A stretch of 51,226 nt of DNA, from the NCBI GenBank assembly GCA_964626495.1, contig CAZVFT010000003.1:1995-53220 (forward strand). The letters run 5' to 3'. Positions 1 through 51,226 of the stretch are shown here, one piece after another (the first letter of the stretch is position 1; each line of letters opens with the position of its first letter). Under the pieces are notes generated by a model. The model did no database searches, was not told the origin of the DNA, and saw nothing but the letters and a program-made list of their open reading frames with translations. This stretch comes from an uncultured bacterium (GTDB lineage: Bacteria > Fidelibacterota > Marinisomatia > Marinisomatales > CAZVFT01). The position numbers and the translations under genes are program-made.

Positions 1-1775
1 ATGATGAAGGTTACAATGACAACTGTCTGGTGAACGTGGTATCCCTCGGGGTTGTTCGGGAGGATGAGATACTCCATTCTTACGCACCCCAAAATGCTGA
101 TGGCTACGATTTGATTCTGGTGGGAAAACCGACCGATAACAGCGGTTTTGGTGGCGCCAGCTTTGCATCACTGGAACTCAATGAAGAGGAAAAAGAGAGC
201 AAAAAAGCAGCCGTCCAGGAACCTAACGCCTTTCTAGAACGACATATCCTGAAAGCTACCTATGCTCTGTTCGACCTGCTAAAAGAGCGTGGTTATCTTG
301 ACAGGGTGGGATTCAAAGACCTGGGCGCTGGAGGAATAGCCTGCGCCAGCGTGGAATTAGCAGACGGTGGTGGCTACGGGGCAGATGTCTACCTCGACAA
401 GGTTCACATGGGGATGGAAAATCTCCATCCTTCCGTCATTCTTTGTTCGGAGACGCAGGAGCGATTCATGTGGGTATCACCTCCGGAATTAAGTAACATC
501 ATTCTCAATCATTATAATCAAACATACGACCTCCCCAATATTTCCAAGGGAGCTGAAGCACGAAAAATTGGTAAGATTCGTGGTGATAAACAATATACGG
601 TTTATTTTAATAGTGAGATTATCGTAGATGCTCGAGCCAGCGATGTAACAAAAGGCCTTCTTTACAATCGGGAATACAGATTGCCCAAGAAAAAACTAAC
701 AGAACCAGATATCCCAGAGCCTGATAATTATAACGAAACATTTCTCAAAATTTTGTCTCACGAGAATATCGCCTCAAGACACCCGGTTTTTGAGACGTAT
801 GATAAGCAAGTTCAGGGGAGGACAATCATTGAAGCTGGTGATGCCGACGCTGGAGTGATGCAGCCCTTCAACAATGACCACTACCCTGAAGAAATTCGTT
901 CCGTTGGAATTGCTCTCTCTGTGGACCACAATCCGCGTTACGGGAAGATTGATCCATTCTGGTGTGGGATCAACTCGGTGGTAGAAGCAATGCGCAATGT
1001 CGCTGCTGTTGGGGCAACCCCTCAGGCTGTCAGTGACTGTCTTTGCTTTGGAAATCCGGAAAAGCCGAACCAGATGGGACAGTTCGTGGAAAGTACTCGG
1101 GGAGTGTCAGAAGCGTGTAAGGAGATTCATCTCAAAGAGCACCCTAAAGAACCAGTCCCAATCATTGCCGGGAATGTTTCCTTCTACAACGAATCGAAGA
1201 ATGGTGCCATTCCGCCAAGCCCTATCATCGCCTGCCTGGGCAGGACGGAGGATGCAGCTCAAGCAGTAACTTCACACTTCAAGCGGATAGATTCCGTATT
1301 ACTGATTTTGGGTAAACGGAAGGACGAATGCGGTGGAAGCATTTATTATGCTCTCCACGATGAGCTTGGAGCCAATGTACCTCAACCTGATCTCGCAGAA
1401 ACTGAAGCCCAAATCTTCGCAGTTACAAATGTTATCTCTGCCGGTCTTGTCCTAGCCTGCCACGACATCTCCGAAGGGGGTATTGCCACTGCCCTGGCAG
1501 AGATGAGCTTCCGAAACGACATCGGGTGTGAGGTTAATATTCCAGGAGAATTGCGAACAGACAAATTACTTTTTTCTGAAACTGGAGGGTTTGTGCTGGA
1601 AGTGGCGCCAGGTAACTTGAAGACTCTCCGAGAAGTCTTTTTATCACGCGGTATTGAAGTAACAAAAATCGGCAAGACAACTGACAAGCCTATTCTGAGA
1701 ATCAACAACTTGGTGGACCACCCTGTCGCTGCAGCGAAGGAGGTATGGGAGAATGGGTTGCGAGAGAAGTTATGA
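1..1775 (+). CDS. purL: Phosphoribosylformylglycinamidine synthase subunit PurL (5'-partial)
   Basis: Frame is open from position 3 (DEGYNDNCLVNV). Motifs DLGAGG, SETQER, YDKQVQ, DCLCFGNPE, GNVSFYNE and HDISEGG. Confidence 0.96.
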   Translation, partial: DEGYNDNCLVNVVSLGVVREDEILHSYAPQNADGYDLILVGKPTDNSGFGGASFASLELNEEEKESKKAAVQEPNAFLERHILKATYALFDLLKERGYLDRVGFKDLGAGGIACASVELADGGGYGADVYLDKVHMGMENLHPSVILCSETQERFMWVSPPELSNIILNHYNQTYDLPNISKGAEARKIGKIRGDKQYTVYFNSEIIVDARASDVTKGLLYNREYRLPKKKLTEPDIPEPDNYNETFLKILSHENIASRHPVFETYDKQVQGRTIIEAGDADAGVMQPFNNDHYPEEIRSVGIALSVDHNPRYGKIDPFWCGINSVVEAMRNVAAVGATPQAVSDCLCFGNPEKPNQMGQFVESTRGVSEACKEIHLKEHPKEPVPIIAGNVSFYNESKNGAIPPSPIIACLGRTEDAAQAVTSHFKRIDSVLLILGKRKDECGGSIYYALHDELGANVPQPDLAETEAQIFAVTNVISAGLVLACHDISEGGIATALAEMSFRNDIGCEVNIPGELRTDKLLFSETGGFVLEVAPGNLKTLREVFLSRGIEVTKIGKTTDKPILRINNLVDHPVAAAKEVWENGLREKL

Positions 1776-1796
1776 CGGCTGCAGGTATTGAAAAAT

Positions 1797-1897
1797 GAAC
1801 ACAGGGCACCACCGAGAAGCACAGAGTAACACAGAGAAAATAATCAAAATTTCAACTGCTCTGTGGTTCTCTGAGATCCTCTGTGAACTCTGTGTCC
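1797..1897. repeat. CACAGAG-heptamer inverted-repeat element (gene-less), purL-purM spacer
   Basis: Four CACAGAG-like heptamers at 10-bp period (1800-1836), an AT-rich spacer, then four CTCTGTG-like heptamers (1859-1894). Could fold into a long hairpin. Confidence 0.9.
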
Positions 1898-1913
1898 CTA
1901 TGGTACTCACAAA

Positions 1914-2951
1914 ATGAGTAAAACAGATTACAAATCCGCCGGGGTGAACATTGATGCTGGCAATGAGGCAGTGGAACGCATCAAGTCTTCCGTCAAAAGC
2001 ACTTTTACATCTGCAGTGATGACAGACGTAGGAAGCTTCGGCGCCATGGTGGATCTGAAGGAGCTTCTAAAGGACTACGCTCACCCGGTGTTGGTCCAGA
2101 GCATTGATGGCGTGGGGACGAAAATGATTGTTGCCAGAATGATGAATAAATATGATACGATAGGTTTTGACCTTTTGGCTGCCACCTGCAACGATATCAT
2201 TGTGCACGGAGCAAAACCGATCACATTTCTTGATTACATCGCTGCCGATAAACTGGAGCCAGACATCATCGAGGCTATTGTTACGGGAATGACTGAAGCC
2301 TGCCATAAGGTCAACGTTCCGCTGGTAGGTGGGGAAACAGCTGAGATGCCGGATACGTATCTATCAAGCGAACATGATCTTGTGGGTGTCATCACTGGCG
2401 TGGTGGAGAAAGACAGTATTATAACTGGAGATTCAATTATTCCTGGGGATGTTGTGGTGGGCCTTCCCTCCAGTGGACTGCACACCAACGGTTACTCTCT
2501 TGCCAGAAAACTATTTTTTGATATTGGGAAATTCGACGTTTCTTCATCCATTCCCGATCTGGATAAGTCCATAGGTGAAACGCTTCTGGAACCACACATT
2601 AATTACACAAACTCTGTTTTAGCCCTGATTGACGCTGGCATTAAAATTCACGGTATCGCCCACATAACCGGCGGTGGGCTGGTTGAAAATATTCCACGGA
2701 TACTACCAGACGGATGCGCAGTTGAAACCCACAAGGGAAGCTGGCCAGTTCTACCTATATTTAAAGTGATGCAGTCCATTGACAATGTGGATGATGCTGA
2801 GATGGTCCGTACCTTTAATATGGGTATTGGTATGGTGTTAATTGTTGAACCAGAACAGATAGATGCAATAAAGGATGTACTACAAGATCTGATAGAAGTG
2901 TTTACGATTGGGTCGGTTGTTAAAGGAAGTAAAAACGTTGTATTTAAATGA
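1914..2951 (+). CDS. purM: Phosphoribosylformylglycinamidine cyclo-ligase (AIR synthetase)
   Basis: YKSAGVNIDAG, DGVGTK, GGETAEMP, SSGLHTNGYSL, HITGGG, RTFNMGIG. Confidence 0.97.
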   Translation: MSKTDYKSAGVNIDAGNEAVERIKSSVKSTFTSAVMTDVGSFGAMVDLKELLKDYAHPVLVQSIDGVGTKMIVARMMNKYDTIGFDLLAATCNDIIVHGAKPITFLDYIAADKLEPDIIEAIVTGMTEACHKVNVPLVGGETAEMPDTYLSSEHDLVGVITGVVEKDSIITGDSIIPGDVVVGLPSSGLHTNGYSLARKLFFDIGKFDVSSSIPDLDKSIGETLLEPHINYTNSVLALIDAGIKIHGIAHITGGGLVENIPRILPDGCAVETHKGSWPVLPIFKVMQSIDNVDDAEMVRTFNMGIGMVLIVEPEQIDAIKDVLQDLIEVFTIGSVVKGSKNVVFK

Positions 2952-2972
2952 GTGAGTTAGGGGATATAAAAT

Positions 2973-3044
2973 GAACACAGAGTACCACCGAGCAGCACAG
3001 AGTCACACAGAGATAATTTATAAAATTTTAGAAACTCTGTGTTC
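2973..3044. repeat. CACAGAG-heptamer element with truncated right arm, purM-purQ spacer
   Basis: GAACACAGAG tac CACCGAG cag CACAGAG tca CACAGAG, an AT spacer, then a single CTCTGTGTTC. Confidence 0.88.
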
Positions 3045-3074
3045 CAAAATTATTTTGGTGCGTTGTAAAATAAA

Positions 3075-4334
3075 ATGAAAATCGCCATTATCCAATTCCC
3101 TGGATCAAATACAGAGCGTGAAACTTTTCTCGCAGTTCAGCGTGCAGGGATGGAACCGGTGGAATTCCTCTGGAACAATGATCAAAATCAGCTGGAGGAG
3201 TACGATGGCTACATCATCGCTGGGGGTTTCTCCTACGAAGATCGCTCCCGAGCGGGGGTAATTGCTTCTCTCGACCCGATTGTTAATGAAATTAAAAAGC
3301 AGGCTCAAATCGGTAAGCCCGTGCTTGGCATCTGTAACGGGGCACAGATTCTGGTGGAGTCCGGGATGGTGCCAGGATTGGAAAACTACAGACTTGGAAT
3401 GGCTCTGACGAACAACAAGCGCGTCAGAAACGGTCACGTCCTGGGGACGGGATACTATAATGTGTGGACAAATCTGAAACTTGCTGTTCCATCAGAGAGA
3501 ACAGTATTTACACGCCATCTCAATGGAGGTGACATTATCACTATTCCTCTTGCCCATAGCGAAGGGCGTTTCGTTATTCCTGACGAGTTGTTAGATTATT
3601 TAATCAATAATAACCAGACTGTATTTCGCTACTGTGACGATGATGGGATTATCCATAATGAATTCCCCATCAATCCTAACGGTTCAGTGTACAACATTGC
3701 GGCTTTGTGCAATCCGGATGGCAACGTGATGGCAATTATGCCTCACCCGGAGAGGAAGACAAATGGAGATGCTATTTTCATGTCGATGAGGGACTACATT
3801 GAAAAAAACAATAAAATTCCTCGTAACGATCTTATAGATTACTTCCCCGGTGATTTAACCATCCCCAATTACTTTCCCTCTGAAAATGCATTTGAATTTC
3901 TTGTAGATTTAATCATTACCGATAACGAAGCTGTCACTGTGGAGAATGCTTTGCAACATCTCGGGATGCCCGTCAGAGTAACCCGGCAATCCCACTGGGA
4001 GATCGAAACAGACGCATTGAATCCAGATCAGACAAAATCTGCAATTATCAAGTCTTCTGAACTATTTAACTCTAACAAAGAACGACTCACCACTTATATT
4101 AAATTAAAAAATTCCGTATCTTTTCTGGTGCGCTCAAAGGATGATTTTACAGGACAACATAAACTTGAAGCTTTGAAACACTGGTTTGGAATTAGAAACA
4201 TTCAAACCGTTAAAAGCGGAGTGCTATGGACTATCACCTCAGAAAATGGGGATATAAATGATGCGGTCAAGCAGGTTCTTGAAACCCATATATTATTCAA
4301 CCGCTATTCTTACGACTGTTATAGATATGGTTAA
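3075..4334 (+). CDS. purQ: FGAM synthase glutaminase subunit PurQ with ~170-aa C-terminal extension (PurS-like)
   Basis: FPGSN, GGFSYED, GICNGAQIL, MPHPER. 419 aa versus ~230 for a typical PurQ. Confidence 0.93.
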   Translation: MKIAIIQFPGSNTERETFLAVQRAGMEPVEFLWNNDQNQLEEYDGYIIAGGFSYEDRSRAGVIASLDPIVNEIKKQAQIGKPVLGICNGAQILVESGMVPGLENYRLGMALTNNKRVRNGHVLGTGYYNVWTNLKLAVPSERTVFTRHLNGGDIITIPLAHSEGRFVIPDELLDYLINNNQTVFRYCDDDGIIHNEFPINPNGSVYNIAALCNPDGNVMAIMPHPERKTNGDAIFMSMRDYIEKNNKIPRNDLIDYFPGDLTIPNYFPSENAFEFLVDLIITDNEAVTVENALQHLGMPVRVTRQSHWEIETDALNPDQTKSAIIKSSELFNSNKERLTTYIKLKNSVSFLVRSKDDFTGQHKLEALKHWFGIRNIQTVKSGVLWTITSENGDINDAVKQVLETHILFNRYSYDCYRYG

Positions 4335-4403
4335 TGATGCATCTACTTGCTTATCTATGATTATTCTTAAAATGCGAAACTTTAACCTGAAAATTTAATC
4401 ACT

Positions 4404-5372
4404 ATGAACTCCTACAAAGAAAAAATTATCCGAGAATTAAACAACTGTTTGACGGTGACTAATCTTCCATATGGGAAAAAAGAAAGTGGTAAGGTTCGTG
4501 ATTCTTATGAGTTTGACGGACGGATGATTTTTATCACCACAGACCGACAAAGCGCTTTCGACCGTATCCTAACTTCCATTCCTTTTAAGGGGCAGGTACT
4601 GAATCAGACCAGCTCCTGGTGGTTTGAACAGACAAAGGAAATTATTCCCAATCATGTTATCTCTGTCCCGGATCCGAATGTGACCATTGGAATTAAATGC
4701 GATGTTTTCCCAATAGAGTTTGTTGTCCGTGGATACATCACAGGCACCACGGATACATCTCTCTGGACTCACTACAACAGAGGGGTTCGGAATTACTGCA
4801 GCAACAAATTACCTGAGGGGTTGCAAAAAAATCAAAAACTTGAAGTACCGCTCCTGACACCCACGACCAAGGATAAAAAGCACGACAGGCCTGTCAGTCC
4901 GGATGAGATTGTGAAAGATGGACTCATGTCCGAGGAAGATTTGGAAACGGTTAGCAATAAAGCGTTTGAACTGTTTACATTCGGACAAGAAACCGCCCAA
5001 AAACATGGTCTGATCCTGGTAGATACCAAGTACGAATTTGGTCGTGATGCTGACGGTAATGTCCTGCTTGTTGATGAAATCCACACACCGGACTCCAGCC
5101 GATACTGGCTTGCTGATAGTTACAAGAAACGGTTTGAGAAGGGTGAAGAGCCTGAGTACATTGATAAGGAATTTCTGCGTTTGTGGTTTGCGGAACACTG
5201 TGATCCATACAATGATGAAATGCTTCCAGAAGCACCTGAAGAATTGGTGATAGAGCTTTCCAGCCGATATATCTTTTTATATGAAACTATTACGGGGCAA
5301 AAGTTGCCATTTCCCGATTCAACAATATCTATTCAAGAACGTATTAATGAAAATTTGAAGGATTATTTATGA
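4404..5372 (+). CDS. purC: SAICAR synthetase
   Basis: GKVRD, TDRQSAFD, IPFKGQVLN, TPTTK, DTKYEFG, DEIHTPDSSRYW, DKEFLR. Confidence 0.97.
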   Translation: MNSYKEKIIRELNNCLTVTNLPYGKKESGKVRDSYEFDGRMIFITTDRQSAFDRILTSIPFKGQVLNQTSSWWFEQTKEIIPNHVISVPDPNVTIGIKCDVFPIEFVVRGYITGTTDTSLWTHYNRGVRNYCSNKLPEGLQKNQKLEVPLLTPTTKDKKHDRPVSPDEIVKDGLMSEEDLETVSNKAFELFTFGQETAQKHGLILVDTKYEFGRDADGNVLLVDEIHTPDSSRYWLADSYKKRFEKGEEPEYIDKEFLRLWFAEHCDPYNDEMLPEAPEELVIELSSRYIFLYETITGQKLPFPDSTISIQERINENLKDYL

Positions 5373-5776
5373 AAGCCGTAATTATAATGGGTTCCACGTC
5401 TGACGAAGCCCACGCTAAAAAAATCATAACCAAGTTGGAGGAACTGGGTATCGCCTTTGATCAGCATGTAGCGTCTGCTCATAAGAAACCTCGAAAGGTA
5501 CTGGAGATTATTGAATCATATAAGAACGAAACGGGTATTGTCTTCATCACAATCGCTGGACGCTCTAATGCTCTTTCCGGTTTCGTGGCTGCAAATTCTG
5601 AATTCCCAACCCTTGCCTGTCCCCCGTTCAAAGACAAAACAGATATGATGATTAACATCCACTCCACACTTCAGATGCCCAGCAACACCCCAGTGATGAC
5701 TGTGCTTGATCCTGGGAATTGCGCACTTGCAGTTAAAAGGATCCTCAGTTTAGCCACAGAGGGCACAGAGAAATAA
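5369..5776 (+). CDS. purE: AIR carboxylase PurE, class II-like
   Basis: IMGSTSD, SAHK, AGRSNALSG, ACPP, STLQMPS. Confidence 0.93.
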   Translation: MKAVIIMGSTSDEAHAKKIITKLEELGIAFDQHVASAHKKPRKVLEIIESYKNETGIVFITIAGRSNALSGFVAANSEFPTLACPPFKDKTDMMINIHSTLQMPSNTPVMTVLDPGNCALAVKRILSLATEGTEK

Positions 5777-6158
5777 ATTGTGGCAGATAAACTAACAGAA
5801 CTAATTATCGCGGCTGCCATCGAAGTACACCGGATTTTGGACCCCGGATTATTAGAATCCATTTACGAAGAAGCCCTATGCCCCGAACTGGCTCTACGTG
5901 GGCTTTCTGTCAAAAGGCAAGTAGAAATTGACGTAACATATAAGGGAAAGGTTATTAAAGGACAACGGATTGATATTCTTGTCGAAGGTCAGGTTGTCGT
6001 TGAATTAAAATCTGTGAGTTCTCTCCCCGAGGTGGCCCTAGCTCAGACCCTTTCATATTTGAAGGCAACAGACCTGAAACGATCTCTTCTCATCAACTTT
6101 GGAGAAAAGCGTCTGGTTGACGGCATAAAGAGGATTTCTCTGTGACCTCTGTGGCTAA
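5750..6158 (+). mobile_element. Putative 409-bp GxxExxY element with 25-bp terminal inverted repeats
   Basis: TTAGCCACAGAGGGCACAGAGAAAT (5750-5774) versus ATTTCTCTGTGACCTCTGTGGCTAA (6134-6158): 24/25 inverted match enclosing a single ORF. Confidence 0.75.
5780..6145 (+). CDS. GxxExxY protein (PD-(D/E)XK nuclease-like)
   Basis: EVHRIL-PGLLESIYEEAL, RIDILV, VELKSV, AQTLSYLK, LLINF. Confidence 0.93.
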   Translation: MADKLTELIIAAAIEVHRILDPGLLESIYEEALCPELALRGLSVKRQVEIDVTYKGKVIKGQRIDILVEGQVVVELKSVSSLPEVALAQTLSYLKATDLKRSLLINFGEKRLVDGIKRISL

Positions 6159-7491
6159 TTCTATTTCTCCTTTGGATGGACGATACGCTGAAAGCGTTAA
6201 AACACTTTCCGATTATTTTTCAGAAGCAACACTCATACGCTACCGGTTGAAAGTTGAAATCGAGTATCTCATTGCTTTAGGAAATGAAAAAGGGGTCAAA
6301 GAACGGTCACCATTTTCAAAAACCGAAAAGGCGCAGTTACGAAAAATATATGAGAACTTTGATTCAACCACTGCTCAAAAAGTTAAAGAAATCGAAGCCA
6401 CTACCAACCACGATGTTAAGGCTATTGAATATTTTCTCCAGACCAAAATTAAAAAATCTCTCCATCCGTGGATTCACTTCGCCCTTACCTCAGAGGATAT
6501 TAACAATCTCGCCTACGCCCTTATGTGGCGTGATGGTGTCAGACAGGCTTATATCCCCACCCTTCAAAAAGTGTGTGGCCATCTGCGTAGATTTGCCATC
6601 CGTTATAAAGACCTACCCCTTCTCGCTCTGACCCACGGTCAACCTGCTACTCCTACTTCACTGGGGAAAGAGTTCGCTGTTTTCGCCAGCCGCCTCCAGG
6701 GGCAGCTCCGGCAGTTGAAAGCCCACCAACTCCAGGGAAAACTCTCCGGTGCTACGGGAACGTGGGCTGCCCACACAACTGCCTATCCCAACGTCAACTG
6801 GGTTGCCTTCAGCAAACGGTTTGTGAAATCCTTGGGTTTAGAGCCCAACCTTATCACCACTCAAATCGAGCCGAACGACTCTCTTGCAGAAAACTACCAT
6901 ATCCTGATTCGCGTAAACACCATTCTGTTGGACCTCTGCCGAGACGTCTGGCTCTACATTAGTCGGGGTATTTTCGGACAGAAAACGAAGAGCGACGAAG
7001 TGGGCTCTTCCACCATGCCGCACAAAGTAAATCCTATCCATTTCGAGAACGCTGAGGGAAACCTTGGCATCGCTAACGCTTACCTGTCTCATCTGGCGCA
7101 AACACTCCCCGTCTCTCGGATGCAGCGAGACCTCTCCGGCAGCACCGTCATACGGAACCAAGGCGTACCGCTGGCTCACTCGCTGCTGGCGTGTAAAAAT
7201 ATACTGAAAGGACTCGACCGCCTCACCATAAACCGTGAGAGAATCCGCGAAGAACTGAACGATCACTTGGAGGTATTAGCAGAAGCTATTCAAACAATTC
7301 TCCGTAAATCGGGTGACCCACATCCATATGAACGGCTGAAAGACTTCACGCGTGGGAAGAAGATAACACAAGATGACATTAGGGCATTTGTTCAGACTCT
7401 CGATCTACCGGAGAAGGAAAGAAAAGCACTGCTAGCGCTGACACCGGAGAATTATATAGGATTGGCTGCAAAAATCGTGGAATTACTATGA
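6142..7491 (+). CDS. purB: Adenylosuccinate lyase
   Basis: ISPLDGRY, TNHDVKAIEY, TSEDINN, THGQPATP, GSSTMPHKVNPI, SRMQRDLS. Confidence 0.97.
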   Translation: MTSVANSISPLDGRYAESVKTLSDYFSEATLIRYRLKVEIEYLIALGNEKGVKERSPFSKTEKAQLRKIYENFDSTTAQKVKEIEATTNHDVKAIEYFLQTKIKKSLHPWIHFALTSEDINNLAYALMWRDGVRQAYIPTLQKVCGHLRRFAIRYKDLPLLALTHGQPATPTSLGKEFAVFASRLQGQLRQLKAHQLQGKLSGATGTWAAHTTAYPNVNWVAFSKRFVKSLGLEPNLITTQIEPNDSLAENYHILIRVNTILLDLCRDVWLYISRGIFGQKTKSDEVGSSTMPHKVNPIHFENAEGNLGIANAYLSHLAQTLPVSRMQRDLSGSTVIRNQGVPLAHSLLACKNILKGLDRLTINRERIREELNDHLEVLAEAIQTILRKSGDPHPYERLKDFTRGKKITQDDIRAFVQTLDLPEKERKALLALTPENYIGLAAKIVELL

Positions 7492-7632
7492 ACACAGAGA
7501 ACCACAGAGAAAGCCTTAGCCCTGGGCGTTCCGCGACTGCGAGCCCTCAGAGAACCACCGAGCAAAGAAAAAACATTCGGGTAAATAATTCTTCTCCGTG
7601 GCACTCTGTGACCCTCCGTGAGCTCTGTGTCC
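7490..7632. repeat. CACAGAG-heptamer inverted-repeat element with nested ~33-bp insertion, purB-purF spacer
   Basis: Left arm CACAGAG x2, GC-rich insert 7510-7545, then CTCAGAG and CACCGAG. Right arm CTCCGTG/CTCTGTG x4 ending TGTGTCC. Confidence 0.9.
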
Positions 7633-7645
7633 AAAGGAAATATTA

Positions 7646-9124
7646 ATGTGCGGTATTGTCGGTATATTTTCTCATAGACCCGTTGCTGGCGAGCTATACG
7701 ATAGCCTGATCCATCTTCAACATCGCGGGCAGGATGCCGCCGGTATTATGACTTATGACAGACGAATGCATAAAGAAAAAGGACTGGGGATGGTACAGGA
7801 TATTTTTACCGAAGATAACATGGGTCTTCTTAGCGGTAATATTGGAGTGGGTCATACCCGCTATCCCACCCACGGTGGATTTGGCCATGGTGAGATTCAG
7901 CCCTTCTGGACAGAAGTCCCCTACGGTATTGCTATGGCACACAATGGAAACCTGGTAAATTATCGGGAATTAGCACGCGAGATAACGAAAAAGGAAAAAC
8001 GATACCTGAATACCACCAGTGATACGGAAACCATTTTACATCTCTTTGCAGACGCACTCAGCAAAAACAGTGTAGCAGAATCAGATGAACAGTTTTTTGA
8101 ACAAATCTGTCAAGCTGTTCAACAGGTATTCCACCGCGCCAGTGGATCTTATTCAACGGTCAGCATGATTGTTGGGAAAGGTATGGTTGTGTTTCGTGAC
8201 CCGCACGGAATCCGACCGCTCTCGATGGGTAAGCGGAAAAATTTGGATGGAACTGATGATTATATCTTCGCTTCAGAGACCACAATGTTTTATGCTCTTG
8301 ATTATACATTAATTGGCAATGTATCCCCTGGAGAAGTAATTTATATCAGTAGTAACGGAAGAAAATTCAATTGTATTCTGCAGAAGAAACAATTTACTCC
8401 CTGCGTTTTTGAATATGTCTATTTTTCCCGACCTGATACTATGATGAACGATGTGAGCGTATACCGGGCTCGCCTGCGAATGGGGCAGAATCTCGCCAAC
8501 CGCTGGAAAAAGCGTTATCCGGGAATTTTACCGGATGTAGTGATTCCAGCACCTGCCACATCCAACACCGCTGCCTTATCCCTGGCTCATGAACTGGGTG
8601 TGCGTTATACGGAAGGATTGTATAAGAATCCCTTTATCGGCCGTACATTTATTATGCCCGGCCAGGAAAGACGAAAAAAATCTGTTAAGTACAAATTGGT
8701 GCCACAGGAAATTGAAATCCGCGACAAAAATGTGATGATTGTAGATGATAGTATTGTTCGAGGAAACACATGTAAAGAAATTGTAAAAATGGTGCGGGAT
8801 TTCGGAGCAAAGAATGTCTACTTCACGGTCTCCTGCCCGCCAGTAAAACTCCCATGCTTCTATGGGGTGGATATGCCTACGAAGTTAGAGCTTATCGCAA
8901 GCCAGATGAACGAGAAGGGAATCCAAGAATTCATAGGAGCAGACATTCTACTCTACCAAGAAATTGATGATCTGGTAGAAGCCGTCACCCGAAAGGGGGA
9001 ACACCATATTGATCGTCCCTGTATGGCATGTCTGGACGGATGGTACGTCACGGGAGATGTAGACGATGAGAAAATGCAGCTCATGGAAAATCAACGAAAT
9101 ATTGAGAGGTCCCAGTTAACATGA
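7646..9124 (+). CDS. purF: Amidophosphoribosyltransferase
   Basis: MCGIVG N-terminus, LQHRGQDAAG, GHTRYPT, HNGNL, CVFEYVYF, VDDSIVRG. Confidence 0.97.
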   Translation: MCGIVGIFSHRPVAGELYDSLIHLQHRGQDAAGIMTYDRRMHKEKGLGMVQDIFTEDNMGLLSGNIGVGHTRYPTHGGFGHGEIQPFWTEVPYGIAMAHNGNLVNYRELAREITKKEKRYLNTTSDTETILHLFADALSKNSVAESDEQFFEQICQAVQQVFHRASGSYSTVSMIVGKGMVVFRDPHGIRPLSMGKRKNLDGTDDYIFASETTMFYALDYTLIGNVSPGEVIYISSNGRKFNCILQKKQFTPCVFEYVYFSRPDTMMNDVSVYRARLRMGQNLANRWKKRYPGILPDVVIPAPATSNTAALSLAHELGVRYTEGLYKNPFIGRTFIMPGQERRKKSVKYKLVPQEIEIRDKNVMIVDDSIVRGNTCKEIVKMVRDFGAKNVYFTVSCPPVKLPCFYGVDMPTKLELIASQMNEKGIQEFIGADILLYQEIDDLVEAVTRKGEHHIDRPCMACLDGWYVTGDVDDEKMQLMENQRNIERSQLT

Positions 9125-10431
9125 TGATACTTCTTATTGGTTCCGGAGCGAGAGAACACGCTATCGTCCGTGCCCTGGCACGATCCCCGCAGAAGCCCAC
9201 GATTGTCTGTCTCGCCTCCAACAACAATCCCGGTATTAAAAAATTGTGCCGCCAATTCTCTTTAGGTAAGATCACTAATCCACAGGATGTTGTGGAATTT
9301 GCCAGAACGCACAGTGCCGATCTGGCAATTGTTGGTCCAGAAGCACCATTGGAAGTGGGTGTGGCAGACGCCTTGTTGGATGCCGGTATCTCCACAGTCG
9401 GTCCCAAGAAAGCCCTCGCTCAGATCGAGACCAGCAAAGGATTCACCCGGGATCTGCTAAAGAAATACAACATCCCCTCCTGTCCAAAGTACCGTGTGTT
9501 TAGCAGTATGGACGGAGTCTCTGAAATCTTGAGTGAGCTGGGAGAAGCATACGTAGTAAAGTTTGATGGTCTGATGGGTGGGAAAGGAGTAAAAGTTGCC
9601 GGTGATCATCTTCATTCACACGATGACGCTACTTCCTATTGTCAGGAAATTATTAAAAAAGGCGGAAAATTTGTTATTGAAGAAAAGCTGATTGGTCAGG
9701 AATTTTCTCTCATGAGCTTCTCTGATGGTGACCATCTGGCTCATATGCCCCCAGTTCAGGATCATAAAAGAGCGTATGTCGGCGATACCGGTCCTAATAC
9801 AGGAGGAATGGGAAGTTACTCGGACAGTAATCACCTCCTTCCTTTTCTTACAGAAAAAGATATTGTCCAAGCACAACAGTTTAATCAGGCAACCATTGAT
9901 GCCCTGAAAAAAGAATTTGGTGAAGGATACAAGGGAATCCTCTATGGTGGATTCATTGCAACTGCTGACGGTGTAAAACTTATCGAATATAATGCCAGAT
10001 TGGGTGATCCTGAGGGAATGAATGTGCTGGCCATATTGGAATCGGATTTTGTTAACATCTGCCAAGCAATTATGGATGGGACATTGACACAGGAACATGC
10101 CCGATTTTCTAATTTGGCTACTGTATGCAAGTACGCAGTTCCAGAAGGCTATCCCGACTCGCCGGTGAAAGGAGAACCCATTGATATTTCTGCAGTCACC
10201 AAGACCAATCAGCTCTACTACGCTTCTGTGGAGGCGAAGGATGAACAGCTTTATGAGGCAGGATCGCGGACTGTAGCATACGTCGGAATTGCAGAGACGC
10301 TGAGTGAAGCAGAGGCAAAGGCGGAATCGGAGATCTCAAAGGTCAGGGGATCATTATTTCATCGAACGGATATCGGGACAAATGAGCTGATTCAGAAGCG
10401 GATTGAACACATGCATGAACTCCGTCTTTAA
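9121..10431 (+). CDS. purD: Phosphoribosylamine-glycine ligase
   Basis: IGSGAREHA, VGPEAPL, GKGV, QDHKR, GPNTGGMG, EYNARLGDPE. Confidence 0.97.
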   Translation: MMILLIGSGAREHAIVRALARSPQKPTIVCLASNNNPGIKKLCRQFSLGKITNPQDVVEFARTHSADLAIVGPEAPLEVGVADALLDAGISTVGPKKALAQIETSKGFTRDLLKKYNIPSCPKYRVFSSMDGVSEILSELGEAYVVKFDGLMGGKGVKVAGDHLHSHDDATSYCQEIIKKGGKFVIEEKLIGQEFSLMSFSDGDHLAHMPPVQDHKRAYVGDTGPNTGGMGSYSDSNHLLPFLTEKDIVQAQQFNQATIDALKKEFGEGYKGILYGGFIATADGVKLIEYNARLGDPEGMNVLAILESDFVNICQAIMDGTLTQEHARFSNLATVCKYAVPEGYPDSPVKGEPIDISAVTKTNQLYYASVEAKDEQLYEAGSRTVAYVGIAETLSEAEAKAESEISKVRGSLFHRTDIGTNELIQKRIEHMHELRL

Positions 10432-10436
10432 TAAAA

Positions 10437-10455
10437 GCAACTAAATAACAGTTGC
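10437..10455. promoter_or_regulatory. Candidate hicAB operator (inverted repeat overlapping a -35-like TTGCAT)
   Basis: GCAACT-aaataac-AGTTGC about 30 bp upstream of hicA. Confidence 0.5.
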
Positions 10456-10485
10456 ATATTACTTCAGTAAGACTGTAAATTCCTT

Positions 10486-10761
10486 GTGAGTAAAATAGAA
10501 AAACTGATTCAAAGGTTCTTATCGAAACCAAAGGATTTCAAATATGCTGAAGCAAAAAAATTGTTACGCCATTACGGATACACAGAATTAACAAAAGGGA
10601 GAACGTCAGGATCGCGTGTTGCATTTGTAAACCAAAAACTGAAAAGATCTATCCTGCTACACAAACCGCACAAGGGACTTTTGAAACCCTATCAATTGAC
10701 TGAAATAAAGAATGAACTCATCAAAGCAGGAAAAATATTAGAGGAGAAAGAAGATGGTTAA
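10486..10761 (+). CDS. hicA: Type II toxin, HicA family
   Basis: Small basic protein with KGRTSGSRVAF and LHKPH; overlaps a hicB-like gene. Confidence 0.88.
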   Translation: MSKIEKLIQRFLSKPKDFKYAEAKKLLRHYGYTELTKGRTSGSRVAFVNQKLKRSILLHKPHKGLLKPYQLTEIKNELIKAGKILEEKEDG

Positions 10762-11110
10762 AGATACATTGTTTTACAAAGGATTTTACGGTTCAATTCA
10801 TTACACCGATGACGACAAGTGTCTGTACGGTCATATTATAGGTATCACAGATTCTGTCTCTTATGAAGGGACAACTATAAAAGAAATCACCAACGACTTT
10901 CATAGGGCAGTTGATGACTACATTGCTGTTTGTAAAACCATGGGTAAAACGCCCTTAAAATCTGCAAAGGGTTCTTTTAATGTTCGGATTGGCGAAGAAG
11001 CGCACTTGAAAGCATTGATTAAAGCGGATATGAAAAAAACATCCTTAAATCAAATTGTAAAAGAAGCTGTAGAAAAAGAGATTGAGGATATTGAGTTGGT
11101 GGTTGAATGA
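10754..11110 (+). CDS. hicB: Type II antitoxin, HicB family
   Basis: YKGFYGSI, FHRAVDDY, KGSFNVRI and an RHH-like C-terminus (SLNQIV). Confidence 0.9.
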   Translation: MVKDTLFYKGFYGSIHYTDDDKCLYGHIIGITDSVSYEGTTIKEITNDFHRAVDDYIAVCKTMGKTPLKSAKGSFNVRIGEEAHLKALIKADMKKTSLNQIVKEAVEKEIEDIELVVE

Positions 11111-11150
11111 AACTGTGGTTTTATGTAAAGGTTTTCGAGTGTTAATCAAG

Positions 11151-11233
11151 TGGAATAATATTGTAGTGAGCCAACCTGTAACTGGAATAATATTGTAATG
11201 CCCACACAAGACTGGATTGGAAATAATATTGCA
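11151..11233. repeat. Three spaced copies of TGGA(A)TAATATTG(T/C)A
   Basis: Identical 15-mers at 11151-11165 and 11183-11197; near copy at 11218-11233. Confidence 0.7.
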
Positions 11234-11254
11234 CTTATCATACAAGAAGGGAAA

Positions 11255-11273
11255 TCTCCGTGACCTCTGTGGC
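11255..11273. repeat. Solo right end of the GxxExxY-type TIR containing the purN start codon
   Basis: TCTCCGTGACCTCTGTGGC is 18/19 identical to 6137-6155. Confidence 0.8.
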
Positions 11274-11880
11274 AAAATCAATAAAACTCGGCATCCTCGG
11301 CTCCACCAAGGGTACCGACCTCCAGGGCATCATTGATGCCATCGCGGATGGCAGACTCGACGCATCGGTAGAAATCGTCATCAGCAACCGGATGAAATCC
11401 TACATCCTGGAGCGGGCCCGAAATCACAGCATTGATGCCGTCTTTATCAGTCACAAGGGGAAAGAACGGGAACAGTTTGATCGGGAGATGACGGAATTAC
11501 TGGAGGCTAAGGGAGTGAAACTCATTCTCCTCATCGGCTTCATGCGGATTCTTTCCCCGTGGTTTTGTCGTCGTTGGCATAACCGTGTCCTCAATGTCCA
11601 CCCTTCCCTCCTTCCCAAGTACGCTGGCGGGATGGATATGAATGTTCACGAAGAAGTTCTCAAAAACCATGACACAGAGACTGGCTGCACGATACACATC
11701 GTCACGGCTGAAGTGGATGCTGGTCCCATTGTTATTCAGAAAAAATGTGCAGTGAAACCTGATGACACACCAGAAACACTCAAAACAAAAGTGCAGTTAC
11801 TTGAAGGAAAGGCGTTTATTGAAGCAATCAAAATGTTCCAGAAAAATGAATTTTTGTGCGGTGACAAGACCTCTCAGTAG
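11260..11880 (+). CDS. purN: Phosphoribosylglycinamide formyltransferase
   Basis: GFMRIL, NVHPSLLP, TGCTIH, VDAGP. Confidence 0.96.
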   Translation: MTSVAKSIKLGILGSTKGTDLQGIIDAIADGRLDASVEIVISNRMKSYILERARNHSIDAVFISHKGKEREQFDREMTELLEAKGVKLILLIGFMRILSPWFCRRWHNRVLNVHPSLLPKYAGGMDMNVHEEVLKNHDTETGCTIHIVTAEVDAGPIVIQKKCAVKPDDTPETLKTKVQLLEGKAFIEAIKMFQKNEFLCGDKTSQ

Positions 11881-12113
11881 AATGGATTCAAGGGTATAAT
11901 ATGAAACCCATTATAATTCGTTAGTTCTGATAAGAGATAATGTTCACAGTTCTTGTTAATAACACAATCCTCCCTCCTGTTCCCGAAACTTCTGGACGTG
12001 AGGACATCCTTCTTTGAGGGAGTACAAAGATAAATCAGGAAATTATGACAATAAAATTGGTCGCTCTGAATCAAGTAAAGTAGTGGCAAAAGACTATATT
12101 TCGACTCCAGAAA

Positions 12114-12404
12114 AAGTCCCCTCTAGAGAGGGGATAAAGGGGTATGTTGTGAGACGAAAAATCATTCCCTACAATCCAAAATTGAAGAAGACAAAGAACG
12201 TCAGAAAAGATTAGAATCTTTCGATGTCCAGTTTCTTCGTTTTCACAAGATAGATGTAAAGCAAGATATAGGAGATGTCCTCACAGCAATCGAAAATTGG
12301 ATTGACAGATTTGAAAAGAGACAAATTGGGCATCATAGTAAAACATAAACAATTAACACACCCCGCCCGATTGTCATCGGGACACCCCTCTGAAGAGGGG
12401 ACTT
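12114..12404 (+). mobile_element. Inverted-repeat-bounded DUF559 element remnant
   Basis: AAGTCCCCTCTAGAGAGGGG (12114-12133) versus CCCCTCTGAAGAGGGGACTT (12385-12404), 18/20 inverted. Inner GGGGTATGTT / AACACACCCC, 9/10. Confidence 0.7.
12149..12348 (+). pseudogene. DUF559 / Vsr-like endonuclease with core deleted
   Basis: N-terminus MRRKIIPYNPKLK joined out of frame to C-terminus EDKERQKRLESFDVQFLRF..DVKQDIGDVLTAIENWI. The middle (catalytic) region is absent. Confidence 0.75.
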
Positions 12405-12430
12405 CTTTAAACAGGAGGCATTTAAACAGA

Positions 12431-13969
12431 ATGAACACAGAAAAGACATCGGTTAAAACAGCACTAATCTCCGTTTCTAACAAGGATGAAATCGTCGAAT
12501 GCGCCAAAGGCTTAACTGACCTCAGCGTGGAGATCCTCTCCACTGGTGGCACGGCTAAGGTACTGCGTAATGCCGGCATCCCTGTCTCTGATGTATCTGA
12601 TTACACCGGATTTCCAGAGATTATGGACGGACGAATAAAAACTATCAATCCGTTAGTAGAAGGGGGCATTCTGGGCTTGCGTGATGCGCATCAGGAAGAA
12701 GCGAAAGCAAACAAAATCCAATGGATCGACCTTGTGATCTGTAATCTCTACCCCTTTGCTGAGACAGTCCAGAAACAGGGGGTTATATTGGACAATGTCC
12801 TTGAGAATATCGACATCGGCGGGCCAACTATGATTCGCTCCGCCGCTAAGAATGTGGGGTGGGTTGGGGTAGTGGTAGATCCAGACGATTACGATTCCGT
12901 CCTGATCGATCTGCGAGAGGAATGTGGATTGACATTCGAAACAAGGAAGCGTCTCTCCGCCAAGGCATTCGGGCATACAGCCAAATACGACAGTCTCATT
13001 CACAACCACCTAAAGAGTGACCAGTTGTCAGACGATTTTTCTCTGACGTTCGAAAAGTATTACGACCTCCGCTATGGAGAGAATCCTCATCAGAAGGCTG
13101 CCGCTTACAAAGTACCAGTCTCCACTGGGCCGAACATTCTCAATGCCACAATCAATCAGGGCAAGAAACTATCCTACAATAATGTAATGGATGCTGATGG
13201 TGCGCTGGCTTGTTTGAGGGAATTTACTGAACCCGCTTGTGTGGTTGTTAAACACACCAATCCTTGCGGTGTTGCCATTGGAGACAACATCACTGACTGC
13301 TTTCACCGTGCCTTTAACGCTGACTCTCTTTCAGCCTTCGGCGGTATCGTTGCTCTGAACAGAACGTGCACAACGGAAATTGTTGAGGCATTGCGAAAAA
13401 TATTCATCGAGATCATCCTTGCACCTGACTTTGAAGGAGGTGCACTCGAACTCTTCTCCAAAAAGAAAAATCTCCGGGTACTTGGAATCGGGGACATTTC
13501 TGAACGACAACCCCAGATTGAACACCGCTACCTGGATGGCGGCTTGCTTGTTCAGGAAAGTAACGTTCATACGTTAACACGTGAACAACTGCGCACCGTG
13601 ACGAAAGTGCAACCTTCAAAACGTGAGATTGAGGATATGCTGTTTGGCTGGAAGGTGTTGAAGCATGTGAAATCCAACGGAATTTTAACCGCGAAGAATA
13701 ACACAACTTTAGGAATAGGTGCTGGACAGGTTAGCCGTGTGGATGCTGTGGAAATCGCCATCCGTAAATCGGGAGACAAACTGGAAGGCGCCATTGTCGC
13801 CTCTGATGCTTTCTTCCCTTTCCGAGACAGCATAGACCGGATTGAGGATACAGGAATAAAGGCCGTCATCCAGCCGGGAGGTTCAATACGGGATGAGGAG
13901 GTTATTGATGCCTGTAATGAACATGGGATTGCGATGGTGTTTACCGGTATGCGGTGTTTCAAACATTGA
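12431..13969 (+). CDS. purH: Bifunctional AICAR transformylase / IMP cyclohydrolase
   Basis: ALISVSNK, STGGT, NIDIGGPTM, LRYGENPHQ, KHTNPCG, SDAFFPF, RCFKH. Start moved to ATG 12431, downstream of AGGAGG. Confidence 0.96.
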   Translation: MNTEKTSVKTALISVSNKDEIVECAKGLTDLSVEILSTGGTAKVLRNAGIPVSDVSDYTGFPEIMDGRIKTINPLVEGGILGLRDAHQEEAKANKIQWIDLVICNLYPFAETVQKQGVILDNVLENIDIGGPTMIRSAAKNVGWVGVVVDPDDYDSVLIDLREECGLTFETRKRLSAKAFGHTAKYDSLIHNHLKSDQLSDDFSLTFEKYYDLRYGENPHQKAAAYKVPVSTGPNILNATINQGKKLSYNNVMDADGALACLREFTEPACVVVKHTNPCGVAIGDNITDCFHRAFNADSLSAFGGIVALNRTCTTEIVEALRKIFIEIILAPDFEGGALELFSKKKNLRVLGIGDISERQPQIEHRYLDGGLLVQESNVHTLTREQLRTVTKVQPSKREIEDMLFGWKVLKHVKSNGILTAKNNTTLGIGAGQVSRVDAVEIAIRKSGDKLEGAIVASDAFFPFRDSIDRIEDTGIKAVIQPGGSIRDEEVIDACNEHGIAMVFTGMRCFKH

Positions 13970-13984
13970 TTATGTTTATCTGAA

Positions 13985-15106
13985 GTGAGCAAATCTGCAA
14001 CATTATTATTAGAAGATGGACAGATTTTCCGGGGGATTCTTTTGGGGTGTGACGGAGAAACTACTGGGGAAGTTTGCTTTAATACAGGTATGACTGGTTA
14101 TCAAGAAGTGCTCACAGATCCTTCTTACTATAAACAGATTGTCACCATGACATCCCCCCATATTGGAAACACGGGAGTAAACCCTGATGATATCGAATCT
14201 AACCGAATCCAAGTCGCTGGGTTTGTGATTAAAGAAGAAACAGATATCCCATCCAACTGGCGTTCCACACAATCTATTGGTAATTATTTACGAGAGCAAA
14301 ATATCGTTGGGATTCAGGGGATAGATACAAGAGCACTCACCAGATATATCCGGGACAAAGGCGCCATGAATGGCATCATTTCAACGATAGATTCTAATAT
14401 GGATTCGCTGAAACAAAAATTGAGCACAGTACCAAACATGACAGGTCTCGATTTGGTACAGGAAGTAACATGTGATAAGTGTTATGTATGGAATGGCACA
14501 ACTCCTCCGCAGTAGCTCCATTTTGGAGCACCAGCCCACCACTCCGCCAATTACAAGATTGCTGCCATCGATTTTGGCATCAAGTATAACATCCTTCAAT
14601 TACTGGGAAGTCATAGTTGTGATGTAACGGTTTTTCCCGCTCAAACTTCGGCAAAGGATATTCTGGATTTCAATCCAGATGGTATATTATTAAGTAATGG
14701 TCCCGGTGACCCAGCTGCTGTGACTGACGGCATCAAGATGGTGAAACAAATCTTAGGGAAAAAACCAATATTTGGGATTTGTCTTGGTCACCAGATTTTA
14801 TCACTGGCATCAGGTGCTAAAACATTTAAATTAAAATTTGGACATCGGGGAATCAATCATCCTGTAAAAAACTTGGAAACAGGTTCCATTGAAATTACCA
14901 GCCAGAATCACGGTTTTGCAGTGGACTTGAATAACTTACCTGAAAACATAATTCCAACACACTTGAATCTAAACGACAATACACTGGAAGGTATCCGATG
15001 TAAAGATATTCCAGCCTTTTCTGTTCAATATCATCCGGAATCAAGTCCCGGACCTCATGATAGCCAATATCTATTTAAACAATTTATCAATTTGATGAGT
15101 GCCTAA
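13985..15106 (+). pseudogene. carA: Carbamoyl-phosphate synthase small chain interrupted by an in-frame TAG (14513-14515)
   Basis: GEVCFNTGMTGYQE before the stop. The same frame continues [37 protein letters not shown]. Confidence 0.88.
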
Positions 15107-18100
15107 AAAAACGGATATAAACTCAATTTTTATCATCGGCGCCGGTCCTATAGTCATCGGACAAGCATGTGAATTTGACTATTCCGGCACACAGGCTGCC
15201 CGGGCGTTAAAGGAAGAGGGCTATCGTATCATCTTGGTGAATTCCAATCCTGCAACCATCATGACGGATCCGGGCTTGGCGGATGCCACTTACATCGAGC
15301 CAATCACCGTAGAATATGTTGCGGCTGTAATCGAAAAGGAACGTCCCGATACCACTCTTCCGACGGTAGGCGGTCAGACTGCTCTGAATCTGACTATGGA
15401 TCTGTATAGGCAGGGGATACTGGATAAATACGGTGTCCAGTTGATTGGCGCCCAGGTAGATGCCATCGTCAAAGCAGAAGACCGGGAAAAATTCAAAGAA
15501 GCTATGGATGCGGTAGGCATCGACACACCCAAAGGTGGGTTTGTCCATTCCTGGCAGGAAGCAGAAGAGTTACTGAAGTCTATGAACTTCCCCATAATTA
15601 TTCGTCCATCCTTCACCCTGGGCGGCACCGGTGGATCTGTAGTCTACAATAGCGAAGAGTTTCAGGAATTGCTAGAGAACGGGCTTCACTCCAGTCCTAT
15701 CACGGAAGTGCTGATGGAAGAGTCACTTCTTGGCTGGAAGGAATTCGAACTGGAAGTCATCCGGGACAAGGCGGACAATGCCATTATCATCTGTTCCATC
15801 GAAAATATTGATCCCATGGGCGTGCACACCGGCGATTCTGTGACAGTGGCACCAGCCATGACACTTACGGATAAGGAATATCAGCAGATGCGCAACTGGG
15901 CAATTCTTTGTCTGCGTACCATTGGTGTTGAAACGGGTGGATCCAATGTACAGTTCGCGGTAAATCCCGATGACGGTCGTATGGTCATCATTGAGATGAA
16001 TCCACGGGTAAGTCGTTCGTCTGCTCTTGCCAGTAAGGCGACCGGATTCCCCATCGCAAAAGTTGCCGCTAAACTGGCGGTGGGTTATACGCTGGACGAA
16101 CTTCCTAACGACATCACAGAGAAGACACTGGCTGCGTTTGAGCCTACCATTGATTATGTTGTAACGAAAGTCCCCCGGTTTGATTTCGAGAAATTTCCGT
16201 CGGCTTCCGGACATTTAGGTGTGCAGATGCAAAGTGTGGGTGAAGTTATGTCTATTGGTCGGACATTCCCAGAAAGCCTGCAAAAAGCCTTTCGATCATT
16301 AGAAGTTGGGCTGGATGGGCTGGAACCGAAACCGCCGGCTGAAGGGGACCTGGAAGTGACGCGAGCACGATCATTAGATATGTCAACTTTGCGGTATGCA
16401 TCAGCCTTTCGACTGTTGAAAGTACGTCAAGCCTTTCTGGAAGGCCAGTCAGTGGATGATGTTTTTAACATAACAAAAATAGATCCATGGTTTTTACGTC
16501 AGTTTAAAAAAATAGTAGAAATGGATGGTGATACTCCTTTCCTGGAATTAAAACAGATCGGATTTTCAGACCGGCAGATTGGGCGTATAATTGGAAAGAC
16601 AGAAACAGAAGTACGCAGAAAACGGAAAGAAGAGCAGGTTTATCCTTCCTACAAGGTTGTGGACACCTGCGCTGCTGAATTTGAAGCAAAGACACCTTAT
16701 TGTTATTCCACTTACGATGAAGAAAATGAGATTACTCCACTGGAAGGCAAATCCGAAGGATCCTGTGGAAAGGTGATGATTCTTGGAGGTGGTCCAAATC
16801 GCATCGGTCAGGGGATAGAGTTTGATTACTGCTGTGTCCAGGCGGTATTTGGTCTTCAGGATCTCGGGTACAAGACCATCATGGTCAACTGCAATCCAGA
16901 AACGGTGAGTACAGATTATGATCTGGTGGATCGCCTCTATTTTGAGCCAGTCACTTTTGAAGATGTTCTCAATATCGTGGAATTCGAAAAACCCGATGGT
17001 GTGTTGGTGCAGTTTGGTGGACAGACACCTCTGAAGATTGCCAACGATCTTGCTGATGCGGGCGTTCCCATTATCGGTACTTCACCAGAGAGTATTGACA
17101 TGGCGGAAGACCGGGAAAAATTTGGACGAATTCTAGGAAAATTGAATGTGACCTGTCCTAAGTACGGTACGGGGATAACACTGAACGAAGTAGTGGATGT
17201 ATCTGAAAAGATCGGCTTTCCGGTGCTGGCTCGACCCAGTTATGTGTTAGGCGGCAGGGCTATGGAAATCGTCTATTCAAAAGAGCAGCTGATTGACTAC
17301 ATCGCTCGGTCTGCAGATGTGACGGAAGGGCACCCGATCCTGATTGATGAATTCCTAGAAGATGCTTTCGAATTTGACGTAGACGCCCTGTGTGACGGTG
17401 AGACGGTTCACATCGGTGGGATTATGCAGCACATTGAAGAAGCCGGCATCCATTCCGGTGACTCGGCCTGTGTTTTACCGCCATATCGGATAACCACCTC
17501 TGCTATGGAGGAGATCATTCACATCACGAAATCCCTCGCTTTAGAACTGAATGTAATCGGACTCATTAACCTGCAGTTTGCCTACAAGAACAACCAGGTA
17601 TATGTATTGGAAGTAAACCTCAGGGCCAGCCGGACAGTTCCTTTTGTAAGCAAAGCTACTAATGTTCTACTATCGCGAATTGCTGTGATGCTAACTGTAG
17701 GAGAGAAATTGAAAAATATGGATTTAAAGCCGTGGGATAACATCAACCATATTGCGGTTAAGGAAGCCGTTTTACCATTCAACACATTCCCTGAAGAATC
17801 TATTTTCTTGAGTCCGGAAATGAAATCCACCGGGGAAGTGATGGGGATCTCACCCACATTTGGGGGGTCGTTTCAGCGTGCTACTATAAGTGCGGGCAGT
17901 GACCTTCCCGAAAGCGGATGCGTGTTCATATCGGTCAATGATCAGGACAAAATGAATACTATTCCCTTAGCACGCGATCTGTCTGAGATGGGCTTTGACA
18001 TTGTAGCCACATCAGGAACAGCACTGGAATTGAAGCGTAACGGCATCCCGACTCAGTCCATTTTCAAAGTAGGAGAAGGGCGACCGAATGTAGTTGATGG

Positions 18101-18302
18101 ACTCAAGAACGGAGATATTCAACTGGTAATCAATACACCGCTTGGTAAGCAGTCCCGATTCGATGAAGAAGCCATAGGACGAACCTGCATTCAAAAGGGA
18201 ATCATGGCGATCACAACTCTTTCCGCCGCAGAAGCTTCTGTTCGGGCGATTCGCTTAAAACGAAAAATTGTTGTAAAACCTATTCAAGAATACCACTCAT
18301 AA
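15099..18302 (+). CDS. carB: Carbamoyl-phosphate synthase large chain
   Basis: [55 protein letters not shown]-terminal MGS domain. Confidence 0.97.
16752..16769. repeat. 18-bp double mini-hairpin inserted in frame in carB
   Basis: TCC-GAA-GGA-TCC-TGT-GGA encodes SEGSCG. Removing it restores [13 protein letters not shown]. Confidence 0.6.
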
Positions 18303-18333
18303 TCAATTTACACAGCAAGCGTCCCTACCAATA

Positions 18334-19833
<1,500 letters not shown>

Positions 19834-20008
19834 TTATGATATTATCAGTTATTGGATTATTGCAACCAGGGGAGATTGTTGAAACTCAACCCTATTAGAA
19901 TTTTTTCCCTTTTCTACAGATTTTTAATAGAACAATATCAATTATTTAAGTATCCTAAACCGCAGTAATAATAGGAGGGAAAAATAGTGAAAACAAGATT
20001 AAATTAAT

Positions 20009-20272
20009 TCATCTCGTAAATTCGAGGGTTTTAAAAAGCGGCTCCAGATTTATTTCCATGAGTTTTTTTAGTTTTGCATTTAGTTCATTTACTTTTTTGG
20101 ATTGAATACATACCTTAACCCCCTCCAACTCAAAAGTTCGATCCCATGAAATGTGAACTCCTTTTGGAAGCTGCAATTTTTTCACTTCCGATTCCACTAA
20201 ATTGTTGATCTTTGTCAGCATAGGATATTGTAACTGAGTGAGCTTTAAACGGATGTCGGCAATTTTTTTAGG
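20009..20272 (-). pseudogene. Detached duplicate 3' end of the ParB-like gene (alternative C-terminus)
   Basis: PKKIADIRLK...ISWD identical to the 24647..25570 product, followed by a diverged homologous tail. Confidence 0.8.
20142..20272. repeat. 131-bp direct repeat, copy 1
   Basis: Identical to 24792-24922 (offset 4650 bp). Confidence 0.95.
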
Positions 20273-20566
20273 ATAATAAGGTATTACGGGAAGAAATTTA
20301 ATCATTTTTTAATGGATATATAGCTGAACTCTATATTCGATCTGTAAAAATATATCTCATTCTTAAAAATTGACGAAATAAAATCGTGATAAACCAAATT
20401 AATAGCCAACTTTTATGTTCATATCATAATTGGGTCAATTTTGATAATTAACTTGGTTATGTGTATTTTATAAAGGTTACAAACTGAATTTATCAATAAC
20501 GTTATTATAATGGTGCTCATTCGATAGTTGATTTTTTCTATATTTAAGCGTAAAATAAAAGTTGCG

Positions 20567-22246
20567 ATGAATAAAGTTATCTGGTTATTTCTTCTCTCAT
20601 TTATCGTTCCAATTTTTAGCCAATGGAGCACCTCGCCTGATTCAAATTTAGTGGTATCCACCTGGGGAATGAGCCCTCTTACCTGCACTGATGGAAACGG
20701 TGGTGTCTACATTTTATGGTACGAGAATGATTTTTATACCTATCAGTATCTTCAGTGGGTAGATAGATATGGCTATGTGCGATGGGAGTCCCCGTTGGCT
20801 ATCAAGGGGGAGTTGAACGGCACCGCTTTTTATCGCAGGGATTTAAGTAAGGACGGCTTTGGAGGAGCATTGGTGGCTTTCACGGAGTGGGAAGTGGATA
20901 ACGATACGACCCAGAATCATTGGCGGCTAAGAGTGCGAGTGTCTCGGGTAGACAGTGTGGGGAACTTTGTGTGGGACTCTTTGGGTGTGCCGGTCAGTTT
21001 GATAGACACGATGCAATCGCTACCTCAGGTTGTAACAGATGGTGAGGGTGGTGCTTTTGTGAGTTTTGGCGTGATTTACAACTTACTGCAGTGGAACGAA
21101 AGGAGAGAGCTCCGACTTCAGCACATTTCTGCGCAAGGTGAGCGCGTGTGGTGTGATGAGGGTATTTTGGTAACCGATAGAATTCACGTTAACATTACTC
21201 ATATTTTGATACCTGATGGACAAGGGGGGATAATTATTGAATGGTATGGTGATGATACGGGATTTAAGCGATTTGATCACGACGGAAACTTGCTATGGCA
21301 CACACCCTCACCTGACCCAATATATCTGTATTACAAGCGTATGAAACCTGACCAGATGGGGGGAGCAATCCTGAGTGGAACAAAATATTTAGGAGCATTC
21401 CGTAATATTATTGCAAACCGTATATCGGAGGATGGCATATTTCTGTGGGGAGATGAAGGAATCGTTGTCGATGATTCACTTGGTGATTTTTCAAATGTAC
21501 AAGGAATGGTTTTTCGACCAGATTGTTCAACGGTCATATATTACCAGGATCATACTTGGGGCTCGAACGAATATGAAGCTCTGCTCCAAATGATATCGGA
21601 CACCGGAAGCATAATATTAGATGAACCAGTATCTCCCAGCCTAATTCTTGAAGATAGTATATCAGCAGCTAAAATGATCTTAAGTGATAGTAATAGTGTG
21701 ATTTGTTTTTTCTATAATCGTAGAGAAGACAGGGATATGCCTGTTTATGCGCAAAAGTTGGACGATAGCTTGCATATAGAATGGGATACAACAGATGTTC
21801 TCTTTGGCTACAAAACGGGTCCTACAAAATCAGACAAGAATGGCGGTGCAATTATGGTTTGGGATGAAGCCCCATTGTATGGTATTTTTGCTCAACAAAT
21901 CAGTCGTAATGGTAACTTAGGGGAGGTTCTTCTTTCCGTAGATCCAATTTACGATTTGGCCTACCCCGATGAATTTGTTCTCTTTCAGAATTACCCAAAC
22001 CCTTTTAACATCACAACGGTGATAAGCTATCAAGTCCCAGAATCTGGCGCTGTTGAACTGACAGTCTATAACCTTCTTGGAGAACGGATCAATACCCTGG
22101 TGAGAAAGGTACTAGAACCCGGAAAGTATCATACCGCATGGCATGGTGACGAACAGTCAGGAAATTATGTTAGTTGTGGAATATATTTTTACCAATTGAA
22201 GACAAAGGATTTTCATGAGGTAAAAAAACTTATTTTGTTAAAGTGA
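20567..22246 (+). CDS. Secreted repeat (beta-propeller-like) protein with FlgD/T9SS-type C-terminal domain
   Basis: Signal-like MNKVIWLFLL, repeated DGxGG-hydrophobic-W motifs, C-terminal QNYPNPFN..G.Y.YQL..KKLILLK. Confidence 0.82.
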   Translation: MNKVIWLFLLSFIVPIFSQWSTSPDSNLVVSTWGMSPLTCTDGNGGVYILWYENDFYTYQYLQWVDRYGYVRWESPLAIKGELNGTAFYRRDLSKDGFGGALVAFTEWEVDNDTTQNHWRLRVRVSRVDSVGNFVWDSLGVPVSLIDTMQSLPQVVTDGEGGAFVSFGVIYNLLQWNERRELRLQHISAQGERVWCDEGILVTDRIHVNITHILIPDGQGGIIIEWYGDDTGFKRFDHDGNLLWHTPSPDPIYLYYKRMKPDQMGGAILSGTKYLGAFRNIIANRISEDGIFLWGDEGIVVDDSLGDFSNVQGMVFRPDCSTVIYYQDHTWGSNEYEALLQMISDTGSIILDEPVSPSLILEDSISAAKMILSDSNSVICFFYNRREDRDMPVYAQKLDDSLHIEWDTTDVLFGYKTGPTKSDKNGGAIMVWDEAPLYGIFAQQISRNGNLGEVLLSVDPIYDLAYPDEFVLFQNYPNPFNITTVISYQVPESGAVELTVYNLLGERINTLVRKVLEPGKYHTAWHGDEQSGNYVSCGIYFYQLKTKDFHEVKKLILLK

Positions 22247-22260
22247 AGGAGGTAAGAAAG

Positions 22261-24528
22261 ATGAATAATAAGACAATAACTTGCTTATTACTAGTAATGC
22301 TAAGCTCATCTTTTCTTTATGCTGAGTATATCGACACTGGCTACAAAACATTCACCCAGCCCAACGGTGTCTCGTTCACTGGTCGGTATTGGGGAGATGA
22401 ATTTTCTGACTGGACCGAAACCCAGGACGGCTACCGCATTGTGAGAAACTGGTCCGGCGGCTGGTACTATTACGCCATTCTCGATGCCAGCGGTGAATTT
22501 GCCGCTTCAGACAGGAAGGTCGCTATAGATCCGCCTTTAGCTTCATCATACAAATTAGAACGTTCTGAATCAAGAAAGGAGGAAATTCAGGCCACTATTG
22601 ATGCATTCAACACAGAGTTAGATTCTGCTTACCAGCGATACCTGAATACTAGAGGAACAATTGATACGACCTATCGGTTGGGTGTTATCCTTGTGGACTT
22701 TACACCAAGTGAACTGTGGCAGAATGATAATAATCCTAATGGGTATAATAAGGCTTATTTTGACAGTCTGATTTTCTCTAGGAATTACTGGTATTACCCT
22801 GAAGGGACTAACCAAATCCACCCTGACAGTCACGCGCTTTTTGGCAGTTTTTCCGACTATTATTGGGATCAGTCGTTGGGTACTGTTCAGTTTGAGGGTA
22901 AAGACGGAATACTCCAGATCGTAAACCCCATAGATCCAGACGACCCATTTGAGGTGCTTCCAAAGTGGGTTGTGTTACCCGAGCCGAAATGTTACTATGC
23001 AGGGGACCATTCATGTTATGCAGGCTACACCAGCTTGTCTGGTTACTTTAATGCAGCCACAGATTCTGCCATATCACAGTTAGGAATCGACATATCCCAA
23101 TTCAATTTTCTCGCATTCATCAGTGCTGGACCAAGATACCATCCTAATCTAAGGGGTATTGCTCAACCTAGCCAAGGAAGATACAATTTTGTTGAGGTTT
23201 CACACTACCTCGAACCCTTTTTCTTCTCTCACATTGGACCACATGCACACGAGTTTGCACATTTGATCGGCATATATCATCATTACGGGGCATCGATGTA
23301 CTGGAATTTGATGGGATACTCTGCTAACGGACCTTCCTATGAAGGTGCATGTCCTTCGGGATTTTGTCCCTACGACAGAGCAATAAAACTTGGGTGGGTA
23401 ACTATGGACACCATCCAGAGTGACGTTACCATCACAATCACATATGACTATCAGAACCCAATGTATTATTGGATAGCGTCCCCCACAAGCAGTTACGATT
23501 ACATCATCGAAAACCGGCTGAGAGCAGGATTTGATCTTTGGACTCCGAATCCACCTTCCTATGAAACAACTGACCCGCCAAGCATAGACCCCAATGGGAA
23601 TCTGGGTGGCTTATTGATCTGGCGTGATGGAAGAGACCTTGTTGTGGCCGATAACGAACCCTTTTCTGATACTAACCCACCACCAAACACCGATGAAAAA
23701 TATAAAAATCTGGCTCGAGATCCTTTTCCATTTGACCAGCAAGACGGTTCCGGGAGCGGCTTGAACTTGAACGACATTACTACACCTAGCACCAACAATA
23801 TCTACGGAAGCTACTCTTATCTCGCTTTTAACAACATCACATGGAATCCTACTGATTCGTCTTCTATGCTATATATACTTTTCAATTATGATCCACCACC
23901 TGAAACACCTACCGGTTTCTATATTACAGGTTCAATCCATGAAAATCCAACTCTACATTGGAACGCTAACTCAGAACCAGACATGGCAGGTTACATGATT
24001 TATAGAAAAAGTGAGTATGAGCAGGAGTTTTCCCTGATTGCAACTATAAACAATCCTCAGACTACTTCATATACTGATACTGAAGTTTATATTGCTCCAA
24101 AGGGCCAAGGACCAATAGTACTATATCATATGACAGCCTTTGATCTTACTGGGTTAGAGTCAGATCCCACAATAAATAGGTGGGTTTGGGAACTTCCATA
24201 TAGGCAAGTCGTCCTAGCGGATCAGATACCCGAAACATTTGCTCTTCATGAAAACTACCCAAACCCCTTCAATCCAGTTACCACCATTAAATATGATTTA
24301 CCAGAAGAATCATTTGTGGAATTGATAATATTTGATTTGATAGGTAGAGAAGTGAAAACAGTGATAAATGGGATTGAATCAGCTGGATTCAAATGTATCG
24401 TGTGGGACGGGAAGGATAATGATGGAAACAAAGTTCCATCTGGGATGTACGTTTATCGTTTCAGAGCAAAGTCACTTGAAAGTGATAAGCAATTTTACAA
24501 GACAATGAAGATGGTGCTTCTTCGTTAA
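22261..24528 (+). CDS. Secreted M6 (immune inhibitor A)-like zinc metalloprotease with Fn3 and FlgD/T9SS-type C-terminal domain
   Basis: Signal peptide, QPNG..WGDE propeptide, HEFAHLIGIYH zinc motif, IENR, NYPNPFNP. AAGGAGG RBS before ATG 22261. Confidence 0.82.
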   Translation: MNNKTITCLLLVMLSSSFLYAEYIDTGYKTFTQPNGVSFTGRYWGDEFSDWTETQDGYRIVRNWSGGWYYYAILDASGEFAASDRKVAIDPPLASSYKLERSESRKEEIQATIDAFNTELDSAYQRYLNTRGTIDTTYRLGVILVDFTPSELWQNDNNPNGYNKAYFDSLIFSRNYWYYPEGTNQIHPDSHALFGSFSDYYWDQSLGTVQFEGKDGILQIVNPIDPDDPFEVLPKWVVLPEPKCYYAGDHSCYAGYTSLSGYFNAATDSAISQLGIDISQFNFLAFISAGPRYHPNLRGIAQPSQGRYNFVEVSHYLEPFFFSHIGPHAHEFAHLIGIYHHYGASMYWNLMGYSANGPSYEGACPSGFCPYDRAIKLGWVTMDTIQSDVTITITYDYQNPMYYWIASPTSSYDYIIENRLRAGFDLWTPNPPSYETTDPPSIDPNGNLGGLLIWRDGRDLVVADNEPFSDTNPPPNTDEKYKNLARDPFPFDQQDGSGSGLNLNDITTPSTNNIYGSYSYLAFNNITWNPTDSSSMLYILFNYDPPPETPTGFYITGSIHENPTLHWNANSEPDMAGYMIYRKSEYEQEFSLIATINNPQTTSYTDTEVYIAPKGQGPIVLYHMTAFDLTGLESDPTINRWVWELPYRQVVLADQIPETFALHENYPNPFNPVTTIKYDLPEESFVELIIFDLIGREVKTVINGIESAGFKCIVWDGKDNDGNKVPSGMYVYRFRAKSLESDKQFYKTMKMVLLR

Positions 24529-24646
24529 GATACCACAATAGATAATTTTAAAAAATGTTCTAAATCAACTGAACCACTGTCATCCAAGATTTTTCAACAT
24601 ATCTTCTGAAAGGGGGTTTTCTTTCGCAAATTAATTTAGAATAATT

Positions 24647-25570
24647 TCAAGAAGATGACTTTGTATTAAAATTAATGCTTTCAAAAAGCGGCACCATATT
24701 AGTCTCATCAATAGTCCTCACCGCCCGTCTTAACTCATCTTCATTACAGGCGTGAATGTGTATCTCAATACCCTCCTGTTCAAAGGTACGGTCCCATGAA
24801 ATGTGAACTCCTTTTGGAAGCTGCAATTTTTTCACTTCCGATTCCACTAAATTGTTGATCTTTGTCAGCATAGGATATTGTAACTGAGTGAGCTTTAAAC
24901 GGATGTCGGCAATTTTTTTAGGGTTAATATCGCTAGTTAACCTAAGTTTTTCCAATACTTCGTTAATAGTCTTTTCATCCCGCTGACTGACCTCCCATAT
25001 GTTGGTAACCATCTCAAGAAGGATACCCAAGCTTACCTTTCCTTTTGTAATGATTCTTTCTACCCAGTTAAAATCTTCCCCACATCGCTGAAACAACTTT
25101 ACCAGTTTCAGACTCATAGATTTCTCAACAACGTATAGTTTTAGCGTTTCAGGCAGTTTTTGTAAATAAAGGAGATCCTCAACAATATCACGTTTGGGTG
25201 GTACATTTAAAATTGGACAGATTTCCTTTACTAGATTCGCCTTTGAAACATCAAGCTTCTTATCCAGTTTTAATAAATTGGATTTCTCAATCAGGTTCAG
25301 TGGTCGCTGGGTATTGTAATACTCACATACTTTCTTGAGTAATGAGAGGGGATTAGCTTCTTCCACTAAAAAAACCGCAACGCGATCGCCATTAAAATTA
25401 TTCAATAGTTCTCCATTCCCAACAATGCGTACCTGTTTCCCATCTCGTATTCCCAGGAAAGGCCAACGAAAAATTTTATGACCGGTGTTAGCAGGAAATC
25501 GAATCCCGGTAAACCTGTCATCCACATTCAGCAACTTTTTGGAACATACCTCTATATTAATTCCCGACAT
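24647..25570 (-). CDS. Hypothetical protein, ParB/Spo0J-like helical domain
   Basis: RPLNLIEKS resembles the ParB 'LNPIE' box. Overlaps the upstream GT2 gene. Family assignment is tentative. Confidence 0.55.
   Translation of the reverse strand: MSGINIEVCSKKLLNVDDRFTGIRFPANTGHKIFRWPFLGIRDGKQVRIVGNGELLNNFNGDRVAVFLVEEANPLSLLKKVCEYYNTQRPLNLIEKSNLLKLDKKLDVSKANLVKEICPILNVPPKRDIVEDLLYLQKLPETLKLYVVEKSMSLKLVKLFQRCGEDFNWVERIITKGKVSLGILLEMVTNIWEVSQRDEKTINEVLEKLRLTSDINPKKIADIRLKLTQLQYPMLTKINNLVESEVKKLQLPKGVHISWDRTFEQEGIEIHIHACNEDELRRAVRTIDETNMVPLFESINFNTKSSS
24792..24922. repeat. 131-bp direct repeat, copy 2 (inside the ParB-like CDS)
   Basis: Identical to 20142-20272. Confidence 0.95.
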
Positions 25571-26420
25571 TTATATTCTCTCCCTTTGAATATGATTTCA
25601 ATATTTCCTCATATATTTCTAGTTTTTTCTGATAAATTTGCTTTACATCCTCATTCCCTCGTTTCACTGCTCCCTCTGACACAATGCGGCACTTTTTCAC
25701 CAACTCTACTAATAAAGCTTTCCTCCATTCTGATGGCAATGATCCACCAATGTGCTTTTCCATCGCCTGAATACGAAATCGGTCCATGCCCCAATATTTT
25801 TGAGACAATTGATCGTCATGTCCACCATACTTGATAACGAAATTCTCAGGAAGCAAGCCAATTTCATACCTGCGCGCAATCCTCAACCAGAGATCATAAT
25901 CCTCACAGACAGGAAGTGTCTCGTCGAAAAGTCCAACCTCATCAAACACCGAGCGATGAATCATCACAGCAGATGGACTGACGATACAAAGAGGCAGGCA
26001 TTTTTTAAAAATCCACCCCCTATATTTCTGGTGTTTCTTCATTGGGTTCACCCGTTTTTCATTTCGAATCCAGATCTCGTTCGTCTGACTGATTTTTATC
26101 TGTGGATTTTCTTTATGATACTTCACCTGCATTTCTAATTTTTCGGGTAGCCACTCATCATCGGAATCAAGAAATGTCAGCCAATCACCCAAAGAATTGA
26201 GGATGCCTGAATTACGTGCTGCTGAAACACCTTTGTTTGATTGATTCAAAATAGCAATTGAATCCCCAAACTGTGCAAACGCATCCATGGTGCCATCCAC
26301 TGAGCCATCATCAATAACCACGATTTCATCGGGGTAATAGGTCTGGTGTAACACCGACCTGATTGCTCTGACGGTCAAGTTCTTGCGATTATACGTAGGA
26401 ATAATAACCGATATTCTCAA
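25557..26420 (-). CDS. Glycosyltransferase family 2
   Basis: SVIIPTYNR, DDGSVD, GVSAARN, FLDSDD, EDYDLWLR. Confidence 0.93.
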   Translation of the reverse strand: MRISVIIPTYNRKNLTVRAIRSVLHQTYYPDEIVVIDDGSVDGTMDAFAQFGDSIAILNQSNKGVSAARNSGILNSLGDWLTFLDSDDEWLPEKLEMQVKYHKENPQIKISQTNEIWIRNEKRVNPMKKHQKYRGWIFKKCLPLCIVSPSAVMIHRSVFDEVGLFDETLPVCEDYDLWLRIARRYEIGLLPENFVIKYGGHDDQLSQKYWGMDRFRIQAMEKHIGGSLPSEWRKALLVELVKKCRIVSEGAVKRGNEDVKQIYQKKLEIYEEILKSYSKGENINVGN

Positions 26421-27007
26421 TGAAACTCTAACCCCCCTACAATTTTTGCCAATATTTGGGATGCGCTCCGCAGCTGATCATTAAAATCGTTAACCGCATT
26501 AGAGTCGGATAAGTCTGTCACAACCCTCAGAACTACTGCCGGAATATTCCTATCCCTTGACCAGACATTTATAAAATGTGATTCCATATCCACAGCAACA
26601 GCTTCTGTTTCCCTGCGGATTTTTACCCGGTCTACTTCGTTCATTAAGGGAGTCCTAACCGTAACCAGCTTACCCCTGTAAAAATAAACACCCTGATTTT
26701 TCAGCTGGTTTTCAATATCCACTCGAAATTCACTATCAACAGAACATTCCTCTCCTGTTTCAAAATTTACTGTCCTGTCGGGAATAACGATTGATTCAAG
26801 GGGAATTTCACTGACAAGAGCTCCGGATGTGCCTATGTTAAGGATGTAATCATACTGATTCTTTTGAAAATGGTGGTTAAGTGTAGACACCGTTTTCTTT
26901 TCACCCACTCCTGTCTTTAATAAACAGACACTGCTTTTATCCTTAAAAAATGGGGCGCAATATTTTAATTCTTCAGCTAATGCTGCAATGATGAGCGTTT
27001 TGTGCAT
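26417..27007 (-). CDS. Nucleoside phosphorylase / MTA-SAH nucleosidase family protein
   Basis: AALAEE, TGVG, NIGTSGAL, AVDMES, LRVVTD. Confidence 0.85.
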   Translation of the reverse strand: MHKTLIIAALAEELKYCAPFFKDKSSVCLLKTGVGEKKTVSTLNHHFQKNQYDYILNIGTSGALVSEIPLESIVIPDRTVNFETGEECSVDSEFRVDIENQLKNQGVYFYRGKLVTVRTPLMNEVDRVKIRRETEAVAVDMESHFINVWSRDRNIPAVVLRVVTDLSDSNAVNDFNDQLRSASQILAKIVGGLEFH

Positions 27008-27173
27008 ATAATTTCTTCTTTAATAATCTGTCCTTACTGTAATGAGTTTTCAGTACAAAATCAACCTAAATACGGTTTGGAAACTGCTCAATCAATTTTC
27101 TAAATTTAATGTATATTTCTTCGAATGGATTAGTTCATTTAACAAAACTTTTAGATTCTAGAAAGGATACGCT

Positions 27174-29870
27174 ATGAAATACGTTTATTTTTTTGGAAAT
27201 GGTCACGCAGAGGGAAACAGCAAAATGAAAGACCTTCTTGGAGGTAAGGGAGCAAACATCGCCGAGATGACAAATAGAGGCATTCCTGTTCCTCCCGGTT
27301 TTACCATCACAACAGATGTTTGCACCTACTTCTACGATCAAAACAAAAGCTATCCACCAGAACTTGAAGACCAGGTGATAAAGGCTTTAAAAAAGACAGA
27401 AGAGATTATAGGCCGGAAGTTTGGTGATCCAGAAAATCCCCTCCTTGTCTCCGCCCGCTCCGGTGCCAGAGCCTCCATGCCCGGAATGATGGAGACAGTT
27501 TTAAATATCGGACTTACCTCCAAAACCATCCCGGGGCTTATCAAAAAGAGCAACAATCCTCGATTTGTCTATGATGCGTATCGCCGACTAATTATGATGT
27601 ATTCTGATGTAGTCATGGAAAAAGCTACAGGCATTGAAGTGGAAGAAGGTGTTGGCATCAGAGAACAGCTGGAAAAATTGATTGAAGATCGAAAAAAGGC
27701 AAAAGGAGTAGAACAAGATACCGAACTCGACGGTGAGGATTGGAAAGAGTTGTCTAATGCATTTAAGCAAAAAATTAAGGAAGTATTAGGTGCTGAATTC
27801 CCAGATGATCCTTACGATCAACTCTGGGGCGCAATTGGAGCTGTTTTTCAATCGTGGAACGGAAAACGAGCTATATCGTACCGTCGCATCGAAGGTGTTC
27901 CTGATGATTGGGGAACAGCCGTGAATATTCAAACTATGGTCTTTGGCAACATGGGAGAGGATTGTGCCACCGGTGTCGGTTTTACCCGCAATCCTGCCAC
28001 CGGTGAAAATCTGTTTTATGGCGAATGGCTCTCAAACGCTCAAGGGGAAGATGTGGTGGCAGGAATACGAACACCTAACCCCATCAATATTGCAGGCAAG
28101 ACAGATAAAAATGTACGCCTTCCATCATTAGAAGAGTCCATGCCCGATATATACAAGCAGCTTGATAAAATTCAGAAGAAACTTGACACTCATTATCGCG
28201 ATATGCAGGATATTGAATTCACCATCGAATCCGGTCGCCTCTGGATGCTCCAGACCCGAACGGGAAAGCGGAACGGAACGGCTGCTGTGAAAATGGCGGT
28301 TGATATGTACAAAGAAAACCTGATATCCAGAGACGAAGCCCTGATGCGTGTTCGACCCTCACAGCTGGATGAACTTCTTCACCCAATGTTGAATCCCACT
28401 GCTGAAATGACAGCCACCCCTCTGGCAGATGGTCTACCGGCAGGACCTGGTGGTGCTTCAGGTCAAATCGTCTTTACAGCAGATGATGCTGAAGAGTGGG
28501 CAAATGAGGGAAAGCAGGTCATTCTTGTCAGGAATGAAACGTCACCTGAGGATGTCCATGGAATGCACGCTGCTGAAGCCATCTTGACAGCCAGAGGTGG
28601 AATGACCAGTCATGCCGCTTTGGTAGCTCGAGGATGGGGAAAATGCTGCATCGTCGGGTGCGGAGTTCTCAACATTAACCGTCAGGCGAGAACTATTGAA
28701 GTAAATGGACACACATTGAAAGAAGGTGACTGGATCACCCTGAATGGTACGAAAGGGGTGGTTTATCCTGGTGAACTACCTTTGCAACCCGCAGATCCTG
28801 TCCACAATGAATCGTTCCGTGAAATTATGAAAATGGCAGATAAAGTTCGCCGTCTTGGCATCCGAACCAATGCTGATCGCCCTGAAGACGCCCGGCAAGC
28901 CAGAGAGTTTGGAGCAGAAGGAATAGGACTCTGTCGCACTGAACATATGTTTTTCGAGCCGGAGCGAATCAGTGCAATGCGAGAGATGATTGTCGCAGAG
29001 ACTGAAGAGTCGCGACGGAAGGCAATTATGAAACTCTTACCCTACCAGCGCAATGACTTTTATGGTCTTCTCAAAGCAATGCAGGACCTTCCTGTTACTA
29101 TCCGACTTTTAGATCCACCACTCCACGAATTTGTATCTCTCACCGATGAACAAACGACAGGACTTGCAGCTGATCTTGGAATCCCCAAAGACAAACTTCA
29201 AGCCCGCATCAGCTCCCTCCACGAATCAAATCCTATGTTAGGACACCGTGGATGCAGGCTCGGTATCGCCTATCCTGAAATTACAGAGATGCAGGCACGG
29301 GCTATCTTTGAAGCCACGGCAAAACTGACAAAAGAAGATATCAACGCCCACCCGGAAGTGATGATTCCATTGGTGGGTAGCTATAAAGAATATGAACATC
29401 AAGAAGCAATTGTCAGAAAAGTGGCAAGCGAAGTGATGGAAGAAAAAAGCGTACAATTTGACTATCTTGTAGGTACTATGATTGAGGTTCCAAGAGCGTG
29501 CCTCACCGCTGATGAAATTGCAGAAAAAGCAGAGTTTTTCTCCTTTGGAACGAATGATCTTACCCAAACCACGTACGGATTCTCTCGGGATGACATTGGC
29601 GGATTTTTACCCACATATCTGAGTGGAGAAATTCTTCCGCATGATCCGTTTCAATCTCTCGATCAGACAGGTGTAGGGAAGCTTGTGAAAATGGGCGTTG
29701 ATCTGGGTCGTGCTACACGAAAGGATTTAAAAATTGGGATTTGCGGTGAGCATGGCGGTGATCCCGATTCCATTGATTTTTGCCACCGCACAGGACTGAA
29801 TTACGTGAGCTGTTCACCTTTCCGAGTTCCCATCGCCCGGCTGGCAGCGGCACAGGCTCGCCTTCGTTAG
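27174..29870 (+). CDS. ppdK: Pyruvate, phosphate dikinase
   Basis: LGGKGAN, RSGARASMPGMM, GGMTSHAA, GLCRTEHM, FGTNDLTQ, GICGEHGG. Confidence 0.98.
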   Translation: MKYVYFFGNGHAEGNSKMKDLLGGKGANIAEMTNRGIPVPPGFTITTDVCTYFYDQNKSYPPELEDQVIKALKKTEEIIGRKFGDPENPLLVSARSGARASMPGMMETVLNIGLTSKTIPGLIKKSNNPRFVYDAYRRLIMMYSDVVMEKATGIEVEEGVGIREQLEKLIEDRKKAKGVEQDTELDGEDWKELSNAFKQKIKEVLGAEFPDDPYDQLWGAIGAVFQSWNGKRAISYRRIEGVPDDWGTAVNIQTMVFGNMGEDCATGVGFTRNPATGENLFYGEWLSNAQGEDVVAGIRTPNPINIAGKTDKNVRLPSLEESMPDIYKQLDKIQKKLDTHYRDMQDIEFTIESGRLWMLQTRTGKRNGTAAVKMAVDMYKENLISRDEALMRVRPSQLDELLHPMLNPTAEMTATPLADGLPAGPGGASGQIVFTADDAEEWANEGKQVILVRNETSPEDVHGMHAAEAILTARGGMTSHAALVARGWGKCCIVGCGVLNINRQARTIEVNGHTLKEGDWITLNGTKGVVYPGELPLQPADPVHNESFREIMKMADKVRRLGIRTNADRPEDARQAREFGAEGIGLCRTEHMFFEPERISAMREMIVAETEESRRKAIMKLLPYQRNDFYGLLKAMQDLPVTIRLLDPPLHEFVSLTDEQTTGLAADLGIPKDKLQARISSLHESNPMLGHRGCRLGIAYPEITEMQARAIFEATAKLTKEDINAHPEVMIPLVGSYKEYEHQEAIVRKVASEVMEEKSVQFDYLVGTMIEVPRACLTADEIAEKAEFFSFGTNDLTQTTYGFSRDDIGGFLPTYLSGEILPHDPFQSLDQTGVGKLVKMGVDLGRATRKDLKIGICGEHGGDPDSIDFCHRTGLNYVSCSPFRVPIARLAAAQARLR

Positions 29871-30079
29871 TACTAATGTGGGCAGGCGGTGATCAGTAAT
29901 AAGTAGTAGCAGAAGCAGAAGATACAAAAATAGGAGTGTGCCGAAGTATTCCAACATTGTGGCATTACAATGCTAATGAATAGAACCAAGCCAACACCAA
30001 CACAGGAATCCGGTAACATTTAAGAATTACCCTATTTAACAATTAGACAACATTCCTATTTAGTTTAATCAATGATCAT

Positions 30080-30095
30080 TGAATAAATTTATTCA
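30080..30095. promoter_or_regulatory. Perfect 16-bp palindrome, candidate operator
   Basis: TGAATAAATTTATTCA lies 45 bp upstream of the DprA-like gene. Confidence 0.4.
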
Positions 30096-30140
30096 GTCAT
30101 ATACTGCACAGTGCTACATTAACACTAATAAGAGCATAAA

Positions 30141-30680
30141 ATGTATTCCATCGGAAATGAAGTATTGTTGAAAGCAAATCCCGTTGCTATTTACTGCTCC
30201 CGGGAGATCCCCCTTTCTATCTACCAGCCAGCACTGGAACTCGTCCAAACACTGATGACCATTCCCTTGACCCTAGCAGGCGGGTGGCAATCCGCACTAG
30301 AAAAGGCCTCTTTAAAAACACGTACACCAGGATCGCCTTCTAATATCATCTTCTTCATAGCTAAAGGAGTACAGGGATTCAAGATTCCGCTCTATCTGAG
30401 AGAAGACCTCGATGCCCGGAAAGTCCTGCTCGTCTCTCCCTTCATGGAGGGAAAGAGGATCGACAAAAGAAAAGTAGCAAAACGAGATGACTTAATTCTC
30501 TCTCTCATCAATCGCTTTCTTTTCCTCAACATAGACGAAGGTGGTAATCTGGATAAGCTTTTCAATCAGTGTCTTAACCTTAAGAAGGAAGTCTTTCTTC
30601 TCAATCATTTTTCGAACCATGGATGGGCAATTGGTAACGTAGAATTAATTTCATCAGATAAACTGGGAAGTCTTTTATGA
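30141..30680 (+). CDS. Short DprA/Smf (SLOG)-like protein
   Basis: IGN..LL..PVAIYCSR, GGWQS.LEK, LLVSPF, KRDDLI pattern of stand-alone DprA-like proteins. Confidence 0.6.
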   Translation: MYSIGNEVLLKANPVAIYCSREIPLSIYQPALELVQTLMTIPLTLAGGWQSALEKASLKTRTPGSPSNIIFFIAKGVQGFKIPLYLREDLDARKVLLVSPFMEGKRIDKRKVAKRDDLILSLINRFLFLNIDEGGNLDKLFNQCLNLKKEVFLLNHFSNHGWAIGNVELISSDKLGSLL

Positions 30681-30862
30681 ATCTGATACCTCTACTACAA
30701 TCTCTTAAAACTGCTGATAACCTGAAGCGGCTAGCGGTAGAACATCTTAATTTCTCTCCCGAGCCCACACTTTTGTTATTCCGATGACACTACTTTTAAT
30801 AACAATATAATTAGTTTGACTAAAATTGTCAGAGCACCATAAATGAGAAGGCATTAAAAAAA

Positions 30863-32014
30863 ATGACACCTGACCCCCATTACCCTATTACCGCTGCACC
30901 TTCTCGCTTGCGGAAGAATGTACCACCCATCGAGTTGTTCCAGTGGTTGATTAAGAACTATCAGAAGGCGGAGCACTGCCTGGCGTTTTCAAATATCCAC
31001 GGCTTACGGTTTAGCGAGTTCCAAAAGCTTACCGGCTACGAGATCCCACAGGACTTCGATATGGGCTGGGATGCTCACTACGGTGCCGATGAACTAAATG
31101 ACGTTCTTGCCAAAATCTACAACTGCTCGGTTGGGAACATCGTGACCAGCTCGGGGGGTTCAGAGGCTAATTTTCTGGTCTATCTGTCGCTTCTGGAACC
31201 CGGAGACGATTTCATTATCGAGAAGCCCGGTTACCAGCCCATGTGGCTTTCGGCTGAGATGCTGGGCGCCAGACGGATCGACTGGTCAAGGAAGTTCGAA
31301 GACAGATATCAGCTGGATCTCGAATCTCTAAAAAGCCTTATCACGCCCAAGACCAAACTGATCGTCCTTACCAACCCCCACAATCCCACTGGAAAGACCG
31401 TTCCAAGAAAAGATATTGCAGAACTTGCTGAGATCGCCTGTAAGAACGGAGCGTACGTGATGATAGATGAGATTTTTCTTGAAGGAACGAAGAAATCCCA
31501 GGGCTCAAGTTTCGGCATACCCAATATCATCATAACCTCCAGCATGACCAAGGTGTTCGGTTTGGGCGGGAACAGAACCGGGTGGGTCATAGGACCCGAG
31601 AAGGTGGCGCTTAAATGCCAGCTGGCTAAGGCTCACACGGATGTTGCTTCGAACTTCTTAGGTGAGCTGATGAGCTCCTCGGCATTAGACAAAGCCAGAA
31701 CCACTCTTGTGGACCGGTTCAAGGAAAGGACCTTACCCAACCTAAATATTGTAAAGGAATGGATGGCTCGCCAAGCAGATATCCTGGAATGGGTGGAACC
31801 CGACGGAGGAATAATGTGCTATCCCAGATACAAGGGGGATATGTTTTCCAAGGAACTCTGCCAGAGACTACTGGATGAAGTCGGCGTACTTGTCAATCCG
31901 GGCTGCTACTTCAATGGCGAGGGCCATTTCAGGCTGACATTCTCAATTGAGTGGGACAGATTAAAATCGGGTCTTGATGCCTTAGAGGACGGCCTGAGGA
32001 ATATCCTCGGTTGA
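30863..32014 (+). CDS. PLP-dependent aminotransferase, class I/II
   Basis: GGSEAN, TNPHNPTG, DEIF, SMTKVFGLGGNRTGW, HFRL. Confidence 0.92.
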   Translation: MTPDPHYPITAAPSRLRKNVPPIELFQWLIKNYQKAEHCLAFSNIHGLRFSEFQKLTGYEIPQDFDMGWDAHYGADELNDVLAKIYNCSVGNIVTSSGGSEANFLVYLSLLEPGDDFIIEKPGYQPMWLSAEMLGARRIDWSRKFEDRYQLDLESLKSLITPKTKLIVLTNPHNPTGKTVPRKDIAELAEIACKNGAYVMIDEIFLEGTKKSQGSSFGIPNIIITSSMTKVFGLGGNRTGWVIGPEKVALKCQLAKAHTDVASNFLGELMSSSALDKARTTLVDRFKERTLPNLNIVKEWMARQADILEWVEPDGGIMCYPRYKGDMFSKELCQRLLDEVGVLVNPGCYFNGEGHFRLTFSIEWDRLKSGLDALEDGLRNILG

Positions 32015-32189
32015 CGCTCGATTCTTCACCCCCTAGAAAAAATCAGACTAAGGTATAGATCAAAAAGTTCTGCACACTCCGAGTGAAGGACTTGCCTTTA
32101 TTTAAAAATCACCATCCATCTACTCCTGATAAATCAGGGTACGATGGATAAATCTATACCTTCGGTTTCGATTCATAAATATATCTTCC

Positions 32190-34130
32190 TCACTTCAACA
32201 ACAATAACTTCTTCGTCTCTGTGAACTCTGTGGCTTCCAGTCGGTATAAGTAAACCCCAGCACCCACAGGGTTACCAAAATTGTCAGTACCATCCCAAAC
32301 CACCTCATGATAACCACTCACCAGTTCACCAGGCTCGCTGTAGGCACGCCGAGGCTTCACCAGTTCTTTTACCTCCCTGCCCATAATATCGTAGATAACA
32401 ATGGCTACATAGGATTGTTCAGGCAGGTTGTATCGGATTGTGGTTACTGGATTGAAGGGGTTGGGATAGTTTTGATAGAGAGCGAATTGGTGAGGGGTGA
32501 GGGGTAATTCGTGAGTAAATCCCGCTGCTCCGTATTCATATGCACCCATATCGGGAGCAAAACCGACATATTCATCCGGGCTGAAATCAACAACCGTATC
32601 TCCCATCCAGACAAAGAAATCAGTACCAGTATCTATGCAGGGGGAACCTTCTTGAAGATGAAAGTCTGTGCTATCAACGAACTGCGGATCGGCATCGATA
32701 TTGCCTGTACCCGCCCAGCCTCCTTCCACATCGCTATAGACTACTGTGATATCACTTGAACCATAGGAGCTATCAACCACAATTTCTTCATTTTCATTTC
32801 CCCATACGATGGAGTTGACCACAATGGGGTGAGCACCACCGTCGGTTCGTATTCCACGAAGATTTGCCACAATGGTATTGTTCACTATCTGTGCCTCGGA
32901 GTCGTACATACAGACAATCCCTTCTCCCTCATTTCCTGCAATCACATTTCGAAAGATCCGTGGAGAATTATCACCCCAGATACAAATACCACCTCCATCC
33001 CCAAAATCCATGACATTCCACTCGATGGTATTGCCTTCAATTAGCGGTTCACTACCCACACCCACAAATATTCCAGCTCCCTCGGCAACTCCATATCCAC
33101 TCATCGTCTCGTTTGAACGAATGATATTATCAAGAACTAACACATCTGAACTGTCCCGGATACAGATACCAGCTCCGGCATAGGCGCCATAGTTTTCACT
33201 GATGGTATTGCCAAGAATTTGAGCATCCGAATAACTGCAAAAAATGCCGGCACCATCAACATACCAATCACAGTAATTTTGAATGATTATGTTATTCTCA
33301 ATAATGGGTGAGGAATGGATGCAGCGGATACCTCCACCTCCTACCAGGAGTGTGTCACCATAAATAGCAAATCCCCTCTTAATTGTAAATCCAGTTAAAA
33401 CAGAATTTTCATCTTCTCCTGAAATGAAGGATACAACACTCCCACTGCTATCCCCATCAATAACAGTTTGTGAGATATAAGATGTATCACTGGTAGTAAG
33501 ATACAATGACCCCACCACAATATTCTTCCCATGGTAGTTGATATTTTCTACGTAGGTGCCTTCGTGGACAAGAATGGTGTCACCCTCACTTGACACATTG
33601 ATCCCATGCTGGATGGTGGCAAATGGATTTTCCGCAGAGCCGTCGCCGGTGGTATCATTGCCAGTGGTAGAGACATGCCAGACGGGACCAGAATATCCCG
33701 CCGGATAGGTAGTCACCACATAATTAACTGTATCAGAATAAACAGTACTATCAACATCCAATATTACCAGCTGAACCGTACCCGTCCCCTCATTTGTATT
33801 CGCATTTATGTAAAGTGTGAAATGCCGGCATGAATCCGGTTCCACTGGACTGCTGCCAAAGTCATAATTCGTAGCTATACTGTCAATGATAGGCGGATAA
33901 CACAAACCATCCAAACACATTCTCGATAACCAGTTTTCAGGTAAATCATCCACTGTTCTAACAATGGCAACAATAATCGTATCAAGTGAAACGTTCGTAA
34001 TCGTTGCATCGAACACCACAAGACTGTCTAACTCAATATATGCCTCTGTATCACCTGTTTCAAAAGTGAAACTCTGGGCTGTTATTATTCTTATAAAAAT
34101 TGTGGTAATAATAAGACCTTTTATTTTCAT
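32190..34130 (-). CDS. Secreted right-handed beta-helix (DUF1565-like) protein with FlgD/T9SS-type C-terminal domain
   Basis: WHVSTTGND..GS.ENPFATIQ, parallel beta-helix N-ladder repeats, DMGAYEY, QNYPNPFNP. ATG 34130 follows AGGAGG. Confidence 0.85.
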   Translation of the reverse strand: MKIKGLIITTIFIRIITAQSFTFETGDTEAYIELDSLVVFDATITNVSLDTIIVAIVRTVDDLPENWLSRMCLDGLCYPPIIDSIATNYDFGSSPVEPDSCRHFTLYINANTNEGTGTVQLVILDVDSTVYSDTVNYVVTTYPAGYSGPVWHVSTTGNDTTGDGSAENPFATIQHGINVSSEGDTILVHEGTYVENINYHGKNIVVGSLYLTTSDTSYISQTVIDGDSSGSVVSFISGEDENSVLTGFTIKRGFAIYGDTLLVGGGGIRCIHSSPIIENNIIIQNYCDWYVDGAGIFCSYSDAQILGNTISENYGAYAGAGICIRDSSDVLVLDNIIRSNETMSGYGVAEGAGIFVGVGSEPLIEGNTIEWNVMDFGDGGGICIWGDNSPRIFRNVIAGNEGEGIVCMYDSEAQIVNNTIVANLRGIRTDGGAHPIVVNSIVWGNENEEIVVDSSYGSSDITVVYSDVEGGWAGTGNIDADPQFVDSTDFHLQEGSPCIDTGTDFFVWMGDTVVDFSPDEYVGFAPDMGAYEYGAAGFTHELPLTPHQFALYQNYPNPFNPVTTIRYNLPEQSYVAIVIYDIMGREVKELVKPRRAYSEPGELVSGYHEVVWDGTDNFGNPVGAGVYLYRLEATEFTETKKLLLLK

Positions 34131-34391
34131 TTTATTCCTCCTGAGATGAGGGTGAAAAATTTCTGATTGTGGCACAATTTTATATGAGAGATTGATGAAA
34201 TTAAGCTCGAGTAACAGATCTGTTTCATTCAATTCTCCAGTACAATTTAATCTTACTCATCAAAATGAGAAATGTCAATGTCAAAATTTGAATAAGTGAA
34301 GAAAAGTTGATTATTCTAAAATATACCAATAAATTTGCCACCACTTTTGGAACGTTCATAACACGATTTATTAAAAGAGAAAGATTAAGAA

Positions 34392-34652
34392 ATGACTGAG
34401 AAAAAAAATTTATCGGTACAAAAAAGAGAGCGCCAACAGCAGAAAGCATACATCCGGAATAAACACTATAAAAGTCAAATGAAGACAGCAATAAAAAAGG
34501 TTTTGTCGTCAACCACCAGGGAAGAAGGGGAAAAGGTCTATCGGCAAGCAGTATCCATCATCGATTCATTAGTCAGTAAAGGGATTATTCATAAAAACAC
34601 AGCAGGACGGAAAAAGTCCCAGATTACAAAATATCTGAATAGTCTCTCCTGA
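34392..34652 (+). CDS. rpsT: 30S ribosomal protein S20
   Basis: KR.RQ..RN..YKSQMKTAIKK, KGIIHKNTAGRKKS. Confidence 0.95.
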   Translation: MTEKKNLSVQKRERQQQKAYIRNKHYKSQMKTAIKKVLSSTTREEGEKVYRQAVSIIDSLVSKGIIHKNTAGRKKSQITKYLNSLS

Positions 34653-35039
34653 CAATTACCTCATTAATTCTTCCCTTTCCATTTAGCTTTTTATTTAATC
34701 CCCGCCTGAATAAAGGGTCTTACCTAAGGGAACACCATTAGAATCAATAATCTATACCTGGTGTTTGTCCCTGGCGGAATCAATCCCGACAATAATTTTC
34801 CCTTGTACGTATTGTCTATTTCCAATTAACTTCTTGTTGTTATGGTTCATAATCGTTCCCCTTTGTTGGTTTTGTTGTTTTTATTCCTGTTCCCATACCA
34901 GGACTTTCATCTGATTTTACAACTTTCTGACTCCTCCAAAGGAGAGCCTTTGGCTCAAGGGAGTCCCTGTTGGGACAGAGGGGAACATAGATATCGTTGG
35001 CAAGCCACAATGAAACAATTAATGATAGGAAAATGAACT

Positions 35040-35954
35040 ATGGCTAATTTATTTTGGAAAACACAACAAGAGACAAAAAGTCTACTTGCTACACCGTTCA
35101 AAACTGAAGAAGAGTTTGAAAAAGTAATTTTTGAAAATCAGGAAATTCTTGAAGATATATTTTTGATAAAACGACAAATTCGTGGTGGAAACAAATCAGG
35201 TATTCCTGATATCGTTGGTGTAGACAATGATGGTAATGTATGTATTGTAGAAATGAAAAATGTTACGGTTGACGCATCTATCATTCCTCAAGTTTTACAA
35301 TATGCTTTTTGGGCAGAAACAAATCCTGATTCTATAAAATCTCTATGGTTAGAATGCGAAAATAAACCAGACGAACTCTCAATTAGTTGGGATGATTTCC
35401 AAGTTAGAATTGTTGTCATCGCACCAAGCATTCTTCGTTCAACTTTGGATATTGTAAACAAAATCAATTACACCGTTGATTTAATTGAAGTTAAACGCTG
35501 GGTAGAAGGCGAGCATCATTTGCTTCTTGTCAATAAATTGGAAGAAGATAAAAAATCAAAAGTATCTACTGTATCGGGTTTGGAAACATATGACGCTGAT
35601 TTCTATAAACACCATTTCAACAAAAAAAGTGCTGTATCTTTCTTGAAATACATTCACGAAGTTGAATCGTTTATCAAAAAAAATAATTGGTCATTGGAAA
35701 CAAAATACAATAAACATTACTGTGGCTTTAAAGCGGGTTTCTTTAATGCTTTTGGTATTAAGTGGGTTGGTTCTAAAACTTTTGGTTTTTTCTTTAAGTT
35801 ACCTGAAGAAAAAGCAAAAACTGTGGATATTGAAATGACAAAATATGATTCTGGATGGAAAGAAGCAGTTTATTACATTACACCTGGTAAAACAAAGGTA
35901 AGTGATTTTCAACCATTGTTTGAATTGGCTTATAAAAAAATTACGGGTGATTAG
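35040..35954 (+). CDS. NucS/EndoMS-like PD-(D/E)XK nuclease with DUF5655-like C-terminal domain
   Basis: E..FE, IPDIVGVD, IVEMK, QVLQY nuclease motifs. Confidence 0.7.
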   Translation: MANLFWKTQQETKSLLATPFKTEEEFEKVIFENQEILEDIFLIKRQIRGGNKSGIPDIVGVDNDGNVCIVEMKNVTVDASIIPQVLQYAFWAETNPDSIKSLWLECENKPDELSISWDDFQVRIVVIAPSILRSTLDIVNKINYTVDLIEVKRWVEGEHHLLLVNKLEEDKKSKVSTVSGLETYDADFYKHHFNKKSAVSFLKYIHEVESFIKKNNWSLETKYNKHYCGFKAGFFNAFGIKWVGSKTFGFFFKLPEEKAKTVDIEMTKYDSGWKEAVYYITPGKTKVSDFQPLFELAYKKITGD

Positions 35955-36110
35955 TGGTCTTGCCAACCCCCACTACCCCGCCGATTGCGGGACAGGCGTT
36001 CTGCTTAATCTGGTAACGACCGCCTTCGAGCTTTTGGTGGACAAGCCCGCTCAGCAAGATGGCGGACAAGCCAGTGAGTTTATTCGTGTATCCAACCCTA
36101 AAAAAAGTTC

Positions 36111-36139
36111 TTGCAATATCACGATAGCCGTGCTATTAT
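36111..36139 (+). promoter_or_regulatory. higBA sigma70 promoter with operator palindrome
   Basis: TTGCAA-17 nt-TATTAT; TATCACG-atagc-CGTGCTA lies between the boxes. Confidence 0.65.
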
Positions 36140-36145
36140 TACCCT

Positions 36146-36439
36146 GTGATACGATCATTCTCTGACAAGGGTACTGCAGATATTTTCAACGGTGTTGATT
36201 CGAAAATTGCCTGGAAGAGATGCCCTATTAACCTTCGATCAGTTGCTATTCGAAAGCTTGATCAATTAGATTCTGTCATTCGTCTATCTGAACTTCGAAT
36301 CCCACCAGGAAACCGATTTGAAGCATTGAGAGGTAACAGAGAAGGTCAATATAGTATCCGTATCAATAAGCAGTATAGGATATGTTTCAGTTGGACTGAA
36401 CCAGGTCCAATTGATGTAGAAATAGTGGATTACCACTAA
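36146..36439 (+). CDS. higB: HigB (RelE-family) toxin
   Basis: MIRSF.DKGT, RKLDQL, PPGNRFEAL.GNR.GQYSIRIN.QYRICF. Confidence 0.93.
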   Translation: MIRSFSDKGTADIFNGVDSKIAWKRCPINLRSVAIRKLDQLDSVIRLSELRIPPGNRFEALRGNREGQYSIRINKQYRICFSWTEPGPIDVEIVDYH

Positions 36440-36452
36440 AGGAGAGGATAAA

Positions 36453-36752
36453 ATGGTTAGAATTCCAACAAACCGTACGCCAACACATCCAGGTGAGATG
36501 TTGCTTGAAGAATTCCTAAAACCAATGGGGGTTACACAGAAACAACTCTCGGTTGCAATACATGTATCCTTTCAGCGGATTAATGAACTTGTCAATGGCA
36601 AAAGAGGAATTACGCCTAGTACTGCCCTCCGACTTTCACTGTTTTTTGGTAATACAGCTGATTTTTGGATGAATCTCCAGCAACGATGGGACTTATATTG
36701 GGCAAAGTTGAAAGAGTCAGATGAATTGCATCGAATTCAGAGTATCGCTTGA
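36453..36752 (+). CDS. higA: HigA antitoxin (HTH)
   Basis: THPGEMLLEEFL, RINELVNGKRGIT, FWMNLQ. Confidence 0.94.
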   Translation: MVRIPTNRTPTHPGEMLLEEFLKPMGVTQKQLSVAIHVSFQRINELVNGKRGITPSTALRLSLFFGNTADFWMNLQQRWDLYWAKLKESDELHRIQSIA

Positions 36753-36765
36753 GATTATTGTGGTT

Positions 36766-36826
36766 GCCTAACATCCAATCAACCTGACCACGCATTCTGT
36801 TGGGCAGGCTATTTTATTCGCCAATC
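36766..36826. other. Degenerate attC-like site
   Basis: GCCTAAC..AACCTGAC..GCAGGCT..GCCAAT; the R' GTT is mutated. Confidence 0.55.
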
Positions 36827-36954
36827 AGTTTCGCCATTGACTCGAGTTATGTCCAACTCACTAATCATAAATCTTTTAGTGTCCAATTATATAGTGTTTG
36901 CTATACACAAATATCTTTATGTATATTTGGCTGTACAAAAAAAAGAGGTTTGAT

Positions 36955-38064
36955 ATGAAACCATATCTACCAAATGAATTACCCGTTAAAAATCTAAATT
37001 ATGAAAATATTATCGGATTAGTGGGACGGGCTAATGCCGAACTCGCCCGTTATGATGGATTATTGCAAGCTATAGTAAATCCGGAAATATTACTTTCGCC
37101 TTTAACTACGAATGAAGCGGTGTTGTCCTCCAAAATTGAAGGAACTCAGGCTACACTGGATGAAGTTTTAAAATTCGAAGCAGGAATAGACTTACTGGAA
37201 GAGAGGAAAAAGCAGGATGTACAAGAGATTGTCAATTATCGCTCAACTTTAATATTAGCAGAGAAAGCATTACAAAATCGCCCTTTGTCTCTCTTTCTTA
37301 TCAGACAAATGCACAAGGAATTGATGACAAGTGTCCGTGGCGCTGATAAACAACCGGGTAAGTTTCGCACTACGCAAAATTGGATAGGGATGGCTGGAAC
37401 ACCCACTGAACAGGCTTTATTTATTCCTCCCGAACCATCTGTTTTGTAAGATTACCTTAACTTATTTGAAAAATATATTTGGATTGATGATTCTGATGTT
37501 TTAATACAATCAGCAATTATCCACGCTCAATTTGAATTACTACATCCCTTTTTGGATGGAAATGGCAGGATTGGACGCTTATTAATACCGCTATTTCTTT
37601 ATTATAAAAAAGTGCTATCACGTCCTATGTTTTATTTAAGCTCTTATTTGGAAAATCATAGAGACGAGTATTACAAGCGACTTCAGGAAATATCGAATAA
37701 AAATAATTGGGACAGTTGGGTAAATTTTTACTTAAATGCAGTAGTTGAGCAATCAAGAAAAAATAACGCCAAAGTAAAAGAGATTTTGGACCACTATTTT
37801 AACATACGAGATTATATAGTTGAACGTACTCGTTCTCAATACGCTCATCAATTACTTGATGCTATTTTTGATAAACCTATATTCCGTTCAAGCGATATCC
37901 AGCAGGAATCGAAGATTCCAAAGCAATCACTTATGCCAATGTTAAAGCAATTACAGAATGATAAAGTGTTAATAGTCATACGGCAAGCCAGTGGCCGGAT
38001 GCCGGCTGTTCTCGTCTTCCAAAAATTGCTGGAAATAACCGAAGATAGGCAATTTCAGTTTTAA
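36955..38064 (+). pseudogene. Fic family protein (Fic_N + Fido) with in-frame TAA at 37447-37449
   Basis: EAVLSSKIEGT before the stop. The same frame continues to HAQFELLHPFLDGNGRIGR. Confidence 0.88.
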
Positions 38065-38098
38065 TAATGTGCAAGAAAAATCAATTAGTAAAACGGCA

Positions 38099-38195
38099 TT
38101 CTAACATTATAATCAACCTGACTAAAAACGCGTCTGAGTTTCTGGTCGGTAGAAGTTCATTAAGCGTTTTGTCTGGTTATCGCCGTCCGTTAACA
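38099..38195. other. attC-like recombination site
   Basis: TTCTAAC..AACCTGAC.AAAACGC..GCGTTTT.GTCTGGTT..GTTAACA: nested inverted boxes downstream of the Fic stop. Confidence 0.7.
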
Positions 38196-38254
38196 CCATA
38201 AGAACCGACCAGCAATTTATTGGCTTACAAAGGGAATTCTTTTAGTGGAAACAG

Positions 38255-41077
38255 TTACAGATTATTTGAAAATTCTTCAATTGAAGAAAATATGTTCATC
38301 TGAACAGGAATCACCTCAGAAAACAGACGTCCGTACCTCTTATTAATAACACGACTGTCTAAATTGATGTAAACACCTTCATCAAAAGACGTTCGAATCA
38401 ATCGTCCAAATCCCTGCCGCAGCCGGATTGCTGCTTCAGGAACCCCAAAATCAAAAAAACTATTTCCCCCTCTATTTTGGATAAGCTCACCGTATGCCTT
38501 CACAATTGGTTCATTGGGAACATCAAAAGGAAGTTTGGTAATGATCAATACTTCCAATAGTTCTTTAGGAAGATCCACCCCCTCCCAGAATGAGTCTGTC
38601 CCAAAAAGAATCCCATCAGGTGACTTCTTGAACCCTGTCAACAGTTGATTTCGTGAAGCCGGCGGAAGCTGGACAAATAAATTAAACTTTCCCGTAAGTC
38701 CCCTCTGTTCAAATTCATCGTAGCATTTACCTATCATTCTCCTCGATGTAAACAGAACCATAATTCGCTTCTTCCACCTCTGATTTAAAAGAGTTACCAG
38801 ATCGCAAATAAATCCGGGAAAATCATCAGAAGTAGAAAGAAGAGGTCCACCATACTGGTAGTATTTACACTGTTCTTCGTAGTAAAATGGACTGGGGAAT
38901 ACCCGCGTCTGAATGTTTAAATCATCATTTTCGGATAACCCCATTCTTGATATCAAATAGTCAAACTTTTTGCCCGTTTTTAGTGTCGCAGAGGTGATGA
39001 TGACAGATTCCATTGGTTTGAATATATCTTTCAACAGCTCGGAACCAATATCAATGGGAACCGCATTAAGAGAGATGAGCAATTCGTCATTGAAATATCG
39101 CCCAGACAACCAATATACCCAATCGTCCCTCTCGTTGATTGCAGTTTCCATCAGAGTTGTTAAAATTTCCTCCATTGATTCTTCCACTGATCTGAGCGAC
39201 ACAGGAAGGTCCTTTGAAACTTTTTTCTCTCCCAGTTGATCAAGTTTCTTTAAAATCACAGTAAGTTGGTCAATCCCGGATTTAATAGAATGAATCAATT
39301 CTGTGATCAGGGATCTAACATTCTTAAACTGTTTTTCAAAACCCTTATACTTGAGTTTTTGTTCATAGGTAACGTTGGGATCAAACGAACGAGAGAATAA
39401 CTTCGACATTTCATCAAACAATTGTTTGCTTTTAATCAAAAGTGATTCAACCGTCATTTGAAAGTCGGAGTACTGCTTTAACAATGAATCCTCCATCTGT
39501 CCTACCGCTTCAATTTGCTTTTTCAATCGCTGGGATACTTTAGAAGTGGGATTGACCAAGCTTAACAAATCCCAGATTAATTGATGATTAACTTTCTTCT
39601 GATATTGACTGTATCCAACTTTTACTAAATTGTGAGCCTCATCAACGACAACCCGACGGAAGGGCGGTAAAATACCTGGATTTTGAATTTCAGAGAGCAA
39701 TAATGCCTGATTAATTACGATAAGATCAGCTTGTTGATTCTTCAGCCGAAGCGGTCCCACAAAACAGCCGTGATTATTCTTACAAATCTGACGGGTACAA
39801 AATCCCACATCGCTGCTGATCATTGATTTCACCCGGCCGGATCTGCGATTTAAAAATCCTGCACATTCGGAAAAATCACCCGTTTTTGTCCACTGCAGCC
39901 AGACAATAACCGGCAGAAGCGATAAAACTTCATATTTAGAAAGCATACTTTTTGCATCGGCAATGACCCAATCGAGACGTGTTTTACACAGATAATTCTG
40001 ACGACCTTTCATCATTGTAGCGCTGAAGGAGACATCCAAAGCCTGTGCCAACTTGGGTAATTCCTGATAAAACAGCTGATCCTGAAGATGCTTCGTATGG
40101 CACGAAATCACGCTGGGACCCTCTTCTTTTTCAAGAGAAATTTTAAGAGCAGGATAGAGATAAGCGAGGGATTTGCCCAATCCAGCGCCCGCTTCGCCAA
40201 CCCCTATCACACCATTTTCCAAAGACTTCAGAATAAAATCAGAATATTCAATCTGATATGGACGCACCTCATAATCATCCGTTCCAAATGTTGCAGAAAA
40301 GATACCATTTTCACCAAAGACACCCTCTGCTTTCTCAGGGATTACGTTAGAATTTCCGTGATACTCAAAAAAATTATTGAACTCCGGTTTTTGGATAGAT
40401 GATTCTACCAGACCGTGTTTTAACTTTTGTTCACTTACCAACAAATTAGCGATATTAACAAACAATTCTTTATTCGGAACATCGAAGTTCTGAATTGCTG
40501 CCAATATTTTCTGAATCACAGAGAGGGAATATGAGCACGCCTCCAATATCAGGTTCAAAAAGAGAATGCCTACATTTTCCGTATCTGCAAGAGCTCGATG
40601 CGACCCCTCTTTGGGAGCACCAAAATATTCTGCTACCGTCCCAAGTCGGTGATTGGGAAGAAAGTAGAGAAAAGTCTGTGCCAGAACCAATGTATCAAAA
40701 AGTGGGTTGGAAATATCAACATTTTCGAGAGAATATCTCTCTTTCAGTGCTCTTAAAAAATTATAATCAAAATCAATGTTATGTGCCACAATGGGGTTGT
40801 CACCTATAAATTCAAATATATCTGTAACAATATCTTCCTCACGTGGGGAATCTGCTACCATCTCATTGGTGATTCCAGTGATATTCGTGATGTTCGACGG
40901 AATGGGGATTTGTGGATTGACTAAAGTGTCGTAACGATCCGCAATCTCACCATCCTTGTACCGGATAGCGGCAAATTCAATAATTCTATCAAGTTGGGGA
41001 TCTAAACCGGTAGTTTCAAAATCGAAGGCTACGTAAGTCTGTAGATCAAGATTACGTAAAAGTTCACGTAAATTCAT
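38255..41077 (-). CDS. dinG: DnaQ-like 3'-5' exonuclease fused to a DinG-family helicase
   Basis: FDFETTG, AHN..FD, HRALAD exonuclease motifs. GLGKS, KGRQNYLC, DEAH, TSAT, FWEGVD, QGFGRLIR helicase motifs. Confidence 0.9.
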   Translation of the reverse strand: MNLRELLRNLDLQTYVAFDFETTGLDPQLDRIIEFAAIRYKDGEIADRYDTLVNPQIPIPSNITNITGITNEMVADSPREEDIVTDIFEFIGDNPIVAHNIDFDYNFLRALKERYSLENVDISNPLFDTLVLAQTFLYFLPNHRLGTVAEYFGAPKEGSHRALADTENVGILFLNLILEACSYSLSVIQKILAAIQNFDVPNKELFVNIANLLVSEQKLKHGLVESSIQKPEFNNFFEYHGNSNVIPEKAEGVFGENGIFSATFGTDDYEVRPYQIEYSDFILKSLENGVIGVGEAGAGLGKSLAYLYPALKISLEKEEGPSVISCHTKHLQDQLFYQELPKLAQALDVSFSATMMKGRQNYLCKTRLDWVIADAKSMLSKYEVLSLLPVIVWLQWTKTGDFSECAGFLNRRSGRVKSMISSDVGFCTRQICKNNHGCFVGPLRLKNQQADLIVINQALLLSEIQNPGILPPFRRVVVDEAHNLVKVGYSQYQKKVNHQLIWDLLSLVNPTSKVSQRLKKQIEAVGQMEDSLLKQYSDFQMTVESLLIKSKQLFDEMSKLFSRSFDPNVTYEQKLKYKGFEKQFKNVRSLITELIHSIKSGIDQLTVILKKLDQLGEKKVSKDLPVSLRSVEESMEEILTTLMETAINERDDWVYWLSGRYFNDELLISLNAVPIDIGSELLKDIFKPMESVIITSATLKTGKKFDYLISRMGLSENDDLNIQTRVFPSPFYYEEQCKYYQYGGPLLSTSDDFPGFICDLVTLLNQRWKKRIMVLFTSRRMIGKCYDEFEQRGLTGKFNLFVQLPPASRNQLLTGFKKSPDGILFGTDSFWEGVDLPKELLEVLIITKLPFDVPNEPIVKAYGELIQNRGGNSFFDFGVPEAAIRLRQGFGRLIRTSFDEGVYINLDSRVINKRYGRLFSEVIPVQMNIFSSIEEFSNNL

Positions 41078-42258
41078 CAGATTCCCGCAAATACCTTTGT
41101 AACATCATAAATCAATTTCGGTTTTTTCATAACCGCTTTTAAAAAGACCTTGGTAATCGTTCGCTCATCTTCAGGAATTTTTAACACCGCTTTTGCAATA
41201 TTATCAAGCTCTTCATCACTTAATTCTGTAATGGTATTTTTTAACCGGTAATATCTTTCATGGTTCTTCCCTCCAATCTTGCGCCACTCCCTGCTGTATC
41301 TGGATAAATATTTCTCACTAAAGTCATTATTTGTGACGGCTTTCGCTGTTGTTTCTCCTGCCAGCATACCGGCTTTCATCGCTGGGATGATGCCGCCGCC
41401 TGTCATTGGATTGACCATGTGAGCAGAATCTCCTACAAGTATCAATCCATTTGTTACGATCGTTTTCAGCGTTTTATCGCAGGGAACACCTCCCGCCACT
41501 GCTGTCAGCACAGAATGGTTTGGATAACGATGTTGTAAAAATTCGTCTAAATATCTGTATGCGGATTTCTCTTTGCTGTATTTCCCTGATATTCCAAGTC
41601 CGATATTTGCCCGGTTCTTTCCTTTCGGGAAAACCCAGATATATCCCCCGGGAGCCCATTTTTTTGACAGATAAAAGTCAAACCGCCTTTCGTCCACCTC
41701 TATGCCTGTAACAGTCTTCTGGACGCAAGATAGCATATCTTTCATCTTAACCTGGGTTTGAAGACCCGCCCAACGCCCTACACGACTTTCTACACCATCG
41801 GCTCCAATAACAAGCTTTGCCTTCAATTCAAACGGTTCAGATAAATATTTCCCCTTTACCCCTGCTACACAATCACCATCAAACAGAAGTCCATTCACAT
41901 ATGCCTTTGTGATGACAGTAGCACCTTCCATAGCAGCCATTTGAGCAAGATCGTAATCGAATATTCGCCGGTCCAGGATAAAACCCCGCGCCTTCATATC
42001 AAAATCCACAACATAGTCGCTGGGAGAGACCAATCGGATTTTCGAGATGGTAGATTTTATCCACCGGGGATCGGGGTCCATAAAATTTTTGAGTCCCTCC
42101 TCACTGACCGCTTCACCACACCGGACGGGCATCCCAATATCTCGATCTTTTTCCAGAACAAGAACTTTCGCTCCGTTCATAGAAGCATAACGGGCCGCTG
42201 TCGTGCCTGCCGGTCCGCCACCTACGACAATGATATCAAACTTCTTCTGTCTCCACAT
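41077..42258 (-). CDS. Geranylgeranyl reductase family flavoprotein (DGGGPL reductase-like)
   Basis: VVGGGPAG, PVRCGE, GADG.ES, PGGYIWVFPKG, GDSA..NPMTGGGI. Start moved to ATG 42258. Confidence 0.9.
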   Translation of the reverse strand: MWRQKKFDIIVVGGGPAGTTAARYASMNGAKVLVLEKDRDIGMPVRCGEAVSEEGLKNFMDPDPRWIKSTISKIRLVSPSDYVVDFDMKARGFILDRRIFDYDLAQMAAMEGATVITKAYVNGLLFDGDCVAGVKGKYLSEPFELKAKLVIGADGVESRVGRWAGLQTQVKMKDMLSCVQKTVTGIEVDERRFDFYLSKKWAPGGYIWVFPKGKNRANIGLGISGKYSKEKSAYRYLDEFLQHRYPNHSVLTAVAGGVPCDKTLKTIVTNGLILVGDSAHMVNPMTGGGIIPAMKAGMLAGETTAKAVTNNDFSEKYLSRYSREWRKIGGKNHERYYRLKNTITELSDEELDNIAKAVLKIPEDERTITKVFLKAVMKKPKLIYDVTKVFAGI

Positions 42259-42421
42259 TCTCCAGCACCTCAAATGGACAGATAAATATGCACAATTCAC
42301 AATCAATACAGAGTTCTTGATCGATTGTGAGGATAGCTTCCTCAATTTCAATACAATCTTCGGGACAGACCGCCACACAGCTGCCGCAAAAATCGCACTT
42401 ATCTTGAATGATTTTAATCAT
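42236..42421 (-). CDS. 2[4Fe-4S] ferredoxin
   Basis: CxxCxxCxxxCP twice in 61 aa. Confidence 0.93.
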   Translation of the reverse strand: MIKIIQDKCDFCGSCVAVCPEDCIEIEEAILTIDQELCIDCELCIFICPFEVLENVETEEV

Positions 42422-43460
42422 GGAAGAGCGGTTGTGATGGCATTTCCGAAAAAGTTGGATAAATCACGCCAAATCGAAAATAATAATAATGTCTCATCAA
42501 ATAAAAATTTATAATAAGAGGAACGAAAAACCACGGATACCTGACTCCAACAAATATTCCAAGAATAAGGACGGGATAACGAATAGACCACAGAACGTGT
42601 CGTGGCTTCCTTAAGATTAAAGCAACAAGAAAAAACGGGAGGGTAATAATTGACGCTGTGCTGATGACAGGATCTGAATATTTATATCCCAATACGGTAG
42701 ATAAGCATATCAAAAGGGTTCCAATGGCAAGTATGGTTCCATCACCATATTTTATTGCAAAGGTTACTTTATTCGTTTTTTCATCACCCACACGATCAGG
42801 AATAGACGTTAGCATTGATACTGCAATAAAAGCCGAAACATAGGGAATAGATTGAATCAATCCAGTCATTAACTCCCCTCCGGCGTAGGTCCAACCCGTC
42901 ATAAACAGAAACAATCCCGCCAAACCATTCCCGATTGTTTCTAAAATTGGTTTCATTGACCATAGAAATTTCCCCCGATAAAATAATATTCCCCAAACAC
43001 CATAGAGAAGTAATACCCAGACCAGAGTAAAAAATATAAATTCATTCCGCATAATAGAAACAAAAAATAAAGATAACACAACAATAACTATGCCGGCAAT
43101 GAAGGCTAGTTTAGCGACAGAGCGGGCTTTCTCTTCTGAAATAATCTTCTGGCAGATCAATAGATTTTTTTGATTGATCTGATCTCTATCCCGGTGAAGG
43201 ATTTGTCCTTGAATAAACGTTGTGGAAACTATCAAGGTCAATCCAAGAAAAAACATAACTCCAATCCAATCTATATGGGTTGACCACCACAATTCCTCGA
43301 TAACACCACCTCTTGCAGCGCTGATTCCTGCCAAAGTCATTATCCAAACTGGGAAAAATAGAATCGGTCTCATCAGGAAAAAGGTATCCAACACCTTGAT
43401 TTTTCCACTAATCTTCTTGAACAGTGGAGTATTGTATTTAATAAATCTTGCGATGAACAT
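42414..43460 (-). CDS. UbiA-superfamily prenyltransferase-like membrane protein
   Basis: Multi-TM, FLMRP, D.INQK, IPDRVGD..K.TFAI. Confidence 0.75.
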   Translation of the reverse strand: MFIARFIKYNTPLFKKISGKIKVLDTFFLMRPILFFPVWIMTLAGISAARGGVIEELWWSTHIDWIGVMFFLGLTLIVSTTFIQGQILHRDRDQINQKNLLICQKIISEEKARSVAKLAFIAGIVIVVLSLFFVSIMRNEFIFFTLVWVLLLYGVWGILFYRGKFLWSMKPILETIGNGLAGLFLFMTGWTYAGGELMTGLIQSIPYVSAFIAVSMLTSIPDRVGDEKTNKVTFAIKYGDGTILAIGTLLICLSTVLGYKYSDPVISTASIITLPFFLVALILRKPRHVLWSIRYPVLILGIFVGVRYPWFFVPLIINFYLMRHYYYFRFGVIYPTFSEMPSQPLFHD

Positions 43461-43462
43461 TG

Positions 43463-45016
43463 TTATGTTTTTTCAATAATTCCAGCGATGAAAGTAATAA
43501 CTGTGAGAATTATAGTTATTACCAATATTAAAGTTGTAAGACCCGAGGATAGATTAAAACGACTTCCTTTTTTTAATTCCTCAATAAATTGATTCGCACC
43601 CCATACGACCAATGTAAAAATCGCTAATAATAAGCCACCAAGTGGAAGTAGATATTTGAATGATAAATAGTCAGCAAAGTCGAAAAATGTCCAACCTGTC
43701 TTTGACCAACCTATAAGAATTGAAGGATATTTCTCAAATACTCCAGCAATAATCACAGCAATTCCTGATGCGAAAACTGCTATTGTAACACCTTTACCGG
43801 GTAGATGAATCTTTTCCTGTCGAAAATCAAAACAGCCAAGCAGAATTGCAAATATACAAATCAGAATGCCAGCTACAACAGAAACAATAGCTGTTTGCGA
43901 AAGTGGATGCCAATCTGCAAGCGCACCAAATGACATTGCGGAAGGAATACCAAGTAAGAAGATGACGATCCCAAAAGTAAGAGTAGCCTGTTTTCTGGGC
44001 CAACCTCGTTCATCAATAAAATATGCACTAATTACCTCAAGTAGAGATATTCCCGATGTTAAAGCCGCGATGGACATAAGAAGGAAAAACAGCAGCCCGA
44101 AAAACGCACCTCCGGGCATTTCCGAAAAAATGGCTGGTAGGACATGAAAAATTAATCCGGGTCCAGCAGCAGGCTCCAGGTCATAGGCAAATACCGCGGT
44201 AAAAATGGCAACCCCAGCCAGTATTGCTACAGATGTGTCAAGAATTGCAATGATTATTGCAGAAGTGACAAGATTATCCTTTCGGGAAAGATATGATCCG
44301 TATGTAATCATAGCTCCCATTCCAAGGCTCAGAGTAAAAAATGCATGCCCCAGAGCAACTAATATTGTATCGCCGGTTATCTTTGAAAAATCGGGTTTGA
44401 ATAGAAATTTTAATCCTGAGGATGCTCCCGGTAGAGTAACTCCCCTAATTACTAAAATTATAAGGATTATTATTAACGACGGCATCAGTATTTTGCTGGC
44501 TCTCTCAATCCCGCTTTTAACACCACCAATAACGATGGATATACAGAGTGCCATAAATAAGCCGTGATAGAAGATTGCCCAGCGAGTTGTTGCTGCAGAT
44601 GCTGTAAAATGTTCGCCAGCCTGAGCGGCATCTTGAAACAGAGAAAAAACACCATGTAGAGCTTTCCACACATATCCCAAACACCATCCAGCTACCACAC
44701 TATAATAGGAAAGGATAATAAATCCTGCTAGAACACCCATTGCACCAACAAGATACCATTTCCCCCCAGAACGATCAACGCTTCTAAAGGCTCCCACAGG
44801 ATTTTTATGAGTTAGACGACCAAGTCCAAACTCCATTAGCATAACGGGAAATCCAATAACAATAACACAAATTATGTAAATGAGAACAAACGCAGCTCCA
44901 CCATTCATTCCAGTAATAAAAGGGAATTTCCAAATATTTCCTAATCCCACTGCGGAGCCGACTGCTGCCAGTATAAATCCAAAGTTTGTTCCCCATTGTT
45001 CCCTATTTGATGTCAT
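43463..45016 (-). CDS. Sodium-dependent transporter, NSS/SNF family
   Basis: GSAVGLGNIWKFP, GGAAF, FFTLSLGMG.MITYGSY, GPGLIF. Confidence 0.95.
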   Translation of the reverse strand: MTSNREQWGTNFGFILAAVGSAVGLGNIWKFPFITGMNGGAAFVLIYIICVIVIGFPVMLMEFGLGRLTHKNPVGAFRSVDRSGGKWYLVGAMGVLAGFIILSYYSVVAGWCLGYVWKALHGVFSLFQDAAQAGEHFTASAATTRWAIFYHGLFMALCISIVIGGVKSGIERASKILMPSLIIILIILVIRGVTLPGASSGLKFLFKPDFSKITGDTILVALGHAFFTLSLGMGAMITYGSYLSRKDNLVTSAIIIAILDTSVAILAGVAIFTAVFAYDLEPAAGPGLIFHVLPAIFSEMPGGAFFGLLFFLLMSIAALTSGISLLEVISAYFIDERGWPRKQATLTFGIVIFLLGIPSAMSFGALADWHPLSQTAIVSVVAGILICIFAILLGCFDFRQEKIHLPGKGVTIAVFASGIAVIIAGVFEKYPSILIGWSKTGWTFFDFADYLSFKYLLPLGGLLLAIFTLVVWGANQFIEELKKGSRFNLSSGLTTLILVITIILTVITFIAGIIEKT

Positions 45017-45454
45017 TTATTCTCCTGTCTCGAAGGGACTCCCTCTGCGAGCTGTCTCCTCCTGTTGAGAGTCGTTTTTCTCAATTGGTCTATCAAACTC
45101 GTCTATATTTTCTTCAAAAGATGACAAGTGGCTATCCACCAGTGCATCTAAAAGGTTGTAAATATAAATCAAACCAACCCACCAGGCATATTTATTTCTC
45201 TTTTCTAAGTAACGATTGTTATCAGGATTGTTATTGTATAGATTCCTGAAATTAATATATTGGTAACAGGCGTACGATTCCGCAAGGACAATCAACGTTC
45301 CTTTTACCCACTTCCCATTATAAAACTGGCCGCCACCCGGAATGATGGAGTACATGACCGCTTTCTTCGGTGATTTCTCAACAAATGTAGAATCCTGAGA
45401 TGCAAAAAGTGGTGCAACTAAAAAAAGGGGGAGGAAAATAGTTGCTGGTTTCAC
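45017..45454 (-). CDS. Hypothetical membrane protein (DUF5683-like)
   Basis: KSPKKA..SIIPGGGQFYN, NLLDALVDSHL. Confidence 0.7.
   Translation of the reverse strand: MKPATIFLPLFLVAPLFASQDSTFVEKSPKKAVMYSIIPGGGQFYNGKWVKGTLIVLAESYACYQYINFRNLYNNNPDNNRYLEKRNKYAWWVGLIYIYNLLDALVDSHLSSFEENIDEFDRPIEKNDSQQEETARRGSPFETGE
45031..45054. repeat. 24-bp dispersed repeat, copy 1
   Basis: CGAAGGGACTCCCTCTGCGAGCTG, identical to 46407-46430. Confidence 0.9.
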
Positions 45455-45483
45455 ACAAATATGTGTTTTGATGGTTATTATTA

Positions 45484-45867
45484 CTATCTTACTGCGATAC
45501 AGTCAATTTCCACATCTGTTCCCAAAGGAAGGTCAGAAACCTGAACAGCCGAACGAGCTGGCGGATCGTTAGTAAAAACCTTTCTAAATATATCGTTTAA
45601 TTCATCAAATCTGGAAAGATCGGTTAAAAATACTGTGAGTTTTACAGCATTATCCAGAGAAGAATCAGCTTCCTGAAGTATGGTATCGAGGTTATGTAAA
45701 ATCTGTTTAACACGGGATTTAAAATCCCCTTCAATAATATTTCCCGTGGCGGGGTTGATGGCAATCTGACCCGCGGTGAAAATAAAATCTCCAGACACAA
45801 TTGCCTGGCTGTATGGTCCGACAGCTTTTGGGGCTTTGTCCGTTATCACGACCTTCCTATTTGTCAT
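45484..45867 (-). CDS. ridA: RidA/YjgF family enamine deaminase
   Basis: APKAVGPYSQA, AGQI, PARSAVQV, VEID. Confidence 0.92.
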   Translation of the reverse strand: MTNRKVVITDKAPKAVGPYSQAIVSGDFIFTAGQIAINPATGNIIEGDFKSRVKQILHNLDTILQEADSSLDNAVKLTVFLTDLSRFDELNDIFRKVFTNDPPARSAVQVSDLPLGTDVEIDCIAVR

Positions 45868-47336
45868 AACTGCATCCATCTTAAATTGAGTGATCGATTT
45901 GCTGACACCTCATCGAGTCGTCTGACAGGAGTGGAGTATGGGGCATTCTGTACCTTCTCTGGATTGGTTTTTGACTCTTCATCAATTTGAAGCAAGGCTT
46001 TGGCAAATCGATCCAGATTTTCCATAGTTTCGGACTCTGTTGGTTCCACCATCAAAGCTTCTGGTACATTCATAGGAAAATAGACAGTGGGAGCATGAAA
46101 ACCAAAGTCCAACAACCTTTTACCAATATCAAGGGCTTTGACTCCCCGCTCCTTTTGCTTCTTCGCTGTTAAGACAAATTCGTGCATACAGTGATCATCA
46201 ATATAAAGATCATAAGCCTTCTGAACCCGGTGTTTTAGATAGTTGGCATTCAAGATTGCCTGTCGTGATAATGTGCTGAGCCTTTCTCTTCCCACCATCT
46301 GGATATAAGTGTATGCTCGCACCAGGATGCCAAAATTACCAAAAAAGGAATGAATACGCCCGATACTGTTAGGAAGATCATAGTTCAGGCTGTATCGTTC
46401 TCCTCCCGAAGGGACTCCCTCTGCGAGCTGGCGTTCTACCAGCGGGATGGGGAGTAAATCCATTAGTTTCTCCACAACGCCGATGGGACCAGACCCGGGT
46501 CCTCCCCCACCGTGAGGTGTCGAAAAAGTTTTATGTGGATTAATGTGAACAATATCAAATCCCATATCTACCGGTCTAATAATACCAAGAAGCGCATTCA
46601 AATTGGCTCCATCCATATACATCAATCCACCTGCTTCGTGAACGAGCTGGGTGATTTCTTCAATGTCCGATTCGAATAACCCAAGAGTATTAGGAACGGT
46701 CAACATCATTCCTGCAACATTTTCCGATAGCTTCTTTTTCAAATCTTCCAGATCCACTCGTCCACTTTGGTTGGTCAGTACATTCCGCACCTCGCAACCT
46801 CCCATCATGACACTGGCAGGATTTGTTCCGTGAGCGGTATCCGGTATCAGGATGACACGCCTGTCATTCCCTTTGAGTGAATGATACTTTCGCATCAGCA
46901 ACACGCCTGTTAATTCTCCCTGAGAGCCAGCGCTGGGTTGAAGGGTGAAACGATCCATCCCTGTGATGGCTTTTAACTGCTCCTCCAAACCGAAGATGAC
47001 AGCCAATGCTCCCTGGATGGTCCTCTCCGGCTGGCGGGGATGAACGGCAGTGAAACCGCTCATTTGTGAGGTAACCTCATTAACTTTTGGATTGTATTTC
47101 ATCGTACAGGAACCTAACGGATAGAGATCCCTGTCTACGTGATGGTTTTTGACGGATAGATTGGTAAAATGACGGATTACTTCCGGCTCGGTAACTTCTG
47201 GTAATGATGCATCATTACTACGTAATTCTGATTCATCGAATAAATCTGCTGGTAAAATAGCAGGAACATCACTTTCTGGAAGTGAAGACCCAACCTTCCC
47301 TTCCCGACTCTTATGAAAAATCAGATGGTTACTCAT
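45864..47336 (-). CDS. gcvPB: Glycine dehydrogenase (decarboxylating) subunit 2
   Basis: YPLGSCTMKYNP, AHGTNPAS, DGANLNA, HKTFSTPHGGGGPG, EPTESE. Confidence 0.96.
   Translation of the reverse strand: MSNHLIFHKSREGKVGSSLPESDVPAILPADLFDESELRSNDASLPEVTEPEVIRHFTNLSVKNHHVDRDLYPLGSCTMKYNPKVNEVTSQMSGFTAVHPRQPERTIQGALAVIFGLEEQLKAITGMDRFTLQPSAGSQGELTGVLLMRKYHSLKGNDRRVILIPDTAHGTNPASVMMGGCEVRNVLTNQSGRVDLEDLKKKLSENVAGMMLTVPNTLGLFESDIEEITQLVHEAGGLMYMDGANLNALLGIIRPVDMGFDIVHINPHKTFSTPHGGGGPGSGPIGVVEKLMDLLPIPLVERQLAEGVPSGGERYSLNYDLPNSIGRIHSFFGNFGILVRAYTYIQMVGRERLSTLSRQAILNANYLKHRVQKAYDLYIDDHCMHEFVLTAKKQKERGVKALDIGKRLLDFGFHAPTVYFPMNVPEALMVEPTESETMENLDRFAKALLQIDEESKTNPEKVQNAPYSTPVRRLDEVSANRSLNLRWMQL
46404..46430. 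repeat. 24-bp dispersed repeat, copy 2, in frame in gcvPB
   Basis: TCCCGAAGGGACTCCCTCTGCGAG (46404-46427) encodes LAEGVPSG within VERQ|GERY. Confidence 0.88.
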
Positions 47337-49924
47337 TTCCCCCTCACAATTTTAACCGACTCTTTTTTAATCTCTTTAATGGCATCGTGTAAGACGTCTG
47401 GATCTTTCCCTCCAGCCGTGGCAAGATGAGGTTTACCACCTCCGCCTCCGCCAATCATTTGTCCAAATTTTCTTGCAAGATCACCTGCTTTTATTCCTTT
47501 TTTATTAAGATCTTTGGTAACAATACATACCAGGTTTGGTTTATCATCAATAATTCCCCCAAGAACACCTATCCCGCTCTTCAATTTTGTAAGCAGTTGA
47601 TCTCCCAGGTTTTTCAAATGATCCATATCAATAACATCCACCACCGTCGCCAATACATTTCGCCCATTTACCTCTTCACACTCTTTCATCACACTAATGA
47701 GTACATCAGCCTTACTGACCGTCTGTTTTTTTCTTAACTTTTTCTCGAGGTTTTTTTTCTGCTCCAGCAATTTGGATACGCGTTCGGCAACCTGTTCCCT
47801 GGAACAATTAAGCAATTCCTGAACTTGAGACAGAATATCAAATCCATTCAAAATATAATCAATTGCTTTCGAACCCGTTATGGCAAAAATTCGTCTCACG
47901 CCGGCTGCAAGAGAAGATTCCTCTGTTATCTTGAAAAATCCAATTTCTCCTGTGCTAATTACGTGAGTTCCCCCACATAATTCCTTTGAGAAATCACCTG
48001 CACTCACCACCCTGACTTTTTCACCGTATTTTTCTCCAAATAAAGCCACAGCTCCTTCTTGGCGAGCTTTTTCAAAATCCTTATAAGATATTTCTATCGG
48101 TATATTTTCCCGGATCTCTCGGTTTACAATTTCTTCTACTTTACGAATTTGTTCCAGTGTCATTTTCTCATAATGGGTGAGGTCAAAGCGAAGATAGTCA
48201 GAATGAACCAGAGATCCTGCTTGATGCACATGATCCCCAAGTACGAGTTTCAGTGCTTTGTGCATAAGATGTGTAGCGGTGTGATTTAATTTGATGGCAT
48301 TTCGTCTGTTTACGTCAATTTCTGCAGTTACTTCTGGAGATTCAACAGCATCGTCCGACATCATCTTCCCAATGTGAATAAAATTTTCACCTTCCTTTAC
48401 GGTATTGACAACTTCAATGGTAAATCTCTCACCTCTAATGAACCCCGCATCACCAACCTGCCCCCCAGATTCACCATAAAATGGAGTTCTGTCAAGAATT
48501 AGAAAAACTTTCCCATTTTCATTTAAATATCGTCGAATTTGAACCTTCGATTTAGCTTCATCATAACCGATGAATTCAGAATCTTTCCCTTTGGTCAATT
48601 CTACCCAGTTACCTTTAGCCACATCCACGCGGAATCTGGCGGATGATCGCGCTCTTTCCCGCTGTCCTTGCATCTCCTGTTCGAAGCCTTTCAGATCAAC
48701 CGACAGCCCCTTTTCCCTCGCCATCTGTTGAGTGAGGTCCAGCGGGAATCCAAAAGTATCATACAATTTGAATGCCTTATCGCCGGGAATAATATCAGCA
48801 GTCAGATCCGCAAGTATCTTCTGAAAATTCTCAAGACCTCGATCAAGAGTTGCGTTAAAACTCTCCTCTTCAACCTTGATTACTTTTTCGACATGTTTTT
48901 TCCGCTCAACCAGTTCCGGATAAATATCCCCCATCATGTCAATAATCATAGGAACCAAACGATAAAGGAACGGATCGTGAGCCCCAAGATTTCTACTGAA
49001 ACGAGCCGCACGGCGAAGGATTCTCCTCACCACGTATCCTCTACCCTCGTTCGATGGAAGCACACCGTCAGCAATGGCAAAAGTCATCATTCGAAGATGA
49101 TCTGCAATTACCCTGTGGGGTACCGGATTGTTCTTGTAAAATGTGTTTGTTAACCTTTCCACTTCCTGAATAATCGGTTGGAACAAGTCAGATTGATAAT
49201 TGCTTGTTTTATGTTGCAATACAGCAGCAATACGCTCAAGCCCAGCACCCGTATCAACGTGTTTTTTGGAAAGTCTTTCAAGGCTTCCGTCCGGCATACG
49301 ATTACTCTGGATAAAAACAAGATTCCAGAGTTCCCAATACTGGTCAGATACATTGATACCTTTTTTATTTTGTTTGGATAAGTCTTTACCCACATAATAA
49401 TGAATCTCAGAACAGGGACCGCAGGGACCTGTTTCCCCCATTTCCCAGAAATTTTCTCTTTTCCCAAATTTCAATACCCGATTAGGGTCAATATCTGTCA
49501 CCTTTTTCCACAATTCTTCAGACTCATTATCCCCCTCAAAAACTGTCGCCCAAAGTCGTTCTTTTGGCAGCTCCCAAATCTCTGTGAAAAGTTCCCATGC
49601 CCAGTGAATTGCTTCCTCCTTGTAGTAATCTCCAAAAGACCAATTCCCTAACATCTCAAAAAATGTGTGATGGAATGTGTCATAGCCCACCTCTTCCAGG
49701 TCATTATGTTTCCCACTCACTCGGATACATTTCTGAGAATTCACGATACGCGGATATTTTATTCCCTCCTTATCCAGAAAAATATTTTTAAACTGGTTCA
49801 TACCGGCATTTGTGAATAGAAGAGTAGGATCGTCAACCGGTACTACGGGTGTACTTCGGACGAAAGAGTGATCTCTTTCCTTAAAGAAATCAATAAATTG
49901 TTGTCTGACTGTCTTAGAATCCAT
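47333..49924 (-). CDS. alaS: Alanine-tRNA ligase
   Basis: LLFTNAGMNQFK, HHTFFEMLGNWSFGDY, DTGAGLER, HTATHL, ELCGGTHV, GGGGKP. Confidence 0.98.
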   Translation of the reverse strand: MDSKTVRQQFIDFFKERDHSFVRSTPVVPVDDPTLLFTNAGMNQFKNIFLDKEGIKYPRIVNSQKCIRVSGKHNDLEEVGYDTFHHTFFEMLGNWSFGDYYKEEAIHWAWELFTEIWELPKERLWATVFEGDNESEELWKKVTDIDPNRVLKFGKRENFWEMGETGPCGPCSEIHYYVGKDLSKQNKKGINVSDQYWELWNLVFIQSNRMPDGSLERLSKKHVDTGAGLERIAAVLQHKTSNYQSDLFQPIIQEVERLTNTFYKNNPVPHRVIADHLRMMTFAIADGVLPSNEGRGYVVRRILRRAARFSRNLGAHDPFLYRLVPMIIDMMGDIYPELVERKKHVEKVIKVEEESFNATLDRGLENFQKILADLTADIIPGDKAFKLYDTFGFPLDLTQQMAREKGLSVDLKGFEQEMQGQRERARSSARFRVDVAKGNWVELTKGKDSEFIGYDEAKSKVQIRRYLNENGKVFLILDRTPFYGESGGQVGDAGFIRGERFTIEVVNTVKEGENFIHIGKMMSDDAVESPEVTAEIDVNRRNAIKLNHTATHLMHKALKLVLGDHVHQAGSLVHSDYLRFDLTHYEKMTLEQIRKVEEIVNREIRENIPIEISYKDFEKARQEGAVALFGEKYGEKVRVVSAGDFSKELCGGTHVISTGEIGFFKITEESSLAAGVRRIFAITGSKAIDYILNGFDILSQVQELLNCSREQVAERVSKLLEQKKNLEKKLRKKQTVSKADVLISVMKECEEVNGRNVLATVVDVIDMDHLKNLGDQLLTKLKSGIGVLGGIIDDKPNLVCIVTKDLNKKGIKAGDLARKFGQMIGGGGGGKPHLATAGGKDPDVLHDAIKEIKKESVKIVRGK

Positions 49925-50260
49925 CCTGTTCAGAAAGCAAAAGAAGTTTCTATACTTGAAATATTGATGGCTTCATCACTTGTAATATCACAAATATGAT
50001 GCCCATCTCAAATATTCCATTTATACTTATCCTCATATAATTAAATTTACCCTTATGAATAGGTTTGTTCAATTTGTTTTTCTCACTAAAATAAAGTATT
50101 CAAGAAAATTTTTCTCCATTACTGAAACTCTCGTATGTTGAGCCTGATTTTGTTTATCAATCGAATAATGCAGCGCGATAAGTTAAAAATTGTCGTTTTT
50201 TGTGAATTTTTAAACCCAACAAAACCTTTTAAAAATTAATACATAAAGAGCAATGTTTAG

Positions 50261-50289
50261 TTGACATATAGATAGTTTATGTATATTTT
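50261..50289 (+). promoter_or_regulatory. Candidate sigma70 promoter for the FecR-domain gene
   Basis: TTGACA at 50261, TATTTT 17 nt downstream, in the AT-rich divergent spacer. Confidence 0.4.
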
Positions 50290-50411
50290 ATGCAAAGAAT
50301 GTTTGTATAATTAAGGAGGAGCCATTCCGAAAATACTGAAGCCAATGAATTATCCTGCTATACCAAGTTTGGAAACCTTAAACTAAACAAAAACAAAATA
50401 GAGGAATATTA

Positions 50412-51226
50412 ATGATGAAAATTACTAGAATTTCAACCGTGTTATTTTTCTTTATTTTTATGCAGTTTTCCTATGGGAGCGATGCTGTTGCTACAATTAC
50501 TAAAGTGCTTGGTCTTGTTCAAGTCAAAGGATCGACAGGTCCTTCATTTGATTCCGCAAAAGCTGGTCAGATGGTTTATTCAGGAGATTACATAAAAGTT
50601 GGTGATCCTGGATTCTGTATGGTGATTTATTTGGACGATAAAAGTCTTCTGAAGATACGTGAATCGACAGAATTCCAATTTATTGAGTCTGAAAACCTCC
50701 GAACGATCAACATCAACTTAGGGAAAATTCTTACTGATGTTAAAAAGGGGGGGCAGAAAGATTTTCGAATCGAAACTCCTGTATCAGTTTCATCTGTTAA
50801 AGGTACCAAATGGTGGACAATTAGTGATCCAGTAGGGGTTGATCGTTTTTACGGTCTTGAAGGAACCTTAGAAATATTTAACAAAATCAGTGGTCTGTCT
50901 GTATCACTTGATCCAGGGCAGATGACAATGTCTACTGCAACCGGAGAAATTATGACGACCCCTGTCAGTCCTGAGGAGATACCTAAAGATCCAGAGGAAG
51001 AGTTAGAGGAAGAAATTGAAGAAGAAGTCCCAGAAGAAGAAATTGAAGAGGAGGTTCCAGAAGAGGAGATTGAAGAAGAACCGGAAATTAAGATAGAAGA
51101 GGAAGAAGTCCCTGAAGAGGTGGAAATGCTGGAAGAAGTCCCCGAGGAAGTAATTGAAGAGGTGGAAGAAGTGGAAGAAGAGGAACCAGCGCCAGAACCA
51201 GAGAAAGAAGGTCCCTTTAACTTGGG
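50412..51226 (+). CDS. Exported FecR-domain protein with Glu-rich linker (3'-partial; absent from the ORF track)
   Basis: MMKITRISTVLFFFIF signal, GD.IKVG, FRIETPVSVSSVKGT, then EEEIEEEVP repeats. Open to the window end. Confidence 0.82.
   Translation, partial: MMKITRISTVLFFFIFMQFSYGSDAVATITKVLGLVQVKGSTGPSFDSAKAGQMVYSGDYIKVGDPGFCMVIYLDDKSLLKIRESTEFQFIESENLRTININLGKILTDVKKGGQKDFRIETPVSVSSVKGTKWWTISDPVGVDRFYGLEGTLEIFNKISGLSVSLDPGQMTMSTATGEIMTTPVSPEEIPKDPEEELEEEIEEEVPEEEIEEEVPEEEIEEEPEIKIEEEEVPEEVEMLEEVPEEVIEEVEEVEEEEPAPEPEKEGPFNL

Follow-up and report, generated by a model that had tools for sequence, protein, structure and literature searches.

Hairpin-only elements with phased heptamer arms at pur-operon junctions: relay reading frames and a probable relationship to a GxxExxY nuclease cassette

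Three short hairpin elements, here designated E1, E2 and E3, lie between the purine-synthesis (pur) genes of a marine bacterium in the window (the whole stretch of 51,226 nucleotides that was analysed), and the question raised by this locus is what these elements are and how the pur genes that follow them can still be translated. The reading preferred here, to which a probability of about 0.6 is given, is that E1-E3 belong, as hairpin-only members, to a cassette family and are translated across by relay, selected for their motif and likely to be sites of a GxxExxY nuclease. The family would consist of cassettes that lack a promoter and have inverted arrays of phased heptamers at both ends, with full-length members carrying a gene for a Cas4/RecB-like GxxExxY nuclease; this phased-heptamer GxxExxY cassette family is defined here and was not taken from a paper.

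The sequence ATGAACACAG was found four times in the window, against 0.13 copies expected from shuffled sequences: at 1795, 2971 and 7488, and as an unrelated copy within purH at 12431. The three elements described by the first-pass annotation are real, and their starts had therefore been placed 2 bases too high (1797, 2973 and 7490). For the heptamer CACMGAG, 31 copies were counted in the window (7.9 +/- 2.7 after shuffling; 31 was reached by 0 of 100 shuffles). The elements and their arms are the following:

1795..1899, plus strand: E1, hairpin-only element at the purL-purM junction
1800-1836, plus strand: left arm of E1, four heptamers, period 10
1837-1858, plus strand: AT-rich loop of E1
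1859-1894, plus strand: right arm of E1, four heptamers, then TCC
2971..3046, plus strand: E2, hairpin-only element at the purM-purQ junction
2976-3012, plus strand: left arm of E2, four heptamers (2976, 2986, 2996, 3006)
7488..7634, plus strand: E3, hairpin-only element at the purB-purF junction
7594-7629, plus strand: right arm of E3 after the loop, heptamers at 7594, 7604, 7614 and 7623, then TCC

The heptamers of E1 start at 1800 (CACAGGG), 1810, 1820 and 1830 on the left and at 1859, 1869 (CTCTGAG), 1879 and 1888 on the right. The right side of E2 is a single heptamer (3035-3041), whose partner is the outermost left heptamer. In E3, the left heptamers at 7493 and 7503 are followed by an insert and then by those at 7546 (CTCAGAG) and 7556; a search with the insert stretch 7510-7556 (47 bases) found no second copy in the genome. 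The inverted arrays of E1, E2 and E3, with left heptamers of the CACNGAG type, comprise 4+4, 4+1 and 4+4 units, a period of 10 was detected in all three left arrays using Tandem Repeats Finder, and the right arms end in CTCTGTGTCC (E1 and E3) or CTCTGTGTTC (E2). These coordinates confirm the earlier description of four left heptamers per element at a 10-base period (interrupted by the insert in E3), followed by an AT-rich loop and between one and four heptamers in inverted orientation. The elements are MITE-like in their small size (76-147 bases) and their terminal inverted repeats, GAACACAGAG ... CTCTGTGT(C/T)C. As candidate target-site duplications, which would include the start codon, direct repeats of 7, 10 and 3 bases lie around the two ATGs; when gene starts with no relation to each other were paired, 6 of 66 pairs shared at least 7 bases.

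Conservation was measured on eight left arms of the 10-base-period type, four from the source genome and four from relatives. Pairwise difference was 11% in heptamer columns (86/784), 47% in spacer columns (118/252) and 64% over loop bases 1-10 (178/280); when only cross-genome pairs were considered, heptamers differed by 10.7% and spacers by 55.6%. Heptamer positions 1, 3 and 7 were invariant and position 4 varied in 36% of comparisons, which gives a consensus with C1, C3 and G7 fixed, G5 almost fixed and position 4 free. The first-pass annotation had stated that the heptamers are conserved while the spacers vary freely, and these figures agree with it; its further suggestion that the motif and not the pairing is constrained is upheld by the variants of spacers and of position 4, which show no compensation between arms in the folds. 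Comparison of the arms thus supports the view that the heptamers are retained by selection on the motif rather than on base pairing.

The elements could also be inert relics, in which the gene was lost by internal deletion, the arms are young or homogenised by recombination, and the open frames are a by-product. Stages of decay are found at the same junctions in relatives, namely, in G001, a purL-purM relic (about 200 bases) that retains N- and C-terminal pieces of GxxExxY and, in L062, a purE-purB frame of 34 codons flanked by conserved arms; solo arms are common. Decay predicts equal loss throughout, yet heptamers and spacers differ in the proportions given above, and variants are specific to positions, the second left unit being CACCGAG in E1, in E2 and in three copies of the relative G004. 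With the reading frames considered below, inert relics are a minor possibility.

RNA folds of E1, E2 and E3 have energies of -33.4, -14.4 and -44.3 kcal/mol, with z-scores against shuffles of -2.9, -3.0 and -2.7. This folding, better than that of shuffles, would suit hairpins selected by the host in the pur mRNA, either as sites of processing by RNase III or another enzyme or as stability barriers setting product ratios. The contigs of RNA libraries, which indicate co-transcription with the pur genes, are also in its favour, as are seven cassettes of PF05635 (the four-helix-bundle family of 23S intervening sequences), each with its own phased inverted arms, in the source genome, and the Correia elements, which reportedly bind RNase III and are cleaved or protected (PMC2649163). 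However, in seven of seven elements the more stable fold is that of the antisense strand, with a margin of 3.7 to 17.6 kcal/mol over the mRNA strand, which is the opposite of what this explanation predicts, and heptamer variants are not compensated between arms. A selected mRNA stabiliser is disfavoured because the sense hairpin is the weaker one in all seven, and the mRNA stability or processing role proposed by the first-pass annotation is weakened accordingly. The Rfam search of positions 1-14000 at permissive thresholds gave no match and no rRNA, no terminator-like site was found at the elements on the plus strand, and the RNA-library contigs pass through the elements, although they are compatible with partial cleavage. 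Host-selected RNA hairpins are consequently considered unlikely.

The candidate relatives of the elements that lie within the window are a full cassette and two solo arrays:

5750..6158, plus strand: full cassette at the purE-purB junction, arms at 5750-5774 and 6134-6158
5780..6145, plus strand: GxxExxY gene of 121 codons (PF13366, E=1.4e-37; TIGR04256, E=9.6e-39)
11256..11271, plus strand: solo right-arm array CTCCGTGacCTCTGTG, which holds the purN GTG start
32217..32232, minus strand: solo two-heptamer array, which encodes the C-terminal end of a 680-codon frame (32190-34232, minus strand)

Each 25-base arm of the full cassette contains two CACAGAG units with a period of 9 bases, and the two arms are 96% complementary; purE ends within the left arm, which encodes its last residues, and purB starts at a GTG within the right arm. 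An alignment of 35 relatives of the GxxExxY protein shows no variation at G23, E26, Y29, D65, E75 and K77, and the predicted fold has a Cas4/RecB-like PD-(D/E)XK core. The comparison of this model with the PDB using Foldseek gave only weak matches (Cas4, AddAB/AdnAB and lambda-exonuclease-like cores; best E 2.4e-3), so that the fold indicates no specific mechanism, and a sequence search of solved structures returned none with an E-value of 1 or less. The GxxExxY family is very large and its function is unknown (a single member retrieved 3262 relatives in one search, with proteins 72-81% identical being named from different phyla), and PDDEXK_3/PF13366 is likewise entered as a family of unknown function in a published paper. 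The motif, the gene-less partners and the insertion niche make this family experimentally approachable.

The elements had been proposed to be relatives of the GxxExxY unit, and this is substantiated by the heptamer, the arm layout and the terminal repeats, which are common to the purE-purB cassette and to 52 of 54 close relatives. These 54 are metagenomic GxxExxY relatives with at least 58% identity and enough flank; in 52 of them an arm contains at least two CACNGAG units and in 45 both sides contain units, against 0 of 21 relatives below 58% identity with any such unit. Such a match of heptamer type to protein clade is expected, since common descent alone suffices to produce it. A census of 41 genomes of the order found 105 phased CACMGAG pairs in 26 genomes bearing PF13366 (at least one pair in 20 of the 26) and 3 in 15 genomes without it, a reversed control pattern giving 2 matches. 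Nine GxxExxY paralogues were identified in the source genome, each with a different heptamer. The heptamers are most likely recognition sites, still putative, of the cognate GxxExxY nuclease, and the hairpins would be its non-autonomous partner sites.

Two other kinds of binding site were considered. The phased heptamers could be sites of a host nucleoid protein or global regulator (IHF or HU being candidates) independent of GxxExxY. A precedent is provided by Geobacter metallireducens, where Aklujkar et al. (2009) described 21 paired sites of three tandem repeats with the consensus TCTCCGTS[Y], which contains the right-arm unit CTCCGTG; the pairs lie on opposite strands at a variable distance, some of them in amino-acid biosynthesis operons, and were read by their authors as sites for an unidentified global regulator, with IHF and HU as candidates (PMC2700814). 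They resemble the present arrays in their tandem units of 7-8 bases, in the two opposite-strand arrays at variable distance and in their location in biosynthetic operons, and differ from them in being described, in the excerpts of that paper, only as putative regulator sites, where neither a nuclease gene nor hairpin-only derivatives nor translation is brought into connection with them. A host protein is nevertheless disfavoured, because heptamers that shift with the GxxExxY clade (52/54 versus 0/21) and arrays nearly limited to GxxExxY genomes are unexpected for a conserved host protein; the different heptamer of each of the nine paralogues in one genome also speaks against it, and this explanation is regarded as very improbable.

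The second kind would be operators of a purine-specific regulator, as could be thought from the four arrays that one pur operon contains. However, two heptamers within 12 bases occur at 16 places in the source genome, six on the window contig and ten on nine others (C28 twice); close cassettes in metagenomes adjoin many unrelated genes, the motif also turns up in other phyla and at junctions of many kinds, and many relatives have pur junctions without any element. A purine-specific operator, which has next to no probability left, was rejected because of this distribution. The observation that would have counted against a GxxExxY relationship, namely a motif restricted to the pur operon and conserved in relatives without GxxExxY, was not made: the motif extends beyond the pur operon and is nearly absent from GxxExxY-less relatives. 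Two of the ten places on other contigs are single forward/reverse pairs and may be due to chance. Copies of the ATG type number five in the source genome, with likeness confined to the arms; BLAST searches for copies of the elements gave one partial match, to E2 (43 bases, 86% identity). A strict genome-wide search for any tandem 6-mer with an inverted tandem proved too strict and gave 9 matches.

Returning to the cassette family, its niche would be stop/start junctions between genes that run in the same direction and are translationally coupled. Of the cassettes, 32 had two arms and sufficient flanking sequence. In 29 of them a same-strand upstream frame stops at most 60 bases before the first heptamer, and 10 of these 29 have their stop exactly 2 bases before it, where the terminal repeat provides a TAG; in 24 of the 32 the beginning of a downstream frame on the same strand lies at or close to the right arm. 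The left terminal repeat would often supply the stop of the upstream gene and the right one often a GTG start, and the stop-free heptamers of the arms could be absorbed into adjoining reading frames. In relatives, the same pur junctions carry a full cassette, a decayed one or a hairpin, or are empty; pur junctions without elements have the native overlap, ATGA or TAATG.

In the window, a reading frame leads across each hairpin and terminates on the start codon of the gene that follows:

1795..1917, plus strand: relay frame across E1, 40 codons, from the element ATG to a TGA overlapping the purM ATG (ATGA)
2971..3078, plus strand: relay frame across E2, 35 codons, TGA overlapping the purQ ATG
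7488..7646, plus strand: relay frame across E3, 52 codons, ATG overlapping the purB stop (ATGA), TAA overlapping the purF ATG (TAATG)

In each element only one of the three frames is open, running from the element ATG to the stop on the next pur start codon, and a Shine-Dalgarno-like AGGGGA lies 8 bases upstream of the relay ATG of E2. The frames of 35-52 codons have no family match and the nuclease gene is absent from E1-E3, which are hairpin-only derivatives and not autonomous family members. The earlier term gene-less thus stands as regards the nuclease gene and has to be amended as regards these frames. To our reading, the relay frames across the elements are a new observation.

Frames of this kind appeared in 1429 (E1), 184 (E2) and 2525 (E3) of 20000 dinucleotide shuffles, a null that is too strict because the heptamers contain no stop codon; under a frame-register null, the three window elements together represent only about 1 in 27. 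The absence of stops in any heptamer frame makes an open frame likelier by chance, as the inert-relic explanation would have it, whereas the retention in all three window elements of a frame landing on the next start codon goes against that explanation. In pur spacers of 80-260 bases from the relatives and the window, a relay frame covers at least 80% of the spacer in 7 of 11 heptamer-bearing spacers versus 4 of 15 others, a modest difference, and one between genomes that are related to each other. The hairpin preceding purF in G004 has a homologous frame that likewise ends in TAATG; the elements that G004 and the source genome have in common at the same junctions may be ancient orthologues or may stem from repeated, site-specific gains. 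Heptamer-bearing junctions without a relay frame are found in relatives at purM-purQ (G004), purE-purB (L054) and purC-purE (L135), and the relay frame at purF-purD of L072 spans only 24% of the spacer. In two further ATG-type copies of the source genome, the frame is only about 20 codons long (C69) or is uncoupled to the next gene (C19).

RNA contigs from two libraries extend across all three elements and across the full cassette, although DNA carry-over is possible and these assembled contigs are silent on a single transcript, RNA ends, strand, expression level and translation, stretches without coverage being uninformative. The gene-less pur copies would be co-transcribed with the pur genes, and ribosomes would follow the single open frame from the ATG at the left end of the element to the start codon of the pur gene downstream. 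Judging from the frames, ribosomes could cross each element with the next pur gene still being translated, and the relay frame most likely restores a coupling that insertion would otherwise break. For operon biology, the relay frames illustrate how repeated invasion can be tolerated by a coupled operon; for annotation, short frames in such repeats, and start and stop codons within arms, are easily mis-called.

The elements were compared with several known systems. Like REP/REPIN-RAYT repeats, they are dispersed palindromic repeats typed to one single-copy gene that is itself flanked by repeats; the associated gene is PD-(D/E)XK here and HUH/Y1 in that system, and the arms are heptamer arrays here. 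REP repeats have a GTAG-type head, which the present heptamer arms do not. Two PF01797 (Y1/HUH) transposase genes of the source genome have GC-rich palindromes in their flanks and no CACNGAG unit. Bacterial MITEs, including the Rickettsia palindromic elements, are also small multicopy elements with terminal inverted repeats and no transposase, and are sited in transcribed regions, where their open frames fuse with or extend host translation, but they have a simple terminal repeat where phased-heptamer arms are found here, and Rickettsia palindromic elements are read within genes, as opposed to a separate relay frame between genes (PMC10969869, in excerpt). Moreover, the gene-bearing partner is here a PD-(D/E)XK nuclease (predicted fold) and not a known transposase. 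The 23S rRNA intervening sequences (S23p/PF05635, Coxiella) share small promoter-less ORFs, inverted repeats and a highly transcribed host unit (PMC4990558, in excerpt); the present elements differ from them in lying between protein-coding pur genes and not in rRNA helices, and in the family of their cargo, and excision by RNase III as in those sequences is disfavoured by the strand asymmetry of the folds. The Ssn GIY-YIG nucleases with their NTS repeats similarly combine a small nuclease and a dispersed, recognised repeat that varies by homologue (Chenal et al. 2025, PMC11893778), but the nuclease fold is another one and, in the excerpts of that paper, NTS are not phased arrays enclosing the nuclease gene; recognition by GxxExxY is putative.

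Literature searches on heptamer repeats or MITEs with a nuclease at operon intergenic sites found nothing relevant, and no published link between phased-heptamer cassettes and GxxExxY was found, the GxxExxY literature retrieved, in the excerpts available, dealing with neither the function nor the repeats of the family. Only tentatively, and with the odds against it, can the heptamer cassettes be proposed as a distinct, undescribed and operon-specialised selfish element. Its promoter-less nuclease gene would insert precisely where coupled genes meet, its terminal repeats would supply a TAG to the gene upstream and a GTG to the gene downstream so that translation of the host genes continues, its hairpin-only derivatives would maintain relay frames to the same end, and GxxExxY would be the sequence-specific nuclease recognising heptamer arrays of the CxCxGxG type and driving homing or transposition between genomes and across phyla. 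An origin of E1 in situ from the same-genus relic was rejected: the relic is of another subtype (GCCACAGAG ends, 9-base period, 2+2 units) than E1 (GAACACAG ends, 10-base period, 4+4 units).

The source genome, that of an uncultured Marinisomatales bacterium, is a draft of 2.28 Mb in 129 contigs with a G+C content of 40%. Its purine-synthesis operon occupies bases 1-14000 of the window (+ strand) and contains three hairpin-only heptamer elements (E1, E2 and E3) and one cassette in which a GxxExxY gene lies between inverted arms of phased heptamers.

Features of the purine-synthesis operon
to 1775, + strand: purL
1795-1899, + strand: E1
1914-2951, + strand: purM
2971-3046, + strand: E2
3075-4334, + strand: purQ-like gene
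4404-5372, + strand: purC
5369-5776, + strand: purE
5750-6158: whole cassette
5780-6145, + strand: GxxExxY gene
6142-7491, + strand: purB
7488-7634, + strand: E3
7646-9124, + strand: purF
9121-10431, + strand: purD
10486-11110, + strand: HicB-family gene (PF05534) with a short frame ahead of it, between purD and purN
11260-11880, + strand: purN
12275-13969, + strand: purH

The purQ-like gene has 419 codons, of which the amidotransferase domain spans residues 2-230 only; its C-terminal 190 residues matched nothing in Pfam at the threshold applied. The purD-purN spacer of a same-genus relative is similar in length to the HicB-bearing region 10486-11110.

All three elements reported in the first-pass annotation are present, two bases below the positions it had given: ATGAACACAG starts at 1795, 2971 and 7488 (chance expectation 0.13), and CACMGAG is found 31 times in the window, versus 7.9 +/- 2.7 in shuffles. 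A period of 10 was detected in the three left arms by Tandem Repeats Finder, and the left and right arms of E1 and E3 were paired by an inverted-repeat tool; in the fold of E2, the lone right heptamer pairs with the outermost left one. RNA folds of E1, E2 and E3 reach -33.4, -14.4 and -44.3 kcal/mol (z-scores between -2.7 and -3.0). E1, E2 and E3 are a genuine, non-random feature. A genome-wide search for the segment interrupting the left arm of E3 (7510-7556) returned no second copy.

In a gap-free alignment of eight left arms of the 10-base-period subtype, pairwise difference was 11% for heptamer columns versus 47% for spacer columns, and 64% for the first ten loop bases; considering cross-genome pairs only, heptamer and spacer columns differed by 10.7% and 55.6%. 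Heptamer positions 1, 3 and 7 show zero variation; the share of comparisons with a difference is 6% at position 5, 17-18% at positions 2 and 6, and 36% at position 4. The variants are specific to their place in the arm (unit two is CACCGAG in E1, E2 and three copies of G004, a genome from another family of the order), and no compensating change was found for them in the opposite arm. The earlier description of heptamers conserved while the intervening bases vary, with no constraint to perfect pairing, was thus borne out. The same annotation had also suggested that the hairpins could act in mRNA stability or processing; mRNA stabilisation as a selected function is unlikely, the antisense fold being more stable than the sense fold in 7/7 elements (by 3.7 to 17.6 kcal/mol) and containing more G-U pairs, so that the mismatches of the mRNA strand are of the A-C kind. 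Selection for an mRNA hairpin would purge mismatches of that kind.

The gene between purE and purB (121 codons, PF13366 / TIGR04256) is bordered by arms of 25 bases each, 96% complementary and built from the heptamer of E1-E3, which supports the proposed tie between the hairpins and the GxxExxY unit. The final seven codons of purE are formed by one cassette arm; the right arm contains the purB GTG, which is overlapped by the stop of the GxxExxY gene, and the GTG start of purN also lies within a solo right arm. An AlphaFold model of the protein, computed from an alignment of 35 sequences, reached a mean pLDDT of 95. A sequence search of solved structures gave no match; the best weak similarity of the model in Foldseek was to Cas4 (4ic1, E=2.4e-3, TM 0.53), with weak similarities also to AddAB/AdnAB nuclease domains and lambda exonuclease. 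Residues G23, E26, Y29, D65, E75 and K77, invariant in the alignment, fit an active PD-(D/E)XK site, with presumed roles as in that superfamily generally. E1, E2 and E3 are most likely non-autonomous hairpin copies of an operon-dwelling nuclease cassette, and such copies would be tolerated in the operon by translation relayed across them.

Cassette placement was examined in 32 cassettes with both arms and usable flanks. In 29 of the 32, an upstream same-strand frame (at least 70 codons) stops no more than 60 bases ahead of the first heptamer; in 10 of these 29 its stop ends exactly two bases ahead and is the TAG that the terminal repeat provides. In addition, 24 cassettes have a downstream same-strand frame beginning at or close to the right arm. 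The purE-purB cassette of the window follows this design. The pur junctions of relatives are mostly overlaps (ATGA, TAATG) or a few bases long, and the longer ones often contain the heptamer cassette family.

Elements at pur junctions of relatives
L047 (same-genus locus, ~87% DNA identity), purL-purM: 2+2 cassette in which GxxExxY is reduced to N- and C-terminal fragments
L047, purM-purQ: cassette with a different small frame
L047, purE-purB: orthologous full cassette
L047, purB-purF: no element (TGATG)
G004 (purM 73% identical), purL-purM and purM-purQ: four-heptamer hairpins
G004, purB-purF: purB - hairpin - GxxExxY - hairpin - purF
L142, L030 and L085 (loci of other relatives), purL-purM: full cassettes
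L072 (locus of another relative), after purB: full cassette

The right flanks of the G004 hairpins are similar to those of E1 and E3. Copies common to the two genomes are either old or the result of repeated gains at a preferred site; under either origin, element turnover at fixed pur junctions is high. A simple derivation of E1 by further deletion of the same-genus purL-purM relic was ruled out, as the subtypes differ. In the purM-purQ junction of L047 (1280-1710), the arms surround, in place of GxxExxY, another short frame that by eye looks hydrophobic; heptamer arms may thus hold other cargo. The purM-purQ junction of L036 (in genome G040) contains a frame of ~200 codons with YHIYNRG... and HFHLLV, which by eye looks like a Y1/RAYT-type transposase.

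Across each of E1, E2 and E3, one of the three frames is stop-free; the other two contain 2-5 stops over the length of the spacer. The stop-free frame begins at the ATG of the element and terminates in overlap with the following start codon (ATGA for purM and purQ, TAATG for purF); no such open frame was found in four spacers of the same operon that lack an element. Comparable frames arose in 7.1%, 0.9% and 12.6% of dinucleotide-shuffled spacers, a null that is too strict because shuffling destroys the stop-free heptamers; under a register-only null, the joint probability for the three elements is ~1 in 27. After deduplication, the pur spacers 80-260 bases in length comprised 11 with heptamers and 15 others. 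Of the 11, 7 have a frame that spans at least 80% of the spacer and stops on the next start. Such coverage was reached in 4 of the 15 (3 of the 4 stopping on the next start), these four including one decayed element and one real 80-codon gene. The G004 hairpin before purF has a frame with E3-like ends that terminates at TAATG as well. Two further copies in the window's genome begin with ATGGACACAGAG: a frame of 76 codons spans one of them, and in the second the frame breaks off after ~20 codons; as E1-E3 and these two copies share the ATG start, the ATG belongs to the subtype of this genome. From these frames, we infer that translation may be coupled across the elements. RNA-library contigs (two libraries, one study) bridge E1 (1500-1963), E2 (2690-3141), the cassette (5267-6326) and E3 (6457-8019), being silent on RNA ends, strand and single transcript, with DNA carry-over possible. 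In the pur operon of L055 (Patescibacteria group), hairpins of a CACCTAAT-like unit occur at least in the purB-purF spacer, and none of its six pur spacers of 96-204 bases contains a relay frame.

A purine-specific regulator site had been named as the alternative. Simple counts show no enrichment of the word CACAGAG in the genome (rank 4336/8192); it is the top 7-mer recurring within 7-14 bases (mostly 9-10), with 16 tandem pairs, followed by CACGAAT (11), CGCAAAG (9) and CGCTAAT (8). Two heptamers stand within 12 bases at 16 places, six of them on the window's contig. The remaining ten are spread over nine further contigs, C28 having two of them; two of the ten are lone forward/reverse pairs possibly due to chance. 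The heptamer elements are therefore not purine-specific. PF13366 is represented in the genome by nine genes and PF05635 (23S intervening-sequence protein) by seven; where the flanks are readable, most of these genes are bordered by inverted arrays, each of its own short unit (e.g. CGCAAAG, CACTAAG, CACGAAT, CGCGAAT). The seven PF05635 genes (e.g. contig positions C14:8700-9000, C76:11200-11700 and C61:7400-7560) have inverted arms of other units and periods, that of C14 being adjoined by a 14-base unit repeated at least four times. An element of ~200 bases (C30:12621-12830, C32:1582-1789 and C39:7180-7381, 82-95% alike), with a two-unit CACAGAG array at its left end and a CACGAAT-type array at its right end, has the appearance of a hybrid between two heptamer families.

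Among 41 genomes of the order, phased CACMGAG pairs number 105 in the 26 with PF13366 versus 3 in the 15 without, and a reversed control pattern gave 2 matches; the genomes being related, this tally is a pattern rather than a test statistic. For the window GxxExxY protein, 3262 of 3284 candidates were relatives at E<=0.001. The best 120 of these are 72-100% identical to it, and those that are named come from Marinimicrobia, Pirellulales, Hydrogenedentes and Rhodopirellula; this cross-phylum identity, far above that expected of housekeeping proteins, points to horizontal spread. Flanks were long enough on both sides in 75 of the 80 metagenomic loci kept. At least two CACNGAG units were found in an arm in 52/54 loci of at least 58% identity (units on both sides in 45/54), and in 0/21 loci below 58%, which carry other units instead (e.g. 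CACAGAT, CACGAAA, CGCGAAT). The most frequent cassette ends are TAGCCACAGAG ... CTCTGTGGCTA.

Heptamer repeats as such are already in print: a paper on Geobacter metallireducens describes paired tandem repeats of consensus TCTCCGTS[Y], for which a global regulator was suggested (Aklujkar et al. 2009, PMC2700814). Our literature search found no paper linking such repeats to GxxExxY. Correia elements (PMC2649163), ORF-bearing 23S intervening sequences (PMC4990558) and Ssn/NTS (PMC11893778) behave similarly, but the heptamer elements lack at least one defining feature of each; the same holds for REP/RAYT systems and, less clearly, for MITEs read in frame, such as Rickettsia palindromic elements (PMC10969869).

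A separate REP-like system is present in the genome, with two Y1 transposase genes accompanied by GC-rich palindromes of CCTGCCCGCC... type (C89:165-503 and C43:3708-4007). GC-rich palindromic inserts also occur within the heptamer copies C19:7527-7695 and C69, and palindromes similar to the Y1 type are nested in heptamer hairpins of the G004 pur junctions (locus L019).

What the first reader, a model, noticed from the sequence alone, without database searches (positions are those of the whole stretch)
5750..6158. GxxExxY nuclease gene packaged between 25-bp terminal inverted repeats: candidate autonomous member of an uncharacterised mobile system
Seen: one 121-aa GxxExxY ORF is tightly enclosed by 24/25-identical inverted repeats, each holding two CACAGAG heptamers at 9-bp period, and sits between purE and purB. 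Known: GxxExxY proteins are PD-(D/E)XK-fold proteins without an established function, and they are not DDE, HUH or recombinase enzymes. Inference: gene plus TIRs form a minimal IS-like or homing unit, analogous to RAYT-REPIN but with a restriction-like nuclease, and the gene-less CACAGAG hairpins nearby are its non-autonomous partners. The putative catalytic D, ExK and QxxxY residues are intact. LDPG (usually LGPG) hints at early decay. No clear target duplication is visible.
Basis: partly seen in the sequence, partly recalled or inferred. Interest (0 to 1): 0.88.

Follow-up and report, generated by a model that had tools for sequence, protein, structure and literature searches.

The report
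Heptamer-armed nuclease cassette in pur operon
A tiny nuclease gene bracketed by mirror-image runs of the 7-base word CACAGAG sits exactly between two purine-synthesis genes, and it appears to be one copy of a widespread, apparently undescribed selfish gene cassette that travels with its repeats across bacteria and archaea.

Summary
A 121-aa GxxExxY/PF13366 ORF (5780-6145) lies between 24/25-complementary 25-nt arms (5750-5774, 6134-6158). Each arm holds two CACAGAG words 9 bp apart. The unit fills the purE|purB junction.

It is one copy of a family:
- All nine paralogues in this genome, and most of 117 loci examined, carry inverted arrays of a word CRC-N-RAK.
- The word is uniform within a cassette and differs between protein clades.
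- Relatives at 58-90% identity in many phyla, including archaea, keep CACAGAG while the spacers vary.
- The junction is empty in 8 of 28 relatives. Others hold different GxxExxY genes, gene-less hairpins or a four-helix-bundle gene.
- The cassette is younger than its flanks (pS 0.13 against 0.41 and 0.50).
- Three-word arrays are nearly confined to genomes that have the gene.
- The residue aligned to Thr6 covaries with word position 5.

Best reading: a selfish, horizontally mobile cassette whose protein reads its own arms and probably cuts there. Nuclease-driven mobility is inferred, not shown. I found no description in the literature I could search. This scan noted the same layout before on other DNA. 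Interest is high.

The parts
5750..5774 (.). Left arm: TTAGC + CACAGAG-GG-CACAGAG + AAAT. It also encodes the last codons of purE (..ATEGTEK); purE's TAA stop (5774-5776) begins at the arm's last base.
5780..6145 (+). GxxExxY / PF13366 minimal PD-(D/E)XK gene, 121 aa, GTG start. Its TGA stop lies inside the inner word of the right arm.
6134..6158 (.). Right arm: ATTT + CTCTGTG-AC-CTCTGTG + GCTAA. It holds the GTG start(s) of purB at 6142 or 6151 (GTG GCT AAT = M A N).
5369..5776 (+). purE-family gene (AIR carboxylase). Its native stop position, seen in relatives, has been replaced by read-through into the left arm.
6142..7491 (+). purB (adenylosuccinate lyase). Its first 3-6 codons are supplied by the right arm.
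1810..1894 (.). Gene-less hairpin with 3 + 3 CACAGAG-type words and a 22-nt loop, upstream of purM. The same junction holds a GxxExxY cassette (80-82% identical protein) in three other Marinimicrobia records.
2976..3041 (.). Gene-less element with four forward words (CACAGAG, CACCGAG, CACAGAG, CACAGAG) and one reverse word, between purM and the next pur gene.
7493..7629 (.). Composite gene-less element between purB and purF: 2 + 2 forward words split by a GC-rich insert, and 4 reverse words. A 52-aa ORF (7488-7646) runs through it.
32217..32232 (-). Solo two-word CACAGAG array inside the 3' end of the minus-strand ORF 32190-34232.

Best explanation
The flagged unit is one copy of a family of promoterless cassettes of about 0.4-0.5 kb. 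Each holds a minimal PD-(D/E)XK (GxxExxY) gene packed between inverted arrays of a 7-nt word CRC-N-RAK (here CACAGAG), with a conserved outer boundary (T)A-R-C|CRC...GYG|G-Y-(T/A)-A.

The cassette is a selfish element that moves as a unit, gene plus arms, within and between genomes. It lands at tight gene junctions. There its ends supply a stop codon region for the upstream gene and a GTG start for the downstream gene, so the host operon keeps working and transcribes the cassette by read-through.

Most likely mechanism:
1. The encoded protein binds the words on both arms. Its N-terminal helix, around Thr6, reads word position 5.
2. It cuts at or near the conserved boundary, or in cognate gene-less arrays.
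3. Host recombination or repair then copies or moves the cassette into cognate arrays or junctions, in a homing-like way. Gene-less hairpins are either targets or deletion remnants.

Shown here: the anatomy, the unit-wise mobility (comparative evidence), the word-clade and residue-base covariation, and the co-occurrence of arrays with the gene. Inferred: DNA binding by this protein, nuclease activity, the cut site and the route of integration.
For: 1. Architecture.
- All 9 GxxExxY genes of this genome have flanking word arrays, with a different word per copy.
- Of 117 loci examined, 53 show the strict canonical left|right layout, 42 more have an array on at least one side, and 22 have none by my strict rule.

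2. Words, not pairing, are conserved.
- Between-arm identity per word position is 1.0, 0.86, 1.0, 0.66, 0.97, 1.0, 0.99 over 131 word pairs.
- Spacers agree at only 56 of 136 bases; 19 of 70 equal-length spacer pairs (of 74) are identical.
- There is no wobble asymmetry: 28 compatible against 31 incompatible transitions, and 89 transversions.

3. The unit travels.
- All 42 loci L076-L117 (best-segment identity 58-90%, in Planctomycetota, Acidobacteriota, Bacteroidota, Nitrospirota, Pseudomonadota, Bacillota, Hydrogenedentota, and ANME and Methanophagales archaea) show CACAGAG-type words beside the gene, by eye. 39 of 42 meet the strict rule.
- More distant homologues carry other words.
- The metagenome relatives of the genome's own CACGAAT-class paralogue mostly carry CACGAAT-type arrays, by eye.

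4. Gain and loss.
- Of 28 purE|purB junctions, 8 are minimal and empty, 7 are short without words, 4 hold GxxExxY genes (three different subclades), and the rest hold hairpins, a PF05635 gene or other inserts.
- The site of another cassette of this genome is empty in the sister genome: 99 nt against 539 nt, with flanks 90-93% identical.

5. Age. Against the sister genome, pS is 0.13 for the cassette gene, 0.41 for purE and 0.50 for purB. By my own arithmetic on those counts, z is about 4.2 against purE.

6. Covariation.
- Word class clusters on the protein tree: 13 changes against 23.1 shuffled, 0 of 200 as low. Position 7 needs 3 changes against 17.7; position 5 needs 8 against 18.4.
- The residue aligned to Thr6 is Thr in 52 of 59 cassettes with G at word position 5, and in 0 of 57 with A there.
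- Of 11 independent pairs, 10 go the same way, 0 the opposite way, 1 is a tie.
- All four Thr codons are used: 12, 16, 11 and 9.

7. Arrays track the gene. Of 15 relatives without the gene, 14 have no three-word array and 1 has two. Of 26 with the gene, 24 have arrays. The reversed-pattern control gives 0-4.

8. The catalytic motifs are intact and the model is confident (pLDDT 94.6).

9. No promoter or terminator lies inside the cassette. Contigs from an RNA library bridge both arms.
Against: - No biochemical evidence exists that any member of this family binds or cuts DNA.
- I found no target-site duplication and no clean insertion scar.
- No two copies in this genome are near-identical, so I saw no sign of recent bursts within the genome. 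The paralogues sit far apart on the tree.
- Four-helix-bundle genes, which are not nucleases, have the same kind of inverted word arrays with quite different words. A HepT/MNT pair also sits between arrays. So such arms can exist without a cassette-borne nuclease.
- Y1 transposase genes co-occur with the arrays in 34 of 41 genomes, against 38 of 41 for GxxExxY (my tally). General richness in mobile DNA is therefore a confounder.
- Class matching is incomplete. G033 (15), G031 (13), G013 (5) and G018 (5) have GAG arrays without an identified GAG-class gene; these genomes are 87-99% complete.
- The Thr6 column was chosen after the fact as the top of 117 columns. The pair test (p = 0.002) does not survive a Bonferroni correction (about 0.23). 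Ser occurs with G in 7 cassettes.
- In this copy the arms are nearly perfect (24/25) and pair in the predicted RNA fold, so a role in RNA is not excluded.
- Other layouts exist: hairpin-gene-hairpin, direct arrays and reversed polarity.
Confidence: 0.55

Rival explanations
1. An element that works at the RNA level, like an rRNA intervening sequence. The arms pair in the operon transcript and a host double-strand RNase (RNase III) trims out the insert or separates the cistrons. The ORF is a passenger with an unrelated function. Spread depends on some unknown factor or on ordinary recombination.
For: - In this copy the arms form a 24/25 stem that appears in both the MFE and the centroid RNA folds.
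- The cassette is promoterless and lies inside an operon.
- The same junction in relative G005 holds a PF05635 '23S rRNA IVS protein' gene between inverted word arrays.
- The Coxiella IVS has a 28-bp terminal stem cut by RNase III (PMC4990558, passages read).
Against: - Spacers between words are mostly not complementary (56 of 136 bases agree).
- Mismatches show no G-U bias (28 against 31).
- The word sequence itself, not only the pairing, is conserved across phyla and tied to the protein clade.
- The fold z-score is only -1.45.
- RNA-library contigs run unbroken across both arms. Contigs cannot show processing, and DNA carry-over is not excluded.
Confidence: 0.15
2. The word arrays are an independent family of palindromic repeats (REP/MITE-like), moved by an unlinked enzyme such as a Y1/RAYT transposase. 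GxxExxY, four-helix-bundle and toxin-antitoxin genes are merely cargo or later lodgers in their loops.
For: - Gene-less hairpins and solo arrays outnumber the genes: 44 three-word arrays against 9 genes.
- Other cargo sits between arrays.
- Y1_Tnp genes are present (2 in this genome) and co-occur with arrays in 34 of 41 relatives.
- One Y1-like gene (C43) lies beside palindromes that contain the word CGCAAAG.
Against: - The better Y1_Tnp gene (C89) is flanked by a different, GC-rich palindrome family, not by CRC-N-RAK arrays.
- G029 has 8 arrays and 2 GxxExxY genes but no Y1_Tnp. G011 and G028 have Y1_Tnp but no arrays.
- Word class follows the GxxExxY protein clade across phyla. A single residue covaries with a single word position. 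A passive lodger would not be expected to do either.
- Four-helix-bundle cassettes use unrelated words.
Confidence: 0.12
3. The protein is a sequence-specific DNA-binding or defence/addiction factor and the arrays are its operator or protection sites. The unit is inherited mostly vertically or by ordinary transfer, and the protein plays no part in moving it.
For: - The residue-word covariation shows recognition, not catalysis.
- No near-identical copies within the genome.
- No target duplication.
- pN/pS of about 0.36 indicates a protein under selection.
Against: - The catalytic D...ExK motif is invariant or nearly so across the family.
- The same clade with the same arms sits at unrelated junctions in many phyla and in archaea.
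- Orthologous sites are empty or differently filled.
- The cassette is younger than its flanks.
- Gene-less arrays lie at many housekeeping junctions with no obvious regulatory logic.
Confidence: 0.1

Closest known systems
ORF-bearing intervening sequences (IVS) of 23S rRNA (Leptospira, Coxiella; S23p / PF05635 ORF)
   Same: A small selfish insert of about 0.4-0.5 kb. One ORF of about 120 aa lies between terminal inverted repeats. Distribution is sporadic with evidence of horizontal transfer, and the way it moves is unknown (PMC4990558, passages read). A PF05635 gene with inverted word arrays occupies this very purE|purB junction in relative G005.
   Different: Here the insert sits in an mRNA operon junction, not in an rRNA helix. 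The ORF is a PD-(D/E)XK protein, not a four-helix bundle. The arms are arrays of a sequence-conserved 7-nt word with unpaired spacers, not a continuous stem. RNase III excision was not tested.
REP / REPIN elements with their RAYT (Y1 HUH) transposase
   Same: A single gene is flanked by inverted copies of a short repeat, with many gene-less doublets in the same genome. Repeat abundance goes with the presence of the gene.
   Different: The protein is PD-(D/E)XK, not HUH/Y1. The repeats are tandem 7-mers at a 9-10 bp period, not imperfect REP palindromes. This genome's Y1 gene has its own GC-rich palindromes.
Free-standing homing endonuclease genes (including PD-(D/E)XK types)
   Same: A small nuclease gene with patchy distribution and spread across lineages. 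It recurs at the same junction through different gene lineages. Gene-less hairpins with the same words at the same junction in relatives could be the uncut target.
   Different: There is no intron or intein. The presumed recognition words remain on both sides after insertion. Homology arms would be only 20-35 bp. Cleavage was not shown. The features of homing endonucleases named here are recalled.
Integron gene cassettes with attC sites
   Same: Promoterless small ORFs expressed by read-through. The recombination sites are imperfect inverted repeats built from 7-bp boxes separated by unpaired spacers. Toxin-antitoxin pairs occur among the cargo.
   Different: The ORF lies inside the hairpin rather than beside it. 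Cassettes are scattered at housekeeping junctions and not stacked next to an integrase gene. No tyrosine recombinase is linked. The features of attC are recalled; I did not search for intI.
Bacterial MITEs such as Neisseria Correia elements
   Same: Gene-less units of 70-190 nt with terminal inverted repeats, sitting at gene junctions and co-transcribed with the neighbours.
   Different: Here a coding 'full-length' form exists and the ends are word arrays. A TA duplication is not established. The features of Correia elements are recalled.

Membership tests
GxxExxY protein family (TIGR04256 / Pfam PF13366 PDDEXK_3) | Profile score above the curated cut-off | tested here: met
   PF13366: 129 bits against cut-off 22. 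TIGR04256: 132.4 bits against cut-off 35.
GxxExxY protein family (TIGR04256 / Pfam PF13366 PDDEXK_3) | GxxExxY motif plus D...ExK and QxxxY | tested here: met
   G23, E26, Y29, D65, E75, K77, Q89 and Y93 are present and invariant or at least 90% conserved in 28 sequences. The near-invariant G21 is D here.
PD-(D/E)XK nuclease fold | alpha-beta-beta-beta-alpha-beta core resembling solved nucleases | tested here: inconclusive
   The AF2 model has pLDDT 94.6 with order H-H-E-E-E-H-E. The best Foldseek PDB matches are weak (E 2.4e-3, TM 0.44-0.54): Cas4 SSO0001, AddAB/AdnAB, lambda exonuclease, splicing endonuclease, Hjc. phmmer found no PDB match.
Insertion sequence / DNA transposon | Terminal inverted repeats enclosing the gene | tested here: met
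   25-nt arms, 24/25 complementary. The family-wide outer consensus is TARC|CRC...GYG|GYWA.
Insertion sequence / DNA transposon | Target-site duplication | tested here: not met
   No consistent duplication in 56 canonical cassettes. The TA at -4/-3 and +3/+4 is not separable from the inverted repeat. The filled/empty pair shows no clean duplication.
Insertion sequence / DNA transposon | Transposase of a known class (DDE, HUH, serine, tyrosine) | tested here: not met
   The only family matched is PD-(D/E)XK.
Insertion sequence / DNA transposon | Several near-identical copies in one genome | tested here: not met
   The nine paralogues carry different words and sit far apart on the tree.
REP/RAYT (REPIN) system | Y1 HUH transposase as the flanked gene | tested here: not met
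   The flanked gene is PF13366. The PF01797 genes lie elsewhere (C89, C43), and the C89 gene has GC-rich palindromes.
REP/RAYT (REPIN) system | Gene-less repeat doublets whose abundance follows the gene | tested here: met
   Presence and absence of arrays and gene agree in 38 of 41 genomes. Caveat: Y1_Tnp agrees in 34 of 41.
23S rRNA intervening sequence (IVS) elements | Location in a 23S/16S rRNA helix | tested here: not met
   The insert lies between purE and purB.
23S rRNA intervening sequence (IVS) elements | Terminal stem cleaved by RNase III | not testable with these tools
   A stem is predicted for this copy. Only contigs of RNA libraries were available, and those cannot show RNA ends. 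Family-wide, the spacers do not pair.
Homing endonuclease gene | Alleles without the gene carry the recognition site; alleles with the gene have it disrupted | tested here: inconclusive
   Gene-less CACAGAG hairpins occupy the same junctions in relatives or in this genome. Cleavage and the recognition site are unknown.
Integron gene cassette | Cassette array next to an intI integrase with attC after each ORF | not tested
   Cassettes are scattered singly at housekeeping junctions. I made no search for intI.

The most novel reading that the evidence does not exclude
GxxExxY cassettes are a new class of mobile element that crosses between bacteria and archaea. Its only protein is a 120-aa PD-(D/E)XK nuclease that recognises a short, evolvable 'address' word repeated in its own inverted arms. 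There is a simple residue-to-base code (Thr6 with G at word position 5; Ser, Ala, Gly or Val with A). The protein uses that recognition to cut and spread the cassette, and its gene-less hairpin derivatives, into operon junctions. The cassette's ends rebuild the neighbours' stop and start codons. Four-helix-bundle IVS elements would then be a sister solution, and the long-standing puzzle of how ORF-bearing IVS elements move would become testable.
Probability: 0.4. Interest if true: 0.92.

Novelty: new variant of a known kind. Interest (0 to 1): 0.8.

Why it matters
If this reading holds, a very common protein family of unknown function gets a role: the engine and reader of a compact selfish cassette. 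PF13366 is found in many phyla here, with up to 9 copies in this 2.3-Mb genome.

Three things would follow:
- It would add a minimal PD-(D/E)XK enzyme to the list of enzymes that move DNA in prokaryotes.
- It would explain a large class of intergenic palindromic repeats that break metagenome assemblies. Many copies lie at contig ends.
- It would offer a small, naturally diversified protein-DNA recognition system, 120 aa reading a 7-nt word, with at least one candidate specificity residue.

It also links protein-coding operon junctions to the old, unsolved question of where the ORF-bearing intervening sequences of rRNA come from. For genome annotation, it shows that the starts and stops of housekeeping genes, here purE and purB, can be supplied by such inserts.

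Tried and rejected
- RNA-stem selection as the main constraint: set aside. Spacers agree at only 41% of bases, there is no G-U asymmetry, and the fold z-score is -1.45.
- Target-site duplication: none convincing.
- Own promoter or terminator in the cassette: none found.
- Solved structures: phmmer found none. Foldseek found only weak generic PD-(D/E)XK matches.
- Class-by-class match of gene-less arrays to resident genes: only partly informative. MAGs are incomplete, not all gene copies were classified, and the AAT two-word pattern has a background of 0-6 in genomes without the gene. I did not run the AAG and GAT patterns.
- Reads:
  - X9, a small-share run, turned out to be a related strain at about 92% identity with one left word, as in the sister genome.
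  - A 76-nt low-depth contig in X2 has the same two arms around a 26-nt loop, but its flanks differ. It is absent from this genome, so it cannot be placed.
  - RNA contigs bridge the arms, but they show neither transcript ends nor the absence of DNA.
A single protein was used instead.
- Other residue-word pairs (I14/M14 and the C-terminal DG indel with word position 7; H86 with position 2) are clade markers with too few independent changes.
- RAYT as the mover of the arrays: judged unlikely but not excluded.
- Complex prediction was not used. Self-association would not separate the hypotheses.
- Literature. These searches found no description of such cassettes:
  - 'GxxExxY'
  - 'PDDEXK_3 / PF13366 / TIGR04256'
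  - IVS, four-helix-bundle and inverted-repeat terms
  - heptamer, inverted repeats, nuclease, operon, selfish, cassette
  - 'TIGR02436 / rRNA-intervening sequence protein / PF05635 / S23 ribosomal protein'
  Subscription journals and paper supplements were not searched.
Full report
**1.
- The two 25-nt arms lie at 5750-5774 and 6134-6158. They are 96% complementary and 359 nt apart.
- Each arm carries two CACAGAG words 9 bp apart. The word occurs 26 times in the window against 4.37 expected; 0 of 100 shuffles reached 26.
- Between the arms lies a 121-aa ORF (5780-6145). It matches PF13366 (E 1.4e-37) and TIGR04256 GxxExxY (132 bits against a cut-off of 35).

**2. Fit into the operon.**
- The upstream gene is a PurE-family gene. 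It passes the Pfam AIRC cut-off but falls below the TIGR01162 cut-off. The downstream gene is purB.
- purE reads through the left arm and stops at the TAA on its inner edge. The cassette ORF stops at a TGA inside the right arm. purB starts at a GTG of the right arm.
- In relatives whose junction is minimal, purB's GTG overlaps purE's stop (GTGTCTGA). In filled junctions, purB starts at the GTG of the last word (GTG GCT/GCA AAT).
- The same use of the terminal GTG is seen for purM in three other Marinimicrobia records, and for a lipoprotein gene beside another cassette of this genome.
- No promoter-like or terminator-like site lies in the cassette.
- One contig from an RNA library covers 5267-6326 unbroken, and two others bridge one arm each. 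Contigs cannot show a single transcript, and DNA carry-over is not excluded.

**3. The genome.** It is 2.28 Mb in 129 contigs with 40% G+C.
- It holds 9 GxxExxY genes. All are flanked by arrays of 7-nt words at a 9-10 bp period, but the word differs by copy: CACAGAG, CACGAAT/CACTAAT, CACTAAG, CGCAAAG, CGCGAAT/CGCTAAT.
- The general word is C[AG]CN[AG]A[GT]. Clusters of two or more such words number 154, against 32 in the reversed sequence.
- Many clusters belong to gene-less hairpins or to 130-190-nt elements. Three gene-less CACAGAG elements lie in other junctions of this pur operon.
- Seven four-helix-bundle genes (TIGR02436) are also flanked by inverted arrays, built from quite different words.
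- A HepT-like/MNT pair lies between arrays as well.

**4. The junction in relatives.** I fetched 30 purB loci from the order. 28 of them have purE next to purB:

| State of the purE/purB junction | Loci |
|---|---|
| Minimal and empty (31-34 nt between purE codon 126 and purB codon 12) | 8 |
| Short (52-86 nt), without words | 7 |
| Single CACAGAG word | 1 |
| GxxExxY cassette with CACAGAG-type arms (own genome; same-genus G001; G022; G009) | 4 |
| Gene-less CACAGAG hairpin (G004) | 1 |
| Hairpin plus an unknown ORF | 1 |
| Small DUF1059-like ORF plus a word | 1 |
| PF05635 four-helix-bundle gene between GTGTTC-type arrays (G005) | 1 |
| 141-nt interval holding a roughly 110-nt hairpin of that second type | 3 |
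| 245-nt insert, not analysed | 1 |

- The three non-genus GxxExxY proteins at or beside this junction are only 49-53% identical to ours. They fall in different subclades.
- In G004 the gene lies after purB, between two direct copies of a complete hairpin.
- The junction that holds a gene-less hairpin here (window about 1810-1894, before purM) holds a cassette with an 80-82% identical protein in three other Marinimicrobia records.

**5. Spread.**
- A scan of one genome per species gave 80 loci. The closest named records are Candidatus Neomarinimicrobiota / Marinimicrobia MAGs.
- The 42 closest loci (L076-L117, best-segment identity 58-90%) lie in Planctomycetota, Acidobacteriota, Bacteroidota, Nitrospirota, Pseudomonadota, Bacillota, Hydrogenedentota, Omnitrophota, Calditrichaceae and Dadabacteria, and in ANME-2 and Methanophagales archaea.
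- By eye, all 42 show CACAGAG-type words next to the gene. By my strict rule, 39 of 42 have at least one array of two or more words and 22 have an array on both sides (21 plainly canonical, 1 with an extra array).
- The spacers differ from copy to copy while the word stays the same.
- More distant homologues carry other words such as CGCAAAG, CACGAAT and CGCGGAT. Some have reversed or hairpin-gene-hairpin layouts.
- Metagenome relatives of this genome's CACGAAT-class paralogue mostly carry CACGAAT-type arrays with the same tagc|...|gcta ends, by eye.

**6. What is conserved in the arms.**
- Over 131 word pairs, identity between the arms by word position is 1.0, 0.86, 1.0, 0.66, 0.97, 1.0, 0.99. 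My search pattern fixes positions 1, 3 and 6.
- Spacers agree at 56 of 136 bases. 19 of 70 equal-length spacer pairs are identical.
- Within a cassette, the majority fraction per position is 1.0, 0.92, 1.0, 0.78, 0.98, 1.0, 0.98 over 71 cassettes. For the 38 cassettes that are not CACAGAG, it is 0.96 at position 5 and 0.97 at position 7.
- Mismatches between arms show no bias toward G-U-compatible changes: 28 against 31 transitions, and 89 transversions.
- So the constraint is on the word as a sequence, not on continuous pairing.
- Outside the outermost word the consensus is T-A-R-C| on the left and |G-Y-(T/A)-A on the right. The -1 C occurs in 44 of 54 cassettes and the +1 G in 45 of 56. No separable target duplication is visible.

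**7. Protein and word covary.**
- On a tree of 38 proteins from the order, word class needs 13 changes against 23.1 when shuffled; 0 of 200 shuffles were as low.
- On 71 proteins, position 7 needs 3 changes (17.7 shuffled), position 5 needs 8 (18.4) and position 2 needs 10 (15.4).
- One alignment column stands out, the residue aligned to our Thr6. In 118 distinct proteins (116 with a residue there) it is Thr in 52 of 59 cassettes with G at word position 5, and Ser in the other 7. With A at position 5 it is Ser 47, Gly 4, Ala 3, Val 3 and never Thr, out of 57.
- Of 11 phylogenetically independent pairs on the best tree, 10 go the same way, none the other way, and one is a tie. The sign test gives p = 0.002.
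- All four Thr codons are used (ACA 12, ACT 16, ACC 11, ACG 9), so the signal is at the protein level.
- Caveats: the column was picked after the fact as the top of 117 columns, so a Bonferroni correction gives about 0.23. The pairs use unsupported branches too. With well-supported branches only, in the 71-protein set, there are 3 pairs.

**8. Arrays and the gene go together.** The comparison covers 41 genomes of the order.
- 26 genomes have the gene, in 1-9 copies.
- Three-word arrays are found in 24 of those 26. Among the 15 genomes without the gene, 14 have none and G005 has two. The reversed-pattern control gives 0-4.
- The pattern is patchy within families and genera, for example G002 against G017 and G031.
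- A confounder: Y1 transposase genes (PF01797) also follow the arrays, agreeing in 34 of 41 genomes against 38 of 41 for GxxExxY (my tally).
- The clearer Y1 gene of this genome is flanked by a different, GC-rich palindrome family. A weaker one lies beside palindromes that contain CGCAAAG.
- Matching by word class is only partly shown. The three highest GAG-array counts (G004 46, G000 23, G009 22) are in genomes with a GAG-class gene, but G033 (15) and G031 (13) lack an identified one.

**9. Age and turnover.**
- Against the same-genus genome G001, the proportion of synonymous differences is 0.13 for the cassette gene (12 of 91 sites), 0.41 for purE and 0.50 for purB. It reaches 0.79 in the first 75 codons of purB.
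- The cassette is therefore younger than its flanks, or was exchanged more recently.
- Its pN/pS is about 0.36.
- G001 and a related strain in a public run have one left word where this genome has two.
- A second cassette of this genome (contig C47) corresponds to an empty site in G001: 99 nt instead of 539 nt, with flanks 90-93% identical, and the two neighbouring genes overlap there.
- A third cassette (C33) corresponds to a 1685-nt insert in G001 that carries a YhcG/DUF1016 PD-(D/E)XK gene.

**10. The protein.**
- G23, E26, K77 and Y93 are invariant. Y29, D65, E75 and Q89 are at least 90% conserved. D21 replaces a near-invariant G.
- The AlphaFold model is confident (pLDDT 94.6, pTM 0.87).
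- The best PDB matches are weak and generic for the fold: Cas4 SSO0001 (E 2.4e-3), AddAB/AdnAB, lambda exonuclease, splicing endonuclease, Hjc. Sequence search of the PDB finds nothing.

**11. Reading.**
- The simplest account of sections 3-9 is a selfish cassette that moves as gene plus arms and whose own protein reads the words.
- A host factor shared by all these phyla would impose a single word, not clade-specific ones. A mere stem would not conserve the word sequence or leave the spacers unpaired.
- Three things point to entry by recombination at cognate arrays, in a homing-like way, more than to classical cut-and-paste: the same junction is used by different gene lineages carrying the same word; gene-less hairpins stand where relatives have the gene; and hairpin-gene-hairpin forms exist.
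- This step, and any cutting, are inferred.
- The rivals (an RNA-level IVS-like element, arrays moved by another enzyme, a binding protein without a role in movement) are weighed in their own sections.

**12. Known or new.**
- Full-text searches for the family names found only a table entry listing PF13366 as of unknown function (PMC3424549, passage read), a passing mention beside a reverse transcriptase, and listings I did not read.
- Searches on the IVS and on cassette terms gave the Coxiella IVS paper. Its passages describe an ORF-bearing element with a 28-bp terminal stem, cut by RNase III, of unknown origin and mobility.
- I did not see supplements or subscription-only papers.
- This scan had already noted heptamer-armed GxxExxY cassettes in at least 15 other genomes. 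Those are unchecked AI notes, and here I tested the layout, spread and junction claims independently.
- Two word searches of the earlier notes for the residue-word covariation returned nothing relevant.

Noticed in passing
G000 contigs C53:12925-13242, C35:2780-3100, C14:8342-8659, C61:7576-7839, C76:11318-11632 (outside the window): Four-helix-bundle (TIGR02436 / 23S rRNA IVS protein family) genes are also bracketed by inverted arrays of periodic short words. Each gene has its own unrelated word (GGGAGA-rich, ACAAAT, TTCAAGT, ACGTAAT, GATGGTT).
   Followed up: partly
G000:C33:20704-21491 (locus L262): A HepT-like (PF20797) plus nucleotidyltransferase (PF18765) toxin-antitoxin pair lies between word arrays of two different classes: CGCGAAT/CACGAAT on one side and CGCAAAG/CGCAGAG on the other.
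   Followed up: partly
G000 C30:12633-12818, C32:1592-1777, C39:7192; also C4:36886-37014, C5:7909-8047, C27:14421-14549, C44:163-282: Families of gene-less 130-190-nt elements with a conserved AT-rich core. Their two ends carry words of different classes (for example CACAGAG at one end, CACGAAT-type at the other). A one-protein, one-word model does not explain this.
   Followed up: no
G000:C89:165-503 and flanks; also next to several arrays (for example C25:3731, C32:7436, C36:10055): A Y1 transposase (PF01797) gene is flanked by GC-rich palindromes of the type GGCGGGCAGG...CCTGCCCGCC. Similar GC-rich pieces abut some word arrays and split the left arm of the element at window 7493-7629.
   Followed up: partly
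window 7488-7646: A 52-aa ORF runs through the gene-less element between purB and purF. Its ATG overlaps the purB stop (ATGA) and its TAA overlaps the purF ATG (TAATG), as if it bridged translational coupling.
   Followed up: no
G001:C219:4433-6117 (loci L256, L257): At the site where this genome has its C33 GxxExxY cassette, the sister genome has a 1685-nt insert carrying a YhcG/DUF1016 PD-(D/E)XK nuclease gene, with single CGCGAAT words nearby.
   Followed up: partly
window 6142-6370 against locus L013: The first 75 codons of purB are far more diverged from the sister genome (pS 0.79, pN 0.32) than the middle of the gene (pS 0.23, pN 0.02). The 3' third of purE next to the cassette is also more diverged (pS 0.65).
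   Followed up: no
locus L011 (G004), about 120 bases inside the first hairpin after purB: A run of N interrupts one of two direct copies of a complete CACAGAG hairpin that flank a GxxExxY gene. It is either an assembly gap or a withheld stretch.
   Followed up: no
table (G027:C135, G006:C70, G033:C228, G017:C83 and others): Many GxxExxY genes of relatives lie within 200 nt of a contig end. This suggests that the arrays break metagenome assemblies.
   Followed up: no
loci L015, L016, L017 (purE|purB junction of G018, G003, G019): A second hairpin family, about 110 nt long, is built of GTGTT-type words at an 8-nt period. It has the opposite polarity (GTG outermost on the left) and uses the same word type as the four-helix-bundle cassette of G005.
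   Followed up: no

Follow-up and report, generated by a model that had tools for sequence, protein, structure and literature searches.

A PF13366 nuclease cassette and related hairpin repeats at gene ends in the purine operon of an uncultured Marinisomatales bacterium

Operons packed so tightly that stop and start codons overlap are commonly regarded as closed to insertions. In the 51,226-nucleotide stretch of DNA analysed here (hereafter the window), from an uncultured bacterium of the Marinisomatales, a PF13366 gene bracketed by a 25-nt inverted repeat lies between purE and purB (Table 1), which raises the question of how it came to be there and from where the genes on either side now take their ends. 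The answer that we favour, with a probability of roughly 0.7, is that a selfish, horizontally moving nuclease cassette entered an overlapping purE/purB junction and that its arms repaired the gene ends that were lost.

Table 1. Repeat elements and genes of the purine operon region (positions in the window).
Feature	Position	Strand	Remarks
Gene-less hairpin, purL/purM	1797..1899		RNA fold -33.4 kcal/mol, z -2.96
Partial hairpin, purM/purQ	2972..3045		Four left units, one right unit
purE	5369..5776	+	Pfam AIRC, E 6.7e-37; residues 128-135 (LATEGTEK) arm-encoded
Left arm of cassette	5750..5774		Two CACAGAG heptamers, outer end TTAGCC; inverted repeat I1
PF13366 / GxxExxY PD-(D/E)XK nuclease gene, 121 aa	5780..6145	+	Pfam PDDEXK_3, E 1.4e-37
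Right arm of cassette	6134..6158		Contains nuclease TGA (6143-6145) and purB GTGs (6142, 6151)
purB	6142..7491	+	Pfam Lyase_1 and ASL_C; predicted start in right arm
Gene-less heptamer hairpin, purB/purF	7492..7634		RNA fold -45.5 kcal/mol, z -3.04
Partnerless right-arm copy	11250..11277		Carries candidate purN start codons (11260, 11269)
purN	11260..11880	+	Pfam Formyl_trans_N from residue 11; predicted start in solo arm, relatives favour 11269
purH	12431..13969	+	Tested and excluded: ancestral start, no repeat origin

The two arms (25 nt each, 96% complementary, 359 nt apart) are terminal inverted repeats that pair with each other in both MFE and centroid RNA folds, and the double-heptamer motif occurs six times in the window versus 0.22 expected, a count reached in none of 100 shuffles. 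Between the arms there is a single ORF, for which Pfam gives PF13366 as the sole match and no known transposase, and we know of no related IS transposase for this element. The cistrons stay abutting: the purE TAA is followed after 3 nt by the GTG of the nuclease gene, whose TGA (6143-6145) lies inside the right arm and overlaps the first purB GTG (6142-6144) as GTGA, just as the preliminary description of this DNA had it. RNA-library contigs from four libraries of one study cross purE-cassette-purB (5267-6326), purB-hairpin-purF (6457-8019 and 7060-8351) and hicB-arm-purN (10825-11343); such contigs are no proof of a single transcript, DNA may be present in these libraries, and RNA ends are not readable in them. 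No empty or excised form of the cassette, and no joint, was seen among them.

The encoded protein is a clear member of its family (129 bits against a Pfam cut-off of 22, over residues 4-119 of 121), and G23, E26, Y29, D65, E75 and K77 are invariant in 12 diverse sequences, so that the GxxExxY motif and the D...ExK catalytic residues are present. No PDB sequence match was found. With an AF2 model of high confidence (pLDDT 94.4), the best Foldseek matches among solved structures were Cas4 SSO0001 (E 0.0038, TMq 0.58), lambda exonuclease and Hjc, at probabilities of 0.9-1.0 and none with E <=0.001. PF13366 is listed as being of unknown function by Steczkiewicz (2012; PMC3424549). The gene may be decaying here, since in one RNA-library contig its GTG start is changed to TCG (5780-5781) and its pN/pS against G001 is raised (0.36, compared with 0.08-0.13 for purF and purE, from only 25 differences).

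What the arms give to their neighbours is clearest in purE. In its frame, LATEGTEK is encoded by bases 5750-5773, and the TAA (5774-5776) takes its first base from the last base of the arm; since purE and purB overlap by 8 nt in empty-site relatives, the left arm now provides the last eight residues of PurE and the beginning of its stop codon. These two genes adjoin in 28 of 30 relatives' loci, and a tail of this kind is present only in the window (ATEGTEK) and a genus-mate (TTEK). It is absent from the other 26 of the 28, eight of the 28 having a junction that is compact or in which the genes overlap, of the type ...KRIFGV(stop) / GTGTCTGA. The earlier proposal that the left repeat encodes this tail and opens its TAA thus agrees with the reading frame and with homologues at repeat-free junctions, which lack the terminal peptides.

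On the purB side, the stretch from the arm to the conserved ISPLDGRY of PurB contains no in-frame ATG, GTG or TTG, and the right arm is, as far as these three codons are concerned, predicted to hold the only usable purB starts. The candidates are 6142, with AGAGGA 7 nt upstream, and 6151, the outermost GTG, which has no well-spaced AGGA. The situation recurs at purN, the predicted start of which lies in a third copy of the arm (11250-11282, 82% identical to 6132-6164, including the GTG at 11260), again with no other in-frame ATG, GTG or TTG before the KLG..GS core. This arm is also found at the purN start of G001, G022 and G003, that is, in four genomes of three families including the window, and its in-frame GTG is conserved despite differing flanking insertions (hicAB, 27 nt, 3.2 kb); compact relatives start purN with M(I)KLG, in an ATGA overlap onto purD. 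Retention of a partnerless arm in four genomes fits the earlier idea of a coding scar. As called, both ORFs begin with MTSVA (6142 and 11260), which had been attributed to shared repeat sequence. Both called starts do lie in an arm, but in G001 and G022 the purN arm has GTA in place of its first GTG. The outermost GTG is therefore probably the conserved start (11269 and, by analogy at purB, 6151), and the proteins would begin with MAKS/MANS instead of MTSVA. These in-frame repeat fusions to the PurE tail and to the PurB and PurN heads are missing from orthologues that lack the repeat, in a comparison covering 26 or more relatives.

One further link that had been proposed, between the purB stop and the purH start, turned out to be coincidental. 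The 10-mer ATGAACACAG is found at 7488-7497, spanning the purB TGA, and at 12431-12440, with the purH ATG, and its frequency is not above chance (six occurrences in the 2.28-Mb genome, where base composition predicts 5.3); three of the six are left ends, homologous to one another, of three hairpins, and the one at purH is a single extra occurrence. Both positions are ancestral: the purB TGA (7489-7491) is at the ancestral stop, and purH starts with MNTEK, MNTDK or MNTH, in an ATGA overlap onto purN, in the relatives G019, G022 and G003, which have no repeat at this position; this rules out a repeat origin for its MNTEK start.

Other junctions of the operon have been occupied as well. Eight of the 16 CACAGAG-containing arrays of the genome fall within 9.5 kb of it, and 110 junction-genome pairs from 15 genomes divide into 56 that are compact (<=12 nt), 22 with arrays detected by a regular expression and 32 others, many of which contain arms that the expression missed. 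At the ancestral junctions the genes overlap (as ATGA, GTGTCTGA or TGATG) and leave no bases to spare, which implies that an insertion would have removed terminal codons. Several junctions illustrate the outcome: (i) in G017 the purL TAA abuts an arm within which lies the purM GTG, (ii) the purB GTG of G022 is within an arm, (iii) purQ in G001 and G017 and purM in G019 have an arm-supplied GTG and (iv) the purC TAA/TAG is at an arm end in G022, G032 and G017, with protein length preserved. The purE/purB junction of G005 is filled by what we take, from its motifs, to be a PF05635-like ORF. At purB/purF in the window, the hairpin is followed by AAAGGA (7633-7638) and the purF ATG (7646). Over 67 nt its right end shares 85% identity with each of the two hairpins on either side of a PF13366 gene that G004 carries at this junction, and the same right end, AAAGGAAATAT and ATG stand upstream of the nuclease gene there and of purF here, which suggests that the right end together with AAAGGAAATAT may act as a portable ribosome-binding site.

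How general is this arrangement? Inverted arrays flank all nine PF13366 genes of this genome, and the genome contigs searched contain 576 tblastn-confirmed relatives. In other genomes, 49 of 80 loci have an ungapped inverted repeat with a score >=14, and CAC[AC]GAG arms flank 15 of 19 loci whose protein is >=62% identical to that of the window versus seven of 61 at <=55% (p 6e-8, related genomes not being independent). Nuclease clade and arm unit thus co-vary, and gene and arms have spread horizontally together. Copies at the same purE/purB junction are only 49% (G022) and 50% (G009) identical to the window protein, compared with 78% for a copy at purL/purM in G017 and 62-78% for copies from other phyla, and judged by these sequences the insertions at the operon are independent. 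Target-site duplications of >=4 nt were found at 0-1 of the 49 loci, as in a shifted control, and identical 2-nt flanks at seven of 49 versus one in the control, which is not convincing; with this and no excised form in RNA contigs, we infer mobility from comparison only. Upstream stops across phyla fall within -5 to +1 of the outer base of the arm in 11 of 39 cases, with four inside it (four of 31 at -4 or -5, and two inside an arm, in this genome). The first start is in the arm at eight of 38 loci across phyla, at least two of which have a better downstream ATG, and the downstream start is usually 6-35 nt outside the arm. A stop-codon role of the arms is fairly common across phyla, and a start-codon role looks lineage-specific; an arm-supplied start is no general design feature of the family, and the 'ready-made start' is not the general property once suggested.

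Put together, the favoured scenario would run as follows. A cassette in which inverted CACAGAG heptamer arrays enclose a small nuclease gene of the PD-(D/E)XK type would have inserted at purE/purB, while gene-less hairpin copies or single arms occupy four further operon junctions; insertion would have cost PurE its final codons, and PurB and PurN their initial ones. The surviving copies would be those whose arms make good the loss: the left arm is open in the purE frame and leads to a TAA, in-frame GTG codons arise in the right arm as complements of its CAC unit, and some right ends bring an AAAGGA ribosome-binding motif. The nuclease would act on its own arms, the copies presumably move, and one of the arm GTGs, probably the outermost, would serve as the start. 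Translation would stay coupled, possibly through stop/start abutment or, alternatively, by ribosomes that finish purE and open the stem holding the purB start.

Could nuclease mobility be dispensed with? Exchange between junctions and between co-occurring strains, by recombination or gene conversion, might instead have spread the arms, with the nuclease gene as passive cargo. This would sit well with the mosaic amino-acid identity of the window to G001 (75% for PurB, 97% for PurF, 91% for the nuclease and 90% for PurE), the clustering of same-unit arrays in one operon, the absence of target-site duplications and the position of the G004 nuclease gene between two tandem hairpins rather than within a loop. 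The catalytic triad is, however, invariant in the 12 diverse copies, and co-variation with clade-specific arms, as seen in the confirmed relatives, is not what one would expect of passive cargo, which makes this explanation unlikely. The arrays could also be ORF-calling artefacts as far as gene ends are concerned, that is, merely intergenic, with PurB and PurN starting at a non-canonical codon past the arm (an ATT follows it in purB) and the PurE tail a harmless read-through. The outermost GTG has no well-placed Shine-Dalgarno motif, which leaves some room for this, the starts being predictions from sequence. We consider it very unlikely all the same, given the lack of standard start codons before the conserved cores, the conserved frame of the purN arm and the recurrence of arm-supplied starts at purM and purQ elsewhere; moreover, the native heads and tails are physically absent, which requires at least some translated arm residues for PurE to terminate.

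A quite improbable third possibility is that the heptamer arrays are host signals retained for their usefulness, either sites bound by a global regulator or stems at which RNase III would cleave the polycistronic message and so adjust the stoichiometry of the pur enzymes, the overlap with coding ends being secondary. RNase III is indeed encoded in the genome, the hairpins fold more stably than shuffled sequences (z about -3), arrays are enriched in the purine operon of several relatives, and there are precedents in opposite-strand tandem octa-/heptanucleotide repeats of Geobacter metallireducens, annotated as 'predicted global regulator binding sites' (PMC2700814), and in ORF-bearing 23S rRNA intervening sequences (IVS) excised by RNase III (PMC4990558). 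Against host signals, one and the same junction can carry different units in different relatives (CACAGAG, AACACTT and GTGTT types), many relatives do without an array, as in the compact pairs above (56 of 110), and across phyla the arms accompany the nuclease gene and vary together with its clade.

Among known systems, the closest in organisation are REPIN/RAYT and REP elements (Delihas, 2011; PMC3184786), which are dispersed intergenic hairpin repeats with a single-copy protein gene flanked by inverted copies and many gene-less copies. The cargo here is a PF13366 PD-(D/E)XK nuclease instead of a Y1 (IS200/IS605-like) transposase, and a Pfam search of the cargo ORF found no Y1 domain; the arms are arrays of 7-nt units with a period of ~10 nt, unlike the GC-rich REP stems, and the protein-plus-arm unit occurs across phyla at 62-78% identity. 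Bacterial MITEs (Correia/CREE, Neisseria REP2, BOX/RUP and Rickettsia palindromic elements) are likewise small inverted-repeat elements co-transcribed with their neighbours. Some of them extend the 3' or 5' ends of ORFs, Rickettsia palindromic elements fuse in frame with genes (PMC3184786 and PMC10969869), and extension of gene ends is known in other small repeat families (Delihas, 2011; PMC3184786); RNase III binding is mentioned for CREE. The present element differs in that no target-site duplication was found, by a nuclease in its full-length form and by its insertion in zero-space overlapping stop/start junctions, where it replaces the termini of both neighbours. The 23S rRNA IVS, with their PF05635 (S23p) ORF, resemble it in having a small ORF in the loop of a long inverted-repeat stem within a transcribed region, the stem being cut by RNase III (PMC4990558), but the cassette lies in an mRNA operon between purE and purB, encodes a different ORF family and does not need RNA-level excision. 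This genome also has eight PF05635 matches, at least five of them visibly flanked by inverted short-unit arrays. The Geobacter sites are likewise opposite-strand pairs of four to five tandem repeats each, variably spaced and present many times over; their authors took them for regulator sites, and the passages in question make no link to a nuclease gene or gene termini (Aklujkar et al., 2009; PMC2700814).

Judged by its sequence, the element is thus a member of a cross-phylum family of nuclease cassettes and gene-less hairpins, of which a literature search found no description. A bolder reading, which we regard as tentative and on the whole doubtful, is that it represents a distinct, undescribed class of nuclease-driven mobile element suited to translationally coupled operons, in which each nuclease clade would recognise its own heptamer arms, arm ends would serve as portable punctuation (a TAR stop on the left, a GTG or an AAAGGA ribosome-binding site on the right) and the stem would tie the flanking cistrons, purE ribosomes melting the left arm and freeing the purB start 360 nt away. 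Were this true, insertion would occur without polarity and exaptation would be possible, as at purN.

In conclusion, the 15 related genomes offer a natural experiment in which a nuclease cassette and its gene-less copies enter compact junctions repeatedly, after which host genes borrow their stops, starts and terminal residues from the repeat. Gene annotation is affected, since in repeat-rich uncultured genomes a start or a tail may come from a repeat, and repeat arms are a source of small changes to the terminal peptides of core enzymes. The cassette also gives a handle on the very widespread PF13366 family, for which the co-variation of nuclease clade and arm unit translates into a direct, testable prediction of substrate specificity.

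The junction between purE and purB in the window holds a PF13366 gene (the PDDEXK_3, or GxxExxY, family of PD-(D/E)XK nucleases) set in a cassette between two arms, that is, inverted arrays of CACAGAG-type heptamers. Each arm consists of two CACAGAG heptamers, with outer ends reading TTAGCC and GGCTAA, and the double-heptamer motif is found six times in the window when 0.22 occurrences are expected. Everything is tightly packed: the nuclease GTG (5780) lies 3 bases downstream of the purE TAA, and the nuclease TGA (6143-6145) overlaps a GTG in the purB frame at 6142, which is followed by a second in-frame GTG at 6151. The preliminary description, which proposed that repeat ends supply stop and start codons to purE, purB, purN and purH, was accurate as to the sequence – the arms, the PurE tail, the GTGA overlap and the arm copy at purN were located as it described – and the repeat-end finding is real and was mostly read correctly. 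A first gapless inverted-repeat finder (9-mer seeds) overlooked imperfect hairpins, so a regular expression for heptamer pairs was used instead.

Coordinates of the operon and its repeat elements in the window
Feature	Position	Details
Purine operon	1-14,000	purL, purM, purQ(S), purC, purE, purB, purF, purD, purN, purH (Pfam, ORFs)
Hairpin without gene, purL/purM	about 1797-1899	CACAGAG heptamer type
Hairpin without gene, purM/purQ, partial	2972-3045	CACAGAG heptamer type
purE	5369-5776	
Cassette arms	5750-5774 and 6134-6158	25-nt inverted repeat, 96% complementary
PF13366 nuclease ORF, between purE and purB	5780-6145	121 codons; Pfam PDDEXK_3, E 1.4e-37
purB	6142-7491	
Hairpin without gene, purB/purF	7492-7634	CACAGAG heptamer type
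Solo right arm (partnerless third copy)	11250-11277	two in-frame GTGs (11260, 11269) opening purN

For comparison, the purB locus of 40 other members of the order was retrieved, along with longer operon stretches from 14 of these. In 28 loci purE adjoins purB, and 8 of them have a compact junction, typically with PurE ending in KRIFGV* and with an 8-nt overlap between the purE stop and the purB GTG, which leads into VSDxLNxISPLDGRY. The window has neither this native FGV* tail nor the VSDQLN head, its PurE ending KRIL-S-LATEGTEK* and its PurB beginning M(TSV)ANS-ISPLDGRY. The PurE tail is indeed arm-derived, since the left arm reads LATEGTEK in the purE frame and its last base begins the TAA; such a tail occurs only in the window (ATEGTEK) and, with one heptamer fewer, in its genus-mate G001 (TTEK), and in 0 of the 26 other loci. 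The predicted start of purB falls within the right arm (GTG 6142 or 6151), as does the nuclease TGA, and in the window the stretch from this arm to the conserved core contains no further ATG, GTG or TTG. When the segment 5369-9124 is compared with G001 (L040), amino-acid identity forms a mosaic (PurE 90%, nuclease 91%, PurB 75%, PurF 97%), which suggests recombination within the operon, and the window purB has its closer counterparts in G004 and G032 (78%), not in G001.

At purN, compact relatives start with M(I)KLG in an ATGA overlap onto purD, whereas a solo arm opens the gene in the window, G001, G022 and G003 (three families), preceded by sequence that varies from hicAB to 27 nt or 3.2 kb. 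The claim that purB and purN both start from the same repeat holds in that both starts lie in an arm, but the proposed MTSVA start is doubtful: the inner GTG of the purN arm is GTA in G001 and G022, and the conserved start is therefore probably the outermost GTG, which would give MAKS or MANS. By analogy with purN, purB would start at 6151. The better-spaced AGGA motif in the window belongs to 6142 and 11260, and the 16S 3' end, which was sought for judging Shine-Dalgarno use, is absent from the assembly. Whichever GTG is used, the sequence places the start of both genes in the arm.

Two other termini that had been ascribed to repeats turned out to be native. In G019, G022 and G003, which have no repeat at this site, PurH begins with MNTEK, MNTDK or MNTH and its start codon forms an ATGA overlap; the purH start is thus ancestral. 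The 10-mer found at the purH start of the window, ATGAACACAG, is a coincidence at chance frequency, with six genomic occurrences where 5.3 are expected. As for the purB TGA, its codon position is the same in hairpin-free relatives, and in G004 the sequence reads TTATGAACA and the array begins about 22 nt further on. Also rejected as an arm was a perfect CACAGAG-TT-CACAGAG pair at 32217-32232 (region 32211-32232, - strand): it encodes TEFTE in a 680-aa surface protein (end ...YRLEATEFTETKKLLLLK), as part of that protein's conserved C-terminal sorting domain, and is probably a coding coincidence.

Other insertions lie nearby. Within 10486-11252, a hicA/hicB pair (Pfam) is inserted at purD/purN, and three to four TGGAATAATATTG-like repeats come after it (11148-11252); in G019 (L046), purD/purN holds an unrelated insertion of ~870 nt that opens with similar repeats. 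The purN-purH spacer (11881-12430) has a 23-nt inverted repeat (12111-12133 / 12385-12407, 87%) around broken ORF pieces, which we take to resemble a decayed DUF559-type endonuclease gene; its palindrome is found again on contig C40, and the spacer possibly represents another type of small nuclease cassette.

How widespread repeat-encoded termini are was surveyed in 110 junction-genome pairs (15 genomes, nine operon junctions), 56 of which are compact (<=12 nt), 22 have an array found by the regular expression and 32 are classed as 'other', a class in which many contain hairpins or single arms that the expression misses. In the printed junctions, (i) the purL TAA adjoins an arm and the purM GTG lies within it in G017, (ii) the purB GTG lies within an arm in G022 and (iii) an arm holds the GTG of purQ in G001 and G017, and of purM in G019. 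The purC TAA or TAG is made by the outer TTAA or TTAG of the arm in G022, G032 and G017, with protein length unchanged. Other insertions retain a native ATG just beyond the arm (e.g. purB of G009 and G004, purM of the window), the arm GTG being used in about one-third of events, an estimate by eye rather than a formal count. In G005 (L051), the arrays at four pur junctions are built from another unit (AACACTT / AAGTGTT), and purE/purB holds an ORF that presumably has the motifs of PF05635. One unit type seems to colonise each genome's operon.

Across phyla, 39 cassettes are preceded by an ORF in the same direction; the stop of this ORF falls at -5 to +1 of the outer base of the arm in 11 of them, often as the TAG of TTAGCC, and inside the arm in four more. 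The first start codon of the downstream gene is inside the arm at 8 of 38 loci, at least two of which have a better ATG just past it, and the usual downstream ATG is 6-35 nt past the arm. Arm-end stops are therefore a recurrent feature and arm GTG starts a local solution. A stop always abutting the arm is not general in the window genome, whose 31 stops include four at -4 or -5 from the arm and two inside it. In G004, the same right end followed by AAAGGAAATAT and an ATG is found upstream of the nuclease gene, with a second copy upstream of purF, as in the window (85% identity over 67 nt); this suggests that the right end carries a portable ribosome-binding site. In the purB-purF interval of G004 (L041), the PF13366 gene sits between two tandem complete hairpins (the first partly N-masked), not in one loop.

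All nine PF13366 genes of the window genome are flanked by inverted arrays of a unit of ~7 nt, which varies by copy (CACAGAG, CACTAAG, CACGAAT, CGCAAAG or CGCGAAT). Heptamer pairs match 186 times in the genome versus 64-75 in shuffles, and half of its CACAGAG-containing arrays (8/16) fall in a 9.5-kb part of this operon. In other genomes, 49 of 80 loci have an ungapped inverted repeat (score >=14), and arm type tracks nuclease clade (15/19 vs 7/61, p 6e-8, related genomes not being independent). The nuclease has invariant residues G23, E26, Y29, D65, E75 and K77 and a confident AF2 model (pLDDT 94.4), whose nearest solved folds – Cas4 SSO0001, lambda exonuclease and Hjc – are weak matches (every E above 0.001); a PDB sequence search with the family profile gave no match (E 0.77). 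The window genome also has eight matches to PF05635 ('23S rRNA IVS protein'), on contigs C53, C35, C14, C42, C76, C110 and C61. At least five of these lie between inverted arrays built from different short units (CAAGTTT and CATCAACCAT types among them), and a second cargo family therefore has the same architecture. Elsewhere in the window genome (C4:36886-37014, C30:12633-12818, C32:1592-1777), paired arrays have non-complementary arms (CACAGAG or CGCAAAG type on the left, ATTCGTG or ATCCGTG type on the right), chimeras with no perfect hairpin possible. A separate family opening with GACAGGTTTACGCTAATTTTCGCTAAT has at least eight copies among solo arrays, at sites that include C37:13760, C79:3256, C60:11764, C12:18461 and C2:11669.

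At purE/purB, the PF13366 proteins of G022 and G009 share 49% and 50% identity, respectively, with the window protein, and a G017 copy at a different junction shares 78%. The best matches in genome_contigs, titled as Planctomycetota, Acidobacteriota, Hydrogenedentota and Gallionellaceae MAGs, are 62-78% identical and have the same TTAGCCACAGAG arms, when PurB identity inside the order is only 51-78%. These identities argue for at least three independent hits at purE/purB and for horizontal movement of the gene together with its arms. No target-site duplications were found.

The hairpins have favourable folds (-45.5 and -33.4 kcal/mol, with z close to -3), the cassette arms are paired in both MFE and centroid folds, and the genome encodes RNase III. 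In four seawater RNA libraries (one study), contigs of >=99% identity cross purE-cassette-purB, purB-hairpin-purF and hicB-arm-purN, which is compatible with, but no proof of, co-transcription. These contigs reveal no RNA ends, and no joints or excised forms were seen in them, uncovered parts and contig ends carrying no information. One contig (run X3, depth 6.4) has TC for GT at 5780-5781, turning the nuclease start into TCG, a population variant without the GTG start codon. Between the window and G001, pN/pS is 0.36 for the nuclease, 0.13 for purE and 0.08 for purF, from few differences.

PMC3424549 lists the function of PDDEXK_3 / PF13366 as 'Unknown', and the literature searched for GxxExxY, PDDEXK_3 and PF13366 gave no description of the cassette; searches for intervening sequence protein, four helix bundle and hairpin found nothing relevant. 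The cassette resembles rRNA intervening sequences, described in part of PMC4990558 as ORF-bearing stems cut by RNase III, and the paired heptamer/octamer arrays of Geobacter, annotated in a passage of PMC2700814 as regulator sites.

In conclusion, our analysis shows that zero-space junctions have been occupied repeatedly and independently by a horizontally spreading unit of nuclease plus arms and by its gene-less copies, and that host termini have been replaced by arm sequence. In the scenario that we propose, the nuclease would act on its own cognate arms, a few terminal codons would be clipped upon insertion and only copies whose arms give back a stop and a start would persist, with solo arms kept where they have been turned into a start, as at purN. 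More speculatively, the stem might couple termination of purE with initiation of purB.
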